From IMG/VR virus record IMGVR_UViG_3300023180_000017: a DNA stretch of 64,000 nucleotides. The stretch is one strand, 5' to 3'. The notes beneath the pieces are model-generated. The model was not told the origin of the DNA. It saw nothing but the letters and a program-made list of their open reading frames with translations, and searched no databases. Position numbers and translations under genes: made by a program. This document shows, piece after piece, positions 1-64,000 of the stretch (position 1 is its first letter; each line of letters opens with the position of its first letter). This DNA is from a virus.

Positions 1-37
1 ATACCTAGATTTTTACAGAAAAGATTTTTTAAGTGAT

Positions 38-853
38 ATGATTTTTTCATTTCACAGAATGAATCCATACTTTATGACTGATGCGGATAAAGGGCCACAG
101 GCTGAGTATTTAGAACGTGTTAAAATCTATACTACAGAAGAGATGATAAAGGATGCAACAGAAATTCTTAAGGGTGAAGTAAGACCTGGAATAGCAAATT
201 GGATAAGGAACACCCCTTACGAAGTTGATCCAACCTCCGATCCAAGACAAAAATTGGATAAGTGGAATGATGTAATTGTAAATGCAATTTTAAAAACTGA
301 CATACATATTTTAATAGAGTCTCACTATCTTCCCTTTAAAAACTTTTATGGAGATTACTTACAATATCAGAACGGCGATTTATCAATACAAGATTTTAGC
401 CCAGCATTCTTAACAGAAAAGACCTATAAAGCAATACTTTGTGCCAAACCTGTTATAGCATATTCAACACCATACTTTATGAAAGAATGGCTTGACATGG
501 GCTTTAAAACATTTCATCCATACATAGACGAAACATATGATAGTATAGAAGACGACAATCTCCGCCGACATGCAATTTGTATGGAAATGGGAAGATTGAA
601 GGCAATGAAAAAAACAAACCCTGAACAATATGCTGAAGTTATGTCAAATTGTAATAAGATTGCTCTATTCAATAGAAACGTATTAATACAACAAAACTTA
701 GATCAACAGCAAGATTTTCAGGATGTTCCTTGGTTAAAGGATACATTAATTGATTGGAGACCTTATTGGATTTCACACGATCCCGAGGACTTTGTTAAAG
801 ATCAAGTTCTACAATTACGAGAGGCAAATTACAGTAACGAGCCTAAACAGTGA
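38..853 (+). CDS. Hypothetical protein, glycosyltransferase-like 'TEKT' family (may extend upstream of the window)
   Basis: FLTEKTYKAI...KP...GFKTFHPYIDETYD; paralogue of 54280..55644. Confidence 0.55.
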   Translation: MIFSFHRMNPYFMTDADKGPQAEYLERVKIYTTEEMIKDATEILKGEVRPGIANWIRNTPYEVDPTSDPRQKLDKWNDVIVNAILKTDIHILIESHYLPFKNFYGDYLQYQNGDLSIQDFSPAFLTEKTYKAILCAKPVIAYSTPYFMKEWLDMGFKTFHPYIDETYDSIEDDNLRRHAICMEMGRLKAMKKTNPEQYAEVMSNCNKIALFNRNVLIQQNLDQQQDFQDVPWLKDTLIDWRPYWISHDPEDFVKDQVLQLREANYSNEPKQ

Positions 854-1449
854 TAGTTTTAGCAATGCCTCGATCAGGAGGCACAAAATTTTGTTTAGAT
901 AAATCTGAGGAGACAGGCTTACCTTTTTTTGGTGAGCTTCATTCTACGCACATACAAGAGTATCCAGATGTATTCTTTGTATCTATTACTCAGATTAAAA
1001 AAGAAACGCATGAGGCACCTGTACAGCCAGAGTGGACAACAGAGCAATTTATGAAGGGTTGGGCAGATCATAAGAACAGAATAGTCCTAGCCAATGCAGA
1101 AACATCTACTCAACTTTTGCCCTTTGCAGATTACTATTTGGTTAGGCGTAATTGGAAGAACGTTTTCTATTCATCCTATGACTATATACTGAGAAGTCAG
1201 TTCGCAGAGTTTATCGATTTTAAGCAGTTCGTTATGAACTCATCTAAAGTCCTAGCCAATAGCTATGCATCTATACTAGATTACTGCTATTTCAACGATA
1301 AAGAGATCACATGGTATGAGGATCTATATGACGTGAACACGGAGTATAACCTATTGAAAACTAATAAGGATTTCAACATATTTGACGAAACTATCCAATC
1401 CGTAGCTAACGGATTCGGCATATCCCAAAAGATTGACCGTCTGTCTTAG
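850..1449 (+). CDS. Sulfotransferase-like / P-loop protein
   Basis: N-terminal MPRSGGT resembles the 5'-PAPS-binding loop; GTG start overlaps the upstream stop. Confidence 0.5.
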   Translation: MIVLAMPRSGGTKFCLDKSEETGLPFFGELHSTHIQEYPDVFFVSITQIKKETHEAPVQPEWTTEQFMKGWADHKNRIVLANAETSTQLLPFADYYLVRRNWKNVFYSSYDYILRSQFAEFIDFKQFVMNSSKVLANSYASILDYCYFNDKEITWYEDLYDVNTEYNLLKTNKDFNIFDETIQSVANGFGISQKIDRLS

Positions 1450-1533
1450 GGCCTGAGGGTACCCTAATACCCCACTAATACCCAGATATACCCCCTCAAG
1501 AGAGGCGTTTACAGGGGATCTCAGAGCGAAATG

Positions 1534-1546
1534 TAAGTCATTGATT
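1534..1546 (-). promoter_or_regulatory. IHF-binding-site consensus match
   Basis: Reverse strand AATCAATGACTTA = WATCAANNNNTTR, about 40 bp upstream of a -35 box. Confidence 0.55.
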
Positions 1547-1586
1547 TATATAACGAAAAAAAATTCAAAAAAATGTGAAAAAATGC

Positions 1587-1615
1587 TTGACAAATGGTAT
1601 AAAAGGCTCTATAAT
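1587..1615 (+). promoter_or_regulatory. sigma70-type early promoter
   Basis: TTGACA-N17-TATAAT with phased A-tracts upstream. Confidence 0.9.
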
Positions 1616-1642
1616 AGTGGTATACAAAGTGAGGAAGTGGTT

Positions 1643-2128
1643 ATGTCGAAGTTAGTTATTTGGACCCAATACAAAGAAAATTACGGTGCCCATGATTGGG
1701 ACGGTAAGGGCGAGTGCCCTCAGTATTGGAAGTTCAAGGGTGGCGACACCTATGTTGTTCGTAATTTGAGCACTGCTCAGATCAACAAGATTGCTCAGGA
1801 GGGCATTCCTACTCTGACGGATCTCATTGAGTACCGTAACGAGGCTTCCGAGGAGTATATCCTAGGTTGGGAGATCGTTGAGGACGATGCTCGTGAATGC
1901 GAGGATTGGGATACTGTAACCGAGTTTGTCTGGAAAATGGATCGTTGGATTTGCCAGCGTTTTACCAACAATGACGAGCATGGTTACATGCGCCGTGAAA
2001 TTCTCGCTAAGAGTGAGTCATGGATTCCTCTCTCACAGAGCGAACGCTCAGATTATAAGTGTGAATTCAAAACTGCCAAAGGGTGGTTCACTGGCGAGCA
2101 ACTACAAAAAGAACTGGAGGCAGCATAG
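1643..2128 (+). CDS. Hypothetical early protein
   Basis: GAGG SD and ATG at 1643, downstream of the promoter; ENYGAHDWDG...YWKFKGG motif. Confidence 0.75.
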   Translation: MSKLVIWTQYKENYGAHDWDGKGECPQYWKFKGGDTYVVRNLSTAQINKIAQEGIPTLTDLIEYRNEASEEYILGWEIVEDDARECEDWDTVTEFVWKMDRWICQRFTNNDEHGYMRREILAKSESWIPLSQSERSDYKCEFKTAKGWFTGEQLQKELEAA

Positions 2129-2154
2129 AATTGATCATTTTGGTCATCTTTTGC

Positions 2155-2183
2155 TTGACTTTCTCAATTAGTGGTGCTATAAT
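2155..2183 (+). promoter_or_regulatory. sigma70-type promoter with upstream TGGTCATCTT box
   Basis: TTGACT-N17-TATAAT, extended -10 TG. Confidence 0.85.
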
Positions 2184-2213
2184 AGTAGGGTAAATTGTTA
2201 GGAGAAATACATT

Positions 2214-2534
2214 ATGTCTAATCAAACTTTTAAATTTGCGGGTTATTCTGTTACGTCAAACGGTGTTACTAAGGCACGTTTTGGCAACGACATGGTTTCC
2301 CGTATTAAGAAACTGAAAGATAACTCGGAACACTTTTTTCTCGAGTTACCTTCAGCAATGACTAAAAAAGATGCAGCTAAGTATCTTTTGGACAATGCCG
2401 ATATTGGCAGTGCTCAAACTAAGGATGCTCTTTTGAAAGTCATTCATCGTAACGTTCCTAAAACTGTAAAGGTAGTTAATACTGCCCCAGCAGTTTCTGG
2501 TTCGACAACTGTAGTAAATGAAACGTCTAACTAA
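2214..2534 (+). CDS. Hypothetical protein
   Basis: AGGAG SD, 106-aa ORF. Confidence 0.75.
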   Translation: MSNQTFKFAGYSVTSNGVTKARFGNDMVSRIKKLKDNSEHFFLELPSAMTKKDAAKYLLDNADIGSAQTKDALLKVIHRNVPKTVKVVNTAPAVSGSTTVVNETSN

Positions 2535-2546
2535 TAGGAGTATATT

Positions 2547-2807
2547 ATGACTAAGACTGTATCTACAAACCAAACCAAGAAGATCCTTAACTTCTTGTCT
2601 TCAGGGCAGAGTCTTTCTGAGGCTCAGGCTGAAAGAATGTTTGGAGTTCGTTCAGTAGGTGCTCGAATTGCAGAACTTCGAGAAGCAGGTTTTCCTGTTT
2701 ACACCAACGTGAGCAAGACAGGTAAAACTGTCTATCGCCTCGGTACCCCAAGCCGAGCAATGATCGCTGCAGCTTATTCTGTAGCAGGTGCTACTTTATT
2801 TAAGTAA
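2547..2807 (+). CDS. Small winged helix-turn-helix protein
   Basis: ILNFL...LSEAQAERMFGVRSVGARIAELREAGFPVYT pattern; AGGAG SD. Confidence 0.7.
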   Translation: MTKTVSTNQTKKILNFLSSGQSLSEAQAERMFGVRSVGARIAELREAGFPVYTNVSKTGKTVYRLGTPSRAMIAAAYSVAGATLFK

Positions 2808-2826
2808 GCATTTCTTTGTAATGAGA

Positions 2827-2856
2827 AAGTCCTGGGCAAGACTTACAAAAGGCCCA
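2827..2856 (+). ncRNA. Putative H-type RNA pseudoknot
   Basis: S1 AAGTC/GACTT, S2 TGGGC/GCCCA, A-rich loop 3, followed by CTTTTGTT. Confidence 0.45.
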
Positions 2857-2869
2857 CTTTTGTTGAGTG

Positions 2870-2877
2870 TATAAATA
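2870..2877 (+). promoter_or_regulatory. T4-type late promoter for the tRNA
   Basis: TATAAATA ending 9 nt before the tRNA 5' end. Confidence 0.75.
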
Positions 2878-2886
2878 TCGAGAGCC

Positions 2887-2962
2887 GCCGGATTAGCTCA
2901 GCAGGTAGAGCAGCTCACTTGTAATGAGAAGGTCGCGAGTTCGATTCTTGCATCCGGCACCA
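2887..2962 (+). tRNA. tRNA-Thr(TGT)
   Basis: 76 nt; acceptor GCCGGAT/ATCCGGC, D-arm TAGCTCAG..GGTAGAGC, anticodon loop CTTGTAA, T-loop TTCGATT, encoded CCA. Confidence 0.95.
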
Positions 2963-2970
2963 CTTATTTA

Positions 2971-3180
2971 ATGGAGAATATTATGGTAACACCAACCGAA
3001 GTTTTACAAAAACATTTCACTGCACAAATTGATAAACATAAACTCAATGTGCAAATTCTTTTAGAAAATCCTAGAGCAATTCCAGAGCATACGGACTTTG
3101 CCGAAGCTGTAGAAAAAGAACTAGAGCAGGTGGCACATTGGAACGATATGCTTGAGGCATTACGTTTATGCGAGCAGTAG
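2971..3180 (+). CDS. Hypothetical small protein
   Basis: 69-aa ORF with IPEHTD motif; true start may be the second ATG, which follows a GGAG SD. Confidence 0.7.
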   Translation: MENIMVTPTEVLQKHFTAQIDKHKLNVQILLENPRAIPEHTDFAEAVEKELEQVAHWNDMLEALRLCEQ

Positions 3181-3944
3181 TAGCAGCCCTTACATCGTGG
3201 GACGCTGAGAAACTAGATAGATGCCTTGCCTCTGTTCCTGAGGACATTGATAAAGTCGTTATTTGTAATACACAAGACGAAGGTTATCCTACACAGGCAA
3301 GACTTGTGGCTAGAAAGCATAACGCACATTATTTTACTACTGTATCTAATGGCACACCTGGCAGAGGTAAACAGACAGTTTTAGATTGGTTCTCTACAGA
3401 CTCACCTCATGACTGGCTTATACCTATAGATGCAGATGATTATTTCTTCGAAGGGGGTATTCAGAAATTGATGCTCCTATTGCACAAACATCAACCAGAT
3501 GTAATTGGACTAAAACACAATCCAATGTTCTTAGATGGTAAACCAACAACATTGGAGAATGCTTTAGACAACGGAGAGTTTTTTGATGCAGGGTATGTAG
3601 AAGGTAGTCGAAGAAACTTAGTCGCTTTTTATGAGCTTCAACAAACCTTGAAACAAATTATTCCTTTTAACAGAATACTTGCATTGTCTAAAAAAGGTGC
3701 AGGTTGTTTTGAATATACAGATCAATTATTTGGTTCTGAGGACATCATAGCTAATGTCGATTTGTATAGAGAGCATTGTAATGGCAACATTAAATACTGC
3801 CTTACAGAAAAGGAAATCTATATGTATGATTGTGCTAGAGGTTCTTTGATGAAGTTCTTTCAAGATACTAGAGCAATTATAGCAACTATCAGTAAGGTTA
3901 AGAGCAAATTTGATTTTGAAAGACAAGAGCTCCAGGTTATTTGA
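3168..3944 (+). CDS. GT-A fold glycosyltransferase-like protein
   Basis: SNGTPGRGK, IPIDADD (DxD motif) and SED motifs. Confidence 0.6.
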   Translation: MRAVVAALTSWDAEKLDRCLASVPEDIDKVVICNTQDEGYPTQARLVARKHNAHYFTTVSNGTPGRGKQTVLDWFSTDSPHDWLIPIDADDYFFEGGIQKLMLLLHKHQPDVIGLKHNPMFLDGKPTTLENALDNGEFFDAGYVEGSRRNLVAFYELQQTLKQIIPFNRILALSKKGAGCFEYTDQLFGSEDIIANVDLYREHCNGNIKYCLTEKEIYMYDCARGSLMKFFQDTRAIIATISKVKSKFDFERQELQVI

Positions 3945-4539
3945 TACAATAGACAGTAAGACTGATATTGATATCATAAAACAATTTTGCGATGATGCTA
4001 GGTCAGATGGGCTGGAAGGTAGTCTAGCATTTGAAACAAAAGGTTGGCACAACAACCAGGCGTCTTTTCTATACAAAGTTATAGTTGATAAGACATTTGA
4101 TCAGGACAAGGGTGGGGTATATATTGTCTGTAAAGATGGTGATCGAATAGTAGCAGGACAAGGCTCTTGCAGATTACATGATACAGAGTATATGATTTTT
4201 GGAACACGTGGTTACACAATGCCCAAATATAGGAATAGGCATAACTATGATTTCCTACAATATTGTACCTCAAAATTTTGGGAGTTATACATAAAAGAGT
4301 ACAAAGGTTATATTATGGCCTTTAATAAGTACAATTACAAAATATTTCTCAAGTATATGAGATTAAATAATGTAACCCCCGATTATTTTGATCAATATGT
4401 ATGGCACAGGGGTAGGAAAGTAGTGCCTATGCGTCCTCATCCAGATCTAATAAATATTAATTATACGCCACAGCACGTTTTATATGGCGGTAAACATGAA
4501 GCAGAACTTTTGGAATATTTGAATGCAAACAAAGTCTAA
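3910..4539 (+). CDS. Hypothetical protein, possible GNAT-like fold
   Basis: IVAGQG...RGYTMPKYR resembles GNAT motif A. Confidence 0.4.
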   Translation: MILKDKSSRLFDTIDSKTDIDIIKQFCDDARSDGLEGSLAFETKGWHNNQASFLYKVIVDKTFDQDKGGVYIVCKDGDRIVAGQGSCRLHDTEYMIFGTRGYTMPKYRNRHNYDFLQYCTSKFWELYIKEYKGYIMAFNKYNYKIFLKYMRLNNVTPDYFDQYVWHRGRKVVPMRPHPDLININYTPQHVLYGGKHEAELLEYLNANKV

Positions 4540-5266
4540 ATTAAATTGGAAGCATATGGTAGGATGGCATAATGCTGCACTTACCTTTGCACAGTTTGTC
4601 ATTGTTCCGTATTCCTTTTATCTTTTATTCACGCACGATCATAACATTGCAGGAGTAGCAACTTCTGTTCTCATAACATATCTTTTTTGTAGTGTTGGTT
4701 TTACAATAGGCAATCATAGGTACTTTGCACACAGAGCATTTAAAACGACACGAACAAATGAAAAGATCCTATCTATACTAGCTATACTTGGTACGTGGAT
4801 TAGTCCATTGAGATGGGCTGCAAGCCATTACCATCACCACAAACACTCTGATACAGAATATGATATTCATAGCCCTAGCTATTTAGGTTGGAAATCTATG
4901 TTCTTTCTATTTCACAATTATAAAGCACAGCCAGCTCTTTCATTGCCTGCAGGTAGACTAGCTAAAGACAGTTGGCATACAGCCATTCACAAGTACATTT
5001 ATTTTATTATTTTATTTTATGCACTATCTTGTTATATGTTATTTGGTTTTAATGGTTTAGTATATGGTTGGCTTTTTCCAACTTCTTACACTATACTAGG
5101 ACAGATGTCTTTGATCAATGCACATGACAACGGCAAACCTATAGATTCAACTTTTGTCAATATAATGACAATGGGCGACGGCAATCATGCTAAGCACCAC
5201 GATGACCCAAAAGATTACGAGAAGGATATCTTTATTCGTCCCGTTATCAATTTTATTAAAACATAA
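4523..5266 (+). CDS. Membrane fatty-acid (delta-9-like) desaturase
   Basis: His boxes HRYFAH, HYHHH and HAKHH; DIHSP motif; hydrophobic segments. Confidence 0.85.
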   Translation: MQTKSKLNWKHMVGWHNAALTFAQFVIVPYSFYLLFTHDHNIAGVATSVLITYLFCSVGFTIGNHRYFAHRAFKTTRTNEKILSILAILGTWISPLRWAASHYHHHKHSDTEYDIHSPSYLGWKSMFFLFHNYKAQPALSLPAGRLAKDSWHTAIHKYIYFIILFYALSCYMLFGFNGLVYGWLFPTSYTILGQMSLINAHDNGKPIDSTFVNIMTMGDGNHAKHHDDPKDYEKDIFIRPVINFIKT

Positions 5267-5281
5267 ATGGTCATCTTGTAG

Positions 5282-5310
5282 TTGATTTTATTTTTTTATG
5301 GTGTTATAAT
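5282..5310 (+). promoter_or_regulatory. sigma70-type promoter with upstream TGGTCATCTT box
   Basis: TTGATT-N17-TATAAT, extended -10 TG. Confidence 0.7.
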
Positions 5311-5336
5311 GTTTTTTAATCTAATGGAGTGTACCT

Positions 5337-5894
5337 ATGGCAAACAACGTCTACAATGATATTTCGCTAGTCTCTAGCAACAAAAGTGCAAGGAAAAAAT
5401 TTATTGAAGCCTTTCAATCGGTAACGGATTTGAATGAGTGCGGATTAGAATTTTCTTCTATCCTTCCTGAATGGGATGGTGAATGGGCTTCGCGGGAATA
5501 CATGGAAGAGTACGTTGGTCCAAAGTGGGCAAACCTAGATGATTATCAAGGTGATGACTATGCTTATGTTGTTTCAGCATGGGGCCCGCCGGTAGCTTTC
5601 ATGAGACAATTAGCTAAAGAACTAAGCATGTTAGATGCAGACGTTAAACTTCGTATGAATTACACCGACGAGTTTTATAACTTTATAGGTACATGGGTAT
5701 TTGCTAACGGTGAAGAAGATTATGAAGAAGCCGATGGTGATTGGTTCTTTAGAAAAAGAGCAGAAGAAGTAGGCACCCCGCTAAAAGAATATGACTCTTT
5801 TGAAGATGATGGGTGGTATGATTTTATTGATGAAACAATCTTCAGCTGGGCAGATGAAATGTTGAGAGACAAAGATGAAATTAAATTACTCTGA
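5337..5894 (+). CDS. Acidic hypothetical protein (DUF1281/YubB ferredoxin-like)
   Basis: MANNVYN start, G.KW and SAWGPP motifs. Confidence 0.55.
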   Translation: MANNVYNDISLVSSNKSARKKFIEAFQSVTDLNECGLEFSSILPEWDGEWASREYMEEYVGPKWANLDDYQGDDYAYVVSAWGPPVAFMRQLAKELSMLDADVKLRMNYTDEFYNFIGTWVFANGEEDYEEADGDWFFRKRAEEVGTPLKEYDSFEDDGWYDFIDETIFSWADEMLRDKDEIKLL

Positions 5895-6312
5895 GGCTTT
5901 TAAAAAAAGCCAACGTATAGGGTTTACCTGTAGCACATTTGATTTGTTGCATGCAGGACACATCACAATGCTTGAAGAAGCTAAACGAAATTGTGATTAC
6001 TTGATTGTTGGACTACAAAACGATCCCACGTTAGATCGTCCAGAGAAAAATCGTCCAGTACAATCTATTGTAGAAAGGCAAATTCAATTGGCAGCTGTAA
6101 AATATATCGACGAAATTGTCATATATAATACAGAACGAGATTTAATTGATTTGCTTTTGACTTTACCTATTGATGTTAGAATTATAGGTGAGGAGTATAG
6201 AGACAAAGAGTTTACAGGAAAAGAACTTCCTATAGAAATGGTTTATAATTCTAGAAAGCATTCCTTTAGTAGCACAAGTTTAAGAAAGAGGGTAGCAGAT
6301 GAAGCAGTATAA
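5875..6312 (+). CDS. Cytidylyltransferase (TagD/RfaE-like)
   Basis: TFDLLHAGH (HxGH), ER..QL...KYIDE, and SSTSLR motifs. Confidence 0.85.
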   Translation: MKLNYSEAFKKSQRIGFTCSTFDLLHAGHITMLEEAKRNCDYLIVGLQNDPTLDRPEKNRPVQSIVERQIQLAAVKYIDEIVIYNTERDLIDLLLTLPIDVRIIGEEYRDKEFTGKELPIEMVYNSRKHSFSSTSLRKRVADEAV

Positions 6313-6469
6313 GGTTAGAGAAAGAAGGTTAGGAGCTCTTGAAAGATTAGAGAGCGCAAAGTTTTTCCCAAAGAAAAACAAAAAGGGACAAGAGCGTTCC
6401 GAAAAGACTTGGGAAGAAAATAGGCAAGCTCAAATTGAGACTTTGAAGAAGAGGGTAAACTTTGCATAG
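6299..6469 (+). CDS. Small basic hypothetical protein (absent from ORF track)
   Basis: 56-aa ORF MKQYKVRERRLGALERL..., overlapping the upstream stop. Confidence 0.55.
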   Translation: MKQYKVRERRLGALERLESAKFFPKKNKKGQERSEKTWEENRQAQIETLKKRVNFA

Positions 6470-6606
6470 GTTTACCGAGCATGTAACGGAACTACATAAT
6501 ATAGCTCGCAAAGTTGAAATTGAATTTGGTAATGTAAATGGCACAATATCTCAAACATTGAGGAAATGTGCCGATCGATTAAATGAAATTGGAAAAGGTG
6601 AAAAAA

Positions 6607-6795
6607 ATGAGCAAAGAAACAGTACAAAGAAAAATAGCTAATTGTATTATGGCTAGTAAGAGGGCTTTAGATCCTAGTTTTAGAGCCTATTGGAAAGATA
6701 CGGCATCAAAACTAGCAACTCAGTACAATGTGAACTTAGAAGAAATTAAAAAACATCCGGAGTTTTATAATGCTAAAGCTAGTAGCATGCACTAA
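6607..6795 (+). CDS. Hypothetical protein
   Basis: AGGTG SD; tightly packed ORF. Confidence 0.6.
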   Translation: MSKETVQRKIANCIMASKRALDPSFRAYWKDTASKLATQYNVNLEEIKKHPEFYNAKASSMH

Positions 6796-7117
6796 GTTAT
6801 GGAATAACATTGGCACGTCGGATATTCCGATGTGGCGTGTTGTTGGTGGTAACGAATATATTATTGCTAGGTTTGAAGAGGAGCCCACTTGGGCAGACGT
6901 GGGCGAGGCAGTAACTAAGTTCATGCACATCCTTGAAGGTAAGATTCAAATGGGGATTGTTGAAACCTATGTTGGATTTGATTTGTTTGACAATAACAAT
7001 CTAACACATGGCGAAAACTTTCAATTACAAAATGGCGGAACTATTGATTTCCCCACAGAGGACTTAACAAAGTTAGATGTTCGAGAAGACATGGCTGGAA
7101 TCTCAGGGGAAATTTGA
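6770..7117 (+). CDS. Hypothetical protein
   Basis: 115-aa ORF overlapping its neighbours. Confidence 0.65.
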   Translation: MLKLVACTKLWNNIGTSDIPMWRVVGGNEYIIARFEEEPTWADVGEAVTKFMHILEGKIQMGIVETYVGFDLFDNNNLTHGENFQLQNGGTIDFPTEDLTKLDVREDMAGISGEI

Positions 7118-7853
7118 GAACAAAGATAAGATGCCACCTAGGCTAACTATAGCCTATTCTTACTTTGAAGAACCTGAGTTACTAGAAAAACAAATAAGTC
7201 TCTGGGAGGATTATCCTCCTGGAGTAGAAATTTTTATTACAGATGATTATTCTGTAAAATATCCAGCACATGATATACTTAAAGATGTTTATTTTCCATA
7301 CGGTGTTGATATACAGCTTTGGAGAGTAACAAGAGATCTAGGATTTAATTCTCATGGTTGTAGAAATTTAGCAGCCAAGTACGCACCAACAGATGTTATT
7401 GCTTTTTTAGATATGGACATGACATTAAATCCAGGTGATGTTGGGCAGTTAAGAAGAATAACTTATTCTAAAGGCAGAGCATACTTCTTCAATATGTATA
7501 GTTATGCTAAGAAACAATTTTTTCAATTCCCAGGACATTTGAATACATTTATTGTACATCGAGATACCTATTGGGAAGCCGGTGGTTATGATGAGTCCTT
7601 TACGGGATATCATACAGGAGATAGAGAATTTCATCAACGTTTAGAACAGGTTTCTACAAGAAACAATGTTGGTATTACCTTAGGACTACACCGAGGTGGT
7701 AGAAAAGCTGTTGTTGATGTGGGTGTAGAGGGCATATTAGAGTATGATAACGAAAATATGCTAATTAAATACTCTAAACCTGTTCCAAATTTGGAACAGT
7801 TAAGGGGTACAGTTTCTAACAAAATAAACTTTCCTTTTGTTAGATTGTTATAA
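7077..7853 (+). CDS. GT-A glycosyltransferase (GT2/GT7-like)
   Basis: TDDYS, CRNLAA, FLDMD and GGYDESFTGY..GD motifs. Confidence 0.8.
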   Translation: MFEKTWLESQGKFENKDKMPPRLTIAYSYFEEPELLEKQISLWEDYPPGVEIFITDDYSVKYPAHDILKDVYFPYGVDIQLWRVTRDLGFNSHGCRNLAAKYAPTDVIAFLDMDMTLNPGDVGQLRRITYSKGRAYFFNMYSYAKKQFFQFPGHLNTFIVHRDTYWEAGGYDESFTGYHTGDREFHQRLEQVSTRNNVGITLGLHRGGRKAVVDVGVEGILEYDNENMLIKYSKPVPNLEQLRGTVSNKINFPFVRLL

Positions 7854-7856
7854 ATA
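7849..7856 (+). promoter_or_regulatory. T4-type late promoter
   Basis: TATAAATA upstream of the lipoprotein gene. Confidence 0.7.
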
Positions 7857-7906
7857 ATAAAGCACACATGTATAGTGTGCTTGATATATATATCAGGGAG
7901 AGACTT

Positions 7907-8872
7907 ATGAAAAAACTAGCTATTGCCTTAATGGCGACTGGCTTGTTAGGCATGGTGGGCTGTGCTTCCACGGGTACCGAGTATTACGAGGCTATCAGGA
8001 AAACAGCAGAAGCTAATGCTTTAGCAAGCGCCGCTAAATATGAGGCGTTATCAAAAATAGCAAGTAGTGGAGATCAAGGGGCAGCATCAGCCGCGGTTAT
8101 GGCTATTGCGCTTACTCAAGACAGGTCTGTAGTTCCCCAATATGTTGAGTCAGATGCCTTAAAGTGGGCCAGCGTCTTAGTACCTGGAGCCACTACATTA
8201 GGTAGCATCTGGTTGCAAACGGACTTAGCTAAAGCTCAATCTAATAATAGCAAGGAAATTCAAATGGCAAGTTTTGCTTCGAATCAAGCTATTCAATTGG
8301 GACAGCAGGACATGGTTGTTGGTCTAGGATCACAATGGTCTACTGCTTCTACAGCTAGTGCTGATCTTGCGATTGCAGGATTTACTGCTCTTAATACCGC
8401 AGGACAACAAACAGTTGACTTAGGTATTGCGGGACTTGGCACTGCTGATAGTATTGCAGGTGCTGGCTTTGACGCCACCACCAACGTTGCAGGCTTAGGT
8501 TTTGCCACTGTTGACAGTGTTGCAACAACCGGATTCCAAACTTCACAAAACATTTCAACTGCAGGTATGACTGGAATTGTAGATGTTAGTAAATGGGGTA
8601 TGGATGGAATGGAGGCACTTGGTACAGCCGGCATGACTGGCATGGTTGATATTTCAACAGGGTACAATACTTTGTTGGATAGCATTCAAACTACCAATGC
8701 TGCTACTCTAACTACCACGTTGGGTGACGCTAATGCAACTAACTTGTCGGGACAGTCTAACTACGCTACAATCATTGCCAGCTTACAGGCAACGATTAAT
8801 CAAATTAGCGCAGATCTAGCAACTCCAATTACTTGTCAGGATGATGGCACAGGCACTATTGTTTGTAACTAA
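7907..8872 (+). CDS. Late lipoprotein with Gly/Ala/Thr-rich repeats
   Basis: MKK, hydrophobic stretch and lipobox MVGC; roughly 11-aa periodic AG/TG/LG repeats; GGGAG SD. Confidence 0.75.
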   Translation: MKKLAIALMATGLLGMVGCASTGTEYYEAIRKTAEANALASAAKYEALSKIASSGDQGAASAAVMAIALTQDRSVVPQYVESDALKWASVLVPGATTLGSIWLQTDLAKAQSNNSKEIQMASFASNQAIQLGQQDMVVGLGSQWSTASTASADLAIAGFTALNTAGQQTVDLGIAGLGTADSIAGAGFDATTNVAGLGFATVDSVATTGFQTSQNISTAGMTGIVDVSKWGMDGMEALGTAGMTGMVDISTGYNTLLDSIQTTNAATLTTTLGDANATNLSGQSNYATIIASLQATINQISADLATPITCQDDGTGTIVCN

Positions 8873-8885
8873 TTCCTAACCAACT

Positions 8886-8913
8886 AGGGCTCGAAAGAGC
8901 CCTTATCTTTCTT
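8886..8913 (+). terminator. Intrinsic terminator
   Basis: AGGGCTC-GAAA-GAGCCCT hairpin followed by a T-rich tail. Confidence 0.8.
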
Positions 8914-8920
8914 TAGATCT

Positions 8921-8993
8921 TATAAATACTTGATTCCCATAGGGGAAATAAGTCAAAATAATGCTTGACAAAAGGCTCATTTTGTGCTATAAT
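8921..8993 (+). promoter_or_regulatory. Tandem late (TATAAATA 8921-8928) and early (TTGACA 8965 / TATAAT 8988) promoters
   Basis: Exact consensus matches. Confidence 0.85.
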
Positions 8994-9025
8994 AATGGTA
9001 TAAAATGAAGAAACGGACTAAAGAA

Positions 9026-10204
9026 ATGCTCTCATTCAAGAAACACATTACAGAACAGACAGAAGAAGACAAGCTCAAGCACTTGGAGCATGTAGAGGAT
9101 CACGTCATACACGGAGGCGAACAAGGGTTTGCCCACGCCTTCCACAATTTGAACGATGTACATAACAAGTTGCTAGGCGGACAAAATGACACCAAAATTA
9201 CTGTGAAGTATGATGGTAGTCCATCAGTCGTTTTTGGTAAGCATCCCGACACAGGTAAATTTTTTGTAGGATCTAAATCTGTGTTCAACAAGAAACCTAA
9301 AATTAATTATACACCTGAGGACATCGATAAGAACCACGGCCATTCCCCAGGGTTAACACAAAAATTAAAGGCTGCACTAGCACACTTACCTAAAGTTCAC
9401 TCAGGTGAGGGTGTTTATCAAGCAGACATTATGCACACAAAAGGTGATGTTCGACACGATGGCACTCGTGTACATTACACACCGAACACAATTACCTACC
9501 ACCACGATTCTAGCTCGGAACATGCACAAAAGGCTATGAACTCTCAAATAGGTATTGCAGTACATACAAAATACGAAGGCAAAAACTTTGCAGATATGAA
9601 AGCTGTTCATGGTGCAGACATTGAACTTAATGATCACCCTGATGTACACAATCTAAGTGTTCAACACGATTTAAGCAAAGTTGCTTATACACAGGAACAG
9701 CAGTCAGAGTACAAAAAACATATGGCAGCAGCCACAGAAGTGTTTAAGAAAACCAAAAAAGAAGCACACGCACACGTTGGCAAGCATGCAGAACACATTA
9801 AGACGTATATCAATCAAACTGTTCGCGATGGTAGTGAACCCAATCATGATGATTTCATAAAACATTATACAGCACATCATGATAAAAAGATAGCAGGAGT
9901 TAAATCGCCTGCTGCTAAGGCAAGACACACAGCAACCCGAGATAATGCCATTGCACATGCTAGTAAAAGCAAAGAACATATTACTAGCGTTCTACAAATG
10001 CACAAGCATTTACAAAATGCCAAAAACGTATTAACAAATGCCTTAGCATCCCATTCAGAGGTTGGACATGAAATTGGTGGGTTGCCCACAAAACCAGAAG
10101 GTTATGTTGTACACAGAAATGGACGCCCTTCTAAGTTTGTAGCACGACATGAGTTTAGTGCTGCCAACTTTGCTAGAGGAGACGAATTAAAAAAAGGTAA
10201 GTAA
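9026..10204 (+). CDS. DUF6267-like protein with ATP-dependent ligase / RNA-ligase-fold motifs
   Basis: HLEHVED; KYDGS (motif I), EGYVV (motif IV), SKFV (motif V); N-terminal MLSFKKHITE. Confidence 0.65.
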   Translation: MLSFKKHITEQTEEDKLKHLEHVEDHVIHGGEQGFAHAFHNLNDVHNKLLGGQNDTKITVKYDGSPSVVFGKHPDTGKFFVGSKSVFNKKPKINYTPEDIDKNHGHSPGLTQKLKAALAHLPKVHSGEGVYQADIMHTKGDVRHDGTRVHYTPNTITYHHDSSSEHAQKAMNSQIGIAVHTKYEGKNFADMKAVHGADIELNDHPDVHNLSVQHDLSKVAYTQEQQSEYKKHMAAATEVFKKTKKEAHAHVGKHAEHIKTYINQTVRDGSEPNHDDFIKHYTAHHDKKIAGVKSPAAKARHTATRDNAIAHASKSKEHITSVLQMHKHLQNAKNVLTNALASHSEVGHEIGGLPTKPEGYVVHRNGRPSKFVARHEFSAANFARGDELKKGK

Positions 10205-10453
10205 ATGACGAAGTTAAAGCACTGGTGGTTAAAATTAATTAAAGAAGAATGGGAGTTAACCATTTTTCATATAGGTGATACAAAAGTATTGCCTGATGGT
10301 AGTAGGTTAGAGACAAGTTCGCCAAAGACATATCGTGTCAAAAAGCTAACAAAAATTACCCCTACACATTTTAAGTTTACAGACACACAGGGACAAAAAC
10401 ATGAAATTAAAACAGTCGCTCCTGTGGGTTACAATTTAGTAAAGGTATTTTAG
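10205..10453 (+). CDS. Hypothetical protein
   Basis: 82-aa ORF abutting both neighbours. Confidence 0.65.
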   Translation: MTKLKHWWLKLIKEEWELTIFHIGDTKVLPDGSRLETSSPKTYRVKKLTKITPTHFKFTDTQGQKHEIKTVAPVGYNLVKVF

Positions 10454-11095
10454 ATGCAAAAAGATAAACATATTGTGTTCGCATTTGGTAGGTTAAATCC
10501 TCCTACTGCGGGGCACAGCAAACTAATTGATAAAGTACATCAGTTAGCAAAGCAACATGGCGCAGATCACAGAGTTATTGTTAGCCATTCTTTTGATAAA
10601 AATAAAAATCCTTTACAGGCACATCAAAAAATTAATTACTTAAAGCACATTCATACGGGTGTTAAGTTTGAGGCAAGTAGTAGAGAACATCCTCATTTCT
10701 TAGCACATCTTAAAAAAATGCATCAAGAAGGACATACGCATGTAACTATGGTAGCGGGTTCGGATAGAGTATCAGAGTTTCAAAGACTAGCTGATAAGTA
10801 CAACGGACCTAATGGTGAGTATCACTTCAAACATTTGAAAGTAGTATCTGCAGGACAGAGAGATCCAGATGCAGATGGAGTAGCAGGCATTAGTGGGACT
10901 AAAATGAGAACACATGCCGGAAATAATGATTATAAAAGTTTCAAGTCTGGGTTGCACCCCAGGGCATCTGATATGCACGCTAAAAAACTATTCCAAGCAA
11001 CAAGGCATGGAATGGGATTGCATGAAGATTCCGATTTAAAAATGTCCTTCAGTAAATTCTTAGTGGAGGAAAACAATGTGGTGGTTTCTAGTTAG
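10454..11095 (+). CDS. HxGH-superfamily nucleotidyltransferase ('cytidyltransferase' of T4-like phages)
   Basis: FGRLNPPTAGH, KNPL, VAGSDR and SAGQRDPDA...SGTKMR motifs. Confidence 0.8.
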   Translation: MQKDKHIVFAFGRLNPPTAGHSKLIDKVHQLAKQHGADHRVIVSHSFDKNKNPLQAHQKINYLKHIHTGVKFEASSREHPHFLAHLKKMHQEGHTHVTMVAGSDRVSEFQRLADKYNGPNGEYHFKHLKVVSAGQRDPDADGVAGISGTKMRTHAGNNDYKSFKSGLHPRASDMHAKKLFQATRHGMGLHEDSDLKMSFSKFLVEENNVVVSS

Positions 11096-11393
11096 AGCAG
11101 TCGTCTCTGGCATTATAAGTTCATCAGCAGGTCAATGGTTTTTGGGAACAAAAGTAGGTATTTGGTCCCAAGATAAAATCAACAAGTACCTAGACTATCT
11201 GTCTGAAAAATATGACTTAGCTATTCTCAAACAAGAAGAGAAATGGCGTCGTCAATATCCCCTATTAGCAAAACGTATAGATAAATTGGAAGAGTGGTCT
11301 CACCCACCTGTAGCTCCTGGCGGTGCTACAGAACTAAAAGATGAGATAGAAGAACTTAGAAATATTATAAATACAATGAAACAAGGGAAATAA
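11076..11393 (+). CDS. Hypothetical protein with N-terminal hydrophobic segment
   Basis: GGAGG SD; 105 aa. Confidence 0.65.
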   Translation: MWWFLVRAVVSGIISSSAGQWFLGTKVGIWSQDKINKYLDYLSEKYDLAILKQEEKWRRQYPLLAKRIDKLEEWSHPPVAPGGATELKDEIEELRNIINTMKQGK

Positions 11394-11396
11394 CCT

Positions 11397-11924
11397 ATGT
11401 TAAGTTTTATAGAGTTTTTTGAAGAAAAACAGAGACTTGATCCTAAGTGTTGGGACGGGTATAAGAAGAAGGGCACCAAGATGAAAGGCGGTGTTCGTGT
11501 AAATAATTGCGTCAAGGAAGAAGCCGGCAAGGACATGACGGTTAAACAGCTACAACAAAAATTTAAAGACGGGACGCATGAAGCATTAACAGATGTCAAA
11601 GTGGGTCGTCATGTTGAATTGCGCAATACAAAAACAGGCAAAACCTCTCACCATTACGTGAAAGAAGATAAGGGTATGGAAGGCATGACCCAAAAAGGCG
11701 GTCATAAACGTCCCACTGAAGATGGTGCCGGCCTGACACAAAAAGGCGTTGAAAAATATAGACGTCAAAATCCAGGAAGTAAACTACAAACTGCTGTTAC
11801 TACTCCTCCTAGCAAACTCAAACCTGGTAGCAAAGCGGCAAAAAGACGTAAATCTTTCTGTGCTAGATCACGTAGCTGGACAGGGGAAAGAGGTAAAGCA
11901 GCAAGAAGAAGATGGAATTGCTAA
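11397..11924 (+). CDS. Putative internal head protein (DUF6321-like C-terminus)
   Basis: MLSFIEFFEE N-terminus; CWDGY...NCVKE module; NPGSKL...RRKSFCAR...RRWNC. Confidence 0.6.
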   Translation: MLSFIEFFEEKQRLDPKCWDGYKKKGTKMKGGVRVNNCVKEEAGKDMTVKQLQQKFKDGTHEALTDVKVGRHVELRNTKTGKTSHHYVKEDKGMEGMTQKGGHKRPTEDGAGLTQKGVEKYRRQNPGSKLQTAVTTPPSKLKPGSKAAKRRKSFCARSRSWTGERGKAARRRWNC

Positions 11925-11925
11925 T

Positions 11926-12297
11926 ATGATATTTAGGTTATTACCATTATTAATGCTTGTTGGCTTCTTTGGTGCAGGTTATCTGTACTACAAAGACACC
12001 CAAGCAAGAATAGAACAATTAAGAGAAAATAATGCTAAACTTGAGGTAGCAGCAGAAGCAAACCGAGAAGCATTTGAAATCTTACAACAGGAAAACGCAG
12101 CCAATCAAGTAAAAATGGCAGAACTTCAATCTGAATTACAACAGGCAGAAGTGTACCAAGATGAGTTGATTGGTAAATTGAGACGTCATAACTTAACCGT
12201 ATTGACATTACAGAAACCAGGTTTAATTGAAAACAGAGTAAACAATGCAAGTGAAAAATTACGAGAAGAGCTACAAGGCATTACTTCTAATCCTTAG
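11926..12297 (+). CDS. Putative i-spanin (Rz-like)
   Basis: N-terminal TM helix and coiled coil; overlaps a downstream lipoprotein gene. Confidence 0.65.
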   Translation: MIFRLLPLLMLVGFFGAGYLYYKDTQARIEQLRENNAKLEVAAEANREAFEILQQENAANQVKMAELQSELQQAEVYQDELIGKLRRHNLTVLTLQKPGLIENRVNNASEKLREELQGITSNP

Positions 12298-12679
12298 TTT
12301 AGGATTGGTTTTACAGGGCTGTTCTACATTGCGCCCAGAGCCTAAAGTTATAACACAAATACAAACAGTAGAAAGGACAATACCTATACAGGCACGTCCA
12401 AAAGGTTTAAACTTAAACCAGTTGTACTTCTATGCTGTTACAGAAGAGAACTTTGAAGAGTTTAAAGAAAAATTTGTAAAGGATAACGGAGACTTTGTAT
12501 TCTTTGCTATAAGTGTTCCTGGGTATGAGAATTTATCTTTAAACATGGCAGAACTTAGACGTTTTATAGAACAACAGACAGCACTGATTGTTTACTATGA
12601 GAAGCAGGCTGTACCTGTAAGTGAACAATCTAGAACAGAGGAATTAAGAGAGAGACTCCAAGATGACGGATCTGACTGA
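12245..12679 (+). CDS. Putative o-spanin (Rz1-like lipoprotein)
   Basis: Signal peptide with lipobox LQGC; Pro-containing linker; overlaps the i-spanin 3' end. Confidence 0.65.
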   Translation: MQVKNYEKSYKALLLILSLGLVLQGCSTLRPEPKVITQIQTVERTIPIQARPKGLNLNQLYFYAVTEENFEEFKEKFVKDNGDFVFFAISVPGYENLSLNMAELRRFIEQQTALIVYYEKQAVPVSEQSRTEELRERLQDDGSD

Positions 12680-13856
12680 GAAATTAAATGCTGATAAAAA
12701 CAGCATAGGCGACTACATCGACGATTTTAAAAAGTCTGACGCCCCTCAATTTAAAGGCAAAGGCAAGTCTAAACGTAGAAGTATGGCAGTTGCTGCTTAT
12801 CTTGCATCTAAAAGAAAGAAAGAGTCGCATAACGAAGGCAAAGAGCATTCTTGGAAAACAGACGGACACTATACACAAGACGGTAAAGAGTGGAAAGGTC
12901 CACAACACGCACACGACGGTCAAGTAATGACAGGTGAGAAGCACACTGAGAAAAGCGTAAACTTATTTCATTTTAAAGACTTAAAGCCTAATATTAGACA
13001 AAAGATTTTAGACAAACTTAAAGAAGACGCCGAGTACGATCCTACACCAGGAGGCATGGAGTGGGGTACAGATAAGGGTACAGAGTATTTTAAAAAGCTC
13101 ACACCTGGAGAGGAAAAGGCTAAAAAGACAGAACTAATTAAGCCAATTAATACTCCTATTCAAGTTAAAGAAAATTGTGGTTGTGAGGATATAGAAGTTG
13201 AAACTGAAAAGGATAACTCTAAACACGAGTACAGAAAACAAAACGAGGCAGAAGCAGACACTTTAACTGACGAAGATATTAAGTCATTAGAAGCAGAAGC
13301 AGAAAATTTTACATGGGAAGATGCCTTATCATTACATCTATATGATGACGATGAGCTTGAGGATATAACAGATTATCATAGCGATATTAATATAACAGAA
13401 GTTTTATCGGTACAAGGAAGATTAAAAAGACGTTTCTCTGCTAGACGTAACAGACAAAAATTAAAAGTAGCAAGACAAATTGCCCTACGTAGAGGTTCTT
13501 CACCCGAAAGATTAAAGAAAAGAGCTGTTCGTGGAGCTCGTGGTATGGTCTACAAAAGACTATTACGAGGTAGAAACAGAGCCAACTTACCACCTGCAGA
13601 AAGATCAAGACTTGAAACAATGGTAAAAAGATTTGCACCTCTTGTTTCAAGATTAGCTGTTAAAATGTTACCCAACATGCGTAAAATGGAAATAGCTAGA
13701 ATGAAGAGCAGGGGATCTAAAAAGGCACAAGTGTCTAAGAAATATAAACCTGCAAAACCTATAAAGAGCAGTTCACAAAAATCTAAAAAGGCAAAAATAC
13801 CTAAGCCAAAGAAACCTAAAAAGGTTAAGAGCTACGGTAAAGTCGGCATCGGCTAA
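12663..13856 (+). CDS. Putative internal head / core protein with acidic then very basic domains
   Basis: YIDDFKKSDAPQFKGK and EWGTD...TPGE modules; (I/L/V)xE sites; Arg/Lys-rich C-terminus. Confidence 0.6.
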   Translation: MTDLTEKLNADKNSIGDYIDDFKKSDAPQFKGKGKSKRRSMAVAAYLASKRKKESHNEGKEHSWKTDGHYTQDGKEWKGPQHAHDGQVMTGEKHTEKSVNLFHFKDLKPNIRQKILDKLKEDAEYDPTPGGMEWGTDKGTEYFKKLTPGEEKAKKTELIKPINTPIQVKENCGCEDIEVETEKDNSKHEYRKQNEAEADTLTDEDIKSLEAEAENFTWEDALSLHLYDDDELEDITDYHSDINITEVLSVQGRLKRRFSARRNRQKLKVARQIALRRGSSPERLKKRAVRGARGMVYKRLLRGRNRANLPPAERSRLETMVKRFAPLVSRLAVKMLPNMRKMEIARMKSRGSKKAQVSKKYKPAKPIKSSSQKSKKAKIPKPKKPKKVKSYGKVGIG

Positions 13857-13894
13857 AAAAGATTTAATCTTTTTTTAATTCAATGTTCATTTCT

Positions 13895-13902
13895 TATAAA
13901 TA
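13895..13902 (+). promoter_or_regulatory. T4-type late promoter
   Basis: TATAAATA ending 26 nt before the ATG. Confidence 0.75.
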
Positions 13903-13928
13903 CCATTGTAATTCAAAGGTAATTAACA

Positions 13929-15440
13929 ATGGCAGATCAGAGTAAAAGAATGGAAATGTTAGTGAGGCAGGGTTTAATGCCCGCTCAGAAACTTCCTATT
14001 CTTAAAAAAGCAATTGCTAGAGTAAAGATGGGTGGTGCATTACTACCCAACGAAAGAGAAGTTATCAAAGATTATATGGACAAATTAATGTTCATAGTCT
14101 TTGGTGACGATACTGTTTTTAATAGAGCAAAGCAACATACTCAGAGAGCTAGATATCAAACAGAGGAGCAAATCGTGAATCAACTAGATGAGAGGGTGGT
14201 TGACGGTGTAGAAATCGTTGACGGTGAAGAGCAGAGAATTAAAGACGAAAAGAGAGCCCAAAAATTGGGAAGGAAAAGTAAGTCTGAGAAAATGAAAAGC
14301 TTTGCCAAGTCCCTCAGAAAAGAAAAAGAAAAACAGGAAGTAGATGAAAGCATCATTAAGATGAATGAAGACTACAAAGAAAAATTTAACGCAGCACTTA
14401 AGAAGTTTGGAGTGTCTAGTATTAGAGACTTGCCTGCAGATAAGAAAAAGAAATTTTTTAATACTGTAGACAATATGCACGTTTCTGATGATGAGAAAAA
14501 GGGCGTTGATGAGTCTACAGGTGGCGCTATGTCTAAAGACAAAGAGTCTCATGATACAGGCGGTTTTAGAATTCCTAACAAAGATGCAAATGCAGCTAGA
14601 GATAGATTAAAAAATAAGAACAAAGAAAAGTTTCCTGGTGTACAGGGAGAAAGTGTAGAAGAAGCTAAAATGATTCCTGGCTTCATGGGAGCAGATGGTA
14701 AGCCTACTTCTAAGCCTACAGCAAAAGACTTTGCAGCTAATAAAGAATATCAACATATGAAAAAGAAACTAGGAGATAGAATTCCTGGTCCTAAACCTAC
14801 TAAAGAAGAAGTAGAAGAAAATCAGTTAGATGAATATATTACAGCCAAGCAAATTAGAATGGCTAAAGGCATTGCTAACGATCCTAGACATAAAGGTGGA
14901 GACTACACCGGTGCCGCTAAGAAAATGGAAAAGATCAAGAAAGGACTTTCCAATCATCCAGCTGCCAAGAAGGCTTTAAGACAAGCAAATGAGTCTATGA
15001 CACCTAACAGTCATGGTTGGAATATCCAACAGCATGCAGGTGAGCTTGCTAAAAAGGATGGTCATGACATTAAAAAATTACCATATGGTCATGCTCAAGG
15101 ATACAGAGATAAAGCTAAGAAGGCTTTAGAGAGGAATGAAGAAATGACACCTGAGCAAAAAGCTAAGCGTTTAGAACTTATTAGATTAGCTGCACAGAAA
15201 TTAAAAGCTAAAGATGCAGATGCGGAGAAAAGAGCAGCTGCGGCAGCTAAAAGAGACATGAGCAGGCCAGGCGCACAAAAAGGTATGGCACCTGTTAAAA
15301 AAGAAGAAACATATTTGGATATTAATACGCTAAGAGAGTATATTAAACACTCTGATTTATCAAAAGAGAAAATCCAAAATATGACTCGCTCAGAAGCATA
15401 CAAATTACTCAATCAAATTATTAAAAGCAAAGGAGAATAA
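13929..15440 (+). CDS. Modular internal head protein / polyprotein-like
   Basis: Short basic modules separated by VDE/LDE/VEE/ANE sites; late promoter. Confidence 0.6.
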   Translation: MADQSKRMEMLVRQGLMPAQKLPILKKAIARVKMGGALLPNEREVIKDYMDKLMFIVFGDDTVFNRAKQHTQRARYQTEEQIVNQLDERVVDGVEIVDGEEQRIKDEKRAQKLGRKSKSEKMKSFAKSLRKEKEKQEVDESIIKMNEDYKEKFNAALKKFGVSSIRDLPADKKKKFFNTVDNMHVSDDEKKGVDESTGGAMSKDKESHDTGGFRIPNKDANAARDRLKNKNKEKFPGVQGESVEEAKMIPGFMGADGKPTSKPTAKDFAANKEYQHMKKKLGDRIPGPKPTKEEVEENQLDEYITAKQIRMAKGIANDPRHKGGDYTGAAKKMEKIKKGLSNHPAAKKALRQANESMTPNSHGWNIQQHAGELAKKDGHDIKKLPYGHAQGYRDKAKKALERNEEMTPEQKAKRLELIRLAAQKLKAKDADAEKRAAAAAKRDMSRPGAQKGMAPVKKEETYLDINTLREYIKHSDLSKEKIQNMTRSEAYKLLNQIIKSKGE

Positions 15441-15442
15441 AA

Positions 15443-15691
15443 ATGTCCGCATGGAGTAAAACCGTAAAACCTGTTATTACAGGTATTGATGCCGCCGATA
15501 TCTTTATGGTAGACGAAGCAGAAGTTGCAGCCACACCTGGTATTGCACAGCCTGGTTGGGTCTACAAAAAAGACTTAGGCAATGGTAGATTCATTTATGA
15601 GACGTTAGTGGCTATGGCTGATCCTTTCACCGATACCGAATATGAAGCGGCCGGTGGAGCAGACGACGACGCTGACTTCCCAGACGCCTAA
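15443..15691 (+). CDS. Small virion-associated hypothetical protein
   Basis: MSAWS...PGWV...ETLVAM...DDADFPD; AGGAG SD. Confidence 0.65.
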   Translation: MSAWSKTVKPVITGIDAADIFMVDEAEVAATPGIAQPGWVYKKDLGNGRFIYETLVAMADPFTDTEYEAAGGADDDADFPDA

Positions 15692-15718
15692 TAAATACTT
15701 TTAACTTAGGAGTATTTA

Positions 15719-16159
15719 ATGGCAGATTCTAAATTATCAGAATTAACGGCAGCTACATCAGCTGCCGGTGCTGATACGCTTTATCTTGTACAAGGTAGCA
15801 CAAGTAAAAAACTTACTGTTGCTAATTTGTTTGCAGATGTTTCTACGTCTGTAACATTTAATGATAAAATTCGTATCGGAGATAGTGAAACCAAAACAGC
15901 TAGAGGCGAAATTAGTAGCTTGTACAACATAACATATCTTAGTGATATTGATAGTGCAGGTAATATGACAATGGCTACTGGCGTTGATGGACAAATTAAA
16001 ATTATCGTTATGGTCTCTAACTTAGGGGGACACACAATTACACTTCAGGGTGCTACACTGGCTAACGATATAGCATTTTCATCTGTAGGACACTCTGTAA
16101 CCCTACTATATAATAATAGCAAGTGGTACGTTATAGGAGGTACTGCTACTGTTTCTTAG
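15719..16159 (+). CDS. Virion structural / fibre-associated protein
   Basis: MADSKLSELTAA start; GQIKII...VTLLY...WYVIG beta-rich C-terminus. Confidence 0.6.
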   Translation: MADSKLSELTAATSAAGADTLYLVQGSTSKKLTVANLFADVSTSVTFNDKIRIGDSETKTARGEISSLYNITYLSDIDSAGNMTMATGVDGQIKIIVMVSNLGGHTITLQGATLANDIAFSSVGHSVTLLYNNSKWYVIGGTATVS

Positions 16160-16172
16160 GGTTTAATATAAA

Positions 16173-16550
16173 ATGATCGAATTGAATGAAAATAACTTTT
16201 TATTATATGCAGCAAAACATTATAGCAATCCTGGCTGCATGGGTATCTCAGAACTTGAAGATGATTTAAAAAGATTTAAGTATATAAAACGTCTTTTAAA
16301 TCGCTACAGGAAAACAGGAGAAGTAAACGAAAGATTAGTTATTAATCATTTGGTTGTTTTATATAATGTGTTTGGTAGAGGTGCTACTGATATGTTATTT
16401 TATAAATTAGAGCAAGAATATTGGTCTGATTTAAAAACATATCTAGTATTCTTACAACGAATGCCTTTGGAGACTGTAGTTTCTAAGGGAATAAGAGAAA
16501 CGGATATTCCTCTAAATGAGGATTTAATTAAGGTACTGAGAAAAATTTAA
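16173..16550 (+). CDS. Conserved T4-like phage protein
   Basis: AAKHY.NP.C...DLKRFKYIKRLL...NHLVVLYNVFG. Confidence 0.7.
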   Translation: MIELNENNFLLYAAKHYSNPGCMGISELEDDLKRFKYIKRLLNRYRKTGEVNERLVINHLVVLYNVFGRGATDMLFYKLEQEYWSDLKTYLVFLQRMPLETVVSKGIRETDIPLNEDLIKVLRKI

Positions 16551-17074
16551 TGTCTAGATTTGTTGATACATTAGTTGCGTATAGAATTTTAAAAATGCTT
16601 GCAACACCTATTGAACAGTCTGATGCTTTCAGAATGGGTATCATTGACAAGGATGGCAAGAAGATAAAAAATCCTCAGACAACACAGGAGTTAGATGCAT
16701 ATTCGTTTTTAAATAGATTTGTATTTAAAGTGCAAAGAGCTTTGGTAAAATCACCTGACAGAAATGCTAAAAGACTATTGACATTTGCTGCCGCTCTTGC
16801 TATACTTAGAGAGTACAAAGAAGAAGATGATGACTTTGATATTGAGACACTATTAGAAGTTTATGAACAAGATTCTAATGTTGCGATGGAAGCCAAATTA
16901 TTAGAACAAAATTTAGTATCATTTAAGAATTTTAATATGGAAGAAGTTGCAGCTAATGCCGTAGGTGGAGGAGCAATCCACGGAATAGGCATAGGTCCTA
17001 AAGGAGAACCTGGAAGAGATCCTGTACTTCAACCGATGATACGAAGACGGAAGAAGAAAAATGGCATCCGTTAA
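16550..17074 (+). CDS. Conserved T4-like phage protein
   Basis: YRILKMLATP...AFRMGIIDKDGK; C-terminal EEVAAN module. Confidence 0.7.
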   Translation: MSRFVDTLVAYRILKMLATPIEQSDAFRMGIIDKDGKKIKNPQTTQELDAYSFLNRFVFKVQRALVKSPDRNAKRLLTFAAALAILREYKEEDDDFDIETLLEVYEQDSNVAMEAKLLEQNLVSFKNFNMEEVAANAVGGGAIHGIGIGPKGEPGRDPVLQPMIRRRKKKNGIR

Positions 17075-17534
17075 ATCTTTAGAAACAGAAGTAGCTCTGG
17101 TTAAAAACGATGTTGCTCAAATGAGCGCGTTGTTTACAAAATTAGAAATTACTTTAGATAAGATTACAGATGTATCAAATAACGTAAGCCAAATTTTAGC
17201 TGTACATGCTTCTAGGCTTTCAACAGCAGAAGAGGAAACAGAGCACTTGCAGAGTCAGATAGAGGAACATAGGAAAGAACACCAAACCGATATCAGAGAA
17301 CTGCATTCTCGTTTAACTACTTCATCAAGGGAAATCAGAGAAGAAATGGGTAAAGATATCGACAAGGTATTATCAAGTATCGAGAATCTAAGACAGGACA
17401 TTAAGGACAAATCCAAAGAGCAGGATCAAAGAATTGCTAGTCTAGAAAAGTGGCGTTGGATTATTGTTGGCGGTCTTGTCCTTATGGGCGGATTAGCACC
17501 ATTTCTTTTAGAAATGGTATTTCATAGCACTTGA
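17061..17534 (+). CDS. Coiled-coil protein with C-terminal TM helix
   Basis: Heptad-rich; LEKWRWIIVGG followed by a hydrophobic helix. Confidence 0.65.
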   Translation: MASVKSLETEVALVKNDVAQMSALFTKLEITLDKITDVSNNVSQILAVHASRLSTAEEETEHLQSQIEEHRKEHQTDIRELHSRLTTSSREIREEMGKDIDKVLSSIENLRQDIKDKSKEQDQRIASLEKWRWIIVGGLVLMGGLAPFLLEMVFHST

Positions 17535-17559
17535 CAAACTAAGAACACTATCTTATAAT
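17531..17559 (+). promoter_or_regulatory. sigma70-type promoter of the primase operon
   Basis: TTGACA-N17-TATAAT. Confidence 0.85.
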
Positions 17560-17591
17560 AAGCACATAGAAATTTTCTACGTGCTTTTTTT
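17560..17591 (+). terminator. Intrinsic terminator overlapping the promoter start site
   Basis: AAGCAC-A-TAGAA/TTCTA-C-GTGCTT stem followed by a T-run. Confidence 0.65.
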
Positions 17592-18611
17592 ATGTCTTTA
17601 TACGTCGATTTAAAATATATTAATATGGTTGCCTTTCGCTTAGAACGTTACAAGCGAAAGGATCAGTATCTTTTCAACTTCAGATGTCCTATCTGTGGTG
17701 ATAGTTCCACAAAGAAAAACAAAGCACGCGGATACCTGTACAAGGTTAAGAATGACATGTTCTATAAATGTCATAACTGTGGTGCGGGTAAAACTTTCGG
17801 AGGTCTCCTAGAATTGTTAGACGGAGAGCTACATAAACAATACACACTTGAAAGATATTCAGAAGGTATTGCGGGTAATCGGGCGAATAAAACTCCTGAC
17901 TTTAACCTCACTTTTAAGGAGCCTAAAGTTCGCCCAAAAACCCTATTAGATGAATTAATGGATAGACTAGATACATTACCAGAAGATCATGAAGTTATCC
18001 AATATGTTAAATCGAGAGCTATTCCAGAACATACATATAATAGGTTATATTTTTTAGACGACATACGAAAAGCAGCACAATTAAATACTAAATACACTAG
18101 CAGTCTAACTGTAGCTCAACCGAGACTTATATTGCCCTTTATTAATAGTCAAGGTAAATTAACAGGTATGGCAATGCGAGGTATAAGGGGCGAAAACTTA
18201 AGATATATAAATTTAAAGATAGATGAGGATGCTCCTACTATCTTTGGTATGGAAGATATTGATGATAGTAAAACTGTCATGGTAGTTGAAGGACCTATTG
18301 ATAGTCTCTTTTTGGATAACTCTATCGCTGCTAGTGGATCAGCATTTAACAGAGTTTCTGATTTGGGATTAAAGGATTACACGATTATATTTGATAATCA
18401 GCCACGTAATCTAGAGATCTGTAGGTTAATAGAAAAATCAATTAATGCAGGTGAAAACGTTTGTCTTTGGCCTGATACAATAGAGGAAAAGGACATAAAC
18501 GATATGGTATTATCTGGTTTGACAATAGCAGAAATAACCTCTATAATAAGTAAAAATACATTCTCAGGTTTGAGAGCAAAATTAAATTTCACACAATGGA
18601 GAAAATGTTAA
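17592..18611 (+). CDS. 61: DNA primase (T4 gp61-like)
   Basis: FRCPICGDS...KCHNCG zinc-binding domain; VEGPIDSLF and KDIND TOPRIM motifs. Confidence 0.92.
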   Translation: MSLYVDLKYINMVAFRLERYKRKDQYLFNFRCPICGDSSTKKNKARGYLYKVKNDMFYKCHNCGAGKTFGGLLELLDGELHKQYTLERYSEGIAGNRANKTPDFNLTFKEPKVRPKTLLDELMDRLDTLPEDHEVIQYVKSRAIPEHTYNRLYFLDDIRKAAQLNTKYTSSLTVAQPRLILPFINSQGKLTGMAMRGIRGENLRYINLKIDEDAPTIFGMEDIDDSKTVMVVEGPIDSLFLDNSIAASGSAFNRVSDLGLKDYTIIFDNQPRNLEICRLIEKSINAGENVCLWPDTIEEKDINDMVLSGLTIAEITSIISKNTFSGLRAKLNFTQWRKC

Positions 18612-19303
18612 TGAATGTGAATTTAGTAGGGATCACACAACCTTCAGCGGCAACGGGTTGTCATAGTGCTAATGAACTTATTTCTTACGCCGCCCGTGTA
18701 AGTAACCCTGGCAATCAAAACAATGCTGAAACGTCACCTAAATTGCTAAAATACCTAATCAAAAATGCTCATTGGAGCCCTTTTGAGATGGTTTCTGTCA
18801 CCATGGAGATTAAGACTACCCGAGACATTAGTAGACAGATTATTAGGCACCGTAGCTTTAGTTTTCAGGAGTTTAGTCAAAGATATGCTGAATCAACTAA
18901 TTTTATAAATCGCGAAGCTAGACTACAAGATAAAAAGAATAGGCAAAACAGTATTGATTTAGACTTGCCTGAGGACTTTGGAAAAGGTGGTAATAAAACT
19001 CAACATGAGCGTCTTTACGAAGAATGGAATATGAGGCAAAGGGAAGTTATTAATAAATCACAGGAAGTTTATAAGTGGGCATTGGATAACGGCATTGCTA
19101 AAGAACAGGCTCGTGCAGTATTGCCTGAAGGTAATACGGAAACCACATTATATATGGCAGGAAATTTGCGTTCCTGGATTCATTATTGTATGTTAAGAAC
19201 AGAACAAGGAACACAAAAGGAGCATCGTCTGGTAGCTCAAAAATGCTGGGACATTTTATCTCAACACTTTCCAGATGTAGCAAAGGCAGTTAATGAACTC
19301 TAA
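18605..19303 (+). CDS. thyX: FAD-dependent thymidylate synthase
   Basis: HWSPFE, RHRSFSFQEFSQRY ThyX motif, EQARAVLP, QKEHR. Confidence 0.95.
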   Translation: MLMNVNLVGITQPSAATGCHSANELISYAARVSNPGNQNNAETSPKLLKYLIKNAHWSPFEMVSVTMEIKTTRDISRQIIRHRSFSFQEFSQRYAESTNFINREARLQDKKNRQNSIDLDLPEDFGKGGNKTQHERLYEEWNMRQREVINKSQEVYKWALDNGIAKEQARAVLPEGNTETTLYMAGNLRSWIHYCMLRTEQGTQKEHRLVAQKCWDILSQHFPDVAKAVNEL

Positions 19304-20369
19304 AATTTTTGTTGCCCTAGCTAGTTATAGGGATCCTCTTCTAACGTTTACAATTAAAACGGCATACGCTAATGCTGCTGAGCCAGATAATCTTGTCTTT
19401 GGTGTGGTTGAACAAGCCATGCCAGGAGAAGCCTTAGACTTAAAGCATCCGTTTTTTAAAAAATTATTAGACAACAATCAATTAAAATATGAATTGATAT
19501 CACCCTTTGAAACACAGGGTTGTTGTTGGGCTAGAGCAAAAACACAGGAAATGTATAATGGCGAAGAGTTTTATTCTCAGTTTGATTCTCATACAGGGTT
19601 TGAAGATAACTGGGATTTAATATATATTAATAACCTTCGTCATTTATTATTATTTCACGAAAGGCCTTTGATAACTTGCTATCCTCCTGGTATGGTAGCA
19701 GAGGACCATGATATATGGAACAATCCTATTAAATACGAATCATCTAAACCTAGAAATTTAAGAACAGGTATGTATTCAATGAATGCACTTACAGTAGGTG
19801 GAGAGAGCGATATTTGGGACGGTGGAAGTAACATAGGTAAACCTCAGATAGAGTTTGAAGAAAAACCAGACCATTATAAATTTTCAACACAGGGAAGATG
19901 GTACGAAAGTAAATTTCCATTTATCAAAGGATTTTTGTTTAGTGCAAATACAGTTTTTACTATAGGTAAATGGTGTAAGGAAGTTCCTTATGATGGGAAG
20001 TTATTGTTTATAGGTGAGGAACCAAGTTTAGCATTGAGGTCCTGGACCAATGGTTACGACATATTTCACATGTCAGGAAATCCCTCAAGGCATTATTATC
20101 CAAGGGATTACAGATTTTGTTATTGGGACAGTGATGTTGACTCGCAACGAGAGCCTGAAATAGATAGAGAAACAATGGACAAACAGTCTAATGAAAGACA
20201 AAAAGAATTATATACTGGCAAGTTAAAGGGAATCTATGGTGTGGGAAAAGTTAGATCTATAGAAGATTATAAAGACTTTTGTGGCATAGATTATAAGAAC
20301 AAGCATTTTGAGATACGTTCCTATACAGGTGAGGGCGTTCTTGATCAAGACTACAGAGAGAAAACATAA
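19293..20369 (+). CDS. GlcNAc-transferase-like glycosyltransferase (GT60-like)
   Basis: IFVALASYRDP, GCCWAR, QFDSH and FIGEE...RSWTNGYDIF motifs. Confidence 0.8.
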   Translation: MNSKIFVALASYRDPLLTFTIKTAYANAAEPDNLVFGVVEQAMPGEALDLKHPFFKKLLDNNQLKYELISPFETQGCCWARAKTQEMYNGEEFYSQFDSHTGFEDNWDLIYINNLRHLLLFHERPLITCYPPGMVAEDHDIWNNPIKYESSKPRNLRTGMYSMNALTVGGESDIWDGGSNIGKPQIEFEEKPDHYKFSTQGRWYESKFPFIKGFLFSANTVFTIGKWCKEVPYDGKLLFIGEEPSLALRSWTNGYDIFHMSGNPSRHYYPRDYRFCYWDSDVDSQREPEIDRETMDKQSNERQKELYTGKLKGIYGVGKVRSIEDYKDFCGIDYKNKHFEIRSYTGEGVLDQDYREKT

Positions 20370-22166
20370 ATGGCAAAAGAGGATTATTTAGGAATACAAA
20401 TAGACACATCGAGAGATGAGTTATTTGATAAGTTAGGGCTCAACCGTCTGCGGGAAAGCTACATGTTAGAGGATGAAACAACCCCACAACAGCGTTTTGC
20501 TTATGTAAGTAAGGCATTTGGTAGCAATGAAGAACACGCACAACGTCTATATGAGTACTCCAGTAAACACTGGCTTTCTTATTCTACTCCTATACTATCC
20601 TTTGGTCGCTCTAAGAAAGGTATGCCTATCTCATGTTTTTTAAATTATATCAATGATACTGCGGAGGGATTAGTTGAGAACTTATCTGAAACAAATTGGC
20701 TTAGCATGTTGGGTGGTGGTGTTGGTATCGGGTTTGGTATCAGATCATCTGATGATAAGTCTACTGGCGTTATGTCTCATCTTAAAACATATGATGCATC
20801 CTGCCTCGCATACCGTCAAGGACGTACTAGACGTGGCAGTTATGCTACTTACCTTGATATTAGTCATCCAGATGTTATAATGTTCCTCGAAATGAGGAAA
20901 CCCACAGGCGATCAAAATGTTCGATGTCTAAACTTACACCACGGTATTAATATATCTGATCGTTTTATGGAGATCATTGAAAGATGTATGACAGATCCTA
21001 CTGCCGATGATGGTTGGAATTTAGTTGATCCACACAGTGGACAAATTCGAGATACCGTATCTGCTAGAGCTCTTTGGCAAAAGATTTTGGAATTGCGAAT
21101 GGAGACAGGAGAACCCTACATACATTTTATTGATACTAGCAACAAATATTTGCCACAGTTTCAAAAGGATTTAAAACTTAAAATTCATCAGTCTAATCTT
21201 TGTTCTGAAATTATTTTACCTACAGACAAGGACAGAACAGCAGTATGTTGTTTATCCTCAGTTAACCTAGAGCATTATGACTCTTGGAGTAAGAACTCTC
21301 AGTTTTTACTTGACGTTGCTGAGATGTTAGACAATGTTTTAGAATTTTTTATTAACAACGCACCAGATGTTGTATCTAGGGCTAAGTTCTCTGCAATGCG
21401 TGAACGTAGCATTGGAGTAGGTGCTTTAGGATTCCACGCCTATTTACAAAAAAATAATATGGCATGGGAAAGCTCAGCAGCAGTAGGTGCTAATATTAGA
21501 ATGTTTAGGCACATTAGGAGTAAATTAGATGAAGCAAACATTGAATTGGGTAGTGGAAGAGGTGAGGCTCCTGACGCGGAGGGCACGGGAAGAAGATTTA
21601 GTCACGTTATGGCTATCGCTCCCAATGCTAGTAGCAGTATTATCATGGGAAACACTTCGCCGTCTATTGAACCTTTTAGAGCGAATGCTTACAGACAGGA
21701 CACGTTATCTGGATCTTATCTCAACAAAAATAAGTATTTGGATTCTCTTATTAAAGACAAGGTTGAAGATAACAAAAAACTTGATTATGACGAAATATGG
21801 TCGTCAATAATTGCCAACGATGGATCTGTACAGCATTTAAATTGTTTAACAGATGAAGAGAAGGCTATATACAAAACAGCAATGGAAATTGATCAGCGCT
21901 GGGTTGTAGAGCATGCCTCCAATAGACAAGTTTATATAGATCAAGCACAGTCCTTAAATTTATTTTTTAGGCCTGACGTACATAAAAAATATTTACACGC
22001 AGTACACTTCCTTGCTTGGAAAAATGAACTTAAAACATTGTACTATTGTCGTTCAGAAAAAGTTGGTAAGGCAGACAAAGTTTCTAAAAGAATAGAAAGA
22101 GAAATTATTAAAGAGATTGATTTAAATCAAATAGCAGATGGTGAATGCCTAGCGTGCGAAGGTTAA
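20370..22166 (+). CDS. nrdA: Ribonucleotide reductase class Ia alpha subunit (short; no ATP cone evident)
   Basis: SCFL, SNLCSEI, APNASSS, TLYYCR and C-terminal CLACEG motifs. Confidence 0.95.
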   Translation: MAKEDYLGIQIDTSRDELFDKLGLNRLRESYMLEDETTPQQRFAYVSKAFGSNEEHAQRLYEYSSKHWLSYSTPILSFGRSKKGMPISCFLNYINDTAEGLVENLSETNWLSMLGGGVGIGFGIRSSDDKSTGVMSHLKTYDASCLAYRQGRTRRGSYATYLDISHPDVIMFLEMRKPTGDQNVRCLNLHHGINISDRFMEIIERCMTDPTADDGWNLVDPHSGQIRDTVSARALWQKILELRMETGEPYIHFIDTSNKYLPQFQKDLKLKIHQSNLCSEIILPTDKDRTAVCCLSSVNLEHYDSWSKNSQFLLDVAEMLDNVLEFFINNAPDVVSRAKFSAMRERSIGVGALGFHAYLQKNNMAWESSAAVGANIRMFRHIRSKLDEANIELGSGRGEAPDAEGTGRRFSHVMAIAPNASSSIIMGNTSPSIEPFRANAYRQDTLSGSYLNKNKYLDSLIKDKVEDNKKLDYDEIWSSIIANDGSVQHLNCLTDEEKAIYKTAMEIDQRWVVEHASNRQVYIDQAQSLNLFFRPDVHKKYLHAVHFLAWKNELKTLYYCRSEKVGKADKVSKRIEREIIKEIDLNQIADGECLACEG

Positions 22167-22170
22167 TAGT

Positions 22171-22815
22171 ATGCAAGATATTGTTTGGGATGATATAAAA
22201 AAATATATACCTGAAGAAAATAAAAGAGTTGGCGTAATGGTTTCCGGTGGATGGGACAGCGCTTGTTTATGGTATATGGTTAAAAAAATATGTACTGAAA
22301 GGGGAATGAGTTGTGAACCTTTTGTTGTCCCTAAATTAGATGGTGCTTTAGTAGCAAGTCAGAATGTTATAAAAACACTTAGCAAAAAACTAGGGGTAAG
22401 TTATCAAGAGCCCACAGTTGTAGGAAAAGAATTGTCCAATAATCCTTGGGATTATGTAACTAATGGTGCTTGGGATATATTTGGAGAGACGGCGGACGAC
22501 AGGTTAGTGGACTTTTTGTTTGTCGGCATGACGGCCTTTGATGATGAAGTACATCAAAGACATGAAAAAGAGGATCCACATCCCAGGTTTGAACCTGAAG
22601 AATGGATGAGAGAATTTGTCGCTTGGCCTTTTGAAAACCACACTAAAGATAAAACTATTAAGTTGGGATTTGACATTGGCATTGCAGACGTTATTATGCC
22701 AATTACACATAGTTGCACAGAACTACAAGAAGGTAGATGTAATAAATGTTATTGGTGTACAGAAAGACAATGGGCATTTGAAAAGGCAGGGTACTTAGAC
22801 ACAGGAACAAATTAA
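22171..22815 (+). CDS. QueC-like PP-loop ATPase
   Basis: SGGWDS PP-loop; HSC-x7-CNKCYWC.ER zinc motif. Confidence 0.7.
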   Translation: MQDIVWDDIKKYIPEENKRVGVMVSGGWDSACLWYMVKKICTERGMSCEPFVVPKLDGALVASQNVIKTLSKKLGVSYQEPTVVGKELSNNPWDYVTNGAWDIFGETADDRLVDFLFVGMTAFDDEVHQRHEKEDPHPRFEPEEWMREFVAWPFENHTKDKTIKLGFDIGIADVIMPITHSCTELQEGRCNKCYWCTERQWAFEKAGYLDTGTN

Positions 22816-23447
22816 TGGAAATAGATTTCCCTAAAGATAAAAGAATAGGTGTTATGGTATCAGGTGGTATTGATAGCACAATACTTTACTACTTGGTAGC
22901 TAAAAAATGTCAAGAAAGAGGACAAACATTAATACCTCTTACTGCACCTAAACCAGATGGTTCTGCAGACAGAGCTAACAAAATGGTTAAATGGATGCAC
23001 GATAGATATGGATTTGCTCCTACAGAAAATGTCATTGTAGGTGAATATTTTGAGACTGATGAAAGCGATGTGTTATGTGTTGCTAGAGGTGTACAAAGTT
23101 TGTTTGACGGGCATCTAGTTGATATTGTAATGACAGGAGAAAACCCATATGACTTTAATGCTTTTAACATAGATCCTTTGTTTTTTCCTACAAAACCTAG
23201 GACCTTTGAATTGTATGATGGGTTTGAACAAAAAACAGGAGGGAAATTAATAGGAATATGTCCCTTCAGAAATTTATATAAAGACGATATTTTACAAATC
23301 GTCAAAGATCAAAAGGACTATTGGCTCAAAAATTTTATTCTAGATGAGACTTGGAGTTGTGTTACTCCTAATGTAACAGAACCTTGTAATATATGTTTTT
23401 GGTGTGTGGAACGTCATTGGGCAATAGAAAAGGTATTTAAAAATTAA
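22815..23447 (+). CDS. QueC-like PP-loop ATPase (paralogue)
   Basis: SGGIDS; WSC-x8-CNICFWC.ER. Confidence 0.7.
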   Translation: MEIDFPKDKRIGVMVSGGIDSTILYYLVAKKCQERGQTLIPLTAPKPDGSADRANKMVKWMHDRYGFAPTENVIVGEYFETDESDVLCVARGVQSLFDGHLVDIVMTGENPYDFNAFNIDPLFFPTKPRTFELYDGFEQKTGGKLIGICPFRNLYKDDILQIVKDQKDYWLKNFILDETWSCVTPNVTEPCNICFWCVERHWAIEKVFKN

Positions 23448-23457
23448 GAGAAGAATA

Positions 23458-24441
23458 ATGTCAAAAAAATTAAAACTAACAGACGAAAGGACTTATTTTA
23501 AGCCCTTCAATTACCCATGGGCCTATGATGCTTGGCTAAAACACGAGCAGTCTCATTGGCTACACACCGAAGTTCCTATGGGAGAAGACGTAAAGGATTG
23601 GAAGAATCGTTTAACAAAAGAGGAACAGGCTTTCCTCACAAACATCTTTCGCTTTTTCACACAGGGAGATATTGATGTTGCAGGTGGCTATGTAACAAAT
23701 TATTTACCTTATTTCCCACAACCAGAAATAAGAATGATGCTTGCTGGATTTGCGGCAAGGGAAGCACTACATGTTGCTGCCTATAGCCATTTAATTGAAA
23801 CACTAGGAATGCCGGAGTCTACTTACAATGAATTTCTTGAATATGAGGCTATGCGCGATAAGCACGATTACTTTACTGATCTGTCTAATGCCAATGGCAC
23901 AAGAGAATCTGTTGCAACTAACATTGCCGCTTTCTCTGCCTTCACGGAAGGCATGCAACTCTTTTCATCATTCATTATGTTGTTAAACTTTCCACGTCAT
24001 GGCAAGATGAAAGGAATGGGACAGATTATTACATGGTCTATCGTTGATGAAACACAGCATGCTGAGAACATGATTAAGTTGTTTAAAGAATATGTACAAG
24101 AAAATCTAGATATTTGGAATGACAAACTGAAGTCTCAGATTTACACTATTGCAGAAAAGATGGTAGAGCTTGAAGATAAGTTTATTGATTTAGCATTTGC
24201 TATGGGTCCTATGGAAGGATTGACACCCGAGGAAGTTAAAAAGTATATTCGTTATATTGCAGACAGACGTCTTATTAGTTTAGGTATGAGAGGTATTTTT
24301 AAAGTTAAAAAGAATCCTTTGCCTTGGGTAGAGGAAATGATCAACGCCCCGACCCATACAAACTTCTTTGAGAACAGAGCAACAGACTATGCACGGGGTG
24401 CATTGTCCGGAGATTGGTCGGATGTTTGGGGAGTTTCATGA
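23458..24441 (+). CDS. nrdB: Ribonucleotide reductase class Ia beta subunit
   Basis: FFTQGD, EALH..AY, EG and DETQH di-iron motifs; NFFENRATDY. Confidence 0.95.
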   Translation: MSKKLKLTDERTYFKPFNYPWAYDAWLKHEQSHWLHTEVPMGEDVKDWKNRLTKEEQAFLTNIFRFFTQGDIDVAGGYVTNYLPYFPQPEIRMMLAGFAAREALHVAAYSHLIETLGMPESTYNEFLEYEAMRDKHDYFTDLSNANGTRESVATNIAAFSAFTEGMQLFSSFIMLLNFPRHGKMKGMGQIITWSIVDETQHAENMIKLFKEYVQENLDIWNDKLKSQIYTIAEKMVELEDKFIDLAFAMGPMEGLTPEEVKKYIRYIADRRLISLGMRGIFKVKKNPLPWVEEMINAPTHTNFFENRATDYARGALSGDWSDVWGVS

Positions 24442-24863
24442 ATAAAAGACTAAGTGCTGTAGTTTATGAGATGGCACAGTCTGTATCTAAACTGTCAAGA
24501 GCAAAAAGATTACAAGTGGGTTGTGTCATATGGAAAGATGGTAGAGCCATTAGTCTAGGCTACAACGGCACACCTTCAGGCTGGGATAATGCCTGTGAAG
24601 ATGAAAACAATGTAACGAAGCCAGAAGTATTACATGCAGAAACAAATGCTATTGCTAAGTTAGCTAGGAGTACAGAGAGTGGGCAAGGTGCTTTACTATA
24701 TACGACACACGCACCTTGTTTAGAATGTTCTAAGTTGATATATCAAGCAGGCATATCTGAGGTTTATTGGGGTAATGATTATAGGGATAAATCCGGACTA
24801 GAATTTCTACACAAAGCGGGCGTTAAGATTTCGCAAGTAGGAGAAATAGATGCCGAAACCTAA
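24438..24863 (+). CDS. dCMP deaminase
   Basis: GYNG, HAETNA and PCLEC motifs. Confidence 0.9.
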   Translation: MNKRLSAVVYEMAQSVSKLSRAKRLQVGCVIWKDGRAISLGYNGTPSGWDNACEDENNVTKPEVLHAETNAIAKLARSTESGQGALLYTTHAPCLECSKLIYQAGISEVYWGNDYRDKSGLEFLHKAGVKISQVGEIDAET

Positions 24864-25017
24864 TATATTAGAATGTATGTCGTGTGAAGGCTGTTTTAAG
24901 GTTGTACACGATATGGATGAAAATTATTATGAAGCAGAGTTTTGTGTTTTTTGTGGAACAAAACTTGAGCTAGAAGAAGAACTAGAAATAGATTATGGAG
25001 ATGAAGAGGACTATTAG
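24850..25017 (+). CDS. Small zinc-ribbon protein with acidic tail (absent from ORF track)
   Basis: 55 aa: CMSC...FCVFCG and a Glu/Asp tail; AGGAG SD. Confidence 0.75.
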   Translation: MPKPNILECMSCEGCFKVVHDMDENYYEAEFCVFCGTKLELEEELEIDYGDEEDY

Positions 25018-25908
25018 ATGATACTGAGAGGAATAACACAGAGTCTAGTAAACGAAGATTTTAAAAACCTTCAGGCAGTTTACGACTATTGGTTTGCTAA
25101 AGGTAAAATGGAAAAGGAAAATCTTGGACTTGTAGACTTTAGAAAAAATGAACTTTATTTCGAAGAAGCAACACAAGATTTTTATGGCACGCACATGCTT
25201 CCTTATTTTCACGAACTCTTAGCCAAGGGACCAGACATCTCAATGCAAGAGTTTTTAAAATACGAAAGATTTCCTAAAACAGTATGGTTGGCTAGAGAGT
25301 TTTTAATGAACAATGGATTTAAAAATCCAATGGGAGTACATTGGGAGCCTAGATTAGACTATCAAGGACCTGAAGATAATTGGCCTGAGGTTAGAGATAA
25401 AGGACTGTGGAGAATACACCCTGGTGGTTCTAGACAAACTGTTTATTATTATTTTGCTCCAGATGAATATAAAATTCCTACCATCTGTTTTAATACACAT
25501 GGAAAGCCTCCTCCAAGAGAGTGGAAAAAGGTTTTCACTCATAGAAGGGAATTACAAGAGTTTTATAATGGACACGAAAATTATTTTATGGAGCTTGTAC
25601 CCGATAGAGGAACATTCATACCTCATATTTTGACAGACAGTAAAGACGTATGGGAGAATGGCTTGAATGAACATCGTAGAATTTGTAATCAATTTAAAGA
25701 CTGGAATGTAGAAACTAACTTTCCTATGGCAGATGAATTGGGTCTAACATCCAGAACAATGAACTCAGAACATACCTTGGTAATGGAGCTAGATCATCCT
25801 TCAGACAGAAACGCACAAATTAGAGCTTGCATAATGCTATGTTTTCCAATACAATCGCTAACTACCGTAATAGAACAATGGCCTGATATAAAGTTAGTTG
25901 TAAAATGA
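25018..25908 (+). CDS. Hypothetical protein, possible ParB/Srx-like core
   Basis: FKNP...WRIHPGGSR motif. Confidence 0.4.
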   Translation: MILRGITQSLVNEDFKNLQAVYDYWFAKGKMEKENLGLVDFRKNELYFEEATQDFYGTHMLPYFHELLAKGPDISMQEFLKYERFPKTVWLAREFLMNNGFKNPMGVHWEPRLDYQGPEDNWPEVRDKGLWRIHPGGSRQTVYYYFAPDEYKIPTICFNTHGKPPPREWKKVFTHRRELQEFYNGHENYFMELVPDRGTFIPHILTDSKDVWENGLNEHRRICNQFKDWNVETNFPMADELGLTSRTMNSEHTLVMELDHPSDRNAQIRACIMLCFPIQSLTTVIEQWPDIKLVVK

Positions 25909-26846
25909 TAAGTGTAAAGAGGGCTGTTATTGAGGTAGCGGGTGGGTGTAACTATAAATGCCAAATGTGTCCTCAAACTACAGGTAGAGGAAAAGAGTGG
26001 ACTAAGAAAATGCCACTCACTCTATTTGAAAAAAATCTTAAGCAATTAGAGCCTAATCCAGAGACAGTAATACAATTAGAAGGTAGCGGAGAACCTACTC
26101 TTGCTAAAGATCTACCTAAGTACATTGAGCTCTGTAAAAAATACGGATTCAAGAGTTATATGTTTACCAATGCCTTTAGATTAGAAGGGCAGTACATGAA
26201 AGATGTTGTGGACGCTGGTGTAGATTTTATTCGTGTTAGTGTTATTGGATACAACAGAGAGAAATATATAGAGTGGATGGCAGCTGATAATTTTGATAAG
26301 ATAAAAGAAAACGTTTGGGCGTTACAAGAATATGTAAAAGATACAGAAGTTAGCAGCTATCATCTAATATTAGATAACCACAATATTAAATATGAGATTG
26401 ATCAATATCGCAAAAATTTTATTGACAAATGTGGTACGAAAGCTTATATTTGGAAACAACATAATTGGAGTGGAAACTGGCAACCCGTATATGTTAGAGA
26501 TACTAGTGTAAGAAAGTCGTGCGGCAGGCCATTTGCCGAGGAAATAACTATTAGAGCGAACGGTAAAGTTACACCGTGTTGTCAAACAATGGGCCCACCC
26601 AATGAGGAGAAGAGTGTACTAGGTGACACTAAAGAACAGAGTCTCGTTGATATCTTTCATGGAGAAAAGTATAACGAACTAAGATTAAAACATGCCTTTA
26701 AACAATTTGATGAAATAGAATATTGCAAAAACTGTGATTTTTTATATGATGATCCAGAAGTTCTAGCTTGGACAAATGATCATACATTTCAAGTTAAACA
26801 AATGCTAGGGACTACTATTAATTTGGATATTAATGATGAGAAATAA
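25905..26846 (+). CDS. Radical SAM protein with SPASM/Twitch domain
   Basis: CNYKCQMC, GSGEP; C-terminal CGRP...GKVTPCC...CKNC. Confidence 0.9.
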   Translation: MISVKRAVIEVAGGCNYKCQMCPQTTGRGKEWTKKMPLTLFEKNLKQLEPNPETVIQLEGSGEPTLAKDLPKYIELCKKYGFKSYMFTNAFRLEGQYMKDVVDAGVDFIRVSVIGYNREKYIEWMAADNFDKIKENVWALQEYVKDTEVSSYHLILDNHNIKYEIDQYRKNFIDKCGTKAYIWKQHNWSGNWQPVYVRDTSVRKSCGRPFAEEITIRANGKVTPCCQTMGPPNEEKSVLGDTKEQSLVDIFHGEKYNELRLKHAFKQFDEIEYCKNCDFLYDDPEVLAWTNDHTFQVKQMLGTTINLDINDEK

Positions 26847-27237
26847 ATTACATTGGACAACAATAATCGGTGAAAAAGTATTAACTGCAATTATAGGAGC
26901 TTTAACTTTTGTTGCAGTGGGAAAATACTTGTATTCCATGTGGCTACTACAGGAGGTAATGCTATCAGATTTGTTTATGTTGTTTATATACGCTGAGGTA
27001 ATAGCAATGATAGGTGCATTTTATAGCACAGAGAGAATTCCTGTTACATTGCCTATTATTATTGCTATCACGGCATTGTGTAGATTAATTATTCTACATA
27101 GTAAAGATATGCAAGGGACACAGCTTTTAGCAGAGGGCGGAACAATACTAATATTGTCTGTTGCTGCCTATGTTATGTCTCTAAAGGAAAAATTAAGTTT
27201 AGAAAAGTTGAGGAAAAATAATGGGAAAGGGAAGTAA
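26833..27237 (+). CDS. psiE: PsiE-family phosphate-starvation-inducible membrane protein
   Basis: DLFMLFIYAEV...PIIIAITALCRLII; four TM segments. Confidence 0.75.
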   Translation: MMRNKLHWTTIIGEKVLTAIIGALTFVAVGKYLYSMWLLQEVMLSDLFMLFIYAEVIAMIGAFYSTERIPVTLPIIIAITALCRLIILHSKDMQGTQLLAEGGTILILSVAAYVMSLKEKLSLEKLRKNNGKGK

Positions 27238-27436
27238 ACCTAGACCTTTTAGTGTAGATCAGAAGACATTTTCTGATAATTGGGACGCAATATTTAATAA
27301 AAAAGTTAGCTTGGACTTTTATGAGTCTGAGAACCCACTAGAAAGACCCTGTGTTCCAAGTATAAATATTACATCTGATAATGGAGATGTAATAGATGGT
27401 GAGAAAAAGAAAACCGAGGGAGAAGAAGGTACATAG
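27221..27436 (+). CDS. Small hypothetical protein
   Basis: GKGSKPRP...F.DNWDAIF motif. Confidence 0.65.
   Translation: MGKGSKPRPFSVDQKTFSDNWDAIFNKKVSLDFYESENPLERPCVPSINITSDNGDVIDGEKKKTEGEEGT
27361..27368 (+). promoter_or_regulatory. T4-type late promoter
   Basis: TATAAATA upstream of the ATG at 27396. Confidence 0.6.
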
Positions 27437-27737
27437 AGTTTACTGTACTTATTTTCCAGATGGCAGGTATTATATAGGATATTCCTGTAAGCCTGAAAAA
27501 CAATATGAGAAATACTTTGGCAGTTCAAATATTGTAAAAGAATATGATGGGGAACTAACAAAAGAAACTATCGCTGTCTTTGATAGTAAAGCACACGCTA
27601 AAATGCAAGAGTTTTTATTACAATGGCAACAAAGACACGATGAGTTATGCCTAAATGATATGATTAATATAAGACTTAGAATGACATTTTTAAAAGAATT
27701 TCAACCATTAGAGTGGGCACCTAACTCACATAAATAA
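27396..27737 (+). CDS. Short GIY-YIG-like nuclease domain protein
   Basis: RVY...YYIG...YFGSS...E...LN. Confidence 0.6.
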   Translation: MVRKRKPREKKVHRVYCTYFPDGRYYIGYSCKPEKQYEKYFGSSNIVKEYDGELTKETIAVFDSKAHAKMQEFLLQWQQRHDELCLNDMINIRLRMTFLKEFQPLEWAPNSHK

Positions 27738-27741
27738 TAAC

Positions 27742-28683
27742 ATGGCTTTTATTTTACTTTTATTAACATCCGCTCTTGCAGTATCATCTGTAGCAGCATA
27801 CTTTTCTATAATTGGATTAACCACGATATTCCCCGCAGCTTATGCGGAGATTATTGCAATGGGTGTTGTATTGGAAATTGCCAAACTTGTTACAGCGTCA
27901 TGGGTTTATAGGTATTGGCATACCGCCACTAAACTATTAAAATCCTATTTTACATTAGCTGTAATTGTTTTATCCTTTATTACTTCTATAGGTATCTTTG
28001 GTTACTTGTCTAGAGCACATATAGATCAAACGGCTGTTAATCAAGACTACACCTTAAATATGGAAGTAATTGAGTTTAGACTAGAAGCAGAGAGAGGCAA
28101 ACTACAACAGGCAAGAGATCGTATTGCAGGGCTTGATGATACTCTGAGAACATCACGTGGTGAAGATAAAAACTATGTGAACAGAACACAGAGAGAAGAA
28201 AGAGAACAATTAAATGCAGAAATGGACGAGGCAGTTGCTAATATAGACGCCTTGAACTTACAGTTGCTGCCAATGAGGCAGGAAGTAGCTGTTATGGATG
28301 CAGAGTTAGGTCCAATAAAATACATCGCAGAACTATTTTATTCTGAGTCTACTAAGAACGCTGTAGATAGTGCAGTTAGAATAATCATTATGTTGTTAAT
28401 ATTTGTATTTGATCCATTAGCCATTCTATTAGTTGTAGCTGCCAATATGAGTTGGGCCCAGCGCAATGGAGAGCAGATTACCTTTTTGGGAGAAGAGGCA
28501 TTGACAAAAGAGCCTGAAGAGTTTAATATAAGCACTACTGAGGAACCTAAAAAAAAGAAAGATGAAGGTGAAGACTCTTGGGTATCCTTAAAATATGGTT
28601 CTTCTTCTAGAATGGACAAAGCCAAAGAAAGAGAACTTAAATGGTTAATAGATAGGAAGAGAAAAAATGCCAAACGTAACTAA
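27742..28683 (+). CDS. Multi-TM coiled-coil membrane protein conserved in large phages
   Basis: LEIAKLV, TSIGIFGYLSRAH, ELGPIKYIA and FVFDPLA motifs. Confidence 0.7.
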   Translation: MAFILLLLTSALAVSSVAAYFSIIGLTTIFPAAYAEIIAMGVVLEIAKLVTASWVYRYWHTATKLLKSYFTLAVIVLSFITSIGIFGYLSRAHIDQTAVNQDYTLNMEVIEFRLEAERGKLQQARDRIAGLDDTLRTSRGEDKNYVNRTQREEREQLNAEMDEAVANIDALNLQLLPMRQEVAVMDAELGPIKYIAELFYSESTKNAVDSAVRIIIMLLIFVFDPLAILLVVAANMSWAQRNGEQITFLGEEALTKEPEEFNISTTEEPKKKKDEGEDSWVSLKYGSSSRMDKAKERELKWLIDRKRKNAKRN

Positions 28684-28939
28684 TTATCATCCAAAAAGAA
28701 ACGATACAGACTGGCAGGACGAAGCTAAAAAGTTATTGTCCAAGTTTAATTGTAAAGTTGTATTTCACAAAGCTAACGGCGAAATCAGAGAAATGGTTTG
28801 CACGTTAAAGTCTAACGTTATCCCTCAAGTGGAAAACAAAGAACCCGTTACCCACAAAAATCTAGTTGTCTTTGATACAGAGAAGAATGGCTGGAGATCT
28901 ATAGTCTTCGATCGTATCATATCTTTCAAAGTTATTTAA
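28667..28939 (+). CDS. DUF2693 / WYL-like SH3-fold protein
   Basis: VVFHKANGEIREM.CTL...VFD.EK.GWRS. Confidence 0.7.
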   Translation: MPNVTNYHPKRNDTDWQDEAKKLLSKFNCKVVFHKANGEIREMVCTLKSNVIPQVENKEPVTHKNLVVFDTEKNGWRSIVFDRIISFKVI

Positions 28940-28958
28940 TTTTTGGTACAATCAAGTC

Positions 28959-28987
28959 TTGACAGGCACTTCTGTTTGTCTTATAAT
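28959..28987 (+). promoter_or_regulatory. sigma70-type promoter with upstream TTTTGGTAC box
   Basis: TTGACA-N17-TATAAT. Confidence 0.85.
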
Positions 28988-29020
28988 TATATGTATGAAT
29001 AAACAAAAAGGAGTCCTTTC

Positions 29021-30127
29021 ATGGCAAAAAGAAAACGTAGTACCTATGTGCTTACAGAACCAGATTGGAGTAAATACCAATCTATAACAGATGAACAGCA
29101 ACGAGAAAAAGCTTTTCAAGAACTAGGCTATTTTGTACATTATGAAATAGCAGACAAAACTCTCATTAAGTCTTTTAAGGAATGGATGCGTAAAAAGTCT
29201 GGCTGGGACAAGCAAGACATTACAAACATTTTAAAATTGACTGACTCCACATTTTCACACGTAGGTAAGTATGCCTTTATAGAAAGTAAAGTAGGTTACA
29301 TGCCTACTTCTTGTGTTGAGTTTATTGAGAAAAAGAAAGAACCTTGGGCGAGTAAAGGTGCAGAAAAAATTGAAGCATCTGAGGAAAAGCCTAAAGTTGT
29401 TAGAATACGAGAAAACTTACCTAACGCATTAGAGTACATTGAGAAATGTGTTGATGATTTTATTGAGACAGGTAAGGTCCCAGTCAATTGGAATGTTGTA
29501 TCTACATGTGGACTGAACAGAGCTGAGACACAAGAATTGTTTGATATACTAGGCGGCTGGAAAGGCGAGTTGGAAGAACTACAAACTGTTAGACAGATGA
29601 CAAATAGATCAGACTGGGACGAACAGTTAGTAGAAGGCTACTCGCACATTAGCAAGCCCAATACAAAGAAACTGATACAGATGTATACAGACGTTGAAAC
29701 GTCTGTCATGCAGTCTCAGCAGGCTAAGAAAATTACACGCATTAGGAAAAAGCGTCCTACAGATAAGAACAAAGTTGTTAAACGTCTTAGGTTTCTAAAG
29801 GAGTTTAAAGAACTAGATATTGTAAGTATCAATCCTGTGGACATTATAGGCTCCTCAGAAGTATGGTACTATGATGTTAAACGTAAACGCTTAGGTGTAT
29901 ATGCCTCTGACTTTGCAGGTGGTTTAGGAGTTAAGGGTACAGCTATTGAAAACTATGGCACGACATCCTATGAGAAAACAGTTAGGAAACCCGAGGAGGT
30001 TATTCCTAAATTTATGGCATGTAGGATTAATGGACTACATAAGTTTATGGAGTCTGTACGTGGTAAGAAAATGACAGTTAGAACAAGGGTACAGCCTAAC
30101 TCTGTATTGTTAAAGGTAAAGCAATGA
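29021..30127 (+). CDS. Conserved hypothetical T4-like phage protein
   Basis: QLVEGYS, SINPVDIIG, VKGT and KTVRKP motifs; AGGAG SD. Confidence 0.7.
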   Translation: MAKRKRSTYVLTEPDWSKYQSITDEQQREKAFQELGYFVHYEIADKTLIKSFKEWMRKKSGWDKQDITNILKLTDSTFSHVGKYAFIESKVGYMPTSCVEFIEKKKEPWASKGAEKIEASEEKPKVVRIRENLPNALEYIEKCVDDFIETGKVPVNWNVVSTCGLNRAETQELFDILGGWKGELEELQTVRQMTNRSDWDEQLVEGYSHISKPNTKKLIQMYTDVETSVMQSQQAKKITRIRKKRPTDKNKVVKRLRFLKEFKELDIVSINPVDIIGSSEVWYYDVKRKRLGVYASDFAGGLGVKGTAIENYGTTSYEKTVRKPEEVIPKFMACRINGLHKFMESVRGKKMTVRTRVQPNSVLLKVKQ

Positions 30128-31023
30128 TAGTTGTAGATTTTAATCAGACTGCCATTGCTAACTTCATGGCAGAAATAGGGGGGCGTAAAGATGTGTCTGT
30201 AGACGTAGACTTGCCTTTGTTGCGACATATGATTATTAATACAATTCGCTCGTATAATGTAAAGTTTAGCGAGGAGTATGGCAATCTTGTACTGGCTATG
30301 GATAATCGTAGATACTGGAGACGTGATTACTTTCCTTATTATAAGGCACATCGTAAAAAGGGTAGGGAGGAAAGTCCTCTAGATTGGAACTCTATATTTG
30401 AGGCACTAAATCAAATTAGAAATGAACTAGATGAGTTCTTCCCCTATCCCTGTATTGATGTAGAAGGTGCAGAAGCAGATGATGTTATTGGCACGCTTGC
30501 TGAGTATAGTCAAACATCTGGAAAAGGCACAGGTGGATTGTTTGATGATCCAGAGCCTGAACCCTTTTTAATTATTAGTGGAGATCACGACTTTAATCAA
30601 CTGCAGAAGTATTCTAATGTTAAACAGTATGCTCCTGCATTTAAGAAATGGGTTAAGATTAAAGAGCCTGCTTCTCAAGTGTTAATGGAACATATCATTA
30701 CAGGAGACAAAGGCGACGGCATTCCTAATATGCTATCTGAAGATGATACTTTTGTAGAAGGTAAACGTCAACGTCCTATTAAAAGGGCCTTGCTTGCAGA
30801 ATGGAAAAAGCAAAAGCCCGAGGAGTTTGTTATAAATTCGGAGATGGCTTCTGGATTTACAAGGAATCAGTTGTTAGTGGATTTATCCAAAACACCGGAT
30901 GAGATTAAGAAAGCTATTATAAATAGTTATGAGGCACAACAGGGCGGAGACAGAAGCCAGTTGTTAAATTATTTTATTAAAAACAAAATGCGTAATATGA
31001 TGGAAGTCATTACAGATTTTTAG
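30124..31023 (+). CDS. rnh: T4-type RNase H (5'-3' exonuclease)
   Basis: YWR..FPYYKA.R, EADD, SGDHDF.QL and GDKGDGIPN motifs. Confidence 0.92.
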   Translation: MIVVDFNQTAIANFMAEIGGRKDVSVDVDLPLLRHMIINTIRSYNVKFSEEYGNLVLAMDNRRYWRRDYFPYYKAHRKKGREESPLDWNSIFEALNQIRNELDEFFPYPCIDVEGAEADDVIGTLAEYSQTSGKGTGGLFDDPEPEPFLIISGDHDFNQLQKYSNVKQYAPAFKKWVKIKEPASQVLMEHIITGDKGDGIPNMLSEDDTFVEGKRQRPIKRALLAEWKKQKPEEFVINSEMASGFTRNQLLVDLSKTPDEIKKAIINSYEAQQGGDRSQLLNYFIKNKMRNMMEVITDF

Positions 31024-31032
31024 AGGTAAATT

Positions 31033-31524
31033 ATGAGAAAATTTAGACAGTTAGATGAAGCCCTAGATTGGGTAGTAGAGGCTAAAACAGGTGAAGGCAT
31101 TGCCGAAAGACTGAAGGAATGGGCAGCTAGTAATCAGTTAGCTGTTACAGTTGTTAGACTAGGAGTAGGTGCAGAAAAACTTGAATGGAATCTACCAGAA
31201 GGTATGCCATCTACTACCAAGTTGGAAGAAGATATTCCCGGTGGCATGGGTGAAACTACTATCAATCTAGAATGGAGACGTATTAAACAATTCTTTGATC
31301 CTCAAAGTAACATGAACAAACTACCCGATTGGAAGAGGGAAATTAATTGGGTTCAAATACTTGAAGGGTTGCATCACAAGGAAGCCAAACTATTGACAGC
31401 TATCAAGGATGGCAAACTTCTAAGCGAATATCCAGATTTAGAGAAATCTTTTGAAATTTTGGGTATTACAGGGTATAACACTCCTGTAAAAAAGAAAACT
31501 AGAAGCAAGAAGAAGGCAGCTTAA
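31033..31524 (+). CDS. Conserved T4-like protein downstream of rnh
   Basis: LPEG.P and KRE....QILEGLH..EA motifs. Confidence 0.7.
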   Translation: MRKFRQLDEALDWVVEAKTGEGIAERLKEWAASNQLAVTVVRLGVGAEKLEWNLPEGMPSTTKLEEDIPGGMGETTINLEWRRIKQFFDPQSNMNKLPDWKREINWVQILEGLHHKEAKLLTAIKDGKLLSEYPDLEKSFEILGITGYNTPVKKKTRSKKKAA

Positions 31525-32060
31525 AATAACTCATCAGTATCAGGACGATAAGGATCATAATACATACCTAACTGCCAACCTTCTGGAACAGGTTCAGACT
31601 TAGGTATTGTAGTCCTAACTCCGCCAGGGCCACAAACCCATTTACGCCTTTCTCTTGTAATCCAGGCTTCATGCATCTTTACACGAGTTGAGACACTATG
31701 CCTCCTGCCAAACATAGGATTATTCTCTCCACGTCTTGTTCCTTTCATTTTTTTAGATATGTTCTTTTTGTGAGTCTCACCCAAACCCTTTTTGGCTGGG
31801 TGTTTATCACCTAACTTGGCTTCACGTATTCTCTGTCTGCCTTCTTCTGTGTGCTTACGAGTACGCTTTCTAGCAGTATCATATACAACAGGCAGTCCTG
31901 TTTTCTCAGCTATATCTCTACAGAGTTCTATTGATGAAACACGTCTTAATAATTCACGTGGTTTAGGTACGTCCTGTACATGTAGGTTGTCTACAATGTA
32001 TAGTTCGTTCTTGTGTTGGAATATAAAAAATAAGGTAGCGTTATTCATTCTCACCAGCAT
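31521..32060 (-). CDS. NUMOD3 DNA-binding repeat protein
   Basis: HTEEGRQRIRE, GENNPMFGRRHS and PEGWQLG motifs; no catalytic nuclease motif seen. Confidence 0.7.
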   Translation of the reverse strand: MLVRMNNATLFFIFQHKNELYIVDNLHVQDVPKPRELLRRVSSIELCRDIAEKTGLPVVYDTARKRTRKHTEEGRQRIREAKLGDKHPAKKGLGETHKKNISKKMKGTRRGENNPMFGRRHSVSTRVKMHEAWITRERRKWVCGPGGVRTTIPKSEPVPEGWQLGMYYDPYRPDTDELF

Positions 32061-33363
32061 ACTCAGCTATAAGCTCACCTAAGCCATTTAGCTTTTCAAG
32101 TATGTTTCTAAAATATAATTCACCGTTAGTTTTTGTTTCAATCTTTACACGAATGCGAAGTATTCCTGTATTAATACCTCTAGCAAAAAGATCCATTTGT
32201 GGTAGTCCTGAAGATCCCACTCTAATTTCTGCTTTGAAAGGACCTAACTTATCAAATGCCTTTTCAAGGTTGTCAAAGGTATAGACTTTAGCCATACCAG
32301 ATTTTAATTGTACGAGTTGAACGTGTTTTTCATCTCTTGTGGCATGCCATTGTATGGCACTTGCGAATGCTTTTAGTGTATCCTTGTCGTCTTCACTAAA
32401 TTTTTTAGCTACTTCTGTAGCAACATGTTTGTAAATAAATTGAACAGCCTTTTTAGTTTCTGATTTCTTTAGGAAGGCTTCATATGTTGATCTTTGTCTA
32501 GATACATCCATTCCAAATAGTTGTTTCCAAAGTTTTATTTGTACATCAAAACCAGATCCACTTATTTGTCCAAACTGTTTTACATCTCCTGCTTTTAATG
32601 ATACATTGATGTCAATGTCTTTTAGTTCCTTATCGTGATTAGATAGTTTCACTCTAACATCAACCTTCGTGCCTGTTTGATCAGACAAGCCATCGGACAA
32701 TACTTGTACTCTATTATAGATATTGTTTTCATAAACTAAGTTTGCCCACTTCTTAACATAAGTTGCGTTGGCATATTTTACAGAGGCTTCTACCAACTTT
32801 TTTGTTTCTGGTAATGCTCTAATATTTCTATCAGCAAGTGCTTCCATATTGTTTTTTGCTAGTCCTAATACAAACTCTATATCGTCTAAAATAGCAGGGT
32901 TGGCGTTTGCTGATTTGTAATTGATTTGTTGCTTCGGATTCCTATTAAGTTTCATTAATACATTCTCTACATCTGAAGCACTGATGTCCCTATTTTTATT
33001 AATGAAACGAGCTGTAATAGCTGCACCAAATATACCTTCAGCAATATCACCTTGATTATAACCTTTGCCTTCCTTGTAATCCATAGTCTTTTCTAGGTGT
33101 CCTAAAGGTCTTTGTTTACCTGAGGCATCTTCCATCATTAACTTGTTATGTCCTTTTATTGCACTAACCAATGCTGACTCTTGAACTCTGCCTACAATGT
33201 ATTCTTTGCCGTCTATAATAAACTTCTTAGGAACATACTTACCACCTCCATGCTTAGATAAAACAGTATGCCCTGTTCCTTTTGTTGTGATAGATACAAA
33301 GGTAATGACACGAGCATCGCCATATTTTACGTCTAATAGTTTTGATTTAGAGAGGTCTGCCAT
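32041..33363 (-). CDS. Putative PD-(D/E)xK restriction-endonuclease-fold protein
   Basis: GDIAEG helix, KVDV and NVSLK motifs. Confidence 0.5.
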   Translation of the reverse strand: MADLSKSKLLDVKYGDARVITFVSITTKGTGHTVLSKHGGGKYVPKKFIIDGKEYIVGRVQESALVSAIKGHNKLMMEDASGKQRPLGHLEKTMDYKEGKGYNQGDIAEGIFGAAITARFINKNRDISASDVENVLMKLNRNPKQQINYKSANANPAILDDIEFVLGLAKNNMEALADRNIRALPETKKLVEASVKYANATYVKKWANLVYENNIYNRVQVLSDGLSDQTGTKVDVRVKLSNHDKELKDIDINVSLKAGDVKQFGQISGSGFDVQIKLWKQLFGMDVSRQRSTYEAFLKKSETKKAVQFIYKHVATEVAKKFSEDDKDTLKAFASAIQWHATRDEKHVQLVQLKSGMAKVYTFDNLEKAFDKLGPFKAEIRVGSSGLPQMDLFARGINTGILRIRVKIETKTNGELYFRNILEKLNGLGELIAEYAGENE

Positions 33364-33373
33364 TTCTAATCCT

Positions 33374-33404
33374 TATAAATAATGTTGGTTTTGTACTATT
33401 TATA
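33374..33404. promoter_or_regulatory. Pair of oppositely oriented late promoters serving divergent genes
   Basis: TATAAATA (+) at 33374-33381 and TATTTATA (minus-strand copy) at 33397-33404. Confidence 0.7.
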
Positions 33405-33416
33405 ATAGGAGTAAAA

Positions 33417-33896
33417 ATGGGAACCTTTAATAGATTAATGGACGCTACGTTTAGCGCTCCGAGAACATGGGAATTGAACTCAGCATTATCTTTTGATTGT
33501 GATAAAGTCACAGAACAAGACATTGCATCATTAAAGCAAGTAGGAGTTAAAGTATCTACCAAAGGTAGAGTAACTGCTTCTAAAGGCTTTAAGTCTGATT
33601 TAGCATCAGTTCCTAGAGCATGTTGGATGTTTATTGCACCTTTTGATATTGCAAGAGCAGGTGTTATTCACGATTACATCTATTTCTGTATTAGAAATTA
33701 CAGACACACCGTTGCCTTGAATGGTGATAAACCTGACATGGTAGTCGTTGGTAAAGCTAAAAAAGTAGCAGACGATATTTTTAAGGCTGCTATGGAGTCA
33801 TCTAAACCTGAGGTAGCAAAATGGAAGATCTTTTCTGCTTATTGGGCTGTCAAGTTATTTGGCCGTTGGTCAATTATTCCTAGGGAAGAACTTTAA
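33417..33896 (+). CDS. DUF1353-family protein
   Basis: GFKSDLASVPR, AGVIHDYIY, ADDIF and YWAVKLFG motifs. Confidence 0.8.
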   Translation: MGTFNRLMDATFSAPRTWELNSALSFDCDKVTEQDIASLKQVGVKVSTKGRVTASKGFKSDLASVPRACWMFIAPFDIARAGVIHDYIYFCIRNYRHTVALNGDKPDMVVVGKAKKVADDIFKAAMESSKPEVAKWKIFSAYWAVKLFGRWSIIPREEL

Positions 33897-33914
33897 TTTT
33901 GGTACTCTAGACTC

Positions 33915-33942
33915 TTGATATATTTCTCAAAAGAAGTATAAT
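33915..33942 (+). promoter_or_regulatory. sigma70-type promoter with upstream TTTTGGTAC box
   Basis: TTGATA-N16-TATAAT. Confidence 0.65.
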
Positions 33943-33948
33943 ATAGAC

Positions 33949-34194
33949 ATGAGTAAGATAAACGAACAAATTAAAGATGCTTCTGAAAATCAGGACGTCT
34001 TTGTAACACCAATAGACAAGATGAGCGTCTCCGAGATAGGTGACGCTCTTTCTTATGCCAGCAGTTTAGGCAATCTGCAAACCTACTGCTGTATAGTGAA
34101 GAACGGTATACGGGTACTGGAGTTCAATTTCATGTCAGACTACCGAGAATACTGCTACAGAATGGGCTATATGACACGTTCTGAGCAAATTTAA
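33949..34194 (+). CDS. Hypothetical protein (probably leaderless mRNA)
   Basis: Only 6 nt separate the -10 box from the ATG; no SD. Confidence 0.6.
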   Translation: MSKINEQIKDASENQDVFVTPIDKMSVSEIGDALSYASSLGNLQTYCCIVKNGIRVLEFNFMSDYREYCYRMGYMTRSEQI

Positions 34195-34259
34195 TTCAAC
34201 TTTTTTCACAAAGTCAATAAAATCAAGCACCTACAAGGGAAATCTTTTCGTCTGAATGC

Positions 34260-34288
34260 TTGACATTTGGCACAATAGGTGCTATAAT
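34260..34288 (+). promoter_or_regulatory. sigma70-type early promoter
   Basis: TTGACA-N17-TATAAT with TG extension. Confidence 0.9.
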
Positions 34289-34332
34289 GTTTACATAAAA
34301 TGAAGAAACAGACAAAAACAAGTGAGGTGTAT

Positions 34333-34578
34333 ATGTCAAAGTTTGTATATTTAGCTGCCACTGAAGGCAAAATCGAAGTTAGCGTAGAGCAAGAATTTGT
34401 AGGCTCTTCTAACACACCAGTTGGCTTAGCCCAAATCTTCCAAAACAATCAAATCAATGGTAGCGACGACATCTACTTTTCTAGCACCATTGACTTTGCA
34501 GAAGAGGAAGGCTTTGAAAGTAGAGAACAAGCCATTGAACTTATCCAAGAAGCAGTCAATTTAATGGAGGCAGCATAA
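34333..34578 (+). CDS. Hypothetical early protein
   Basis: GAGGTG SD. Confidence 0.7.
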   Translation: MSKFVYLAATEGKIEVSVEQEFVGSSNTPVGLAQIFQNNQINGSDDIYFSSTIDFAEEEGFESREQAIELIQEAVNLMEAA

Positions 34579-34787
34579 TGTTAGATGCAAGACATGGTGG
34601 TCCTTATGATCGTGGTAGCGCCGATAGTTATTATCAGCGAGGTTATAACCCTCATTATTATAAGGGTGACACCGGTAGTTCTGAGCGTGTGGAGTTACAA
34701 GATATGACTCCTCAGGAAATTGTAGAGTATTCTAAAGGCTATGCAGACAACGAGATGTGTCTCAGTAGTCGTAAGGTGTGGAAATAA
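34578..34787 (+). CDS. Hypothetical early protein
   Basis: HGGPYDRGSADSYY motif; translationally coupled. Confidence 0.7.
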   Translation: MLDARHGGPYDRGSADSYYQRGYNPHYYKGDTGSSERVELQDMTPQEIVEYSKGYADNEMCLSSRKVWK

Positions 34788-34984
34788 TGATAGCATATTG
34801 TGATTATATCGCTTATCGTTGCCAAGAAGGCTTGCGAGATGATAGCGAAAATCTATTAGGTAAGGTTGAGCCTACCAAAATGGATTTGAGTTCAGAGGGT
34901 TATTTTGTTTCTCCCAAGAAAACAATTCAGTTGGTTGATCGTAATGGTAAGTCCTATAAAATTACCATCGAGGAAGTAGAATGA
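34787..34984 (+). CDS. Hypothetical early protein
   Basis: TAATG coupling. Confidence 0.65.
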   Translation: MIAYCDYIAYRCQEGLRDDSENLLGKVEPTKMDLSSEGYFVSPKKTIQLVDRNGKSYKITIEEVE

Positions 34985-35250
34985 TTGATATTTTTGTAGA
35001 AGAAAAACATTCATGTGGTTCTGGTGTACAGCGCAAATTTAAATTTGACAACGGGTACACCCTTAGCGCAATTCAAACACCATTTTCATATGGTGGTAAG
35101 CAAGGTCTTTGGGAAATAGCTGTTTGGGATTCTAGAGACGAGTGGGCAACCAAAGACTTTTTCCCAGAACACGATGACGATGTCATGGGTTGGATGGAAT
35201 GGGAAGAAGTTGAATCTTTAGCAAAGGATGTAAGACTATGCTCGAATTAA
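34981..35250 (+). CDS. Hypothetical early protein
   Basis: FDNGY..S...SYGG.QGLWEIAV motif. Confidence 0.7.
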   Translation: MIDIFVEEKHSCGSGVQRKFKFDNGYTLSAIQTPFSYGGKQGLWEIAVWDSRDEWATKDFFPEHDDDVMGWMEWEEVESLAKDVRLCSN

Positions 35251-35402
35251 TAGGTTTAGCCGCAGTAATCTTTTTAGGCATCAAATACCTTCCAGACATT
35301 CTAATGTTTCTGGTTAAGTTCCTTTTTTGGGCTATTGTACTGGTTTTGGTACTTAAGGTATTCGGGTTTGTATTGTTCATTCCTAGCGTAATTATTTTTT
35401 AA
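35238..35402 (+). CDS. Small hydrophobic membrane protein (absent from ORF track)
   Basis: 54 aa, two TM-like segments. Confidence 0.6.
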   Translation: MLELIGLAAVIFLGIKYLPDILMFLVKFLFWAIVLVLVLKVFGFVLFIPSVIIF

Positions 35403-35408
35403 AAATGC

Positions 35409-35437
35409 TTGACAAACAGCTCATTAGATGCTATAAT
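35409..35437 (+). promoter_or_regulatory. sigma70-type early promoter
   Basis: TTGACA-N17-TATAAT with TG extension. Confidence 0.9.
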
Positions 35438-35472
35438 TATAATATGAAAAACAAAAAAAGTGAGGTAAAAAT

Positions 35473-35685
35473 ATGAGTTGTTTACATAATGAAAGAATCC
35501 TCGAAAGTATTTTCGATGATGTTTGTGAGATGACCACTAGTTCAATTCTACAAGAACTAGAAGGTGGAATGTTCTCAGGAATGTGTGAGTCATTCGATAT
35601 GAGAGTAGCTTTTACTGATAGAGATAAAGTCATAGAGCTATTGGTTAACAAAAGATTTGAAGAATTACCGGAGGGACCACAATGA
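35473..35685 (+). CDS. Hypothetical early protein
   Basis: GAGGT SD. Confidence 0.7.
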   Translation: MSCLHNERILESIFDDVCEMTTSSILQELEGGMFSGMCESFDMRVAFTDRDKVIELLVNKRFEELPEGPQ

Positions 35686-35873
35686 GTTTGACATTTGAAC
35701 AAGTAAAAATCCTAGCTGAGTGTTCAGTTAGGGACGGTGAACAAAGGTACACCGAGGATGATATTCGAGATATGGTAGGTTCTCCTTCCATTGAGGATAA
35801 TTATTGTTTGTGTGGTCTGCCTTTGGATAAGCCAGGCCCCGATTGTTATTCACACATGTCGCAGGGGTATTAA
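35682..35873 (+). CDS. Hypothetical early protein with Cys/His C-terminus
   Basis: CLCG...CYSHMSQGY; GGAGG SD. Confidence 0.7.
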   Translation: MSLTFEQVKILAECSVRDGEQRYTEDDIRDMVGSPSIEDNYCLCGLPLDKPGPDCYSHMSQGY

Positions 35874-35874
35874 G

Positions 35875-36060
35875 ATGCCAGGTAGTATTAGAATTGTAAT
35901 TGGTATGTCAATCCTGTTTGGCACAGCCGGCGGATTAGAATTAGATACCATGTCATTAGCAGAGGCTTTGATGTGGGCAATAGTAGGTGCTGGTATTGGA
36001 CTCAGTGGAGCCCAGGCAGCTAATCGTTTTGAAGAAGAGAATTATGGTAAGAAAGTCTAA
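35875..36060 (+). CDS. Small two-TM membrane protein
   Basis: Hydrophobic helices. Confidence 0.6.
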   Translation: MPGSIRIVIGMSILFGTAGGLELDTMSLAEALMWAIVGAGIGLSGAQAANRFEEENYGKKV

Positions 36061-36640
36061 AATTATTTTAACTGATTGTGATGGTGCCTGCCTAGATTGG
36101 GAGTTTGGCTTCCAAACATGGATGATGGCACATGGACACAAGATGGTAGACAAAAATGTCTACAGCGTAGCAGAACAATATGAGATGGAACAGACAAGTG
36201 CTAAACAGCTTGTTAGAACTTTTAATGAGTCAGCAGCAATTGGTTTCCTCCCTCCCCTACGTGATGCTCAATACTACATTAAGCTACTTCACGAAAAACA
36301 TCAGTACAGGTTTGTAGCAATTACTAGCCTGAGTCTCGATCCCTACGCTAAAAAGCTCAGAGAGCGTAACCTAGCCAAACTATTTGGACCTAATACATTT
36401 AAGGATGTAATTACTTTAGATTGTGGTGCAGATAAAGATGATGTTCTTGAAAGAGTATCCAAGCAATATCCAGGTGCTCTTTGGATTGAGGACAAGCCCG
36501 AGAACGTAGACGTGGGCATGAAGTACGGACTAAAAGGTATTCTAGTAGAACACGGACACAACCTGGATTACAAAGGTGACGCCATAGTTGTAAAGGACTG
36601 GGAGTCTATATATAATTTTGTAACCATGGGAGAGAAGTAA
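36044..36640 (+). CDS. HAD-superfamily hydrolase (T4 30.2-like)
   Basis: ILTDCDG motif I, AITS and IEDK motifs. Confidence 0.8.
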   Translation: MVRKSKIILTDCDGACLDWEFGFQTWMMAHGHKMVDKNVYSVAEQYEMEQTSAKQLVRTFNESAAIGFLPPLRDAQYYIKLLHEKHQYRFVAITSLSLDPYAKKLRERNLAKLFGPNTFKDVITLDCGADKDDVLERVSKQYPGALWIEDKPENVDVGMKYGLKGILVEHGHNLDYKGDAIVVKDWESIYNFVTMGEK

Positions 36641-36903
36641 TGACACAGCATAAAGAAATTGTAGAAAAGAGGAGAATCTATTTGGAAGCCATGGATTGGG
36701 CAAAGAGTATTGATAATCTTCACGTGTTCAATACCTTCAAGGTTAATATGTGGTACGACAATCGTAGAACTGATGGGCAGGTAACAGACATCACATATAA
36801 CGATGGAACTATTCTCCGTGAGCTAAAGGATGGCAGCAAAGTTGTTATGCAAGAAGGAATTTCGGGGGAAGAATTAATTAATAAATATCGTAGGAGCAGC
36901 TAA
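36640..36903 (+). CDS. Hypothetical protein
   Basis: Coupled ORF. Confidence 0.65.
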   Translation: MTQHKEIVEKRRIYLEAMDWAKSIDNLHVFNTFKVNMWYDNRRTDGQVTDITYNDGTILRELKDGSKVVMQEGISGEELINKYRRSS

Positions 36904-36904
36904 T

Positions 36905-37087
36905 ATGATTATTAGTGAATCAGAAACGAAAAAGTTAGAGCTCGAGGCTCGTGTCTTTGTTTTAGAAAGATTTGTTAAAAGAATGCTAGACCCTGAGGGA
37001 TTTGGCTTTGCAGTAACAGCTGAGGTAAGAGACGAGGCGAGAGTTCTACTAGGATTGAACCGAGTAGAAACATGTCAAAAATCTTAA
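36905..37087 (+). CDS. Hypothetical protein
   Basis: AGGAG SD. Confidence 0.6.
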   Translation: MIISESETKKLELEARVFVLERFVKRMLDPEGFGFAVTAEVRDEARVLLGLNRVETCQKS

Positions 37088-37656
37088 TATGTGGAGATTC
37101 TTTTGCAGCAGATTGGACCGTAAAATATCCCGATCAAAAGGGTTGGCCCAATATGCTAGCAGAACACCACGATGTAATTAATATAGCACAAGCGGGCTGT
37201 AGTCAATATAAGGTACTGAAACAAATAACGAGTATCTTTCCAGAGGACTTTGATAATATCATTATCTCACATACCAGCCCTTATAGGTTGCCTATAGTAA
37301 ATCACCCACTTCACTTATATGATCCTCTCCACAAGGATAGCGATCTAATCTATTTGGATATAAAGGACAGGCCTGGATTGGAAGGGCTTGCTTCCTATTT
37401 TGAAAACCATATGGATTTAGAGTTTTGTACCTATATGCACACTACCATATGTCAAGAAATACATAATCTGACAGAATGGGACGAGGTGTTGCACATGACA
37501 GGAATCTTTTGGCATGATTTATATGAGTTCCCAGGAATGATCCATTTCGAAGATATTATGAAAGATCATCCTGGATTGATGAACCATATGAATGATGAAG
37601 GCAATAGAAAAGTGCTGGAAAAGGTACTAGCGTGGATAGACGATGTATCCAAGTAG
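37072..37656 (+). CDS. SGNH/GDSL-like protein
   Basis: ICGDSF, NIAQAGCS and C-terminal NH...GN motifs. Confidence 0.6.
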   Translation: MSKILICGDSFAADWTVKYPDQKGWPNMLAEHHDVINIAQAGCSQYKVLKQITSIFPEDFDNIIISHTSPYRLPIVNHPLHLYDPLHKDSDLIYLDIKDRPGLEGLASYFENHMDLEFCTYMHTTICQEIHNLTEWDEVLHMTGIFWHDLYEFPGMIHFEDIMKDHPGLMNHMNDEGNRKVLEKVLAWIDDVSK

Positions 37657-38311
37657 GGGCGATAAAGACTTTGAATTATATTGTGTAAATGATATCAAAG
37701 CATGGCAACCTAGCTTAAGGGATCATGGCATAGACTATACGACAAACTCATTTAGAATGAGAATGTCTTCAGACCCTAAGTATAATCCAGATAGTGTCGT
37801 ATTCTTAGGAGGATCAGATACTTGGGGTGTTGGCATGGCGTATGAAGATACCTATGTCCATTTAATATCCCAGCAACTAGGATTAGAAGCGGTTAATCTA
37901 GGTGTTCCTGCAGGTGGTATGGACTCAGCATTTAGAATATATCACCAATGGCAACCTTTAATCAAGGCTAGATACACGGTTTTTAATGTAACACCTGGCG
38001 TAAGACGAGAAGTCATATGTACCAGCAAAATAGATTATAGTAGAGTAACAGAGTGCAAGATATTAGGCAGATGGAACGTTGATTCGATGCCTGATTTATT
38101 ACAGCAACACCTTAATGATTATGAATATACGATGCAGAGATATAAGAACATCGCAGGTATAACAGCACTTGCCAAAGAGCATAACTCCCATCTTATTGTA
38201 ATTGAGAACACAGAAGAGTGGCCAACTACAGCAGCAGATGGTATGCACTATGGTAAGGAATATCATACCTGGGTAACAGAACAAGCAATCAAAGGAGTAG
38301 CAAAGCAATGA
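37643..38311 (+). CDS. SGNH/GDSL-like protein
   Basis: LGGSDTWG, NLGVPAGG and DGMHYG motifs. Confidence 0.6.
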   Translation: MYPSRGDKDFELYCVNDIKAWQPSLRDHGIDYTTNSFRMRMSSDPKYNPDSVVFLGGSDTWGVGMAYEDTYVHLISQQLGLEAVNLGVPAGGMDSAFRIYHQWQPLIKARYTVFNVTPGVRREVICTSKIDYSRVTECKILGRWNVDSMPDLLQQHLNDYEYTMQRYKNIAGITALAKEHNSHLIVIENTEEWPTTAADGMHYGKEYHTWVTEQAIKGVAKQ

Positions 38312-38508
38312 TAACTATCACATATTTAGAACTCTTCGGTATATTCGTTTTTTGTATTCTAGGTGTAGGCATAATGCAGTATAGACAAGGTTTAAAAGAT
38401 GGTGCTAATGTGCTATTAAAAATGTTTGAAGATAACGCAATCAAGGGAAGATTGACTATTGATTTTGGCGCCGATGGAGAAACTATTGAGCTCAACAAAA
38501 ACCTATAG
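38308..38508 (+). CDS. Small single-TM protein
   Basis: AGGAG SD; hydrophobic N-terminus. Confidence 0.6.
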   Translation: MITITYLELFGIFVFCILGVGIMQYRQGLKDGANVLLKMFEDNAIKGRLTIDFGADGETIELNKNL

Positions 38509-39010
38509 CAGACATCCTAATGTTCTAGAAGGTCCTAACTTCACGGTATTCTCTATGGGTCCGTTAGGTGTAGACCCTATACACGAGTTTCTCAATAGCA
38601 AAGGTATTCAAAACATCAAAGCCTACGTCAATCCTGCCTTTTATCCTAGGGTAGTCGAGAAGTTTCCTATTCACGATCATATAGCCATTCTAGCAGATCC
38701 TGTTAAAAGACATATGCACAGTGCAGCAGTATATAAGCAATATTGTAAAGATCCTAATAGAGTTCTCACTATCTCAGACTTCTACAAATATCACCTATAT
38801 CCTCATATGAATCTCTTACTCCCTGCCAACATACAGTTTATTCTATTTGACGAACTAAAAGATTATATAGGCGATTTAGACTTTACGTGGCGAGAAGGGA
38901 TACAATTATTTGGCTTAGAAGAAGAAGTAAATAGCTATATCCAAATACTTAGTAGCAAACAAAAGGTAAGCGTAGAACGGTGGAACAATATTCTAAATCG
39001 TTGGCAATAA
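38474..39010 (+). CDS. Hypothetical protein, degenerate sulfotransferase-like
   Basis: ILADPVKR resembles RDP..R. Confidence 0.35.
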   Translation: MEKLLSSTKTYSRHPNVLEGPNFTVFSMGPLGVDPIHEFLNSKGIQNIKAYVNPAFYPRVVEKFPIHDHIAILADPVKRHMHSAAVYKQYCKDPNRVLTISDFYKYHLYPHMNLLLPANIQFILFDELKDYIGDLDFTWREGIQLFGLEEEVNSYIQILSSKQKVSVERWNNILNRWQ

Positions 39011-39236
39011 ATACTGAATATGAATAATTTTAACGCAGTTGCGCGAACGAACTTCTCCCAGAATAACCATGTCAAACAGACATCTAACAGGAATTCGCAG
39101 GTGAAAACATCAAACACATCATATTCAGACATGTGTTATAAACACCACAACCTAGACACGGTTAATGACACAGAGAAGAACACAGTCAACACTCAATACG
39201 AAAATAACTTCGTAAATATTCTAAACGGAGTGTAAG

Positions 39237-39434
39237 ATGCTTAATAATCCATACACACCAGAAAAAGCACACTATAATAGTCTAACGGACTTTAAAACAG
39301 AACTAGAGAGAAACAAACAAACAATCTCATCTTTTACAGGGTATGAACTAATCTGTAAGTATAAAGACCGCTTCGTGGTATATGGCTTATATGATAGAAC
39401 TCTAACAGTACAGATAATCAAACGATCTAAGTAA
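39237..39434 (+). CDS. Hypothetical protein
   Basis: GGAG SD; 65 aa. Confidence 0.5.
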   Translation: MLNNPYTPEKAHYNSLTDFKTELERNKQTISSFTGYELICKYKDRFVVYGLYDRTLTVQIIKRSK

Positions 39435-39627
39435 AGAGAGACTCCGTGTGCCAAAGTGTGTTAAAGTGTGCCGTTCTATACTTGAATAGAAATTCTAAGG
39501 AAAACGGGGGAATAGACTGACCTTAATTGGCGTCTGCCCTTCTGTCAAGCACCGATTCGCCCTTTCTCTCGTTCGCCCTTTTCCTAGAAGTCAAGAGTTT
39601 TCAAAGACTTAGAACACCAAAAAGTGC

Positions 39628-39656
39628 TTGACAAGTACCAAAAAAGGTGCTATACT
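39628..39656 (+). promoter_or_regulatory. sigma70-type early promoter
   Basis: TTGACA-N17-TATACT with TG extension. Confidence 0.85.
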
Positions 39657-39689
39657 ATAGGGGTAAAATAAAGAAACGAGGAAAAAGAC

Positions 39690-40037
39690 ATGTTGAAATT
39701 ACTCCAAATCCAAGTCCCACGCGAACAGTTCGACGCAGTTAATGAATTAGGTTGGGCAGAGGCCATGGAAAAGTTCCCGGCCGTAGAAGCCCATATGGCC
39801 TGTACTATGAAGGGTTCTGAGGGGTTTGTACTAGAAGCCCATAAAGAGTTCTATGTACATGTCGCGAATATACTTACAGACGACCTAGAGACGGCTTTCC
39901 ATATACATAATGTAGGAGAAGAAGACCGTATACTACGTCTAGGCCGTCAGCACTCCATGTCCGTAGGCGACATTCTAGAAGACGAGGCTGGCAACTGGCA
40001 CATTGTCGACGGCTTTGGCTTTAAACAAGTCGCATAA
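39690..40037 (+). CDS. YodL-like domain protein
   Basis: LE.AF...N and HSMSVGD...VDGFGF motifs. Confidence 0.65.
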   Translation: MLKLLQIQVPREQFDAVNELGWAEAMEKFPAVEAHMACTMKGSEGFVLEAHKEFYVHVANILTDDLETAFHIHNVGEEDRILRLGRQHSMSVGDILEDEAGNWHIVDGFGFKQVA

Positions 40038-40045
40038 GGAGACCC

Positions 40046-40507
40046 ATGTACATTGTTTGCACATACGGCGGTACCAAGGCTATGCGTGAATTGGCAGAGG
40101 ATGTCGTAGAATTCACATGCAGAGCCCTCATGCCACGAAAGCGTACACTTAATATAGACATTGAAATAAAAGACACTCTAAAAGAAGGGGCATGGGGTTT
40201 CTGCTGTAGCTATAATGATCAACATACCATCGAATTGCACAATAAGATGGATAGTCTATATGAGTATATTGCTACTATATGTCACGAATGCGTACATGTA
40301 CAGCAACACTGTATGGGCATTCTAAACGAAGTGCGTGGCAAACAGATGTGGAAAGGCAGTGACTATACAGAAGTAGCGTATAGTAAACAGCCATGGGAAA
40401 AAGAAGCATTCGCGATGCAGCACAAATTAGCCAAGGCCTATCTGAAACATCGAGGTATCACCATCACCAAGGCCAAGACACTCTCCCCTAGACGAAAGAT
40501 ACTCTAG
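40046..40507 (+). CDS. Zincin-like metallopeptidase domain protein
   Basis: HECVHVQQ (HExxH) and PWEKEA motifs. Confidence 0.75.
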   Translation: MYIVCTYGGTKAMRELAEDVVEFTCRALMPRKRTLNIDIEIKDTLKEGAWGFCCSYNDQHTIELHNKMDSLYEYIATICHECVHVQQHCMGILNEVRGKQMWKGSDYTEVAYSKQPWEKEAFAMQHKLAKAYLKHRGITITKAKTLSPRRKIL

Positions 40508-40658
40508 ACACCCAGGATCCGAGCTATGGATTCTCTCTAGAAGTCAAGATATAATTAGGGTATATAGCACACGTCTAGATATCTCTTAAAAAAGTTTTCT
40601 GGGAATTTTTTTCCGTAGAAATTTTTCCGTTATAAGTATTCGCGTATAAGTATTCTAT

Positions 40659-41378
40659 ATGGCATTCCCTATGAGAGTTTATGAGCATTATTCATCCGAC
40701 AATCCCACAACATGGGCAAAACATTTACAGTTTGAACACCCTAGAGATAGAGCGATCAAACATGGTTGGTACGATACTAATACGAAGAATATGCGTAATA
40801 GTATAGAGTATAAACTTACAGAAGAAGATGAATATCGTACCGATGAATTTAACGAAGTAAGAGACTTTATGTTTATAGGTTGTTCTTGTACATTTGGTGT
40901 GGGTATACAATATAATGATAGATTAGATCAGATAGTACAGCGTAACATGGGATTTACTTCGTATAATGTGGCTAAGCCAGGTATTGGTTGGGAAGGGTAT
41001 TATCGTATCCTTTCCGAGAAATTGCAATATGCCAATACCATTGTTGTAATACCACCTTACAGTTATGCTCGTAGGGAAATACAGTTAGAAAATAAAACGA
41101 TACTTATCACACCACAACAGCCTGAAGGGCATTCAAATGCCAAACTTAGTTATAAGCCATATGAACTATTATGTGAAACAGAAACTAAAGTAATGGTACA
41201 ACGAATGCTTGACGCGATTAAGTGGTTGTGTTATCGTAACAACAAGAATGTAATAGTTACACCCCGATTATTTGTACAGAGAAACAATGATATGGGTGCG
41301 AGAGACTTACAGCATCCTGGTAAAAATGTACACTTGGATGCTTCTATACTTTTGGAACGGAAAATGAGGAAACTATAA
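40659..41378 (+). CDS. SGNH/GDSL-like protein
   Basis: IGCSCTFG, NVAKPG and RDLQHPG motifs. Confidence 0.6.
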   Translation: MAFPMRVYEHYSSDNPTTWAKHLQFEHPRDRAIKHGWYDTNTKNMRNSIEYKLTEEDEYRTDEFNEVRDFMFIGCSCTFGVGIQYNDRLDQIVQRNMGFTSYNVAKPGIGWEGYYRILSEKLQYANTIVVIPPYSYARREIQLENKTILITPQQPEGHSNAKLSYKPYELLCETETKVMVQRMLDAIKWLCYRNNKNVIVTPRLFVQRNNDMGARDLQHPGKNVHLDASILLERKMRKL

Positions 41379-41929
41379 TGTCCAAAAAACTAAAAGATCG
41401 TTTTGATCTAGAAACGGATATCATGCAATGTTGGAATATAGTAGATGACATTGATTTGCTATATGAGAACGTTTGTGATAATTCTAAATTTGATATGCCT
41501 CCCGAAACTAATGATCGCATTGCAAACGCTTTGTTAGGACTTAAAGAATTGTATGAAATGCGCTTTGAACGACTTAATGATACCTTTGCCCAGACCTATC
41601 GTTTAGATAAATACCGTGAGGTGGAGGACGAAGACAGTGACAGTGATTGGGAAGAAAGTGATTGGCAATGGGATAATGATGATGATGAACCAACTACTGT
41701 TCTGGTGGATGACCATATTGATTTAGTTACTGTTCCTTTGCAATATGAACTCCCCATGGATTGGGCCTCTGATGCTAATTATAACTTTAATGTAACCGAC
41801 TCTGCTGATGCTGATTTAACGATGGGTGGAACGGTTACTATTACTACGGACGAAAAGGTGGGTGGACTAAAAGATCTTTTGAGTGGAACGGTTACTATTA
41901 CTACGGACGAGCCAAGCGCTTCGCGATAA
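41378..41929 (+). CDS. Acidic hypothetical protein
   Basis: DRFDLE..IM.CW; acidic tail containing an internal duplication. Confidence 0.65.
   Translation: MSKKLKDRFDLETDIMQCWNIVDDIDLLYENVCDNSKFDMPPETNDRIANALLGLKELYEMRFERLNDTFAQTYRLDKYREVEDEDSDSDWEESDWQWDNDDDEPTTVLVDDHIDLVTVPLQYELPMDWASDANYNFNVTDSADADLTMGGTVTITTDEKVGGLKDLLSGTVTITTDEPSASR
41826..41910 (+). repeat. 28-bp perfect direct repeat (two copies, 57-bp period)
   Basis: GTGGAACGGTTACTATTACTACGGACGA at 41826-41853 and 41883-41910. Confidence 0.9.
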
Positions 41930-41945
41930 CTGCGTTGAATTTATT

Positions 41946-42680
41946 ATGGAAACAATTAAGAGAAAAGGTATTAAGTGGCATGTACTGCCGCGTAGAGATT
42001 TAATATTTGGCTTTATTGACAAAACAGGTGACTTTGAACCGAAAGTAAAGAAGTCTGCTAAAAAGTATATTACGCCTAAGTCAACGGTGTTGGACATTGG
42101 ATCTAATTTTGGATCCTTTGTTATTCCTTTGGCCGTTCAGTTTCCCGATACCCAGTTTATAGCATTTGAGCCACAGCTTGAAGTATTTAAAGAGCTAATT
42201 GCAAACGCCGAACTTAATGAGCTCAACAACTTCAAAGCATACAATCAAGTATTATCCAATAAACCTAACATCATATTACACGCTCCCAAGGTAAAATACA
42301 GTGGTGATGATGCTGAATACAATTCAGGTGCCATGTGTTTTGATACGGAACTTAGGCAAAGAATACTGGAAAAGCAAGGGTACACAAAAAGAACACCTAT
42401 GGAAATGGGTGCTCGTGATACATTAATATACAAGTCAAAGAGATTGGATCAATATATTGATGAAATAGAGAATGTCTCCGTAATTAAACTTGATGTAGAA
42501 GGTATGGAAAAGAAAGTATTAGAAGGTGCCATACAAATAATAAAGCGAGATAAACCTGTTATACTGTTTGAAATGTGGGATTGGTATTGGACAGGCTTGA
42601 CAGAATGGTTAGATATGTTAAACTATGAAGTAAAACGTATTAATGGAGACGATTATATAGCATGTTCAAAAGAAAAATAG
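41946..42680 (+). CDS. FkbM-family methyltransferase
   Basis: VLDIGSNFG, AFEP and IKLDVEGME motifs. Confidence 0.9.
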   Translation: METIKRKGIKWHVLPRRDLIFGFIDKTGDFEPKVKKSAKKYITPKSTVLDIGSNFGSFVIPLAVQFPDTQFIAFEPQLEVFKELIANAELNELNNFKAYNQVLSNKPNIILHAPKVKYSGDDAEYNSGAMCFDTELRQRILEKQGYTKRTPMEMGARDTLIYKSKRLDQYIDEIENVSVIKLDVEGMEKKVLEGAIQIIKRDKPVILFEMWDWYWTGLTEWLDMLNYEVKRINGDDYIACSKEK

Positions 42681-44026
42681 CCTTTGTTATAACAGCACAA
42701 CATTGTATTCCTCACGGTGGCATAGGACAGTTCTGTAAATCTTTTGTCGATATGGCAAAAGAACTAGAATGGGCTGTTCATATTATATTGGATAAGGCTC
42801 CTGCTAAAAGTAGCTTAGTAGATTACTTACAAGAACAAGATAACGTCAACCTTTTTTACAGTCAAGGAACACAGCAATACACCAACCACAACAAGACATT
42901 CGTGTTTGAAGACACAATGAACTTTGAACGTATGTTAAACGTTAGGGCCAATATGTTAGATGCCTTAGAACGTAACATATATGATATGGTGTTAATTAAC
43001 AGCCCTGATGCTGTATCCACAATTTACAACTTAGGCTTACAGCGCTTTGTACCTGTAGTCTTTTACACTCATTCAGAAAACTTTATCTTTTTAGAAAAAG
43101 GTGCTAATAAGGTGTTTAGTGAGGCATGCGTATATTATATGCAGAATCTCCTACAATTACCCGGTTTAACAATCGGAACACAAACTTCACTAAACACCAA
43201 GCACATTCAGGAAAACTTTAACCTCAAATCCGTAGCTTTGCCTATGCGGGTTCCAGAACTACAGCTTTTGTTCAATGTCGACGTTGAAAAGGAAGGGGTG
43301 TTGTTCACAGGACGTTGGGAACCACGCAAGAACCCCAAAGTATTTTGTGACGCCGTAATAGAAATGGACGTCCCAGCTAAGGTACTTACAAATGCTAAAG
43401 GTAAGGAAAAGTTTGAGGCATACTTTAAAGAGCATAACTTTACCAAGTATGAAATACGGGCAAGCATAATTGGGCAGGAGAAGGTAGACTTTATACGAAG
43501 TGCTAAAATAGCATTTCACCCAGCACAGTTGGAGTCATTTGGCTTTAGTGCTTTTGAGAGTTTACACTCTTGCCCAACCTTTTGCTTGGAAAAGTATGAT
43601 TGGTGGAACAACTTTGCAGGACTTGTAGTTCCACTAGGCAACGACTATGTTGAGGAATTAAAAAGTGCATATAACACAGATGATCTAATGTATGAGGGGC
43701 GACTCAGAACCCTATATAGCATAGATCAATATACTATAAAATCCTGGAAAGAATTTGTAGAAACAGATTCCTATGCAGGACAAAGTAATGTGGAAAATGC
43801 TCTTACAAAAGCAGTAGATGAAAGTGAACAGAGTTTTGGATTGTTACACTATTATTTGAACATATTAAAAAGACAAAGTATTGCAATAGATGATGTTCAT
43901 ACTGTTTATAAGAAACAAAGTCAAATAACTTTAACACAATTATTGGAAGATACATATATAACTAAACAAGGAAGTGAATTCAACCCTATGGTTGAAGAAA
44001 CTACATCATTGGAGGATTTATTTTGA
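42662..44026 (+). CDS. GT-B (GT4-like) glycosyltransferase
   Basis: HGGIG, FTGRWEPRKNP and ESFGFSAFE motifs; C-terminal SLEDLF. Confidence 0.8.
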   Translation: MFKRKIAFVITAQHCIPHGGIGQFCKSFVDMAKELEWAVHIILDKAPAKSSLVDYLQEQDNVNLFYSQGTQQYTNHNKTFVFEDTMNFERMLNVRANMLDALERNIYDMVLINSPDAVSTIYNLGLQRFVPVVFYTHSENFIFLEKGANKVFSEACVYYMQNLLQLPGLTIGTQTSLNTKHIQENFNLKSVALPMRVPELQLLFNVDVEKEGVLFTGRWEPRKNPKVFCDAVIEMDVPAKVLTNAKGKEKFEAYFKEHNFTKYEIRASIIGQEKVDFIRSAKIAFHPAQLESFGFSAFESLHSCPTFCLEKYDWWNNFAGLVVPLGNDYVEELKSAYNTDDLMYEGRLRTLYSIDQYTIKSWKEFVETDSYAGQSNVENALTKAVDESEQSFGLLHYYLNILKRQSIAIDDVHTVYKKQSQITLTQLLEDTYITKQGSEFNPMVEETTSLEDLF

Positions 44027-44283
44027 GAACAGAAGATCAATTAACACATTTTCACATATCATTGATTAAGTCGTTTTTAAGAATACTCGCAGGTTTTTTA
44101 CTACTAGCAGTACCAGATGTTATGGTAAAAATGTTTGCAGGACTTTTTATTGCGTCAGAACTTTTTGGTATTTTAGAAGAGCTTGTAGGGGAGGCTAAAA
44201 GTGTACCCGGAAATAATAATGTCCGTAACCCTGGGAAACATCGAAACAATTACTATCGAAGAAAACAAAAGCAGAGATCTTAA
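44023..44283 (+). CDS. Small membrane protein
   Basis: HF.ISLIKS.LRI...E..GILEELV. Confidence 0.65.
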   Translation: MRTEDQLTHFHISLIKSFLRILAGFLLLAVPDVMVKMFAGLFIASELFGILEELVGEAKSVPGNNNVRNPGKHRNNYYRRKQKQRS

Positions 44284-44331
44284 ACCATTTTCTGTTGTTG
44301 AGGAAGCTCAACTGCGTTTTGATTTCGACTG

Positions 44332-44871
44332 ATGGCAACTCTTATACACGAACACCAATTGGGATCTTGCTGTCTCATATCAGGCTCTGCTTGGTTGACT
44401 ATACCTAAAAATGCTTCATCACTATTAAGAGAACTGTCAAAGCATGACGGTCTTTTATACAATGAAACAATTTTCAATTACCCACTTACTGTCGTTATAA
44501 GAGACCCCGTGGATAGGTGGGTGTCCGGCATGTCCGAATATCTATCAAGAAAAACGGGAGGGTACTTTGTAATTGCAAATCAGCCAACTTACGATGATCT
44601 ATACAACAAGATAGAGTATGATGCTCACACAGCACCGCAACATAGGTTTTTTGAAAACTTTACAGTAAATCAATTTTATTTGTTTGAAGACATTCCCAGC
44701 CTTTTCCCTAAATCGGAAAGGATAAACAGTATGGATTCTACGTGGATGAGACGTCAAGTGAAGGATTGGGTTCTTTCAAAGATGGATGATAGGCTTGAAA
44801 AACAAATAATCAAGTATTACGAAAAAGATTATCAGTTATATCAGGAACTTAAAAAACAAAGAAATGCTTGA
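44332..44871 (+). CDS. Sulfotransferase family 2-like protein
   Basis: IPKNASS, IRDPVDRWVSG, HTAPQ and YYEKDY motifs. Confidence 0.75.
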   Translation: MATLIHEHQLGSCCLISGSAWLTIPKNASSLLRELSKHDGLLYNETIFNYPLTVVIRDPVDRWVSGMSEYLSRKTGGYFVIANQPTYDDLYNKIEYDAHTAPQHRFFENFTVNQFYLFEDIPSLFPKSERINSMDSTWMRRQVKDWVLSKMDDRLEKQIIKYYEKDYQLYQELKKQRNA

Positions 44872-44896
44872 CTTTTGTACCGTTTTGTCGTATAAT
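44868..44896 (+). promoter_or_regulatory. sigma70-type promoter
   Basis: TTGACT-N17-TATAAT. Confidence 0.8.
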
Positions 44897-44916
44897 TTTA
44901 TATACAAAATGAGGAA

Positions 44917-45567
44917 ATGACTATGAAAGTTAGCGCATCTAAGCAAAAGGTACCACAGTATATACTAGACAACGCTAGTAACTACAAAAGAACCAAGTCT
45001 GTTAGAAGGGTTAATAAGCACGGGTTGCCTGTTTTTGATACTTCTAAGGCAGCTAGTGAACACAAGGATAGACCTAAAGTGTGTCAAACCAGAGGCTGTC
45101 ATAATAAGCCATCTGTACAGGGCGGAGAAAGGCAAGGTTATTATTGGTTGATGTGGTGTTCTGAATGTTGTAAGAAAGACAGAGCAGACAGGCAAGGGTT
45201 TAGTAATACAAAAGAATACAAAAATAAATTAGCAGAAGATGCCGGTTTCTTATCTCACGGCGACAGATCTAAAGCAAGTCATAAATACCTGAAGTATAGA
45301 AAAACATTTTGTGAAAACATTGACGGTAGGTTAGGGTTTAAGTGTACGACTACAATTATCAATCCTCAATCTCATCCTAAAATATTTGAACAAAATACTA
45401 ATGTGGATCCTGCATGGAACGGATTGTTACATGTGGATCATATTGATGGAGATCCCTCCAACAACAATCAGGAAAATTTACAAACACTTTGTGTTTGTTG
45501 TCATACAATTAAAACAGCATTATACGAAGACTATAGATCGCCAGGGAGAAAGACTTTGAAGTGTTAA
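44917..45567 (+). CDS. HNH endonuclease
   Basis: LHVDHIDGDPSNN..ENLQTLCVCCH..KT; N-terminal Cys cluster. Confidence 0.85.
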   Translation: MTMKVSASKQKVPQYILDNASNYKRTKSVRRVNKHGLPVFDTSKAASEHKDRPKVCQTRGCHNKPSVQGGERQGYYWLMWCSECCKKDRADRQGFSNTKEYKNKLAEDAGFLSHGDRSKASHKYLKYRKTFCENIDGRLGFKCTTTIINPQSHPKIFEQNTNVDPAWNGLLHVDHIDGDPSNNNQENLQTLCVCCHTIKTALYEDYRSPGRKTLKC

Positions 45568-45590
45568 ACGGGAAGCTAATGCTCCCCGTT
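45567..45590. terminator. Hairpin between convergent genes
   Basis: AACGGGAAGC-TAAT-GCTCCCCGTT. Confidence 0.6.
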
Positions 45591-45601
45591 GTACACATGC
45601 C

Positions 45602-46051
45602 CTAGTCCTCGTTGTTAAGAGGATTGTCTAAAATCTTTTCAATTCTTTCTTCTAAGTCTTCTCTTAGTTCACGTACACTCTTGTCTGTTTCTCTCAAGGA
45701 ATCGTTGACTCGCTCTTCTAAAGCGTAAACGTCATCTCTTAGTTCCCTTTGAGTTTCAGCTACGTTATCATCTGTATCTCTAGCTAGCTTTTCCACAGAA
45801 TTAATATCGTCCATAATTTCATCTATATCTGCCTCGATATTTTCTAACTGTGTCTGCAATACTGCTAGATTTTCATCATAATGTGAGAAGTCCGGGGAAA
45901 CATAATTAACAATAGCTTCCTCAGCTGTCAATAATCTTTGATACAGTTCAAACCCTGCCCAAAGAGCCCCGAATAAAGTACCTAGAAGAGGAAGTATAAC
46001 CAGAAGTTTTCCCCCGGTTATTTTCATTTCTCCTATTTCTATTTCTGCCAT
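45602..46051 (-). CDS. TM-anchored coiled-coil protein
   Basis: N-terminal TM helix, long heptad region, C-terminal LDNPL. Confidence 0.75.
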   Translation of the reverse strand: MAEIEIGEMKITGGKLLVILPLLGTLFGALWAGFELYQRLLTAEEAIVNYVSPDFSHYDENLAVLQTQLENIEADIDEIMDDINSVEKLARDTDDNVAETQRELRDDVYALEERVNDSLRETDKSVRELREDLEERIEKILDNPLNNED

Positions 46052-46062
46052 TATTTTCTCCT

Positions 46063-48453
46063 TTACTCGTATTGTAAATTAACCAGATCCTCATGAAGTT
46101 TTTGACCACCATACATTAGCCTTAGCGATCTACTTCTGGAATCCCTTATGTTCTTTCCTTCATATATCTTTTTAACACGATACCAATTAAGTTGATCTCT
46201 TAATTGTGCCTCGGTGTACATATCAAAACCTTTGACATATGACATCAATAATAATGTTATCCGCTGGTCTCCTTCAAAACCCCCGGACTCTTCAATCTCT
46301 TCTGCAAAACTTTGTAGAGCATCTTCCAAGTCTTGTTGTGATATCTCGGATAATACTGACTCAGCCTTTGCCATTGTTTCCTGCTCTTCTGAGCTGGGTG
46401 GTTTTACATCAAACGCTTGAAAGTTTGGCTGTGTTCCACTTAAAAATTCACCTATGTTTTGCCCTGTTGCAATAGCATCATTAAAGTTTTGTTCAAATTC
46501 CATTTCCATTGAGCTAGATGAAAATGATTCTATACTCTCCTGCGGTGTTTCACCACTATCTTGTACCGACGACTGTTGATTTTGTGCTAGATCTTGCTCT
46601 AAAGCGTCTATTTTTGCTTCTAATTCTTGCGATAACTCCTCACTTTGAGCACTTTCTGGAGCATTTTGGATTATGGTGACTGTTTGTACTATGTCAAGAA
46701 CTAATTCTAGCGTATTTCTTGATATTTTTTCAGATTTAGCTGCAGGCTCTTCTTCTTTTTCAAACTCTTCAACAAATTCTTCCTCTTCCTCAACAATTTC
46801 CTCAACAATTTCTTCTTCGATGAGTAATTCTTCTTCTAAATTACTTACTTCCTCTTCCATAGGAGTAATTTCTTCAAAAATTTCCTCCTCAACCAACGTT
46901 TCCTCATCTATTGGCTCTTCAAAAACCTCTTCTACGAGTGTTTCCTCCAAAAATTGCTCTTCTTCAGGCAAAGATTCATTTATAATTGCCTCTTCTATAA
47001 AAACTTCACCGCTATCTGACATTGTTTCATCAACAAACCCTATAGATTCATCGGTTACACCCATATCTGTTGTTGTGGCATCAAATTCTTCAACACCCAT
47101 GTCATAAAAATCACTAATTTCATCACCAAACACAAAATCTTGTCCTGTTGCATTTTGTATTGCATTTGCTTCTTCATAACCAGGACATGTTTGATCATAC
47201 AGAGCATCTAATTCACATTGTTGATCAAAATAAGCTTCCGTATAACCTGGACATTGTTCATCATACAATGCATCTAAGCTACATTGTTGATCAAAATATG
47301 CCTCTTCATAACCAGGACAGCCACTGTCATATAATGGATCTAAACTGCACTGCTGTGAATAATATGCTTCCTCATAACCTGGACAGCCACTGTCATATAA
47401 TGGATCATATGAGCATTGTTGGTCGTAGTATGCCTCAGCGTATCCTGGACACCCTGAATCGTATAACGGATCATATGAGCATTGTTGATCGTAGTATGCC
47501 TCTTCATATCCTGGACATCCACTATCATATAAGGGGTCGTTATTACATTGTTGGTTATAATATGCCTCTTCATACCCTGAACAGCCTTGATCGTATAAAG
47601 GATCCTCTGAACATTGTTGGTTATAATATGCCTCTTCATACCCTGAACAGCCTTGATCATATAATGGATTTTGTTCACATTGTTGATTAAAATATGCTTC
47701 GTCATAACCTTCACAAGAAGGATCATTTAAAGGATTAGAGCAGTCAGGACCAGCATTACTTTCATAACCACCATCTTGCCCATACCATGCGTAATATGTG
47801 TTACCTTCTATTTCATACGTTTCAGATGCAAAAGAAGCCACATCATCCATTGACAAACTACCTTGTCCATAAAACAATTCGGTTACTTCATCGTAGACGT
47901 TTCCATTTAAACTTGTCGTGTCACCTGTATATCCAATCCATACACTATGTTGAGTGACATTAACATCTGCATAATGAAAATCAAAAGAACCATCGGGCCA
48001 TAGTTGAACACCAAATGTGTTTAGATTGTTAGTGCCGTATTCTGTTATGTTCTTCCAAAGAAATGCGGTGCCGTCTGTCCCTGTCTCATAAAAGTAACCT
48101 GAATCTAGTATGCTAGTGTTATGTCTCAAGTCTGTCCACAGAGGAGCAAGCATGTAACTGAAACTGTTTCCAGCATAGTTATAACCAGAAGGATTGAACC
48201 CGCTACAGCATCCGTTGTTGTTAGTGCTAGGATTACCGAATTGTGATACAGGGTCGTATAGTAAAATAAAACCATTACTAGACATCCAGGCATCAGTAAA
48301 GATACCCCCGTAGTATGGAAAAGTGTGCCCTAAATTGATATGAACGGTGCCATCATCAACACCGTTCATTACCTGTGTTTCTTCTGCTAAACTATAAGAG
48401 GAGCAAAAGTAAAGCAGCAGCCCCGCCAGCAGCGTACCAGCCTGTTTTATCAT
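46063..48453 (-). CDS. Exported protein: nidogen(NIDO)-like domain, Cys-rich repeats and acidic stalk
   Basis: Signal peptide; DDG...LGHTFPYYG...SNG...APLWTDL; nine 22-aa repeats; Glu-rich region. Confidence 0.7.
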   Translation of the reverse strand: MIKQAGTLLAGLLLYFCSSYSLAEETQVMNGVDDGTVHINLGHTFPYYGGIFTDAWMSSNGFILLYDPVSQFGNPSTNNNGCCSGFNPSGYNYAGNSFSYMLAPLWTDLRHNTSILDSGYFYETGTDGTAFLWKNITEYGTNNLNTFGVQLWPDGSFDFHYADVNVTQHSVWIGYTGDTTSLNGNVYDEVTELFYGQGSLSMDDVASFASETYEIEGNTYYAWYGQDGGYESNAGPDCSNPLNDPSCEGYDEAYFNQQCEQNPLYDQGCSGYEEAYYNQQCSEDPLYDQGCSGYEEAYYNQQCNNDPLYDSGCPGYEEAYYDQQCSYDPLYDSGCPGYAEAYYDQQCSYDPLYDSGCPGYEEAYYSQQCSLDPLYDSGCPGYEEAYFDQQCSLDALYDEQCPGYTEAYFDQQCELDALYDQTCPGYEEANAIQNATGQDFVFGDEISDFYDMGVEEFDATTTDMGVTDESIGFVDETMSDSGEVFIEEAIINESLPEEEQFLEETLVEEVFEEPIDEETLVEEEIFEEITPMEEEVSNLEEELLIEEEIVEEIVEEEEEFVEEFEKEEEPAAKSEKISRNTLELVLDIVQTVTIIQNAPESAQSEELSQELEAKIDALEQDLAQNQQSSVQDSGETPQESIESFSSSSMEMEFEQNFNDAIATGQNIGEFLSGTQPNFQAFDVKPPSSEEQETMAKAESVLSEISQQDLEDALQSFAEEIEESGGFEGDQRITLLLMSYVKGFDMYTEAQLRDQLNWYRVKKIYEGKNIRDSRSRSLRLMYGGQKLHEDLVNLQYE
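47160..47750 (-). repeat. 66-bp intragenic tandem repeat (about nine units)
   Basis: Consensus QQCSxDPLYDSGCPGYEEAYYx. Confidence 0.9.
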
Positions 48454-49381
48454 CTTCTTCCTCGTCTTTCATTTTAACTTCGTCTAATGCGTTATCAGGA
48501 ATTAGCTGAGGATTTTCTACCCACGCTTCTAATGCCTCATCGCCGATTTTACCTTCGAAAGGACAAGGAGTGCCTGCCATCATCATGGCTTTCCAAACTC
48601 TTTCGTCCTGACACATTGTAGATACAGCAGCGACACGCATTCCCATATCATATAAAGTTTTGGACAATTTAATTCTTTCGCAGTTCATATCTCTTACAGA
48701 CTTTCCTGCAGACAAACCTAGAATTTGAGTTTGTATTGCTCCAGAAACACCTGTTGTACATAGGTCTTGAGAATAAGAAGATCCTATACTAGGAGCGATT
48801 GCAGATGGAGGTGGAGATTTAATTTCCTGCTCAATCTTTTGTGTTGATGTGCTCTCGTTACGATTTATATTCTCGTTTCTATTGTTGTTGGTGTTGTTTG
48901 TTGTAACATTACTATCAGACTCGCTATAGTTCGTATTTGTGTTATTAGACGTACTATTGGAAGTGCTATTATTAATGTTAGTGTTGGTGTTGTTGCTTAC
49001 TGTATTGTTATTATTGGTATTCACATTGTTACTATTAATATTGGTATTATTGTTGTTATTATTCGTATTGGTATTATTCGATGTGCTATTAATAGTGGTA
49101 TTATTTGTGTTCGTATTAGTATTTGTGTTATTAGACGTACTGTTAATAGTGGTATTATTTGTGTTCGTATTGGTATTCGTGTTAGTTGACGTACTATTTA
49201 CAGTCGTGTTATTATTATTCGTGTTGACGTTGGTGTTGGTGTTCGTTGATGTGCTGGTTGTGTTAGTAGTATTGGTGGTATTAACATTGGTGGTAGTCTC
49301 ACTACTACTAGAATCTGCATCTTGTGCAAAAACAGGGAAGGCCAACAAAACAGCGGCGAACATAATTATAAAGTTACGCAT
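48392..49381 (-). CDS. Exported Asn/Thr-rich protein with Cys-containing domain and C-terminal hydrophobic anchor
   Basis: Signal peptide ending VFA-Q; long Asn/Thr/Ser low-complexity tract; PPPSAIAP..DLC..NCER..MCQD..GTPCP; GGAG SD. Confidence 0.8.
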   Translation of the reverse strand: MRNFIIMFAAVLLAFPVFAQDADSSSSETTTNVNTTNTTNTTSTSTNTNTNVNTNNNNTTVNSTSTNTNTNTNTNNTTINSTSNNTNTNTNTNNTTINSTSNNTNTNNNNNNTNINSNNVNTNNNNTVSNNTNTNINNSTSNSTSNNTNTNYSESDSNVTTNNTNNNRNENINRNESTSTQKIEQEIKSPPPSAIAPSIGSSYSQDLCTTGVSGAIQTQILGLSAGKSVRDMNCERIKLSKTLYDMGMRVAAVSTMCQDERVWKAMMMAGTPCPFEGKIGDEALEAWVENPQLIPDNALDEVKMKDEEEDDKTGWYAAGGAAALLLLLL

Positions 49382-49428
49382 TTTGGTCTCCTAGAGTTAT
49401 TTTTTTTGTGTTTTCACCTCCAATTTCC

Positions 49429-49457
49429 TTGACATGTATGTAAAAATTTTATATAAT
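49429..49457 (+). promoter_or_regulatory. sigma70-type promoter
   Basis: TTGACA-N17-TATAAT. Confidence 0.75.
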
Positions 49458-49459
49458 TG

Positions 49460-49471
49460 TATTTATAAATA
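49460..49471. promoter_or_regulatory. Palindromic bidirectional late promoter
   Basis: TATTTATAAATA contains TATAAATA on both strands and lies between divergent genes. Confidence 0.7.
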
Positions 49472-49554
49472 TTAATTGGCATATACGGTAAAATTGATAT
49501 TATTTTTTAGTAAAAACTCTTATAAATCTCTATGAGAGAGAAGGAAGGTATATT

Positions 49555-49908
49555 ATGGCTTACTTGAACTTACAAAACTCTCTACGTTACGACATGTCCG
49601 GACGAAAAAGAAGAAAGAAAAAGTCCCAAGCCGTATCTACCCCCCGCCGCAAAAAATCAGAATTCAAAGAGTATGTGCCAACGAACAAATATGTTCGGGA
49701 CGAGGACCATCGCGAAAAGTATCCTTCACTTATGGAGAAGCAAGTCGCGGATGGAACATTTAACAAAAATGGCGGCGTTGGCTCTAAAAAAGAACCTATG
49801 CGTTATACAGGTACTCTTATTAAGGGTATTGCCACAATGCACAAATCCAATGCCGTCCCAATTATAGATGATCAACATGCAAAAGATATTGCAAGAATGC
49901 GTAGATAA
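49555..49908 (+). CDS. Conserved basic T4-like protein
   Basis: YTG....GIATMHKSNAVP motif. Confidence 0.7.
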   Translation: MAYLNLQNSLRYDMSGRKRRKKKSQAVSTPRRKKSEFKEYVPTNKYVRDEDHREKYPSLMEKQVADGTFNKNGGVGSKKEPMRYTGTLIKGIATMHKSNAVPIIDDQHAKDIARMRR

Positions 49909-49930
49909 ATTTTTTAAAAAGGAGAAAAAA

Positions 49931-50137
49931 ATGACTGTAAGAAATGTACCATTTGCTGAGGGGCCTTTCGCAGACTCAATCGGTGAGGACTTGCAGGAAG
50001 GTGTATTGATGAGAGAGATGACCGTTATTAAAGTTAGGAACGGGTTCTTAGTTCGTGAAATCCATAGACGAGATTATATGGATAACGGAGATTATAACGA
50101 CACTTCCACAATTACGCCTATTACAAAGGTGGAATAA
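49931..50137 (+). CDS. Hypothetical protein
   Basis: AAGGAG SD. Confidence 0.7.
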   Translation: MTVRNVPFAEGPFADSIGEDLQEGVLMREMTVIKVRNGFLVREIHRRDYMDNGDYNDTSTITPITKVE

Positions 50138-50140
50138 TTA

Positions 50141-50446
50141 ATGGCACCTAATGATTTTTCTAAACAAGAATTAGAAAAAAGCAAACGAATACAAAAAAGC
50201 CAAACACCCAAAGGAACAATTGACTGGTATATTAAATGGTTATCCAGCATTTCTGTTCTTTTTGCCGTTGCATTTAGAAGCTCGGGTGTTCCAGAATTAC
50301 ATATTTGGGACGTCTTTTTAAGCTGGGCAGGTGCAATGGGATGGTTTGTTGTTGGCTTTATGTGGAAAGATAGAGCACTTGTCCTGCTAAACGGTGTTAT
50401 CGGTATTATGCTGTTTGGCTCATTATTGAGATCCTTTTTCTTATGA
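50141..50446 (+). CDS. Small membrane protein
   Basis: DWYIKW...W.DRAL..LN; three TM segments. Confidence 0.7.
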   Translation: MAPNDFSKQELEKSKRIQKSQTPKGTIDWYIKWLSSISVLFAVAFRSSGVPELHIWDVFLSWAGAMGWFVVGFMWKDRALVLLNGVIGIMLFGSLLRSFFL

Positions 50447-51063
50447 AGATAACAAAAGAGAGACTGTCCTTGTATATGGACTATGTAAGATATCAAAATC
50501 ATCTAAGCCAAAGATTTTCAGATTGTTTTTATTCTAGTCAACTAGATAGTAAAAGTTGGTTAATTGAAAAACTAAGACTGTATTCCGACTGCAGAAAATT
50601 CAACAACGTTCATATATTCGGAGGATGGTACGGCGTTCTAGCTACTCTCCTAAAAGATAACTTTCAAATTCTGGGCGATATTACAACTGTAGACATTGAT
50701 CCAGATTGCGAAGAGGTTGTAAGGCGAATAACAACCAAAGAAGATAAAATTAATGCTGTTACATGTGATATGATGAAGTATGTTTATAATGACACTCCTG
50801 AGCTAGTAATAAATACTTCTTGTGAACACATTAACCAAATGTCGTATTACAGATGGTGGGATAATGTTCCTATGGGTACATGGTTTGTCGTACAAAGCAA
50901 CAATTTGGAAATAGGTGAACACATCAGAACAGCATCGTCTTTACAAGAGTTTGAAGGACAATGCGGGCATGAAAACATATTGTATTCTGGTGAATTGGAT
51001 TGTGGAAACTTCTCTAGATACATGATTATAGGCATTAAAGATGGGTACGAAATACGAGTCTGA
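50443..51063 (+). CDS. Class I SAM-dependent methyltransferase-like protein
   Basis: SKSWL, IFGGWYG, VDIDP and VINTSCEH motifs. Confidence 0.65.
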   Translation: MKITKERLSLYMDYVRYQNHLSQRFSDCFYSSQLDSKSWLIEKLRLYSDCRKFNNVHIFGGWYGVLATLLKDNFQILGDITTVDIDPDCEEVVRRITTKEDKINAVTCDMMKYVYNDTPELVINTSCEHINQMSYYRWWDNVPMGTWFVVQSNNLEIGEHIRTASSLQEFEGQCGHENILYSGELDCGNFSRYMIIGIKDGYEIRV

Positions 51064-52531
51064 TGTAGAACAAATTCGTCAGACTACAAAACAACTAGAA
51101 GAACAAATTAGTCCAACCTTCTGTTTGGCTAAATGGCATCACACCTCAATATACATGTACTCTGGGCAAACGCATAGCTGTTATCACCCACGACCCCATG
51201 ATATTTCTGTAGAAGAAATCAAAGTAAACCCAGCAGCTCTGCATAATACAAGCACAAAGAAAAAAGAAAGAGCAGAGATGCTTGTTGGTGAAAAACCAGA
51301 TGGGTGTAAGTATTGTTGGAACGTTGAAAGTTTAGATACTGATGAAACACCTTGGGAACAGCAACACATTAGCGATAGAAAAATTCGTAATGCTAGTATC
51401 TTTACACCTGAGCGTATAGAAGAAATTAAAAGCATGCCGTGGGATTACAATGTTAATCCAGAATATATAGAAGTTGCATTTCACAATGAATGTAACTTTA
51501 AATGTGGTTACTGCCATCCTGCTGTAAGCACAAGCTTCTATAATGAAATTAAAAAGTTTGGTCCATACAACATGGTTAAAAACCATGCCTTAGATATAGA
51601 CTACATTGAACAGAGCTCTTTGTTATCATCATTGAAAGATGAAGACAATAATCCCTTTATTAAGGCTTGGTGGGAATGGTGGCCCGAGATGTCCAAGACA
51701 TTAAACATCTTGCGTATTACTGGCGGAGAGCCACTGTTACACAAATCCACGTGGCGGTTATTTAATGATCTAAAAGAAAATCCTAAGCCTGATTTAGAAA
51801 TTAATGTTAATAGCAATCTCGGTATGACACATAGGCACGTGGAAAAACTAGTGCCTATTATAAATGATCTTTTAGACAGTAAAAAAATTAGAAAGTTTAA
51901 GATGTTTACAAGCATGGATACTTGGGGTAAACGTGCTGAGTATTTGCGAACAGGATTAGATGTAAATAAGTGGGAAAAGAATCAGGACATTTATGTTAGA
52001 GGAGTTAAGTCCCATATTACGCACATGTGTACATTCAATATCTTGTCAGTAACTTCTTTTACAGAGTATTTACAAAAGATTTTAGATTGGCGTGAACTTT
52101 ATGATGATGTAATTCCTGTATTGGATCCTAGAAATCCACAAGATCGAAAAATAAGGTTTGATACTCCTTATTTAAAAGAGCCTTTACAATATGATATGCA
52201 CATTCTTCCTAAAGAAGAATATTTGCCTCACTTTGACAACATCTTAAAGTTTATTGATGATAATAGAGACGACTCGGACACTAAAAAATTTAGTGATATA
52301 GAATATGAAAGATTTAGACGTGTTAGAGATTATTTTGCCGAAGTTCAGTATGATGATGAAAAAGTAAAACAAGGAAGAATAGATTTTTATAAATGGTTTA
52401 CAGAAATAGATAGAAGAAGGGATACAAACTTTTTAGAAACATTTCCAGATATGGAATCATTTTGGAATCTATGTAAACACTTAGCGGAAGAAGAAAACAA
52501 TACTAGAATAGAGGTAGTCAATGTCGGATAG
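51041..52531 (+). CDS. Radical SAM protein with N-terminal Twitch-like domain
   Basis: CLAKW...HSC...GCKYCW; CNFKCGYC; TGGEP. Confidence 0.88.
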   Translation: MGTKYESDVEQIRQTTKQLEEQISPTFCLAKWHHTSIYMYSGQTHSCYHPRPHDISVEEIKVNPAALHNTSTKKKERAEMLVGEKPDGCKYCWNVESLDTDETPWEQQHISDRKIRNASIFTPERIEEIKSMPWDYNVNPEYIEVAFHNECNFKCGYCHPAVSTSFYNEIKKFGPYNMVKNHALDIDYIEQSSLLSSLKDEDNNPFIKAWWEWWPEMSKTLNILRITGGEPLLHKSTWRLFNDLKENPKPDLEINVNSNLGMTHRHVEKLVPIINDLLDSKKIRKFKMFTSMDTWGKRAEYLRTGLDVNKWEKNQDIYVRGVKSHITHMCTFNILSVTSFTEYLQKILDWRELYDDVIPVLDPRNPQDRKIRFDTPYLKEPLQYDMHILPKEEYLPHFDNILKFIDDNRDDSDTKKFSDIEYERFRRVRDYFAEVQYDDEKVKQGRIDFYKWFTEIDRRRDTNFLETFPDMESFWNLCKHLAEEENNTRIEVVNVG

Positions 52532-53279
52532 ACTTATTATAGGAATAGGTGATTCTTTTATACAGGGTGCAGAAGCCGGGGGTGAAGAAGCATCTTTTCT
52601 AGCTCAATATGCTAACATTTGTAATGCAGATTATATTAACCTAGGTACAGAGGGAGTTGGTAATCTTGGTTCTGTTTTGAATTTATTCATGTACGACTTA
52701 GGATTGAGTGATTATCAAGAAAAGTATTTAATTTGGATGCCAACAGCTTTATCCAGGGTAGACTATTTAAATCCTAAATGGGTTCCTAAACCGAAAAAAA
52801 CTTTTAATGAATTTTTAACCATTTTTCCTAATTCAGAACCCCCCAATGTTCACGGAGAAGAACATCAAGAACTATGTAAAATCTGGGCTAAGATAAGTTC
52901 TCAAAGATCTGAGAATACAAACTTTTTACTGTCTTATAAATTACTTAAACAATTTTGTCATGCGAACGGGATATTGAATTATAAGATTTTTCCCTCTTTT
53001 ACAAACGAGTATAAACAGGAAAAATTTCTTTATTTTGATAATCACCTATATACATCAATTCAATGGACAGATATAATTACTGTTGGTGGTCATTCTAATA
53101 TGTTTGACTGGTGTGTGAAAGAGCTTTTGTTACTTGAAGAGGAAATTACCACCTTTGATCTTATTAACAAAAAAGTTCAACATCAAAATTTAGAAAAATA
53201 TTTTCACGAAAGAGGTCATCCCACTCGTTTAGGACATACACTATTTGCAAGAGCTCTTGCTCAGGAACATCAATTATGA
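52521..53279 (+). CDS. SGNH/GDSL-like protein
   Basis: IGDSFIQG, NLG..G.GN and GHPT..GH motifs. Confidence 0.6.
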   Translation: MSDRLIIGIGDSFIQGAEAGGEEASFLAQYANICNADYINLGTEGVGNLGSVLNLFMYDLGLSDYQEKYLIWMPTALSRVDYLNPKWVPKPKKTFNEFLTIFPNSEPPNVHGEEHQELCKIWAKISSQRSENTNFLLSYKLLKQFCHANGILNYKIFPSFTNEYKQEKFLYFDNHLYTSIQWTDIITVGGHSNMFDWCVKELLLLEEEITTFDLINKKVQHQNLEKYFHERGHPTRLGHTLFARALAQEHQL

Positions 53280-54280
53280 AAATTTTAATTACAGGCATCG
53301 CGGGTTTTTTAGGAAGTCATTTAGGCGAAAGACTTGTAAAGAATACAAATCACACAATTATTGGAAACGATAACTTGTTAGGCGGGTATGTTGATAATAT
53401 ACCTGAAGGAGTAAGTCGTTATAAGGTTGATTGTTGTGATTATGAAGGAATGTATAGAATTCTTGAGGGAGTTGATGTTGTAATACATACAGCCGCCACT
53501 GCACACGAAGGACTGTCTGTTTTTTCACCTTCATTTATTACTAAAAACATTTATGATGCCAGTGTTACAACAATGAGTGCTGCCATAGCAAGGGGAGTTA
53601 AGAAATTTATTTTTTGTAGTTCAATGGCAAGATATGGCGATCAAGAAGCACCCTTTACAGAGGACATGACGCCTCAGCCTGTTGATCCTTATGCTATTGC
53701 TAAAGTAGCTGCCGAAGATACCCTAAGAATATTATCTAAAGTTCATGGAATGGATTATGTTATAGCTGTCCCGCATAATATTGTAGGACCCAGACAAAGA
53801 TATGACGATCCTTTTAGAAATGTTATGAGCATAATGATTAATAGAAACCTAATGGGCAAGCCTGCTATTATTTACGGAGACGGGGAACAAACAAGATGCT
53901 TTTCCTACGTAGATGATTGTGTTGACTGTTTAGAACAAATGATTTATAGAAAAGATATTAATGGTGAGGTAATTAATATTGGGCCTGACTCAGGCGAAGT
54001 AACAATTAATACATTAGCAGAAATGATTTCCTCAATTACTAGGTGTAATGAGGCTCCAATATATATGGAAGGCAGACCACAAGAAGTTAAACACGCAACT
54101 TGTTCTGCAGAAAAGGCAAAAAAACTTTTAAACTACACCCCCAATTCTGATTTACTTATGATGATTAAATCTACTGTAGAATATATAAAATTACGAGGAC
54201 CAAAACCCTTTAATTATAATTTGCCTGTAGAGATTATAAATGAAAAAACTCCCAAAACTTGGAAAGATGGATTAATGTAA
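53276..54280 (+). CDS. NAD-dependent nucleotide-sugar epimerase/dehydratase
   Basis: TGIAGFLG, SS...YG, YAIAK (YxxxK) and GDGEQTR motifs. Confidence 0.92.
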   Translation: MKILITGIAGFLGSHLGERLVKNTNHTIIGNDNLLGGYVDNIPEGVSRYKVDCCDYEGMYRILEGVDVVIHTAATAHEGLSVFSPSFITKNIYDASVTTMSAAIARGVKKFIFCSSMARYGDQEAPFTEDMTPQPVDPYAIAKVAAEDTLRILSKVHGMDYVIAVPHNIVGPRQRYDDPFRNVMSIMINRNLMGKPAIIYGDGEQTRCFSYVDDCVDCLEQMIYRKDINGEVINIGPDSGEVTINTLAEMISSITRCNEAPIYMEGRPQEVKHATCSAEKAKKLLNYTPNSDLLMMIKSTVEYIKLRGPKPFNYNLPVEIINEKTPKTWKDGLM

Positions 54281-55644
54281 TGAAGTTTGCATTTGAGAAA
54301 ATAGAACCAGACTTTGAAAACTTTATAGATTATCCTGATAAAAATACATCAGGATTAAATCGCTTTACACCGTGTCCAATTACAACAACTCTTATGATGC
54401 ACCGCAATCACAATCTATCCGGTGAGAGAGAAGGTGTTAAACGTAATATGGGTGAGAAGTGGGAGCAAAAGAAATGGGAAGTGTATCACTATCAAAACGA
54501 AAATGATAACGATACAAATTATATTATTTCAACAGCAGTAAATCATAGTCCTATAGATTGGTGTGGAGAAGACAACAAAGGACTAGCAAAGAACGAAAAC
54601 TTTCCAAATAGAAAAACACCACTGTCCCTTTTAAATAAAAAATACCTTAAAGATTTGAGGGAAGGAAAGGCTTTGTTGTTATTGGATCAAAGCCATGAGG
54701 GATATCAAACAGAATGGCTTTGGAGTTGGTTTCATAATGATTGTGAGGCGAATAATGTTTCCCCACGAGCAATTATCTATGTAACAGGAAATTGTTTAGC
54801 TGATGAACAATATCAAATTTGGGCAAACTCTTTAGGTATTAAAGAAAGATTAAAAGTCATTCCACATACTCACTTTGAAAATATGATACATGTGGGTGCT
54901 GTAAATAGATTGAGACATCAAGGGCGTCCTTTACCAACGTTATTGGATCAGTTGGAATATAAAAGAAATAATTTAGAAAAATTAAAAACATTTAATGCAC
55001 TACAAAAAAGAACAAGGGCACATAGAATTTGGTTTTACAAATATTTAAGAGACGCCAACTTACTTGACAAAGGAGTTTGTAGTATGAACTCCTGGGATCC
55101 TAATTTTACACATATGGAAGATAGGTTTATTCCGCATGATGAATCTGAATTATTAAATAAGGATCTGCCGTTGTTGGCTTATAATACTCCAAATAACGAA
55201 AAAGATGATGGGTATTATATTACAAGATTTAATGATCAAACAATAAAAGACACCTTTGTTAGTGTTGTTAGTGAGGCATCTTTTTCTGATCATGACAATA
55301 CATGCTTTTTAAGTGAAAAAACATTTAAGTCTATTGCAGAGTTTCATCCTTTTATTATATTAGGAAATAAAAACTCGCTACATTATTTAAAAGACTTTGG
55401 CTATAAAACATTTGAAGGTTTTATTGATGAAAGTTACGACAAACTTTCTACATGGGCTAGAATGGAAGCTATTATAAAAGAGATAAAACGCATAGATGCC
55501 ATTGAAGACAAAATGTCATGGTTTAGATCTTTGACGCCTATATTAGAACATAATAGAGAGGTTTTAAGAAAAAATTCTGAGGATTATGTTCCTAAATCTA
55601 TGGAAACTTTAATACAATATTATAAGGAATATTTTAATGTTTAA
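54280..55644 (+). CDS. Hypothetical protein, glycosyltransferase-like 'SEKT' family
   Basis: VVSE...FLSEKTFK.I...HPF...GYKTF..FIDESYD. Confidence 0.55.
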   Translation: MKFAFEKIEPDFENFIDYPDKNTSGLNRFTPCPITTTLMMHRNHNLSGEREGVKRNMGEKWEQKKWEVYHYQNENDNDTNYIISTAVNHSPIDWCGEDNKGLAKNENFPNRKTPLSLLNKKYLKDLREGKALLLLDQSHEGYQTEWLWSWFHNDCEANNVSPRAIIYVTGNCLADEQYQIWANSLGIKERLKVIPHTHFENMIHVGAVNRLRHQGRPLPTLLDQLEYKRNNLEKLKTFNALQKRTRAHRIWFYKYLRDANLLDKGVCSMNSWDPNFTHMEDRFIPHDESELLNKDLPLLAYNTPNNEKDDGYYITRFNDQTIKDTFVSVVSEASFSDHDNTCFLSEKTFKSIAEFHPFIILGNKNSLHYLKDFGYKTFEGFIDESYDKLSTWARMEAIIKEIKRIDAIEDKMSWFRSLTPILEHNREVLRKNSEDYVPKSMETLIQYYKEYFNV

Positions 55645-56608
55645 AGAAGAGATTCCCGCAATTAACGAAAGTCTTAAAAAAACAAGACGAGCTGTTATTT
55701 GTTTTGGTTGCTCCTTTGCAGAGGGACAAGGCGCCGTGCCCTTTGAAATATATCAAAACTATGCACCACCTCAACAAGACTTTACTATGGTTTCCTGGAA
55801 CGATATGCCTTATGAGCACAAAAAGGAAATCGCAGATAAGTATGGGGCAGAACTTTGTCCATATGGTCCTTCTAAAGACAATGTCTTTATTAACATGGCT
55901 CCAATAGAAAGACAAAACAACTACAGTGGAATTTTATGTAGAGAATTTTTGGATGGATGGACTCACATCAATTTTGGTATGAGGGGTAATGGTAATAGAG
56001 CAAGTATTAATAATCTTTGGCACTATCCTGATCTTAGATTAGATCTTATAGATGAGGTTATTGTCATATACACTCCTGCAGGAATGGATCGATTTGATTT
56101 TGCTAGAAAAGACTTGCCAGATACAGGACACTTTACCCATACTACAATGTGGCCCCATAAGGATGCTCAACCTGAAGAAGATCCTAGAAAACCACTGTGG
56201 GATAGTTATGCGGAGTATCTTTACAGTCCAAGAATGGTTATCCAAGAACAAATATATAATATACATTACCTTATGTCTTGGATGAAGAATATTAAAAAAC
56301 ATCATTTTATAATGACTCCTGCATATGATAGAGCATACGATAGAGGTGTTTGGTTATCAAAATGGTATATTGAACAAGAAATGGTTGATATGTTCCCTTG
56401 GGAAGCACACTTTAGACCTGGGGGACATCACACATTTATAGAATATGTTGAAGCAACTGAGGGCTTACCTTTATTAGGTTATTGGGGACTAAACGGTAAA
56501 GGTTCGCCTAAAGGATATATAACACCCTGCTCGCATCCTGGCGTAGAAGGACACCGCGTATTCGCAAAAGCAATTTATGAGAAATTAAGAAATGAACAAA
56601 GAATATAA
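55637..56608 (+). CDS. SGNH/GDSL-like protein
   Basis: FGCSFAEG, NFG..G.GN and SHPG..GH motifs. Confidence 0.6.
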   Translation: MFKEEIPAINESLKKTRRAVICFGCSFAEGQGAVPFEIYQNYAPPQQDFTMVSWNDMPYEHKKEIADKYGAELCPYGPSKDNVFINMAPIERQNNYSGILCREFLDGWTHINFGMRGNGNRASINNLWHYPDLRLDLIDEVIVIYTPAGMDRFDFARKDLPDTGHFTHTTMWPHKDAQPEEDPRKPLWDSYAEYLYSPRMVIQEQIYNIHYLMSWMKNIKKHHFIMTPAYDRAYDRGVWLSKWYIEQEMVDMFPWEAHFRPGGHHTFIEYVEATEGLPLLGYWGLNGKGSPKGYITPCSHPGVEGHRVFAKAIYEKLRNEQRI

Positions 56609-57512
56609 CCCACATAGTTTTAATGATTTATTAGATATTATCCCCAATAAAAAGAGGGGAGAAGTTGGAGATAATAAAAGTTATTATATTAAACGTCCTT
56701 TTCCGGGATCTATATTATTGGAAAAAGATTTTCCCCTAACATTCAATCAGTCAATAACAAGAGATTCTTTTGAATGGTGTGTTGGTGATACTGAAGAGGA
56801 TTTTGAAACAAGATTAAAAGATGCACCTGAAGACTGGAAGTATAGAGAAGAAAAAGTTAATTATATTTTAAATTCAAGCGGTTTTAGAGCCCCTGACTGG
56901 AAAGATGTAGATTGGGGGAACTCCATAGTATTACTAGGATGTTCTTGTGTATATGGTGTTGGGATAGATGATAGTGAAACACTTGACAAGTTTCTATCCA
57001 AGGAGCTAGGGCACCCTGTAATTAACTTAGGTGTACCTGGTGGTTCTAACGAACTAATTTGTTTGATCTTAGCAAACTTATTAACCTACTTTAAAAAACC
57101 AAAAGCAATTTGTATTGGCTGGACAACAACAGATAGAGCAATCTATTATCAGAAAGGAATGCACTATAACGTTGGACCTTGGGATATAGCAGAATACCCA
57201 GCTAGGAGCAATGTTTCTTCAAACGGTATTAATAGAACAGAACAATACTTAACTTTATTTTTAGATCCATACAATGAGATTGGAAAGGCTAATCAATGGG
57301 GAAAATTTGCTAAAGTTATGTGTGGTGATATACCTGAGTTTCAATGGAGTTGGTTTCAGGAATCAGCCCACGCTACAAGATCAACTTTTGTTCCTTGGTT
57401 ATCTGAAGAACATGATAAATGGGCAAAGGCTAGAGATTGCCAACATCCTGGAACAAAAACTATGGAACATACAGCCAAAGCTTTGGCTATGAAGTTATCA
57501 CCTTTGTTATGA
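56592..57512 (+). CDS. SGNH/GDSL-like protein
   Basis: NSSGFR, LGCSCVYG, NLGVPGGSN and RDCQHPG motifs. Confidence 0.6.
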   Translation: MNKEYNPHSFNDLLDIIPNKKRGEVGDNKSYYIKRPFPGSILLEKDFPLTFNQSITRDSFEWCVGDTEEDFETRLKDAPEDWKYREEKVNYILNSSGFRAPDWKDVDWGNSIVLLGCSCVYGVGIDDSETLDKFLSKELGHPVINLGVPGGSNELICLILANLLTYFKKPKAICIGWTTTDRAIYYQKGMHYNVGPWDIAEYPARSNVSSNGINRTEQYLTLFLDPYNEIGKANQWGKFAKVMCGDIPEFQWSWFQESAHATRSTFVPWLSEEHDKWAKARDCQHPGTKTMEHTAKALAMKLSPLL

Positions 57513-58297
57513 TATTAGATGTACATCTAGGAAAAAATGCAGAGTACACATTATCTTATAATATGTTTGATAATCGTGTGGCAGAAAGAATATGGCAAAG
57601 ATTTAAGACATTTGATCAGGAGTTTGTAAGTAGAGAACAATTCCATAATTTAGGTGAAACAAAAGAACAAATAGAAAGTAATATGTATTCTTGTGTTGAT
57701 AAAATAAAAGAACTTTGTCCTGAGGTTTTTAAAGATGCAGATGATCTAAATACATTACATGTTAATTTTCCGGATATGATGAAAACAGCTCAAGGAGAAT
57801 TAAGGGAACAGTTAAGTTCTTTTAATTATTACTTACACCATTTAGAAGATTTTGAAAGAGGTAAGGTTAAAGATCCTTGGTTTTTGTTAGCTGCAAAAAA
57901 TGATGACGGCGAACCTTTACAAGATGAAGATTATAAAATGTTCAATCCAATATACATGAAAGATCATCTTTATATGAACTATCCTCATATAGGAAAACAT
58001 TTATTAGAAATATATTATGATCAAGATTTAGATGTGCCTAAGGAACATATCAAACCCACAAGTCTACTTAAGAACACATTGGTTTGTTGGTTGGGAAGAG
58101 ATGGAAAGCCTTGGAGAAGGGAGGCATTAACAAATAAAGTCAAAAATTATTGTAAGCAAATACAAGATAAATTGCCTTATGATATAGATGATAAACGTTT
58201 GGCTATAGGACACTTAGGATTGGGAAAACTAAATCACAAACCAGACTTATTGGCAGTATATAAATATCAGTATGTTCATAGCGTAACAGTACGCTAA
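57509..58297 (+). CDS. Hypothetical protein
   Basis: ATGA coupling; LN.LH..F and LYMNY..IGK motifs. Confidence 0.65.
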   Translation: MILDVHLGKNAEYTLSYNMFDNRVAERIWQRFKTFDQEFVSREQFHNLGETKEQIESNMYSCVDKIKELCPEVFKDADDLNTLHVNFPDMMKTAQGELREQLSSFNYYLHHLEDFERGKVKDPWFLLAAKNDDGEPLQDEDYKMFNPIYMKDHLYMNYPHIGKHLLEIYYDQDLDVPKEHIKPTSLLKNTLVCWLGRDGKPWRREALTNKVKNYCKQIQDKLPYDIDDKRLAIGHLGLGKLNHKPDLLAVYKYQYVHSVTVR

Positions 58298-58301
58298 TTT
58301 C

Positions 58302-58330
58302 TTGACAAATGAATAAAAAGGAGTTATAAT
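58302..58330 (+). promoter_or_regulatory. sigma70-type promoter
   Basis: TTGACA-N17-TATAAT. Confidence 0.8.
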
Positions 58331-58367
58331 GAATAAAGAAAACAACTATAAAGACAAACAAAAGGAT

Positions 58368-58496
58368 ATGACAGAATTAAATTCTGACGGCAATCCTGGA
58401 GTTGGTGAAGAGGGTGAAACTCTTGATGCTGAACAAGAAGCAATTAGAAAGCGAATTGAAGAATTAAGAAAAAGAGATCCTTTTATATACGAGTAA
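58368..58496 (+). CDS. Small peptide (absent from ORF track)
   Basis: AAGGA SD; 42 aa ending RIEELRKRDPFIYE. Confidence 0.6.
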   Translation: MTELNSDGNPGVGEEGETLDAEQEAIRKRIEELRKRDPFIYE

Positions 58497-58499
58497 ATT

Positions 58500-60005
58500 A
58501 TGAGTGATTATGATGTCTCTGCAGATGTAGCTGAGAGACAACTGCGAAACATTTCTAAAACTATGTGCTATGCTAAATGGGCACAAGTTTCCTTGCATTT
58601 AACAAATGGCAGAACACATAGCTGCTATCACCCACCTACACACGCAATAGACGTTAAAGAAATACAAGACAATCCGTCAGCACTTCACAACACAAAACAG
58701 AAAAAAGAAGAACGTAAGATGATGCTTGAAGGAAAGCGTCCTGAGGGTTGTTCATATTGTTGGAAGATTGAGGACGTTGGCGGAAGAAGCGATAGAATCT
58801 ATAGAAGTGGTGAGTATTGGGCACAAAATGCTAGGAAGGATATTATACAAGCATTGAATGTTGATGACATCAATCCTCGTTATGTTGAGGTTAATTTTAA
58901 TCAAGCATGTAACTTTAAATGTTCGTATTGTTCTCCACATTTATCCAATACGTGGGAAAAAGAAATAAAACAACACGGGCCTTATCATGTTTTAGATGAT
59001 AAAGGACAGCCAACAAAACATAATGACACTTCTCACTTAATAGATTTAATGCCTATTAAAGAGGCACAGGATGACAATCCATATATTCAGGCTTTTTGGA
59101 AATGGTGGCCCGAGCTTTATAAGACACTAGAAGTTTTTAGAATGACCGGGGGAGAACCATTAATGGACTCCAATACTTTTAAGGTATTAGATTACATTTA
59201 TGAAAATCCTAATGCTTGGTTAGAAGTTAGTGTTACAAGCAACATGTGTCCTCCTAAAGATAAATTGATGGACAAGTTTATTGAAAAACTTAGAAAGCTA
59301 GAAGAGATACAAATTTGGAAAAGTGAACGTTGGAACCCAGGTTCAGGTAATAATTGGTATGTGAACATGGCTGTTAAAAACTTTGCAGTGTTTGTTAGTT
59401 TAGATGGAGCCGGCAAACAAGCAGAGTATATTAGAAATGGTATGGATTATAATCTATTACAGGACAACGTTGAAAGAGTAATGTCAGAGACATGCAATAC
59501 AACTTTAACCTTTATTAATACTTTTAATAGCCTCAGTTTAACTAGCTTTAAAGAATTTTTGGAGTATATTTTAGAATTAAGAACGGCATATAGTCGAGAA
59601 AACCAGGGAGTTAAATATATTCCTATCTATGATCAATACAATACACATCCAGATTATGAAATACACCCCAGACAAAGAATATGGTTTGATGTTCCTCTAT
59701 TGAGAAACCCTTCTTGGCAATGTATTAATACTCTACCACAAGAGTTTGAGATATATTTAGAAGAAGCTATTAAGTTTATGGAGGAAAATTCTAATGTGGA
59801 TAACTTTGCAGGATTTTATGATTTTGAAATTGCAAAGGTTAAAAGAAACTTAGAGTGGATGAGAGAAAATAATATTTCTCAAGAAGATGCTGTTGTTGCT
59901 AGAAAAAACTTAGTTAGATTTTTTACACAGCATGATCAAAGAAGAGACACAGATTTTTTAGAGGTGTTTCCAGAGTTCACTGATTTATGGAGAAAATATC
60001 AATGA
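58500..60005 (+). CDS. Radical SAM protein with N-terminal Twitch-like domain (paralogue of 51041)
   Basis: CYAKW...HSC...GCSYCW; CNFKCSYC; TGGEP. Confidence 0.88.
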   Translation: MSDYDVSADVAERQLRNISKTMCYAKWAQVSLHLTNGRTHSCYHPPTHAIDVKEIQDNPSALHNTKQKKEERKMMLEGKRPEGCSYCWKIEDVGGRSDRIYRSGEYWAQNARKDIIQALNVDDINPRYVEVNFNQACNFKCSYCSPHLSNTWEKEIKQHGPYHVLDDKGQPTKHNDTSHLIDLMPIKEAQDDNPYIQAFWKWWPELYKTLEVFRMTGGEPLMDSNTFKVLDYIYENPNAWLEVSVTSNMCPPKDKLMDKFIEKLRKLEEIQIWKSERWNPGSGNNWYVNMAVKNFAVFVSLDGAGKQAEYIRNGMDYNLLQDNVERVMSETCNTTLTFINTFNSLSLTSFKEFLEYILELRTAYSRENQGVKYIPIYDQYNTHPDYEIHPRQRIWFDVPLLRNPSWQCINTLPQEFEIYLEEAIKFMEENSNVDNFAGFYDFEIAKVKRNLEWMRENNISQEDAVVARKNLVRFFTQHDQRRDTDFLEVFPEFTDLWRKYQ

Positions 60006-61438
60006 TAGAATGGGGCGTAGCAGCAGGCACGCATGACGGTTCTCTTACAGTAGTTAAGGACGATGAGATCGTATTTGCATCTCATTCGGAAAGATACAGT
60101 AGAGTTAAAAACGATAAAGATTTAAATAATGTTATTGTAAAGGATGCACTAAAGTTTGGGTATCCTGATAAAATACATTGGTACGAAGATCCTAGTTGGA
60201 AGTTTTTAAGAAAAGTTTATGCTGGACAGAAAAACAGATGGTTAAATCCTGCAGTTTACATGAAACAATATGGCATTACAAAAACAAAAATTGAATGGGG
60301 TGATCATCACAAATCCCACGCAGCGGCAGGCTACTATACTTCTAAATTTGATAAAGCAGCAATATTAGTAATAGATGCTATAGGAGAATTTACAACCACT
60401 TCTATATGGCAAGCCAACGGCAATAAAATGAAATGTAAAAAACGTTGGTATTACCCAAAGTCATTGGGATTGATGTATTCTGCATTTACTGATAGGGTAG
60501 GGCTAAAGGCAAACGAAGACGAATATATTTTAATGGGTATGGCTGCTTACGGAGACCCTAATAAGTATTATAAAGACGTTGAATATCTTTGGAATTCTGG
60601 ATTAAATTTTCATAGGGGCATTAGGCCTTGGCGTGCTGAGTTATATACAGAACAAGAATATTTTGACATTGCCGCTTCTGTACAAAAATTTTATGAATTT
60701 AAATTTACAGCGTTATTAAAAGAAACAAAGAAAATAACAGGCGAGAAAAACATTGTTGTAATGGGAGGGTGTGCTTTAAATTGTTTGGCCAACAGATTGA
60801 TATCACAATATTTTGATGAAAGTTGGATTATGCCTAACCCAGGTGATGCTGGTTCATCTTTGGGTGCTATACTAGCAAACAAAGGAGAAAAAATAAATTG
60901 GCAAGGTCCTTATCTAGGTTACAACATTGAGGGGGAATATCCTGTAAGTGAAGTTTTGGAAGAATTGGTTACCACTGGGATCTGCGGGGTGGCAAACGGC
61001 CGTGCTGAATTTGGGCCTCGTGCTTTGGGCAATCGCTCTCTGCTCGCTGATCCTAGAGGCATGGAAATGAAAGATAAAGTAAACAAGATTAAAAACAGAC
61101 AAGAGTATAGACCCTTTGCTCCTGTTATTAGACTTGAAGATGTTCACAAAGAATTTAATGTTGAGGAAGGATTTAAGTCTCCATATATGCAATATATTGT
61201 AACTGCAAAGAGACCTAAAAAGTATCCTGCTATTGTTCATCAAGACGGAACTAGCAGAGTTCAAACAGTTACAAAGGATGAGAATCCAGGGCTTTATAAG
61301 TTATTAACAAAGTGGAAAACTAAAACAAGATGTCCTATGTTGTTGAATACAAGTTTGAATATCAAAGGACAACCTATTGTAAACACTAAAGCTGATGCTA
61401 TAGAATTTGAGAAACATTACAAAGTAAAAGTTTTTTAA
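60002..61438 (+). CDS. Carbamoyltransferase (NodU/CmcH family)
   Basis: HD, ERYSR.K, HHKSHA, GGCALN, EFGPRALGNRS and LNTSLN motifs. Confidence 0.93.
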   Translation: MIEWGVAAGTHDGSLTVVKDDEIVFASHSERYSRVKNDKDLNNVIVKDALKFGYPDKIHWYEDPSWKFLRKVYAGQKNRWLNPAVYMKQYGITKTKIEWGDHHKSHAAAGYYTSKFDKAAILVIDAIGEFTTTSIWQANGNKMKCKKRWYYPKSLGLMYSAFTDRVGLKANEDEYILMGMAAYGDPNKYYKDVEYLWNSGLNFHRGIRPWRAELYTEQEYFDIAASVQKFYEFKFTALLKETKKITGEKNIVVMGGCALNCLANRLISQYFDESWIMPNPGDAGSSLGAILANKGEKINWQGPYLGYNIEGEYPVSEVLEELVTTGICGVANGRAEFGPRALGNRSLLADPRGMEMKDKVNKIKNRQEYRPFAPVIRLEDVHKEFNVEEGFKSPYMQYIVTAKRPKKYPAIVHQDGTSRVQTVTKDENPGLYKLLTKWKTKTRCPMLLNTSLNIKGQPIVNTKADAIEFEKHYKVKVF

Positions 61439-61498
61439 AATTATTTTTCAAATATATTTATAAGCATTTTACAATTTTTGAAAGAAATAAATAATTTT

Positions 61499-61798
61499 AT
61501 GGGACAAGTATTAAAGTTTAAACCGGTACGGGCAAAAGAGATTCCGAAAAAGATTATCGGGTATCGGATGTCTTTCTATACTGAGGAACAAATAGACTTA
61601 GCTTTACTTGCTCTCAACATGTTTGGATTTAGAGAACTTAGGTACACAAGACAAACACTGAAGGGTGTTGAACCTAACTATATAAAACAGTGCTTACAAA
61701 AATTAAGGCATACAAGATTGTTATCTCATACAGCCTTAGAACTTTTAAAAACAATTTTAGAAAATATTGAAGAAATATATGACGAGAAGACAGGTTAA
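61499..61798 (+). CDS. Hypothetical protein
   Basis: MGQVLKFKP start. Confidence 0.6.
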   Translation: MGQVLKFKPVRAKEIPKKIIGYRMSFYTEEQIDLALLALNMFGFRELRYTRQTLKGVEPNYIKQCLQKLRHTRLLSHTALELLKTILENIEEIYDEKTG

Positions 61799-62112
61799 TG
61801 CCAATATATAATTTTATTAATAACGAAACCGGCGAAGTCGAAGAACATTGGATGAGCTGGAAAGACAAAGAACAATTTTTAGTAGACAATCCTAATATGG
61901 AGTCTATTATATTAAAGGCCCCCGGTCTCGTACAAGCAACAGGAGATCGTACAAAGCCACCATCGGGTTTTAAGGATGTTTTATCAAAGGTAGCCGAAGC
62001 TAACCCAACCAGCGACCTAGCTAATACTTGGGGTAAAAAGGATGCCAAGTCTGCGAAAGTGAGAGAAGTAACTAATAAACTTAAGAAGAAATTAGGCAAT
62101 TCTTCAGAGTAA
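61798..62112 (+). CDS. FmdB-like small protein (Cys-less), typical phoH neighbour
   Basis: MPIYNF.N.ETGE...GFKDVL. Confidence 0.6.
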   Translation: MPIYNFINNETGEVEEHWMSWKDKEQFLVDNPNMESIILKAPGLVQATGDRTKPPSGFKDVLSKVAEANPTSDLANTWGKKDAKSAKVREVTNKLKKKLGNSSE

Positions 62113-62155
62113 AGGAAAGAGTTATAAACAACTCTTATAACAACAACGTAAACTG

Positions 62156-62190
62156 AGGCGACATAGTCTAGTGCTTTGTCGCCTTTCTTT
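62156..62190 (+). terminator. Terminator-like hairpin in the phoH leader
   Basis: AGGCGACA...TGTCGCCT followed by TTCTTT. Confidence 0.6.
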
Positions 62191-62212
62191 CATAACCTAG
62201 ACGGAGATCCAG

Positions 62213-62965
62213 ATGCCGAAAAGAAAACCACTTTCAGTCGTTCCTAATAATGATATAAGAAGAGAACCCCCTGTCAACAATCATTGTAAGATGAAAATTG
62301 ATGACATGGCAACATTCGATGCAATGACTGAAACGCAAGGACAATTTTTCTCATTATACAAACATCAAGACGCTTTTTTATTACACGGCTGCGCAGGAAC
62401 AGGTAAAACATTTATTGCCTTGTACCGAGCATTAGAACAAGTCTTGATGAAAGGTACATCTAACAATAAAGTAGTCATTGTTAGATCCGCAGTACCTTCT
62501 AGAGAGATTGGGCACTTACCTGGTGATCAAGAGGAAAAAACAGAAGTATACACATTGCCATATCAACAAATGTGTAAGGACTTTTTTCCTCAAAAAGAAA
62601 AACCTTATCAAAGATTGTTAGAGCAAAAGCATTTAGAGTTTATGTGTACATCTTTTGTTAGAGGTATTACATTAGACAATGCCATTATTATTGTTGACGA
62701 ATGTCAGAATATGAATGACATGGAAATCAACTCTATAATGACTAGGCTAGGACACAATTCTAAGATTATCTTTTGCGGTGATTTTAGGCAGACAGACTTA
62801 TACAAAAGAAACGATATGTCTGGACTAAAGAAGTTTATTCAAATTGCAGAGAATATGCCGTCCTTTAATCTATTAGAATTTACACCTGAGGACATTGTGA
62901 GATCTGATATGGTTAGAGAATATATTGAAGCAAGAATGGCATACGAAGATGCTCATGAGACTTGA
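62213..62965 (+). CDS. phoH: PhoH-family ATPase
   Basis: GCAGTGKT, GHLPG, RGIT, DECQN and GDFRQTD motifs. Confidence 0.93.
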   Translation: MPKRKPLSVVPNNDIRREPPVNNHCKMKIDDMATFDAMTETQGQFFSLYKHQDAFLLHGCAGTGKTFIALYRALEQVLMKGTSNNKVVIVRSAVPSREIGHLPGDQEEKTEVYTLPYQQMCKDFFPQKEKPYQRLLEQKHLEFMCTSFVRGITLDNAIIIVDECQNMNDMEINSIMTRLGHNSKIIFCGDFRQTDLYKRNDMSGLKKFIQIAENMPSFNLLEFTPEDIVRSDMVREYIEARMAYEDAHET

Positions 62966-62990
62966 CATATAAATAAAAAGAGTATATAAT
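62962..62990 (+). promoter_or_regulatory. sigma70 promoter with a nested late promoter
   Basis: TTGACA-N17-TATAAT; TATAAATA at 62968-62975 inside the spacer. Confidence 0.75.
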
Positions 62991-63013
62991 TATTTTTTTA
63001 GGATGGGTAAAAT

Positions 63014-63622
63014 ATGAAAGCATTGCTTCTTGGGTGTGGGTCTAAGTCTGGATTGTACTTAGCCCACGCCCTAAAAGAATATTACAATGAACTGCACATT
63101 GTTACAAGTTCTGATCCAGATATACAAGCTAAGATAATTAAAGTCAATTGGCAGGATATTTGTATTGAGGAATTGTTACAAGAGCTTGATAGTGAATACG
63201 ATTTAGTTTATTATAATCAAAACTGTTGGGGAGGACCTAATCAAGGAGCCTTCGATGCCTTTATTGCTTTAGAACAAGAATGGACAACAGGACTGTCAAT
63301 AAACTGCTACTTGCCGTATCGTATATCACGTGAAATAAAATCTGATAAAACTATTTGGGTGACCTCTCCCTTTACAAGAATAAAAAATAGGGAATCGTTT
63401 GGTGGTAGTGAAATGGCAGGGTATGCTAGCTATAAATCTACTATAATGCACCTTATGTTTTCTTTTGCGAAACATTCGGAAGGCATACATGTTGGTTACG
63501 AGCCACATCGTGTTACTTTACATGAGAATTATGCCAAACATGTTGCTAAAGTTTTATTTGAATTGGATGAAGAATTCAACGGCAAGGTCATCAACGAAAC
63601 CAAAAGTATAATGGAAGTATAA
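63014..63622 (+). CDS. Short-chain dehydrogenase/reductase-like protein
   Basis: LLGCGSKSG Rossmann start; YASYK (YxxxK). Confidence 0.6.
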   Translation: MKALLLGCGSKSGLYLAHALKEYYNELHIVTSSDPDIQAKIIKVNWQDICIEELLQELDSEYDLVYYNQNCWGGPNQGAFDAFIALEQEWTTGLSINCYLPYRISREIKSDKTIWVTSPFTRIKNRESFGGSEMAGYASYKSTIMHLMFSFAKHSEGIHVGYEPHRVTLHENYAKHVAKVLFELDEEFNGKVINETKSIMEV

Positions 63623-64000
63623 TGTGGGAATATGATAAAATAACGTCTTTGAACATTGAAGCATCTAGTCTCTGTAATGCCGAATGTCTTTTTTGTGCTA
63701 GATTTGAGGATCGAGGTTCTCCAAATTTAAATCCTAATATAACACTAACCTATATTAAAGCAGAAGACTTTAAAAATTGGCTATCTATAGAATTTCTTTC
63801 AAAGATCAATCACATAACATTTTCTGGGGATTACGGAGACCCTATGACAAACCCAGAAATTATAGAAATACTAGAATATATCTTTGAAGCCAATCCAACA
63901 ATGGTTGTAAATTTATGTACCAACGGTGGAATGAAAAATACTGATTTTTGGACAAAACTTGGCAATGTAATGAAAAAAGATTCTAGACGTACTGTTACAT
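63622..64000 (+). CDS. Radical SAM protein (partial, runs off the window)
   Basis: Manual translation: EASSLCNAECLFCAR...SGDYGDP...TNGG. Confidence 0.85.
   Translation, partial: MWEYDKITSLNIEASSLCNAECLFCARFEDRGSPNLNPNITLTYIKAEDFKNWLSIEFLSKINHITFSGDYGDPMTNPEIIEILEYIFEANPTMVVNLCTNGGMKNTDFWTKLGNVMKKDSRRTVT

Follow-up and report, generated by a model that had tools for sequence, protein, structure and literature searches.

A 64,000-nt stretch of IMG/VR record IMGVR_UViG_3300023180_000017 (the window), from a phage that reads as marine and T4-like, carries a gene of the DUF6267 family and, close behind it, a gene for a nucleotidyltransferase of the HxGH type. A sequence-only reading had proposed that the two form a packaged pair, each bearing a peptide similar to the T4 capsid-targeting sequence (CTS), and the motifs, both ORFs and the tandem promoter-like sites on which it relied are all found where it had placed them. 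The features of the locus are as follows.

8886–8903, + strand: terminator-like hairpin at the end of the upstream gene, with a 7-pair stem (5 G-C pairs) and then a T-rich tail
8921–8928, + strand: T4-type late-promoter-like TATAAATA, exact match, intergenic
8965–8993, + strand: sigma-70 promoter-like TTGACA-17-TATAAT, TG-extended, 12/12 matches
9026–10204, + strand: DUF6267 gene, candidate ligase-fold covalent nucleotidyltransferase, 392 aa; alternative upstream ATG at 9005
9026–9055, + strand: N-terminal T4-CTS-like tag MLSFKKHITE (F4, H7, I8, E10) of DUF6267
9206–9220, + strand: motif I, KYDGS, with the candidate nucleotidyl-accepting lysine (K61 counted from 9026)
9260–9277, + strand: motif Ia, FFVGSK
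10097–10111, + strand: motif IV, EGYVV
10130–10147, + strand: motif V, SKFV(AR)
10205–10453, + strand: small ORF, 82 aa, sitting between the two enzyme genes and tightly abutting both
10454–11095, + strand: HxGH (HIGH-type) adenylyltransferase-like gene, 213 aa (‘cytidyltransferase’, cyanophage T4-GC190 family)
10484–10516, + strand: FGRLNPPTAGH, (T/H)xGH nucleotide-binding motif, H21 invariant
10889–10909, + strand: ISGTKMR, second NMNAT/PPAT signature (ISxTxxR), R152 invariant and S147 at least 90% conserved
11039–11068, + strand: C-terminal CTS-like tag KMSFSKFLVE (F4, F7, L8, E10) of the transferase, followed by 8 residues and the stop
11076–11393, + strand: membrane-anchored ORF, 105 aa, hydrophobic N-terminus, untagged, overlapping the transferase stop
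11366–11373, + strand: late-promoter-like TATAAATA before the DUF6321 gene, exact match, 31 nt before ATG 11397
11397–11924, + strand: basic DUF6321 protein (PF19846, E 2e-10), pI 10.2, tag MLSFIEFFEE at the N-terminus
12663–13856, + strand: basic 397-aa protein, untagged here, whose C-terminal region is fused to both enzymes in some relatives

The sites upstream of the pair are promoter-like by consensus match. Both elements of what had been read as tandem late and early promoters are present (8921–8928 and 8965–8993), and the second of these is the sole perfect sigma-70 consensus within 7600–15600. The TATAAATA octamer also lies 19–34 nt 5′ of the ORFs at 7868, 11397 and 13929. The sigma-70-like site suggests early expression of the pair as well, something that would be unneeded if the proteins acted only after injection. 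A start for the DUF6267 gene at ATG 9005 was rejected because the family keeps the Met at 9026 (alignment column M8, at least 90% conserved).

Around the pair, family searches gave no assignment for the 82-aa ORF at 10205–10453; its homologue lies some 4 kb downstream in relatives, whose two enzyme genes abut. A homologue of the 105-aa ORF is located 3′ of the transferase gene in many relatives, and the gene for the 397-aa protein is a conserved downstream neighbour, its product giving BLASTP matches to P0121 (residues 622–705) and P0124 (residues 293–402). In cyanophages and in the window alike, the pair sits amid genes for replication and nucleotide metabolism. No head genes were found in the 64 kb of the window.

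The product of ORF 9026–10204 is a member of Pfam DUF6267 (PF19782; E 2e-99, 333.8 bits against a cut-off of 27, residues 25–390 of 399). Motifs I, Ia, IV and V had been recognized in it in the order of the covalent nucleotidyltransferase superfamily, and their conservation in an alignment of 83 family members indicates that this is not chance. K68, D70 and G71 of motif I are each at least 90% conserved, as are E365, G366 and V368 of motif IV and K377 and R381 of motif V, and the lysine of FFVxxK is the only invariant column in the alignment. Q139/D141 and Y165 are candidates for motifs III and IIIa; they are conserved, lie on strands and have the expected spacing, and are placed by position alone. 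Between candidate motifs IIIa and IV there is a helical insertion of about 115 residues (approximately 230–347) with a pI of 9.7. By computed pI, both enzymes of the pair are basic.

The ligase fold proposed for this protein is borne out by its AF2 model (pLDDT 94.2), to which the closest structures are RNA ligases: Naegleria Rnl5, Trl1, REL1, and T4 Rnl2 and Rnl1. In a viral structure library, all named matches outside DUF6267's own members are likewise RNA ligases. A Foldseek search of the PDB with the model gave nothing at E ≤0.001, with weak ligase rows among carbonic anhydrase and CorA noise, and single-sequence and family-profile searches against PDB sequences found no ligase, returning spurious helical matches only. 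A protein atlas search returned unnamed viral clusters only, and a literature search for DUF6267 found no paper. Weak matches to Tma16 and PLDc_2 (Pfam) and to NCBIfam entries fell under their cut-offs and were set aside; a capping enzyme is not favoured, there being none among the top structural matches. An OB domain is absent from the model; since RNA ligase families vary in their accessory domains, this does not exclude an RNA-ligase-type enzyme. As modelled, DUF6267 is a nucleotidyltransferase fold with the polynucleotide-ligase motifs KxDG, EG and K. None of the ligase domains PF01068, PF09414 and PF01653 was found in five complete relatives (HTVC008M, Melnitz, S-SM1, P-HM2 and a 165.6-kb IMG/VR genome), and DUF6267 is therefore their only ligase-superfamily candidate.

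Evidence of several kinds agrees with the assignment of ORF 10454–11095 as an HxGH nucleotidyltransferase. It matches PF01467 (CTP_transf_like) with 23.5 bits against a cut-off of 21 and phrog_3041 with an E value of 7e-63, and it carries both signature motifs; R13, N15, P16 and G20 are at least 90% conserved, these and the other conservation figures for the two motifs being drawn from 43 sequences. The AF2 model (pLDDT 91.4) has a NadD/PPAT-like fold, with Foldseek matches to NadD, PPAT and NMNAT at E values of 2.5e-6 to 4e-4 and probability 1.0. At E ≤0.001 there are matches to 93 PDB chains, led by NadD, PPAT, NMNAT and FAD synthetase, and a comparison of folds does not tell NadD and PPAT apart. 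The NadD equivalog TIGR00482 gives 17.6 bits, below its cut-off of 112.45. The protein is, on its motifs and predicted structure, an HxGH/ISxTxxR enzyme of the NadD/PPAT/NMNAT-type fold.

The two genes are tied together very strongly, as the proposal of a pair had implied. DUF6267 lies directly 5′ of the transferase in all 80 of the 80 IMG/VR loci with enough upstream flank, most of about 470 phage records show the pair side by side, and the genes also abut in most cyanomyoviruses. Among the best 150 family representatives at 50% identity, about 40 are DUF6267-transferase fusions, and the domain order is reversed in one fusion, so that both orders are represented. Fusion extends to the third gene of the cluster: transferase-DUF6321 fusions, from the junction tag to the C-terminus, share 74% identity with the window's DUF6321 protein.

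The terminal peptides suggest a link to the capsid. The T4 CTS is MKTYQEFIAE (PMC8442874), in which mutagenesis assigns positions 4 and 7 to targeting and positions 8 and 10 to processing (PMC9026906). The tag found here follows a 10-residue pattern in which positions 4 and 7 are aromatic, position 8 is aliphatic and position 10 is Glu. The resemblance to the T4 sequence noted earlier holds throughout the family, and the conserved positions are the four found functional by T4 mutagenesis. For DUF6267, the tag stands at residue 1 in 126 of the 167 family members having a leader of 12–30 aa, and information peaks at positions 4, 7, 10 and 8. In the transferase clade, F4 and L8 are invariant and F7 is at least 90% conserved, while neighbouring positions vary; of the first 30 C-terminal variants listed, some 25 fit the pattern. 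The sequence-only reading had correctly recognized a peptide at this C-terminus, as MSFSKFLVEE at 11042–11071, but its register was not upheld, relatives favouring KMSFSKFLVE at 11039–11068, one residue earlier. It had missed a third copy, MLSFIEFFEE (F4, F7, F8, E10), at the start of ORF 11397–11924.

The distribution of the tag is orderly. Split genes have one tag per polypeptide, and the untagged neighbour genes never have one in relatives. Of 36 fusions, 12 begin with the tag, which is hardly ever seen at the junction or past the transferase domain. In transferase-DUF6321 fusions the transferase peptide forms the junction to DUF6321, and DUF6321 relatives start MKTFKEFLEE or MKSFKEFLEE. 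Among the long ORFs of the complete 165.6-kb relative, only DUF6267, the DUF6321 protein and one doubtful match fit the pattern; run on T4, it recovers ipII and ipIII. In the structural models the transferase tag is a flexible, low-confidence helix and the DUF6267 tag is disordered, residues 1–19 of the 9005 ORF having pLDDT <50. The transferase tag is N-terminal in cyanophages and C-terminal in the window; T4 Alt is processed at its C-terminus (PMC9026906). The C-terminal tag was considered as a dead remnant of a lost fusion, a possibility rejected on the ground that the flanks vary but the key positions are invariant. Two features of the window count against head loading: the DUF6267 tag has His at position 7, not Phe or Tyr, and the transferase tag is C-terminal, as against the N-terminal tags of T4 internal proteins.

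Published proteomes place the cyanophage orthologue of one member of the pair in virions. T4-GC190, the cyanophage transferase, was detected in virions of S-SM1 (PMC3037559) and of S-CREM2, the S-CREM2 authors cautioning that abundant proteins may co-purify with virions (PMC10665884). Packaging of the partner is not supported by these data: the untagged cyanophage DUF6267 (T4-GC71) is not flagged as a virion protein in a supplementary table covering three virion proteomes (PMC3037559). In S-SM1 itself the transferase begins MKKFSAFLNE and is thus tagged, while DUF6267 is untagged. Since DUF6267 is both untagged and unflagged in cyanophage virions, joint packaging is not universal, and the pair may act chiefly in the cytoplasm. 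A gp21-type prohead protease (PF03420) is present in four complete relatives.

Given the shared T4-type head-loading peptide, the proteins of the pair are probably injected with the DNA, and the chances seem about even that the locus is a two-enzyme, end-sealing module that is loaded into the head and delivered in this way, a reading in which we infer the substrate and the chemistry. The tag would bind the scaffolding core and so trap the proteins in the prohead, where the gp21-type protease would cut after Glu10, and the mature enzymes would enter the host along with the DNA. There the ligase-like enzyme would self-adenylylate on the motif I lysine and then seal broken ends, whether in nicked RNA or DNA or in cleaved tRNA. 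Its transferase partner may make an ADP-linked cofactor from ATP or supply an adenylyl donor in some other way. The DUF6321 protein would be a further cargo, resembling the internal proteins.

The pair could instead be a cytoplasmic stand-in for the missing T4 ligase, with DUF6267 joining Okazaki fragments or repairing phage DNA or RNA in the course of replication, the transferase maintaining the adenylyl donor (for example NAD+ from NMN and ATP) and the terminal peptides being no packaging signals; taken together, we regard this as unlikely, though worth serious consideration. It would suit the position of DUF6267 as sole ligase-superfamily candidate in the five complete relatives, the surrounding replication and nucleotide-metabolism genes in cyanophages and in the window, the perfect early-type promoter-like site upstream, and the untagged, unflagged DUF6267 of cyanophages. 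However, the fold resembles RNA ligases more closely than DNA ligases and is without an OB domain, the locus has late-promoter-like sites, a transferase orthologue was detected in virions, and the tag, one per polypeptide, is conserved at the exact T4 functional positions. Another reading leaves the enzymology as in the head-loaded module and makes the shared peptide a docking helix, joining the three proteins to each other or to a common partner, and not a signal to capsid or protease. In its favour, the peptide is a short amphipathic helix shared by three proteins encoded in a single cluster, it occurs at a C-terminus, unlike in T4 internal proteins, and it is retained as an internal junction in transferase-DUF6321 fusions. 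Yet the peptide is near-identical to T4 peptides (relatives start MKTFKEF, likewise T4 IPI and gp61.1), the invariant Glu10 is more in keeping with protease cleavage than with docking, and in S-SM1 the tag and detection in virions go together; docking seems quite improbable.

The role could also be one of cofactor counter-defence, the HxGH enzyme being a true NMN/NaMN adenylyltransferase that restores NAD+ where host defences have drained it, and DUF6267 using the nucleotide or passing it to a protein or small molecule instead of sealing nucleic acid. NadD and NMNAT are indeed the top structural matches, the family is annotated as NMNAT in sources and papers, and injection at the onset of infection would suit such a task. 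Nevertheless PPAT and FAD synthetase score about equally, TIGR00482 reaches 17.6 bits against a cut-off of 112, and the first motif is TxGH, as in PPAT. No other NAD-salvage gene is seen in the window, and neither the obligatory ligase-fold partner nor the frequent fusion to basic DUF6321 is explained, so that this role seems very doubtful.

The head-loaded, end-sealing module can be taken further, to a virion-injected system that recharges itself, in which a donor-making HxGH enzyme feeds a ligase-like consumer, the tag is portable and polyproteins are cut in the head; as a whole this is speculative and rather unlikely. The HxGH enzyme could use ATP to make an ADP-linked donor, NAD+ or a similar dinucleotide, for the ligase-like enzyme, which could allow repair of phage or host nucleic acid in the first minutes of infection despite RNA cut or NAD+ drained by the cell's defences. 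Marine T4-like phages could share the 10-residue tag as a portable ‘inject me’ address, and the large multi-domain relatives could be polyproteins cleaved in the head.

Descriptions of marine T4-like phages usually have them without a ligase. DUF6267, a ligase-like core gene always tied to an adenylyltransferase, is a candidate for the missing enzyme, a concrete one that can be tested, and might seal nucleic acids in some of the ocean's most abundant viruses. The shared tag suggests that the T4 head-loading address is conserved far beyond coliphages, in which case it could serve to predict phage-injected proteins from sequence; for this locus the prediction is two enzymes plus one basic protein. 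Confirmation would place the pair beside Alt among the phage enzymes delivered with the DNA.

Compared with the RNA ligases nearest in fold, namely Naegleria NgrRnl (Rnl5, 5cot), the Trl1 ligase domain (6n0t), Trypanosoma REL1 (1xdn), T4 Rnl2 (2hvq) and T4 Rnl1 (9do4), the DUF6267 model likewise has KxDG on a beta-hairpin with a conserved basic residue about 23 residues on, and, towards the C-terminus, EG and K in canonical order. Unlike them, it is without sequence-level similarity in profile searches or Pfam, has the basic helical insertion of about 115 residues in place of an OB or other known accessory domain, and conserves an HLEHxED element at the N-terminus; its HxGH partner is obligatory, and in many members the leader is capsid-targeting-like. 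The transferase shares with NadD/NMNAT and PPAT (CoaD) the Rossmann-like fold, the (T/H)xGH and ISxTxxR motifs and a PF01467 score above cut-off. In contrast to those enzymes, with which it is only 11–19% identical, it fails the NadD equivalog, bears a conserved flexible C-terminal tag, has an orthologue in virions and is often fused to the ligase-like or the basic DUF6321 domain.

With T4 IPI-III and Alt, the locus has in common the 10-residue peptide pattern, basic cargoes, late-promoter-like sites and, in relatives, the gp21-type protease, and with Alt in particular a cargo that is an enzyme. It differs in that the cargoes are a ligase-like enzyme and an adenylyltransferase, that one tag is C-terminal, and that packaging and cleavage are here predicted. 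The T4 Pnkp and Rnl1 tRNA-repair pair is not known to be packaged, and the present pair, in which no end-healing domain was found, has an HxGH nucleotidyltransferase where that one has a kinase-phosphatase. As in the T4 pair, however, two phage enzymes, one of them of the ligase superfamily, would jointly treat broken nucleic-acid ends.

The gene at 9026-10204 encodes a full-length member of Pfam family DUF6267 (E 2e-99). This viral family is very large, with 3180 clusters at 90% identity in the near length range and 1999 representatives at 50% identity, and a literature search found no paper naming it. Alignment of 83 diverse members shows at least 90% conservation for the KxDG residues K, D and G, for E-G-x-V, a QxD strand, a PN...Y strand and a K...R pair near the C-terminus, and the lysine of FFVxxK is the sole invariant column. 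It is also the Met at 9026 that the family keeps, not the ATG at 9005 before it, and so the start chosen in the sequence-only reading is right. An AlphaFold2 model built on the 83-member alignment (pLDDT 94.2, pTM 0.90), in which disorder is limited to the first 19 residues counted from the ATG at 9005, gave the following leading matches, followed by archaeal RNA ligases and more than 10 DNA ligases.

Structural matches to the DUF6267 model, with match score
5cot, Naegleria RNA ligase (Rnl5), 9.3 (184 residues aligned)
6n0t, fungal tRNA ligase Trl1, 8.2
1xdn, Trypanosoma REL1, 7.9
2hvq, T4 Rnl2, 7.5
9do4, T4 Rnl1, 7.2

In a viral structure library, all named matches outside the family's own members were RNA ligases. 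The ligase fold proposed from motifs is thus borne out by these matches and by the conserved KxDG, EG and K motifs, and the model shows a predicted ligase-fold enzyme with intact catalytic motifs. It differs from the ligases in a basic helical insertion of ~115 residues (roughly 230-347, pI 9.7) between candidate motifs IIIa and IV, in the absence of an OB domain and in a conserved N-terminal HLEHxED element.

The second gene, 10454-11095, had been read as an HxGH nucleotidyltransferase, and Pfam, PHROG, motif and fold evidence agree. Its product scores above the Pfam CTP_transf_like cut-off and strongly matches phage 'cytidyltransferase' PHROGs; the His of PPTAGH and the Arg of ISGTKMR are invariant in the family alignment. 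The model, of high confidence (pLDDT 91.4) apart from its final ~24 residues, matches NadD, PPAT, NMNAT and FAD synthetase structures (E 2.5e-6 to 4e-4). The protein is an HxGH adenylyltransferase whose substrate specificity is not settled by fold, since these matches do not discriminate NMN, phosphopantetheine or other phosphorylated acceptors.

The two genes are functionally coupled, as their tight linkage indicates. DUF6267 lies directly upstream of the transferase in 80/80 related IMG/VR loci with sufficient upstream flank, and the two matches fall within a few hundred bases in most of ~470 phage records. DUF6267 and the transferase are fused in about 40 of the best 150 family representatives, and in one protein the domain order is reversed, so that the genomic linkage offered earlier as a check is found as adjacency and as fusions in both orders. 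PHROG 455 covers both domains, and both are cyanophage core genes, T4-GC71 (DUF6267) and T4-GC190 (transferase) (PMC3037559). In an older S-PM2 record (NC_006820, 4871-6650) DUF6267 is divided between p141 and the N-terminal end of p142 ('cytidyltransferase'); this looks like a frameshift in that record, because the structure library holds a 591-aa fused S-PM2 protein.

Some further features of the pair may be mentioned. An 82-codon ORF (10205-10453) abuts both enzyme genes, with adjacent stop and start codons, only in the window; 80 relatives have the enzyme genes directly adjoining, with the homologue of this ORF ~4 kb downstream. Histidine is unusually high in the two enzymes encoded at 9026-11095 (10.7% and 10.3%, against 0-5% in neighbouring proteins), and both are basic (pI 9.2 and 9.7). 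Two very divergent DUF6267 alleles occur, one about 28% identical to the window (loci L014-L024, L047-L049 and L055-L077) and the other 57-78% (L008-L013 and L025-L046). Both keep the N-terminal tag and lie beside nearly identical transferases (65-83%), which suggests that the ligase-like gene has undergone allele replacement.

The window is a fragment of an uncultured marine T4-like myovirus, nearest to Pelagibacter phage HTVC008M, Methylophilales phage Melnitz and cyanomyoviruses. Both ORFs and all quoted peptides are present where the sequence-only reading placed them, as are tandem late and early promoter-like sites, which are consensus matches and hence putative promoters:

8886-8903, terminator-like hairpin upstream of the DUF6267 gene
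8921, exact match to the T4 late-promoter octamer TATAAATA
8965-8993, TTGACA-17-TATAAT, the sole perfect sigma-70 consensus within 8 kb

The octamer TATAAATA also lies 19 nt upstream of the gene at 7868-8872. This gene is conserved beside the divergent-allele loci and encodes an acidic (pI 4.15), Ala/Gly/Thr-rich protein with a lipoprotein-type signal sequence and no match in family searches. On the other side of the pair, a 105-aa membrane-anchored ORF (11076-11393) overlaps the transferase stop. After it, at about 11926-12679, lies a spanin-like pair, a membrane-anchored coiled-coil protein and then a lipoprotein matching the phrog_812 Rz-like spanin, so that lysis genes appear interleaved with tagged cargo genes. 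A second CTP_transf-like gene, unrelated to the transferase, is an HldE-type heptose-1-phosphate adenylyltransferase (phrog_7878) grouped with glycosyltransferases, a nucleotide-sugar epimerase, two radical-SAM-like proteins and a carbamoyltransferase. The window's sugar-related regions resemble auxiliary gene islands for sugars or glycans:

5875-6312, sugar-related genes
7077-7853, sugar-related genes
19293-20369, sugar-related genes
51041-61438, sugar-related genes

The two T4-like terminal peptides noted earlier both stand, but the count was incomplete: a third copy, MLSFIEFFEE, begins the separate DUF6321 protein (11397-11924, pI 10.2), and all three are features of their families. Each of these three free polypeptides carries a T4-type tag. 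In DUF6267 the tag, M-x-x-[FYLIW]-x-x-[aromatic or large hydrophobic]-[LIVFM]-x-[ED], stands at residue 1 in 126/167 members with a 12-30 residue leader, some nearly identical to T4 (MKTFVEFITE, MKSYTEFVAE); other members, cyanophage ones included, lack the leader, and the peptide is therefore an add-on to the fold. Among 40 independent representatives, information content is highest at position 4 (F, 2.7 bits), followed by 7 (F/Y, 2.2), 10 (E, 1.9) and 8 (L/I, 1.3). For the T4 sequence MKTYQEFIAE (PMC8442874), a review of mutational work assigns targeting chiefly to residues 4 and 7, and processing to 8 and 10 (PMC9026906). Transferases of the window's clade have no N-terminal leader and end in a conserved R-L-S-F-G-A-F-L-N-E-type peptide followed by 0-10 residues:

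11039-11068, KMSFSKFLVE, C-terminal tag of the window transferase

In many relatives this peptide is the junction to a fused basic DUF6321 domain, exactly where the window's DUF6321 protein starts. A C-terminal tag has a precedent in the injected T4 enzyme Alt, for which C-terminal processing is also reported (PMC9026906). The basic C-terminal region of a 397-aa protein (12663-13856) is fused to both enzymes in some relatives, and giant relatives (up to 1246 aa), which add a Pol-beta-type nucleotidyltransferase or LysM domain, may be polyproteins of head cargo:

P0121, P0124, P0146 and P0157, DUF6267-family representatives of the fused or giant type

Published proteomes bear on packaging. The transferase was detected in purified S-SM1 virions (PMC3037559) and in those of S-CREM2, whose authors note that it is often detected in cyanophage virions but warn of co-purification (PMC10665884). 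The S-SM1 transferase begins MKKFSAFLNE; the adjoining DUF6267 lacks the tag, and T4-GC71 has no structural flag in the table of PMC3037559. Tag presence and virion detection thus agree in S-SM1, the one pair checkable.

The best composite reading, to which we give about an even chance, is a head-loaded, injected ligase-like and adenylyltransferase module. The tagged proteins would be loaded into the prohead, their tags cleaved after Glu10 and the enzymes injected into the host, where DUF6267 would self-adenylylate and seal nucleic-acid ends while its partner would make or supply the adenylyl donor. A main rival is a cytoplasmic replication or repair ligase system. Downstream of the pair are genes for primase, thymidylate synthase and ribonucleotide reductase, and PF01068, PF09414 and PF01653 ligase domains were absent from five complete relatives (positive controls were detected for all three), so that DUF6267 is their only ligase-superfamily candidate. 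Another is an NAD-centred counter-defence; the NMNAT name used for the transferase in papers (PMC10665884 among them) rests on similarity, and the protein falls far below the cut-off of the NadD equivalog model. The tag might, as a third main rival, be a docking peptide. Four pattern controls support its being a probable targeting signal: it is never present in five neighbouring gene families; in fusion proteins it stands at residue 1 in 12/36 and almost never at the fusion junction or beyond the transferase domain, as would suit a single tag per polypeptide; among the long ORFs of a complete 165.6-kb relative, the first-Met pattern marks only DUF6267 and the DUF6321 protein, plus one doubtful match; and in 135 kb of T4 the pattern picks out ipII, ipIII and the small gp61.1, besides two non-genic matches. 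A gp21-type prohead protease is encoded in four complete relatives.

Virion association and an NMNAT-like annotation of the transferase are already in the literature, where our search found no published account of the ligase-like nature of DUF6267, the coupling or the tag logic. This analysis adds the third tagged protein, the tag at the C-terminus and at the fusion junction, the position-by-position agreement with T4 mutational data, controls run genome-wide and on T4, and the connection to published proteomes. DUF6321 relatives begin MKTFKEFLEE or MKSFKEFLEE, sharing their first seven residues with T4 IPI. The hypothetical 54-aa gp61.1 of T4 (NC_000866, 18966-19130, minus strand) opens with MKTFKEFIKE, which resembles a capsid-targeting sequence and is similar to the N-termini of IPI-III.

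Follow-up and report, generated by a model that had tools for sequence, protein, structure and literature searches.

A phage GT4-type glycosyltransferase with a polymerase-type C-terminal peptide, a candidate clamp-tethered DNA-modifying enzyme

In bacteriophages T4 and RB69, the C-terminal peptide of the DNA polymerase gp43 is the element that docks the enzyme on the sliding clamp. Read directly from the T4 proteins, the C-termini of gp43, gp55 and gp33 are ...EEKASLDFLFG, ...SPSLDFLYEAND and ...TNTLDFLL, so that gp43 ends with SLDFLFG, gp55 with SLDFLYEAND and gp33 with TLDFLL. T4 also offers a precedent for the recruitment of a DNA-modifying enzyme by a phage clamp, as its α-glucosyltransferase (a-gt, PF11440) co-purifies with gp45 according to the available part of PMC13216743, which cites Sommer 2004. 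This enzyme, too, is a phage GT-B protein in a T4-like replisome setting, but no docking peptide has been defined for it, and the protein itself carries no polymerase-type tail. Its acceptor, hydroxymethylcytosine, requires a ThyA-type hydroxymethylase.

A sugar can also be placed on a 7-deazaguanine derivative inside a nucleic acid, as described in the available accounts of QTMAN, the vertebrate tRNA queuosine mannosyltransferase. QTMAN, a member of family GT4, has animal tRNA as its substrate, with the acceptor hydroxyls on the cyclopentene ring of queuosine. In phages, 7-deazaguanines are put into DNA by DpdA enzymes accompanied by FolE, QueD, QueE and QueC, and members of the DpdA3 subfamily reportedly achieve complete modification of the genome (PMC10516641, available part). 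The same text describes neither a glycosyltransferase nor a link to the clamp in these systems. Within the literature as far as it was accessible, we found nothing that joins 7-deazaguanine or DpdA with a sliding clamp, nor a GT4 DNA glycosyltransferase with a polymerase-type tail.

The gene described here lies in a 64,000-nucleotide stretch of the virus record IMGVR_UViG_3300023180_000017 (the window), at positions 42662..44026 of the + strand, stop codon included. It encodes an acidic protein (pI 5.35) of 454 residues with a clamp-type tail at its C-terminus, and its N-terminus is in register with those of its homologues in the alignment. At E ≤ 0.001 we found 1046 homologues, and the family counts 551 cluster representatives at the same threshold. 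The Pfam profile Glycos_transf_1 (PF00534) gave 20.4 bits, which is under its cut-off of 26.4, and was the only family reported at E ≤ 0.01; the profiles of the T4 α- and β-glucosyltransferases (PF11440 and PF09198) did not match. Several homologues carry a precomputed match to PF00534.

The AlphaFold2 model (pLDDT 91.9, pTM 0.91) is far more informative. A Foldseek search with it returned PimA, MshA and BshA with E-values of 4e-11 to 1e-10, and VIA-align gave TarM (Z 27.4, rmsd 3.6, 342 aligned residues), BshA (Z 27.3) and MshA (Z 26.1). The T4 α-glucosyltransferase is absent from the 50 best structural matches. The GT-B catalytic core comprises residues 1-373 (42662..43780, +), with the structural matches spanning residues 2-373. 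In an alignment of 42 homologues, H14, G19, G20, G22, G217, R218, E220, K223, E291 and E299 of the core are invariant, and the last two form the E-x7-E glutamate pair, the defining feature of GT4. Hence, as far as a model can tell, the assignment of a two-Rossmann GT-B fold and of the retaining GT4 type holds, and the original prediction of a GT-B glycosyltransferase is upheld by fold and motifs in spite of the sub-threshold Pfam score.

The likeness to the GT4 enzymes BshA, MshA, PimA and TarM extends over about 325-345 residues (Z 25-27) and includes the E-x7-E spacing and the N-terminal glycine-rich loop, whereas the sequence identity is merely 8-17%. The substrates of the nearest solved structures, which count against DNA as the acceptor here, are small molecules or polymers: L-malate, inositol phosphate, phosphatidylinositol, teichoic acid and tetrahydrobiopterin. 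Unlike BshA, MshA, PimA and TarM, the window enzyme possesses an additional 67-residue domain, a linker and a docking-like peptide, and its setting is a region of phage replication and DNA modification instead of an envelope locus. The extra C-terminal region noticed at the outset is thus real, since the structural matches stop at residue 373 and residues 374-440 (43781..43981, +) are confidently folded, with a pLDDT of 85-96, into a small alpha/beta domain. DSSP assigns to it the order helix-strand-helix-helix-strand-strand (H380-387, E391-393, H394-401, H409-417, E422-426, E431-435), and R404 and D411 are invariant in the 42-homologue alignment. In the VIA-align structure search no match covered this domain, and querying the Atlas with residues 370-454 returned nothing of use. 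The element order of the modelled domain looks winged-helix-like.

The domain is followed by an acidic linker, NPMVEETT (residues 441-448; 43982..44005, +), which its low pLDDT suggests to be flexible, and by the putative polymerase-type clamp-docking peptide SLEDLF at the extreme C-terminus (residues 449-454; 44006..44023, +). In the DNA, the protein ends as ...NPMVEETTSLEDLF and is closed by a TGA stop. The pLDDT falls to 72 for residues 441-450 and to 51 for residues 451-454, and a net charge of -5 was computed for residues 437-454. As with the T4 peptides, the tail is placed at the very end of the protein behind an acidic stretch and follows the pattern S/T-L-acidic-...-hydrophobic-F; the proposed resemblance to gp43, gp55 and gp33 is therefore correct as regards form. 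The gp43 of phage Moby even ends with SSLEDLFGW, which includes SLEDLF. The difference is in the carrier, as the T4 peptides sit on a polymerase and on transcription factors, whereas here the peptide sits on a sugar transferase and, in relatives, also on a DNA transglycosylase.

Absence of the tail from homologues had been named as a ground for refuting the original prediction. Using a simple rule ([LFMI]F within the last seven residues), we found the tail in 115 of the 120 best homologues and, after clustering of the family at 50% identity, in 67 of the 93 representatives of full length (26 fail), against a background of 73 out of 1127 ORFs from four related genomes and the window, with the true cases counted in. 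A broader hydrophobic-aromatic rule raised the number of full-length cluster representatives to 77 of 93. L450, E451, L453 and F454 are invariant in the six-member near clade, and over the 120 homologues the final 20 residues have a median charge of -3. Judged by these sequences, the tail is far beyond chance. In the window, 4 of the 98 ORFs of a crude gene call comply with the rule, namely the glycosyltransferase, an 86-aa ORF, a 54-aa hydrophobic ORF and a NUMOD3 endonuclease; the other glycosyltransferases of the window lack such a tail, as had been claimed. The family member P0381 lacks the tail and has an N-terminal ParB_N fusion (42 bits versus a cut-off of 26.3), which from its sequence would be an alternative DNA-targeting module. 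A more distant homologue in Xanthomonas phage X1 is tailless as well. The motif alone is not specific, because the PF12322 baseplate-hub protein of the relatives also ends with ...FF(A/V). We considered this baseplate protein as a further clamp client and dropped it, as its FF tail does not follow that of gp43.

A more discriminating comparison is that with the polymerase of the same phage. The gp43 gene of the window phage lies outside the window, so the comparison proposed with the original prediction was made in relatives only: in 11 related T4-like records, in which tails were compared within each record, by eye and descriptively, gp43 and the glycosyltransferase share the tail flavour in 10. 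In BUCT-ZZ01, the tails of gp43, the glycosyltransferase and a DpdA-like neighbour are TLDDFFS, SLEDFFND and SLDSFFD, respectively; in G002 they are SLDDFF, NLDAFFG and DLEDFF, and in G003 TLEGLFS, TLESLFK and SLEDLFA. The same order in L009, L010, L036 and L055 reads TLEGLF(A/G), (S/T)LESLF(A/V) and (S/T)LE(D/E)LF(A/G). For gp43 and the glycosyltransferase, the tails are FDDLFSF(G/S) and (S/G)LFEGL in L050 and L044, and SMFEF and GLFDF in L026. G001 is the doubtful record, with less similar tails (VLLDFG, SFDDIF and SLELEF for gp43, the glycosyltransferase and the DpdA-like protein).

The clamp itself, gp45 (PF09116), is encoded in all five searched records that carry a glycosyltransferase homologue. 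As the clamp of the window phage lies outside the window, we co-folded the pair of a relative: three copies of G003 gp45 with residues 411-455 of G003's own glycosyltransferase, with our own alignments supplied. The score was 0.54, a weak pass, versus 0.00 for the best of three controls; contacts agreed between runs in at least 28%, and the partner pLDDT was at least 38. In the calibration, the mark was reached in 116 of 157 solved complexes, as opposed to 2 of 215 mismatched pairs; passes with a score of 0.60 or under comprised only 18 of the 157 solved complexes, but both of the mismatched pairs. The pass may also reflect memory, because a similar complex, that of the RB69 clamp with the polymerase peptide, has presumably been solved already. 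Altogether, the sequence comparisons support the notion that the tail acts like a polymerase-type clamp-docking peptide.

The relatives supply the context that links the enzyme to DNA modification. Loci with homologues of the glycosyltransferase were found by alignment-based scans of viral and metagenome contigs, where single-protein scans gave none. Among 80 viral loci with a homologue, QueE is present in 74, FolE in 68, QueD in 61 and a DpdA-like gene in 50, and QueE is found in all 23 metagenome loci that have at least 3 kb on both sides. The DpdA-like neighbour has 415-431 residues and the same tail as the glycosyltransferase. Its model has a pLDDT of 88.4, and all of the 50 best structure matches listed are tRNA-guanine transglycosylases, with E-values from 4e-9. 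The protein is recognised by fold only: the Pfam TGT profile misses it and matched in none of the five related records. Most relatives thus resemble the published 7-deazaguanine systems in carrying FolE, QueD and QueE together with a TGT-fold DpdA-like gene, but differ from them in that QueC was found in none of the five records. The acidic pI of the glycosyltransferase would by itself speak against a DNA substrate, but the DpdA-like proteins (pI 5.9-6.9) and the T4 α-glucosyltransferase (pI 6.11) are acidic too.

Two phages in culture, Moby and X1, have homologues of the DpdA-like protein that bear the annotation queuine tRNA-ribosyltransferase and end like the gp43 of their own phage (gp43 SSLEDLFGW and DpdA NSLDDLFG in Moby; SSLESLFG and QSLEELFG in X1). 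Other homologues of the DpdA-like protein are found in Vibrio phages VH7D and phi-Grn1, both of which are among the phages studied in PMC10516641, as its available part shows. Two family members, P0306 (865 residues) and P0314 (844 residues), look like fusions of the glycosyltransferase with a TGT-like protein, with DSGG and DS(S/T) motifs aligned; the hhalign match is weak (probability 10%, E 0.003). In the relatives, then, the acceptor base is probably a 7-deazaguanine derivative.

The window differs from this arrangement. By hmmsearch and phmmer, the 64 kb contain no DpdA-like gene and no FolE, QueD or QueE, so that the whole cluster is missing, and a 40-kb relative with the window-type context also lacks FolE and the DpdA-like gene. 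The window lineage pairs the glycosyltransferase with an FkbM methyltransferase in place of nearby deazaguanine genes. Neither a thymidylate-synthase homologue nor a Tet/JBP domain was detected among window ORFs of at least 100 residues, although ThyX is present; with the deazaguanine genes also absent, no acceptor-making enzyme is in sight in the window. The thymidylate-synthase-family hydroxymethylase (PF00303) was found in none of five related records, three of which are 100% complete by CheckV and a fourth is a deposited complete genome, while the control for this search matched in 10 of 14 genomes. Hence, the T4-style hydroxymethylpyrimidine route, which the original prediction implied by invoking a dNMP hydroxymethylase, is not supported and was abandoned. 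The TET/JBP profile PF12851 was also absent from the five records, but carries little weight as its control matched nowhere. The T4 α-glucosyltransferase, with which the window enzyme shares the GT-B fold, a clamp connection (putative for the window enzyme) and a mildly acidic pI (6.11 versus 5.35), differs from it in sequence family and probably in acceptor route.

Tail conservation, the T4-like form, co-variation with gp43 and the sharing of the tail with DpdA-like enzymes fit an action on DNA at or behind the replication fork. On balance, we favour the window protein being a clamp-tethered DNA glycosyltransferase. The enzyme would be a retaining, NDP-sugar-dependent GT4-type transferase, which its linker and SLEDLF peptide would dock on a gp45-type sliding clamp as the phage DNA polymerase does. 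Riding clamps left on freshly replicated DNA, it would transfer a sugar onto a modified base in phage DNA, after which the FkbM methyltransferase, being translationally coupled to it, may add an O-methyl group to the sugar. What we infer here is the binding to the clamp, the use of DNA as acceptor, the identity of the acceptor base and any part played by the methyltransferase. A wider picture is possible, albeit doubtful: that in T4-like phages of lakes and seas the DpdA-like and GT4 enzymes both ride gp45 by means of polymerase-mimicking tails and write a glycosylated 7-deazaguanine, and that in the window lineage the glycosyltransferase has been re-partnered with FkbM, and perhaps with a sulfotransferase, so that the sugar placed on the DNA is methylated or sulfated. 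Glycosylated 7-deazaguanine is not among the bases listed in the accessible 7-deazaguanine literature.

Other explanations have to be weighed against the clamp-tethered DNA glycosyltransferase. The enzyme could glycosylate a small molecule, such as a pterin or else a 7-deazapurine in the form of a free base or nucleotide, which the neighbouring FolE and PTPS-family enzymes would produce from GTP; its tail would then do no more than place it close to the replisome, or have another purpose. Cyanobacterial tetrahydrobiopterin glucosyltransferases are indeed among the best structural matches (9v0l, Z 26.4; 5zes, Z 25.9 and Foldseek rank 13), 9v0l is the top PDB sequence match of the fused relatives (E 4.9e-4), and 5zes comes from Synechococcus elongatus PCC 7942, the host of BUCT-ZZ01. 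However, a dozen other GT4 enzymes score at least as well as these pterin enzymes, whose identity to the window protein is only 11-14%. FolE and a PTPS-family gene flank the glycosyltransferase in most relatives, but the presence of QueE in 74 of the 80 loci and the TGT-fold neighbour speak for deazaguanine in DNA and against pterins, and the window has neither a FolE nor a PTPS gene. It is also hard to see why a metabolite enzyme should need a polymerase-type tail that varies along with gp43, or a ParB_N fusion, and we regard the small-molecule acceptor as unlikely.

We give still less credence to the view that the enzyme is an ordinary auxiliary one, serving host envelope polysaccharide or the glycosylation of virion proteins, and that its C-terminal peptide is incidental. 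Many homologues have been named 'glycosyltransferase involved in cell wall biosynthesis' automatically by JGI, neighbours of the FkbM and sulfotransferase-like kinds typically tailor glycans, and the window is rich in sugar genes: it has two GT2 enzymes, a GlcNAc transferase, two cytidylyltransferases, an epimerase/dehydratase and a carbamoyltransferase. None of this accounts for a peptide kept in 115/120 and 67/93 family members versus 73/1127 in the background, which follows the polymerase tail, is common to the DpdA-like enzymes, is absent from the window's other glycosyltransferases and is missing from the more distant homologue of phage X1. It is just as improbable that the tail docks a partner other than gp45, for example the host beta clamp, a single-strand-binding protein or RNA polymerase, although the enzyme would then still be at the replisome or the transcription complex. 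Short hydrophobic-acidic C-terminal peptides make several replisome contacts (T4 gp32 ends with ...DLDDLLNDL), the bacterial beta-clamp motif is also of the L-x-L-F type, and the gp45 co-fold is weak. Against such a partner stand the match of the peptide with that of gp43 in the same genomes, the gp45 gene in all five checked records and the three co-fold controls at 0.00.

Whereas the clamp link of T4 α-glucosyltransferase comes without a defined docking peptide, here a large glycosyltransferase family and the adjoining DpdA-like enzyme carry the polymerase's own type of docking peptide. If the clamp-tethered reading is true, it offers a simple mechanism for fast and complete post-replicative modification, leads one to expect a sugar-carrying base in the DNA of abundant aquatic phages, and makes a gp43-like tail a cheap signature for finding DNA-modifying enzymes. 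With BUCT-ZZ01, Moby and X1 in culture, this reading is open to direct test.

As for the neighbours of the gene in the window, all on the + strand, the FkbM-family SAM methyltransferase (41883..42680; PF05050 with 42.8 bits, phrog_8156) overlaps the start of the glycosyltransferase by 19 nt; the methyltransferase itself probably begins at the ATG at 41946. The adjacency of the two is kept in L002, L139, L140 and L141, where homologues of a 183-aa acidic protein (41378..41929; no Pfam or PHROG match) are at the same relative place upstream of the pair. The original prediction named two flanking genes: the overlapping methyltransferase is confirmed, while the sulfotransferase is a weak call, as the 179-aa protein at 44332..44871 scores 24.9 bits with Sulfotransfer_2 (cut-off 22), and no single stretch of it passes. 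Its homologues lie upstream of the glycosyltransferase in the same four loci. The 86-aa ORF at 44023..44283, which overlaps the stop of the glycosyltransferase and has a hydrophobic middle, a basic end and no family match, may not be a real gene and was seen in just 1 of 80 metagenome loci. A scan for promoters and terminators gave 39 promoter-like sites versus 32.6 expected, which is uninformative. Farther downstream, an HNH endonuclease (44917..45567; HNH_3 with 24.7 bits versus a cut-off of 24.8, and seven HNH PHROGs) is likely a mobile element beside the glycosyltransferase, and its homologues are found downstream of the enzyme in L002, L139, L140, L143, L144 and L146.

The ORF call and the DNA itself place the GT4-type glycosyltransferase gene at 42662-44026 on the plus strand, exactly where the original prediction had put it. 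The gene encodes 454 amino acids ending in ...NPMVEETTSLEDLF, followed by TGA, and both the catalytic residues and the tail of the protein are intact. Its Pfam Glycos_transf_1 score is 20.4 bits, which is under the cut-off of 26.4. The AlphaFold2 model, built from an alignment of 42 homologues, has a pLDDT of 91.9 and a pTM of 0.91, and in both structure searches it matched retaining GT4 enzymes, as had been proposed: PimA (2gej, E 4.3e-11), MshA (3c4q) and BshA (3mbo) in Foldseek, and TarM (Z 27.4, rmsd 3.6, 342 aligned), BshA (Z 27.3), tetrahydrobiopterin glucosyltransferase (Z 26.4) and MshA (Z 26.1) in VIA-align. Residues H14, G19, G20, G22, G217, R218, E220, K223, E291 and E299 are invariant in the 42-sequence alignment, and the spacing of the last two forms the E-x7-E motif typical of GT4. 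The structural matches end at residue 373. The extra C-terminal region noticed earlier is indeed present: residues 374-440 are confidently modelled as a small alpha/beta domain, for which the structure searches returned no match, and the model confidence drops over the last 14 residues, as expected for a flexible linker with a short docking peptide.

The tail is a conserved and modular feature of the family, yet not a universal one. There are 1046 homologues at E≤0.001, and 115 of the best 120 carry [LFMI]F inside their last seven residues. When cluster representatives were searched exhaustively with a profile, 551 matched at E≤0.001 and 173 at E≤1e-30. The top 150 include 93 full-length sequences (420-520 aa), of which 67 satisfy the same rule and 77 a broader hydrophobic-aromatic one, so that 26 of these diverse members miss the simple rule. 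As background, four related genomes and the window together give 73 such ORFs in 1127, true cases counted in. Hence, the loss of the tail among homologues that would have spoken against the original prediction is not what we find. Shorter forms (340-419 aa) lack the tail in 13 of 19 cases, several of them terminating straight after the core, and in two a tail-like peptide is set directly on the core (P0292, ...ALF; P0291, ...SLW, which fails the simple rule). Other representatives are built differently: P0381 joins an N-terminal ParB_N domain (42 bits, cut-off 26.3) to a core with no tail, and P0306 and P0314 carry a C-terminal half of about 450 aa whose DSGG and DS(S/T) motifs align weakly to the profile of the DpdA-like protein described below (hhalign probability 10%, E 0.003).

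The likeness to the clamp-docking C-termini of T4 holds when these are taken directly from the T4 record, where gp43 ends in ...EEKASLDFLFG, gp55 in ...SPSLDFLYEAND and gp33 in ...TNTLDFLL. In each of four related records, all complete or nearly so and used whole, rough ORF calling and a scan of the C-termini singled out the family-B polymerase (identified by Pfam in three and by homology to T4 gp43 in all four), the glycosyltransferase homologue and one neighbour of 415-428 aa. The tails of gp43, the glycosyltransferase and the neighbour read TLDDFFS, SLEDFFND and SLDSFFD in Synechococcus phage BUCT-ZZ01; SLDDFF, NLDAFFG and DLEDFF in record G002; TLEGLFS, TLESLFK and SLEDLFA in G003; and VLLDFG, SFDDIF and SLELEF in G001, the weakest match. 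Further polymerase-glycosyltransferase pairs came from four records with a full-length gp43, two with a polymerase of about 900 aa and one with a C-terminal polymerase piece. Loci L009, L010, L036 and L055 are of the G003 type, L050 and L044 pair FDDLFSF(G/S) with (S/G)LFEGL, and L026 pairs SMFEF with GLFDF. Judged by eye, the flavour of the tail agrees within records; as several of these are closely related, the comparison covers about five independent lineages.

The motif alone is unspecific, since the baseplate-hub protein (PF12322, phrog_150; BUCT-ZZ01 7844-8554, G003 74428-75120, G002 83823-84524, G001 170303-171019) terminates in a similar FF sequence that is out of step with the flavour of the polymerase. 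Three of the four genomes give it the end G(L/T)xxFF(A/V); in G001, GLQSFF is placed six residues before the end. Only four ORFs in the window have an [LFMI]F ending, among them a NUMOD3 homing-endonuclease-like protein (31521-32060, minus strand, ...RPDTDELF).

The gp45 clamp is encoded in all five records searched, and neither clamp nor polymerase genes lie inside the 64-kb window. When the G003 clamp trimer was co-folded with the 45 C-terminal residues of the glycosyltransferase from the same record, the score was 0.54 and that of the best of three controls 0.00, with at least 28% contact agreement between runs and a partner pLDDT of at least 38. Of 157 solved complexes 116 pass the same mark, as do 2 of 215 mismatches; among passing scores of up to 0.60 there are only 18 of the 157 solved complexes and both of those mismatches. 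A similar complex, the RB69 clamp with the polymerase peptide, has already been solved, and the pass may therefore reflect memory. The modelled pair lends clamp binding weak backing.

In the relatives, the glycosyltransferase travels with genes of 7-deazaguanine synthesis. Among 80 viral loci, 74 contain QueE, 68 FolE, 61 a PTPS/QueD gene, 58 a protein of 120-150 aa (phrog_17812), 58 a second GT4-like gene and 50 a neighbour of 415-431 aa. QueE is found in 61 of 80 metagenome loci, including all 23 that extend 3 kb or more to both sides, and the link is kept across several different gene orders. The 415-431-aa neighbour (L003:8544-9815, plus strand; BUCT-ZZ01 67260-68510; Moby 31462-32673; X1 72861-74174) has no Pfam match. 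All 50 matches listed for its model (pLDDT 88.4) are tRNA-guanine transglycosylases (E from 4e-9, TM by target 0.53-0.61), and the motifs HADSGGLQ and SYDSTTH do not vary. Homologues are present in 71 phage records, among them those of Vibrio phages VH7D and phi-Grn1 and of Stenotrophomonas phage Moby, in which the gene is annotated as queuine tRNA-ribosyltransferase. PMC10516641 deals with a DpdA2 of the VH7D system and reports that DpdA enzymes insert 7-deazaguanine derivatives into DNA post replication. Two cultured phages, Moby and Xanthomonas phage X1, likewise have a DpdA whose ending resembles that of their polymerase: in Moby, gp43 ends in ...SSLEDLFGW and DpdA in ...NSLDDLFG, and in X1 the two end in ...SSLESLFG and ...QSLEELFG; the more distant glycosyltransferase homologue of X1 has no tail. 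The polymerase-type tail suggests that the DpdA-like protein may insert 7-deazaguanine in a clamp-coupled manner. The Moby cluster, annotated FolE - QueC-like - DpdA - QueE, also holds an inositol-3-phosphate synthase (28981-30231; L220:3505-4755).

As to how an acceptor might be made, five related records were searched, three of them 100% complete by CheckV and a further one, BUCT-ZZ01, deposited as a complete genome. The dNMP hydroxymethylase that was to be looked for elsewhere in the genome did not turn up in these relatives: none of the five has a thymidylate-synthase-family gene, which leaves a T4-style hydroxymethylpyrimidine route unsupported. A Tet/JBP search of related records gave no match, its control likewise giving no signal anywhere. 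Neither a Pfam-detectable TGT nor QueC was found in any of the five, including those with FolE, QueD and QueE. With QueE present and QueC absent, 7-deazaguanine synthesis in the relatives would end at the carboxy stage.

We favour, with moderate confidence, a clamp-tethered glycosyltransferase that would glycosylate phage DNA behind the replication fork, the acceptor in most relatives probably being a 7-deazaguanine derivative. The strongest indirect argument is one of analogy: because the DpdA-like family, known to act on DNA, bears the same tail, the glycosyltransferase may be expected to work on DNA too. Clamp-linked DNA glycosylation has a precedent in T4 alpha-glucosyltransferase, which co-purifies with gp45 according to excerpts of PMC13216743; however, that enzyme belongs to another family and has no docking peptide, the T4 record showing no polymerase-type end on either alpha-GT or beta-GT. 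The same excerpts report no gp45 binding by beta-GT. In the portions consulted of bioRxiv 10.1101/2023.12.21.572611 and PMC13326640, phage DNA glycosyltransferases are either of the GT-A type or GT-B enzymes resembling T4 beta-GT, and they are linked to TET-like dioxygenases or homologues of thymidylate synthase. Excerpts of the 7-deazaguanine literature examined (including PMC10516641) mention no glycosyltransferase, and literature searches brought up nothing that connects deazaguanine or DpdA to the clamp as docking partner.

Several points weigh against this reading: small molecules or polymers are the substrates of the nearest solved structures, the window shows no acceptor-making enzyme, the co-fold was weak and used the pair of a relative, 26 of the 93 diverse members miss the simple tail rule, and the FF ending of the baseplate protein is out of step with the polymerase. 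The enzyme could instead glycosylate a small molecule (a pterin or deazapurine), a reading that the tetrahydrobiopterin glucosyltransferase match and the pathway genes would suit and that leaves the polymerase-type tail to be accounted for. The same tail weighs against the proposal of an ordinary envelope or virion glycosyltransferase, which would accord with a window also rich in sugar genes. A third rival, docking of the tail on some other partner, has the weak co-fold in its favour and the within-record agreement with gp43 against it. The acidic pI of the glycosyltransferase (5.35) is not decisive, since T4 alpha-GT (6.11) and the DpdA-like proteins (5.9-6.9) are acidic too, whereas T4 beta-GT is basic (9.05).

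The window phage is T4-like, with T4-type RNase H, gp61-like primase, ribonucleotide reductase, ThyX, dCMP deaminase and PhoH. Its 64 kb contain no DpdA-like gene, FolE, QueD, QueE, phrog_17812 protein or second glycosyltransferase of this kind, and show no acceptor-making enzyme. The FkbM-family methyltransferase gene does overlap the start of the glycosyltransferase gene, by 19 nt, as predicted; the flanking sulfotransferase is there, but only as a weak sulfotransferase-like gene. A conserved acidic protein of 183 aa lies upstream and an HNH endonuclease nearby. This context recurs in L002, L139, L140 and L141, and a 40-kb record of the type has neither FolE nor the DpdA-like gene; other members of the ~62%-identity clade (L003, L142, L145) hold the full deazaguanine set. 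Two tandem QueC-like PP-loop proteins (22171-22815 and 22815-23447, plus strand), with SGGxDS near the N-terminus and CxxCxxC near the C-terminus, lie between two ribonucleotide reductase genes, so that the window phage may perform some deazaguanine chemistry.

Seven sugar genes on the plus strand (3168-3944, 5875-6312, 7077-7853, 10454-11095, 19293-20369, 53276-54280 and 59987-61438) encode two GT2 enzymes, two cytidylyltransferases, a GlcNAc transferase, an NAD-dependent epimerase/dehydratase and a carbamoyltransferase, an unusually rich set for one phage, which also has four radical-SAM proteins. They could provide donors for a glycan or steps in its tailoring. On the minus strand, a 796-aa protein (46063-48453) has an N-terminal hydrophobic leader, about ten tandem PLYD(S/Q)GC(P/S)GYEEAY(Y/F)(D/N)QQC-like units and, after these, a highly acidic stretch rich in E; its neighbour, a 329-aa protein (48392-49381), consists largely of N/T/S runs, and neither belongs to a Pfam family. 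Three paralogues around the glycosyltransferase region (37643-38311, 40659-41378 and 56592-57512, plus strand), one matching DUF6473, are joined by phmmer (E 4e-6 to 3e-8). To judge by a G-x-S/D-x-x-G-x-G-like motif at the N-terminus, they may be esterases or acyltransferases involved in glycan tailoring.
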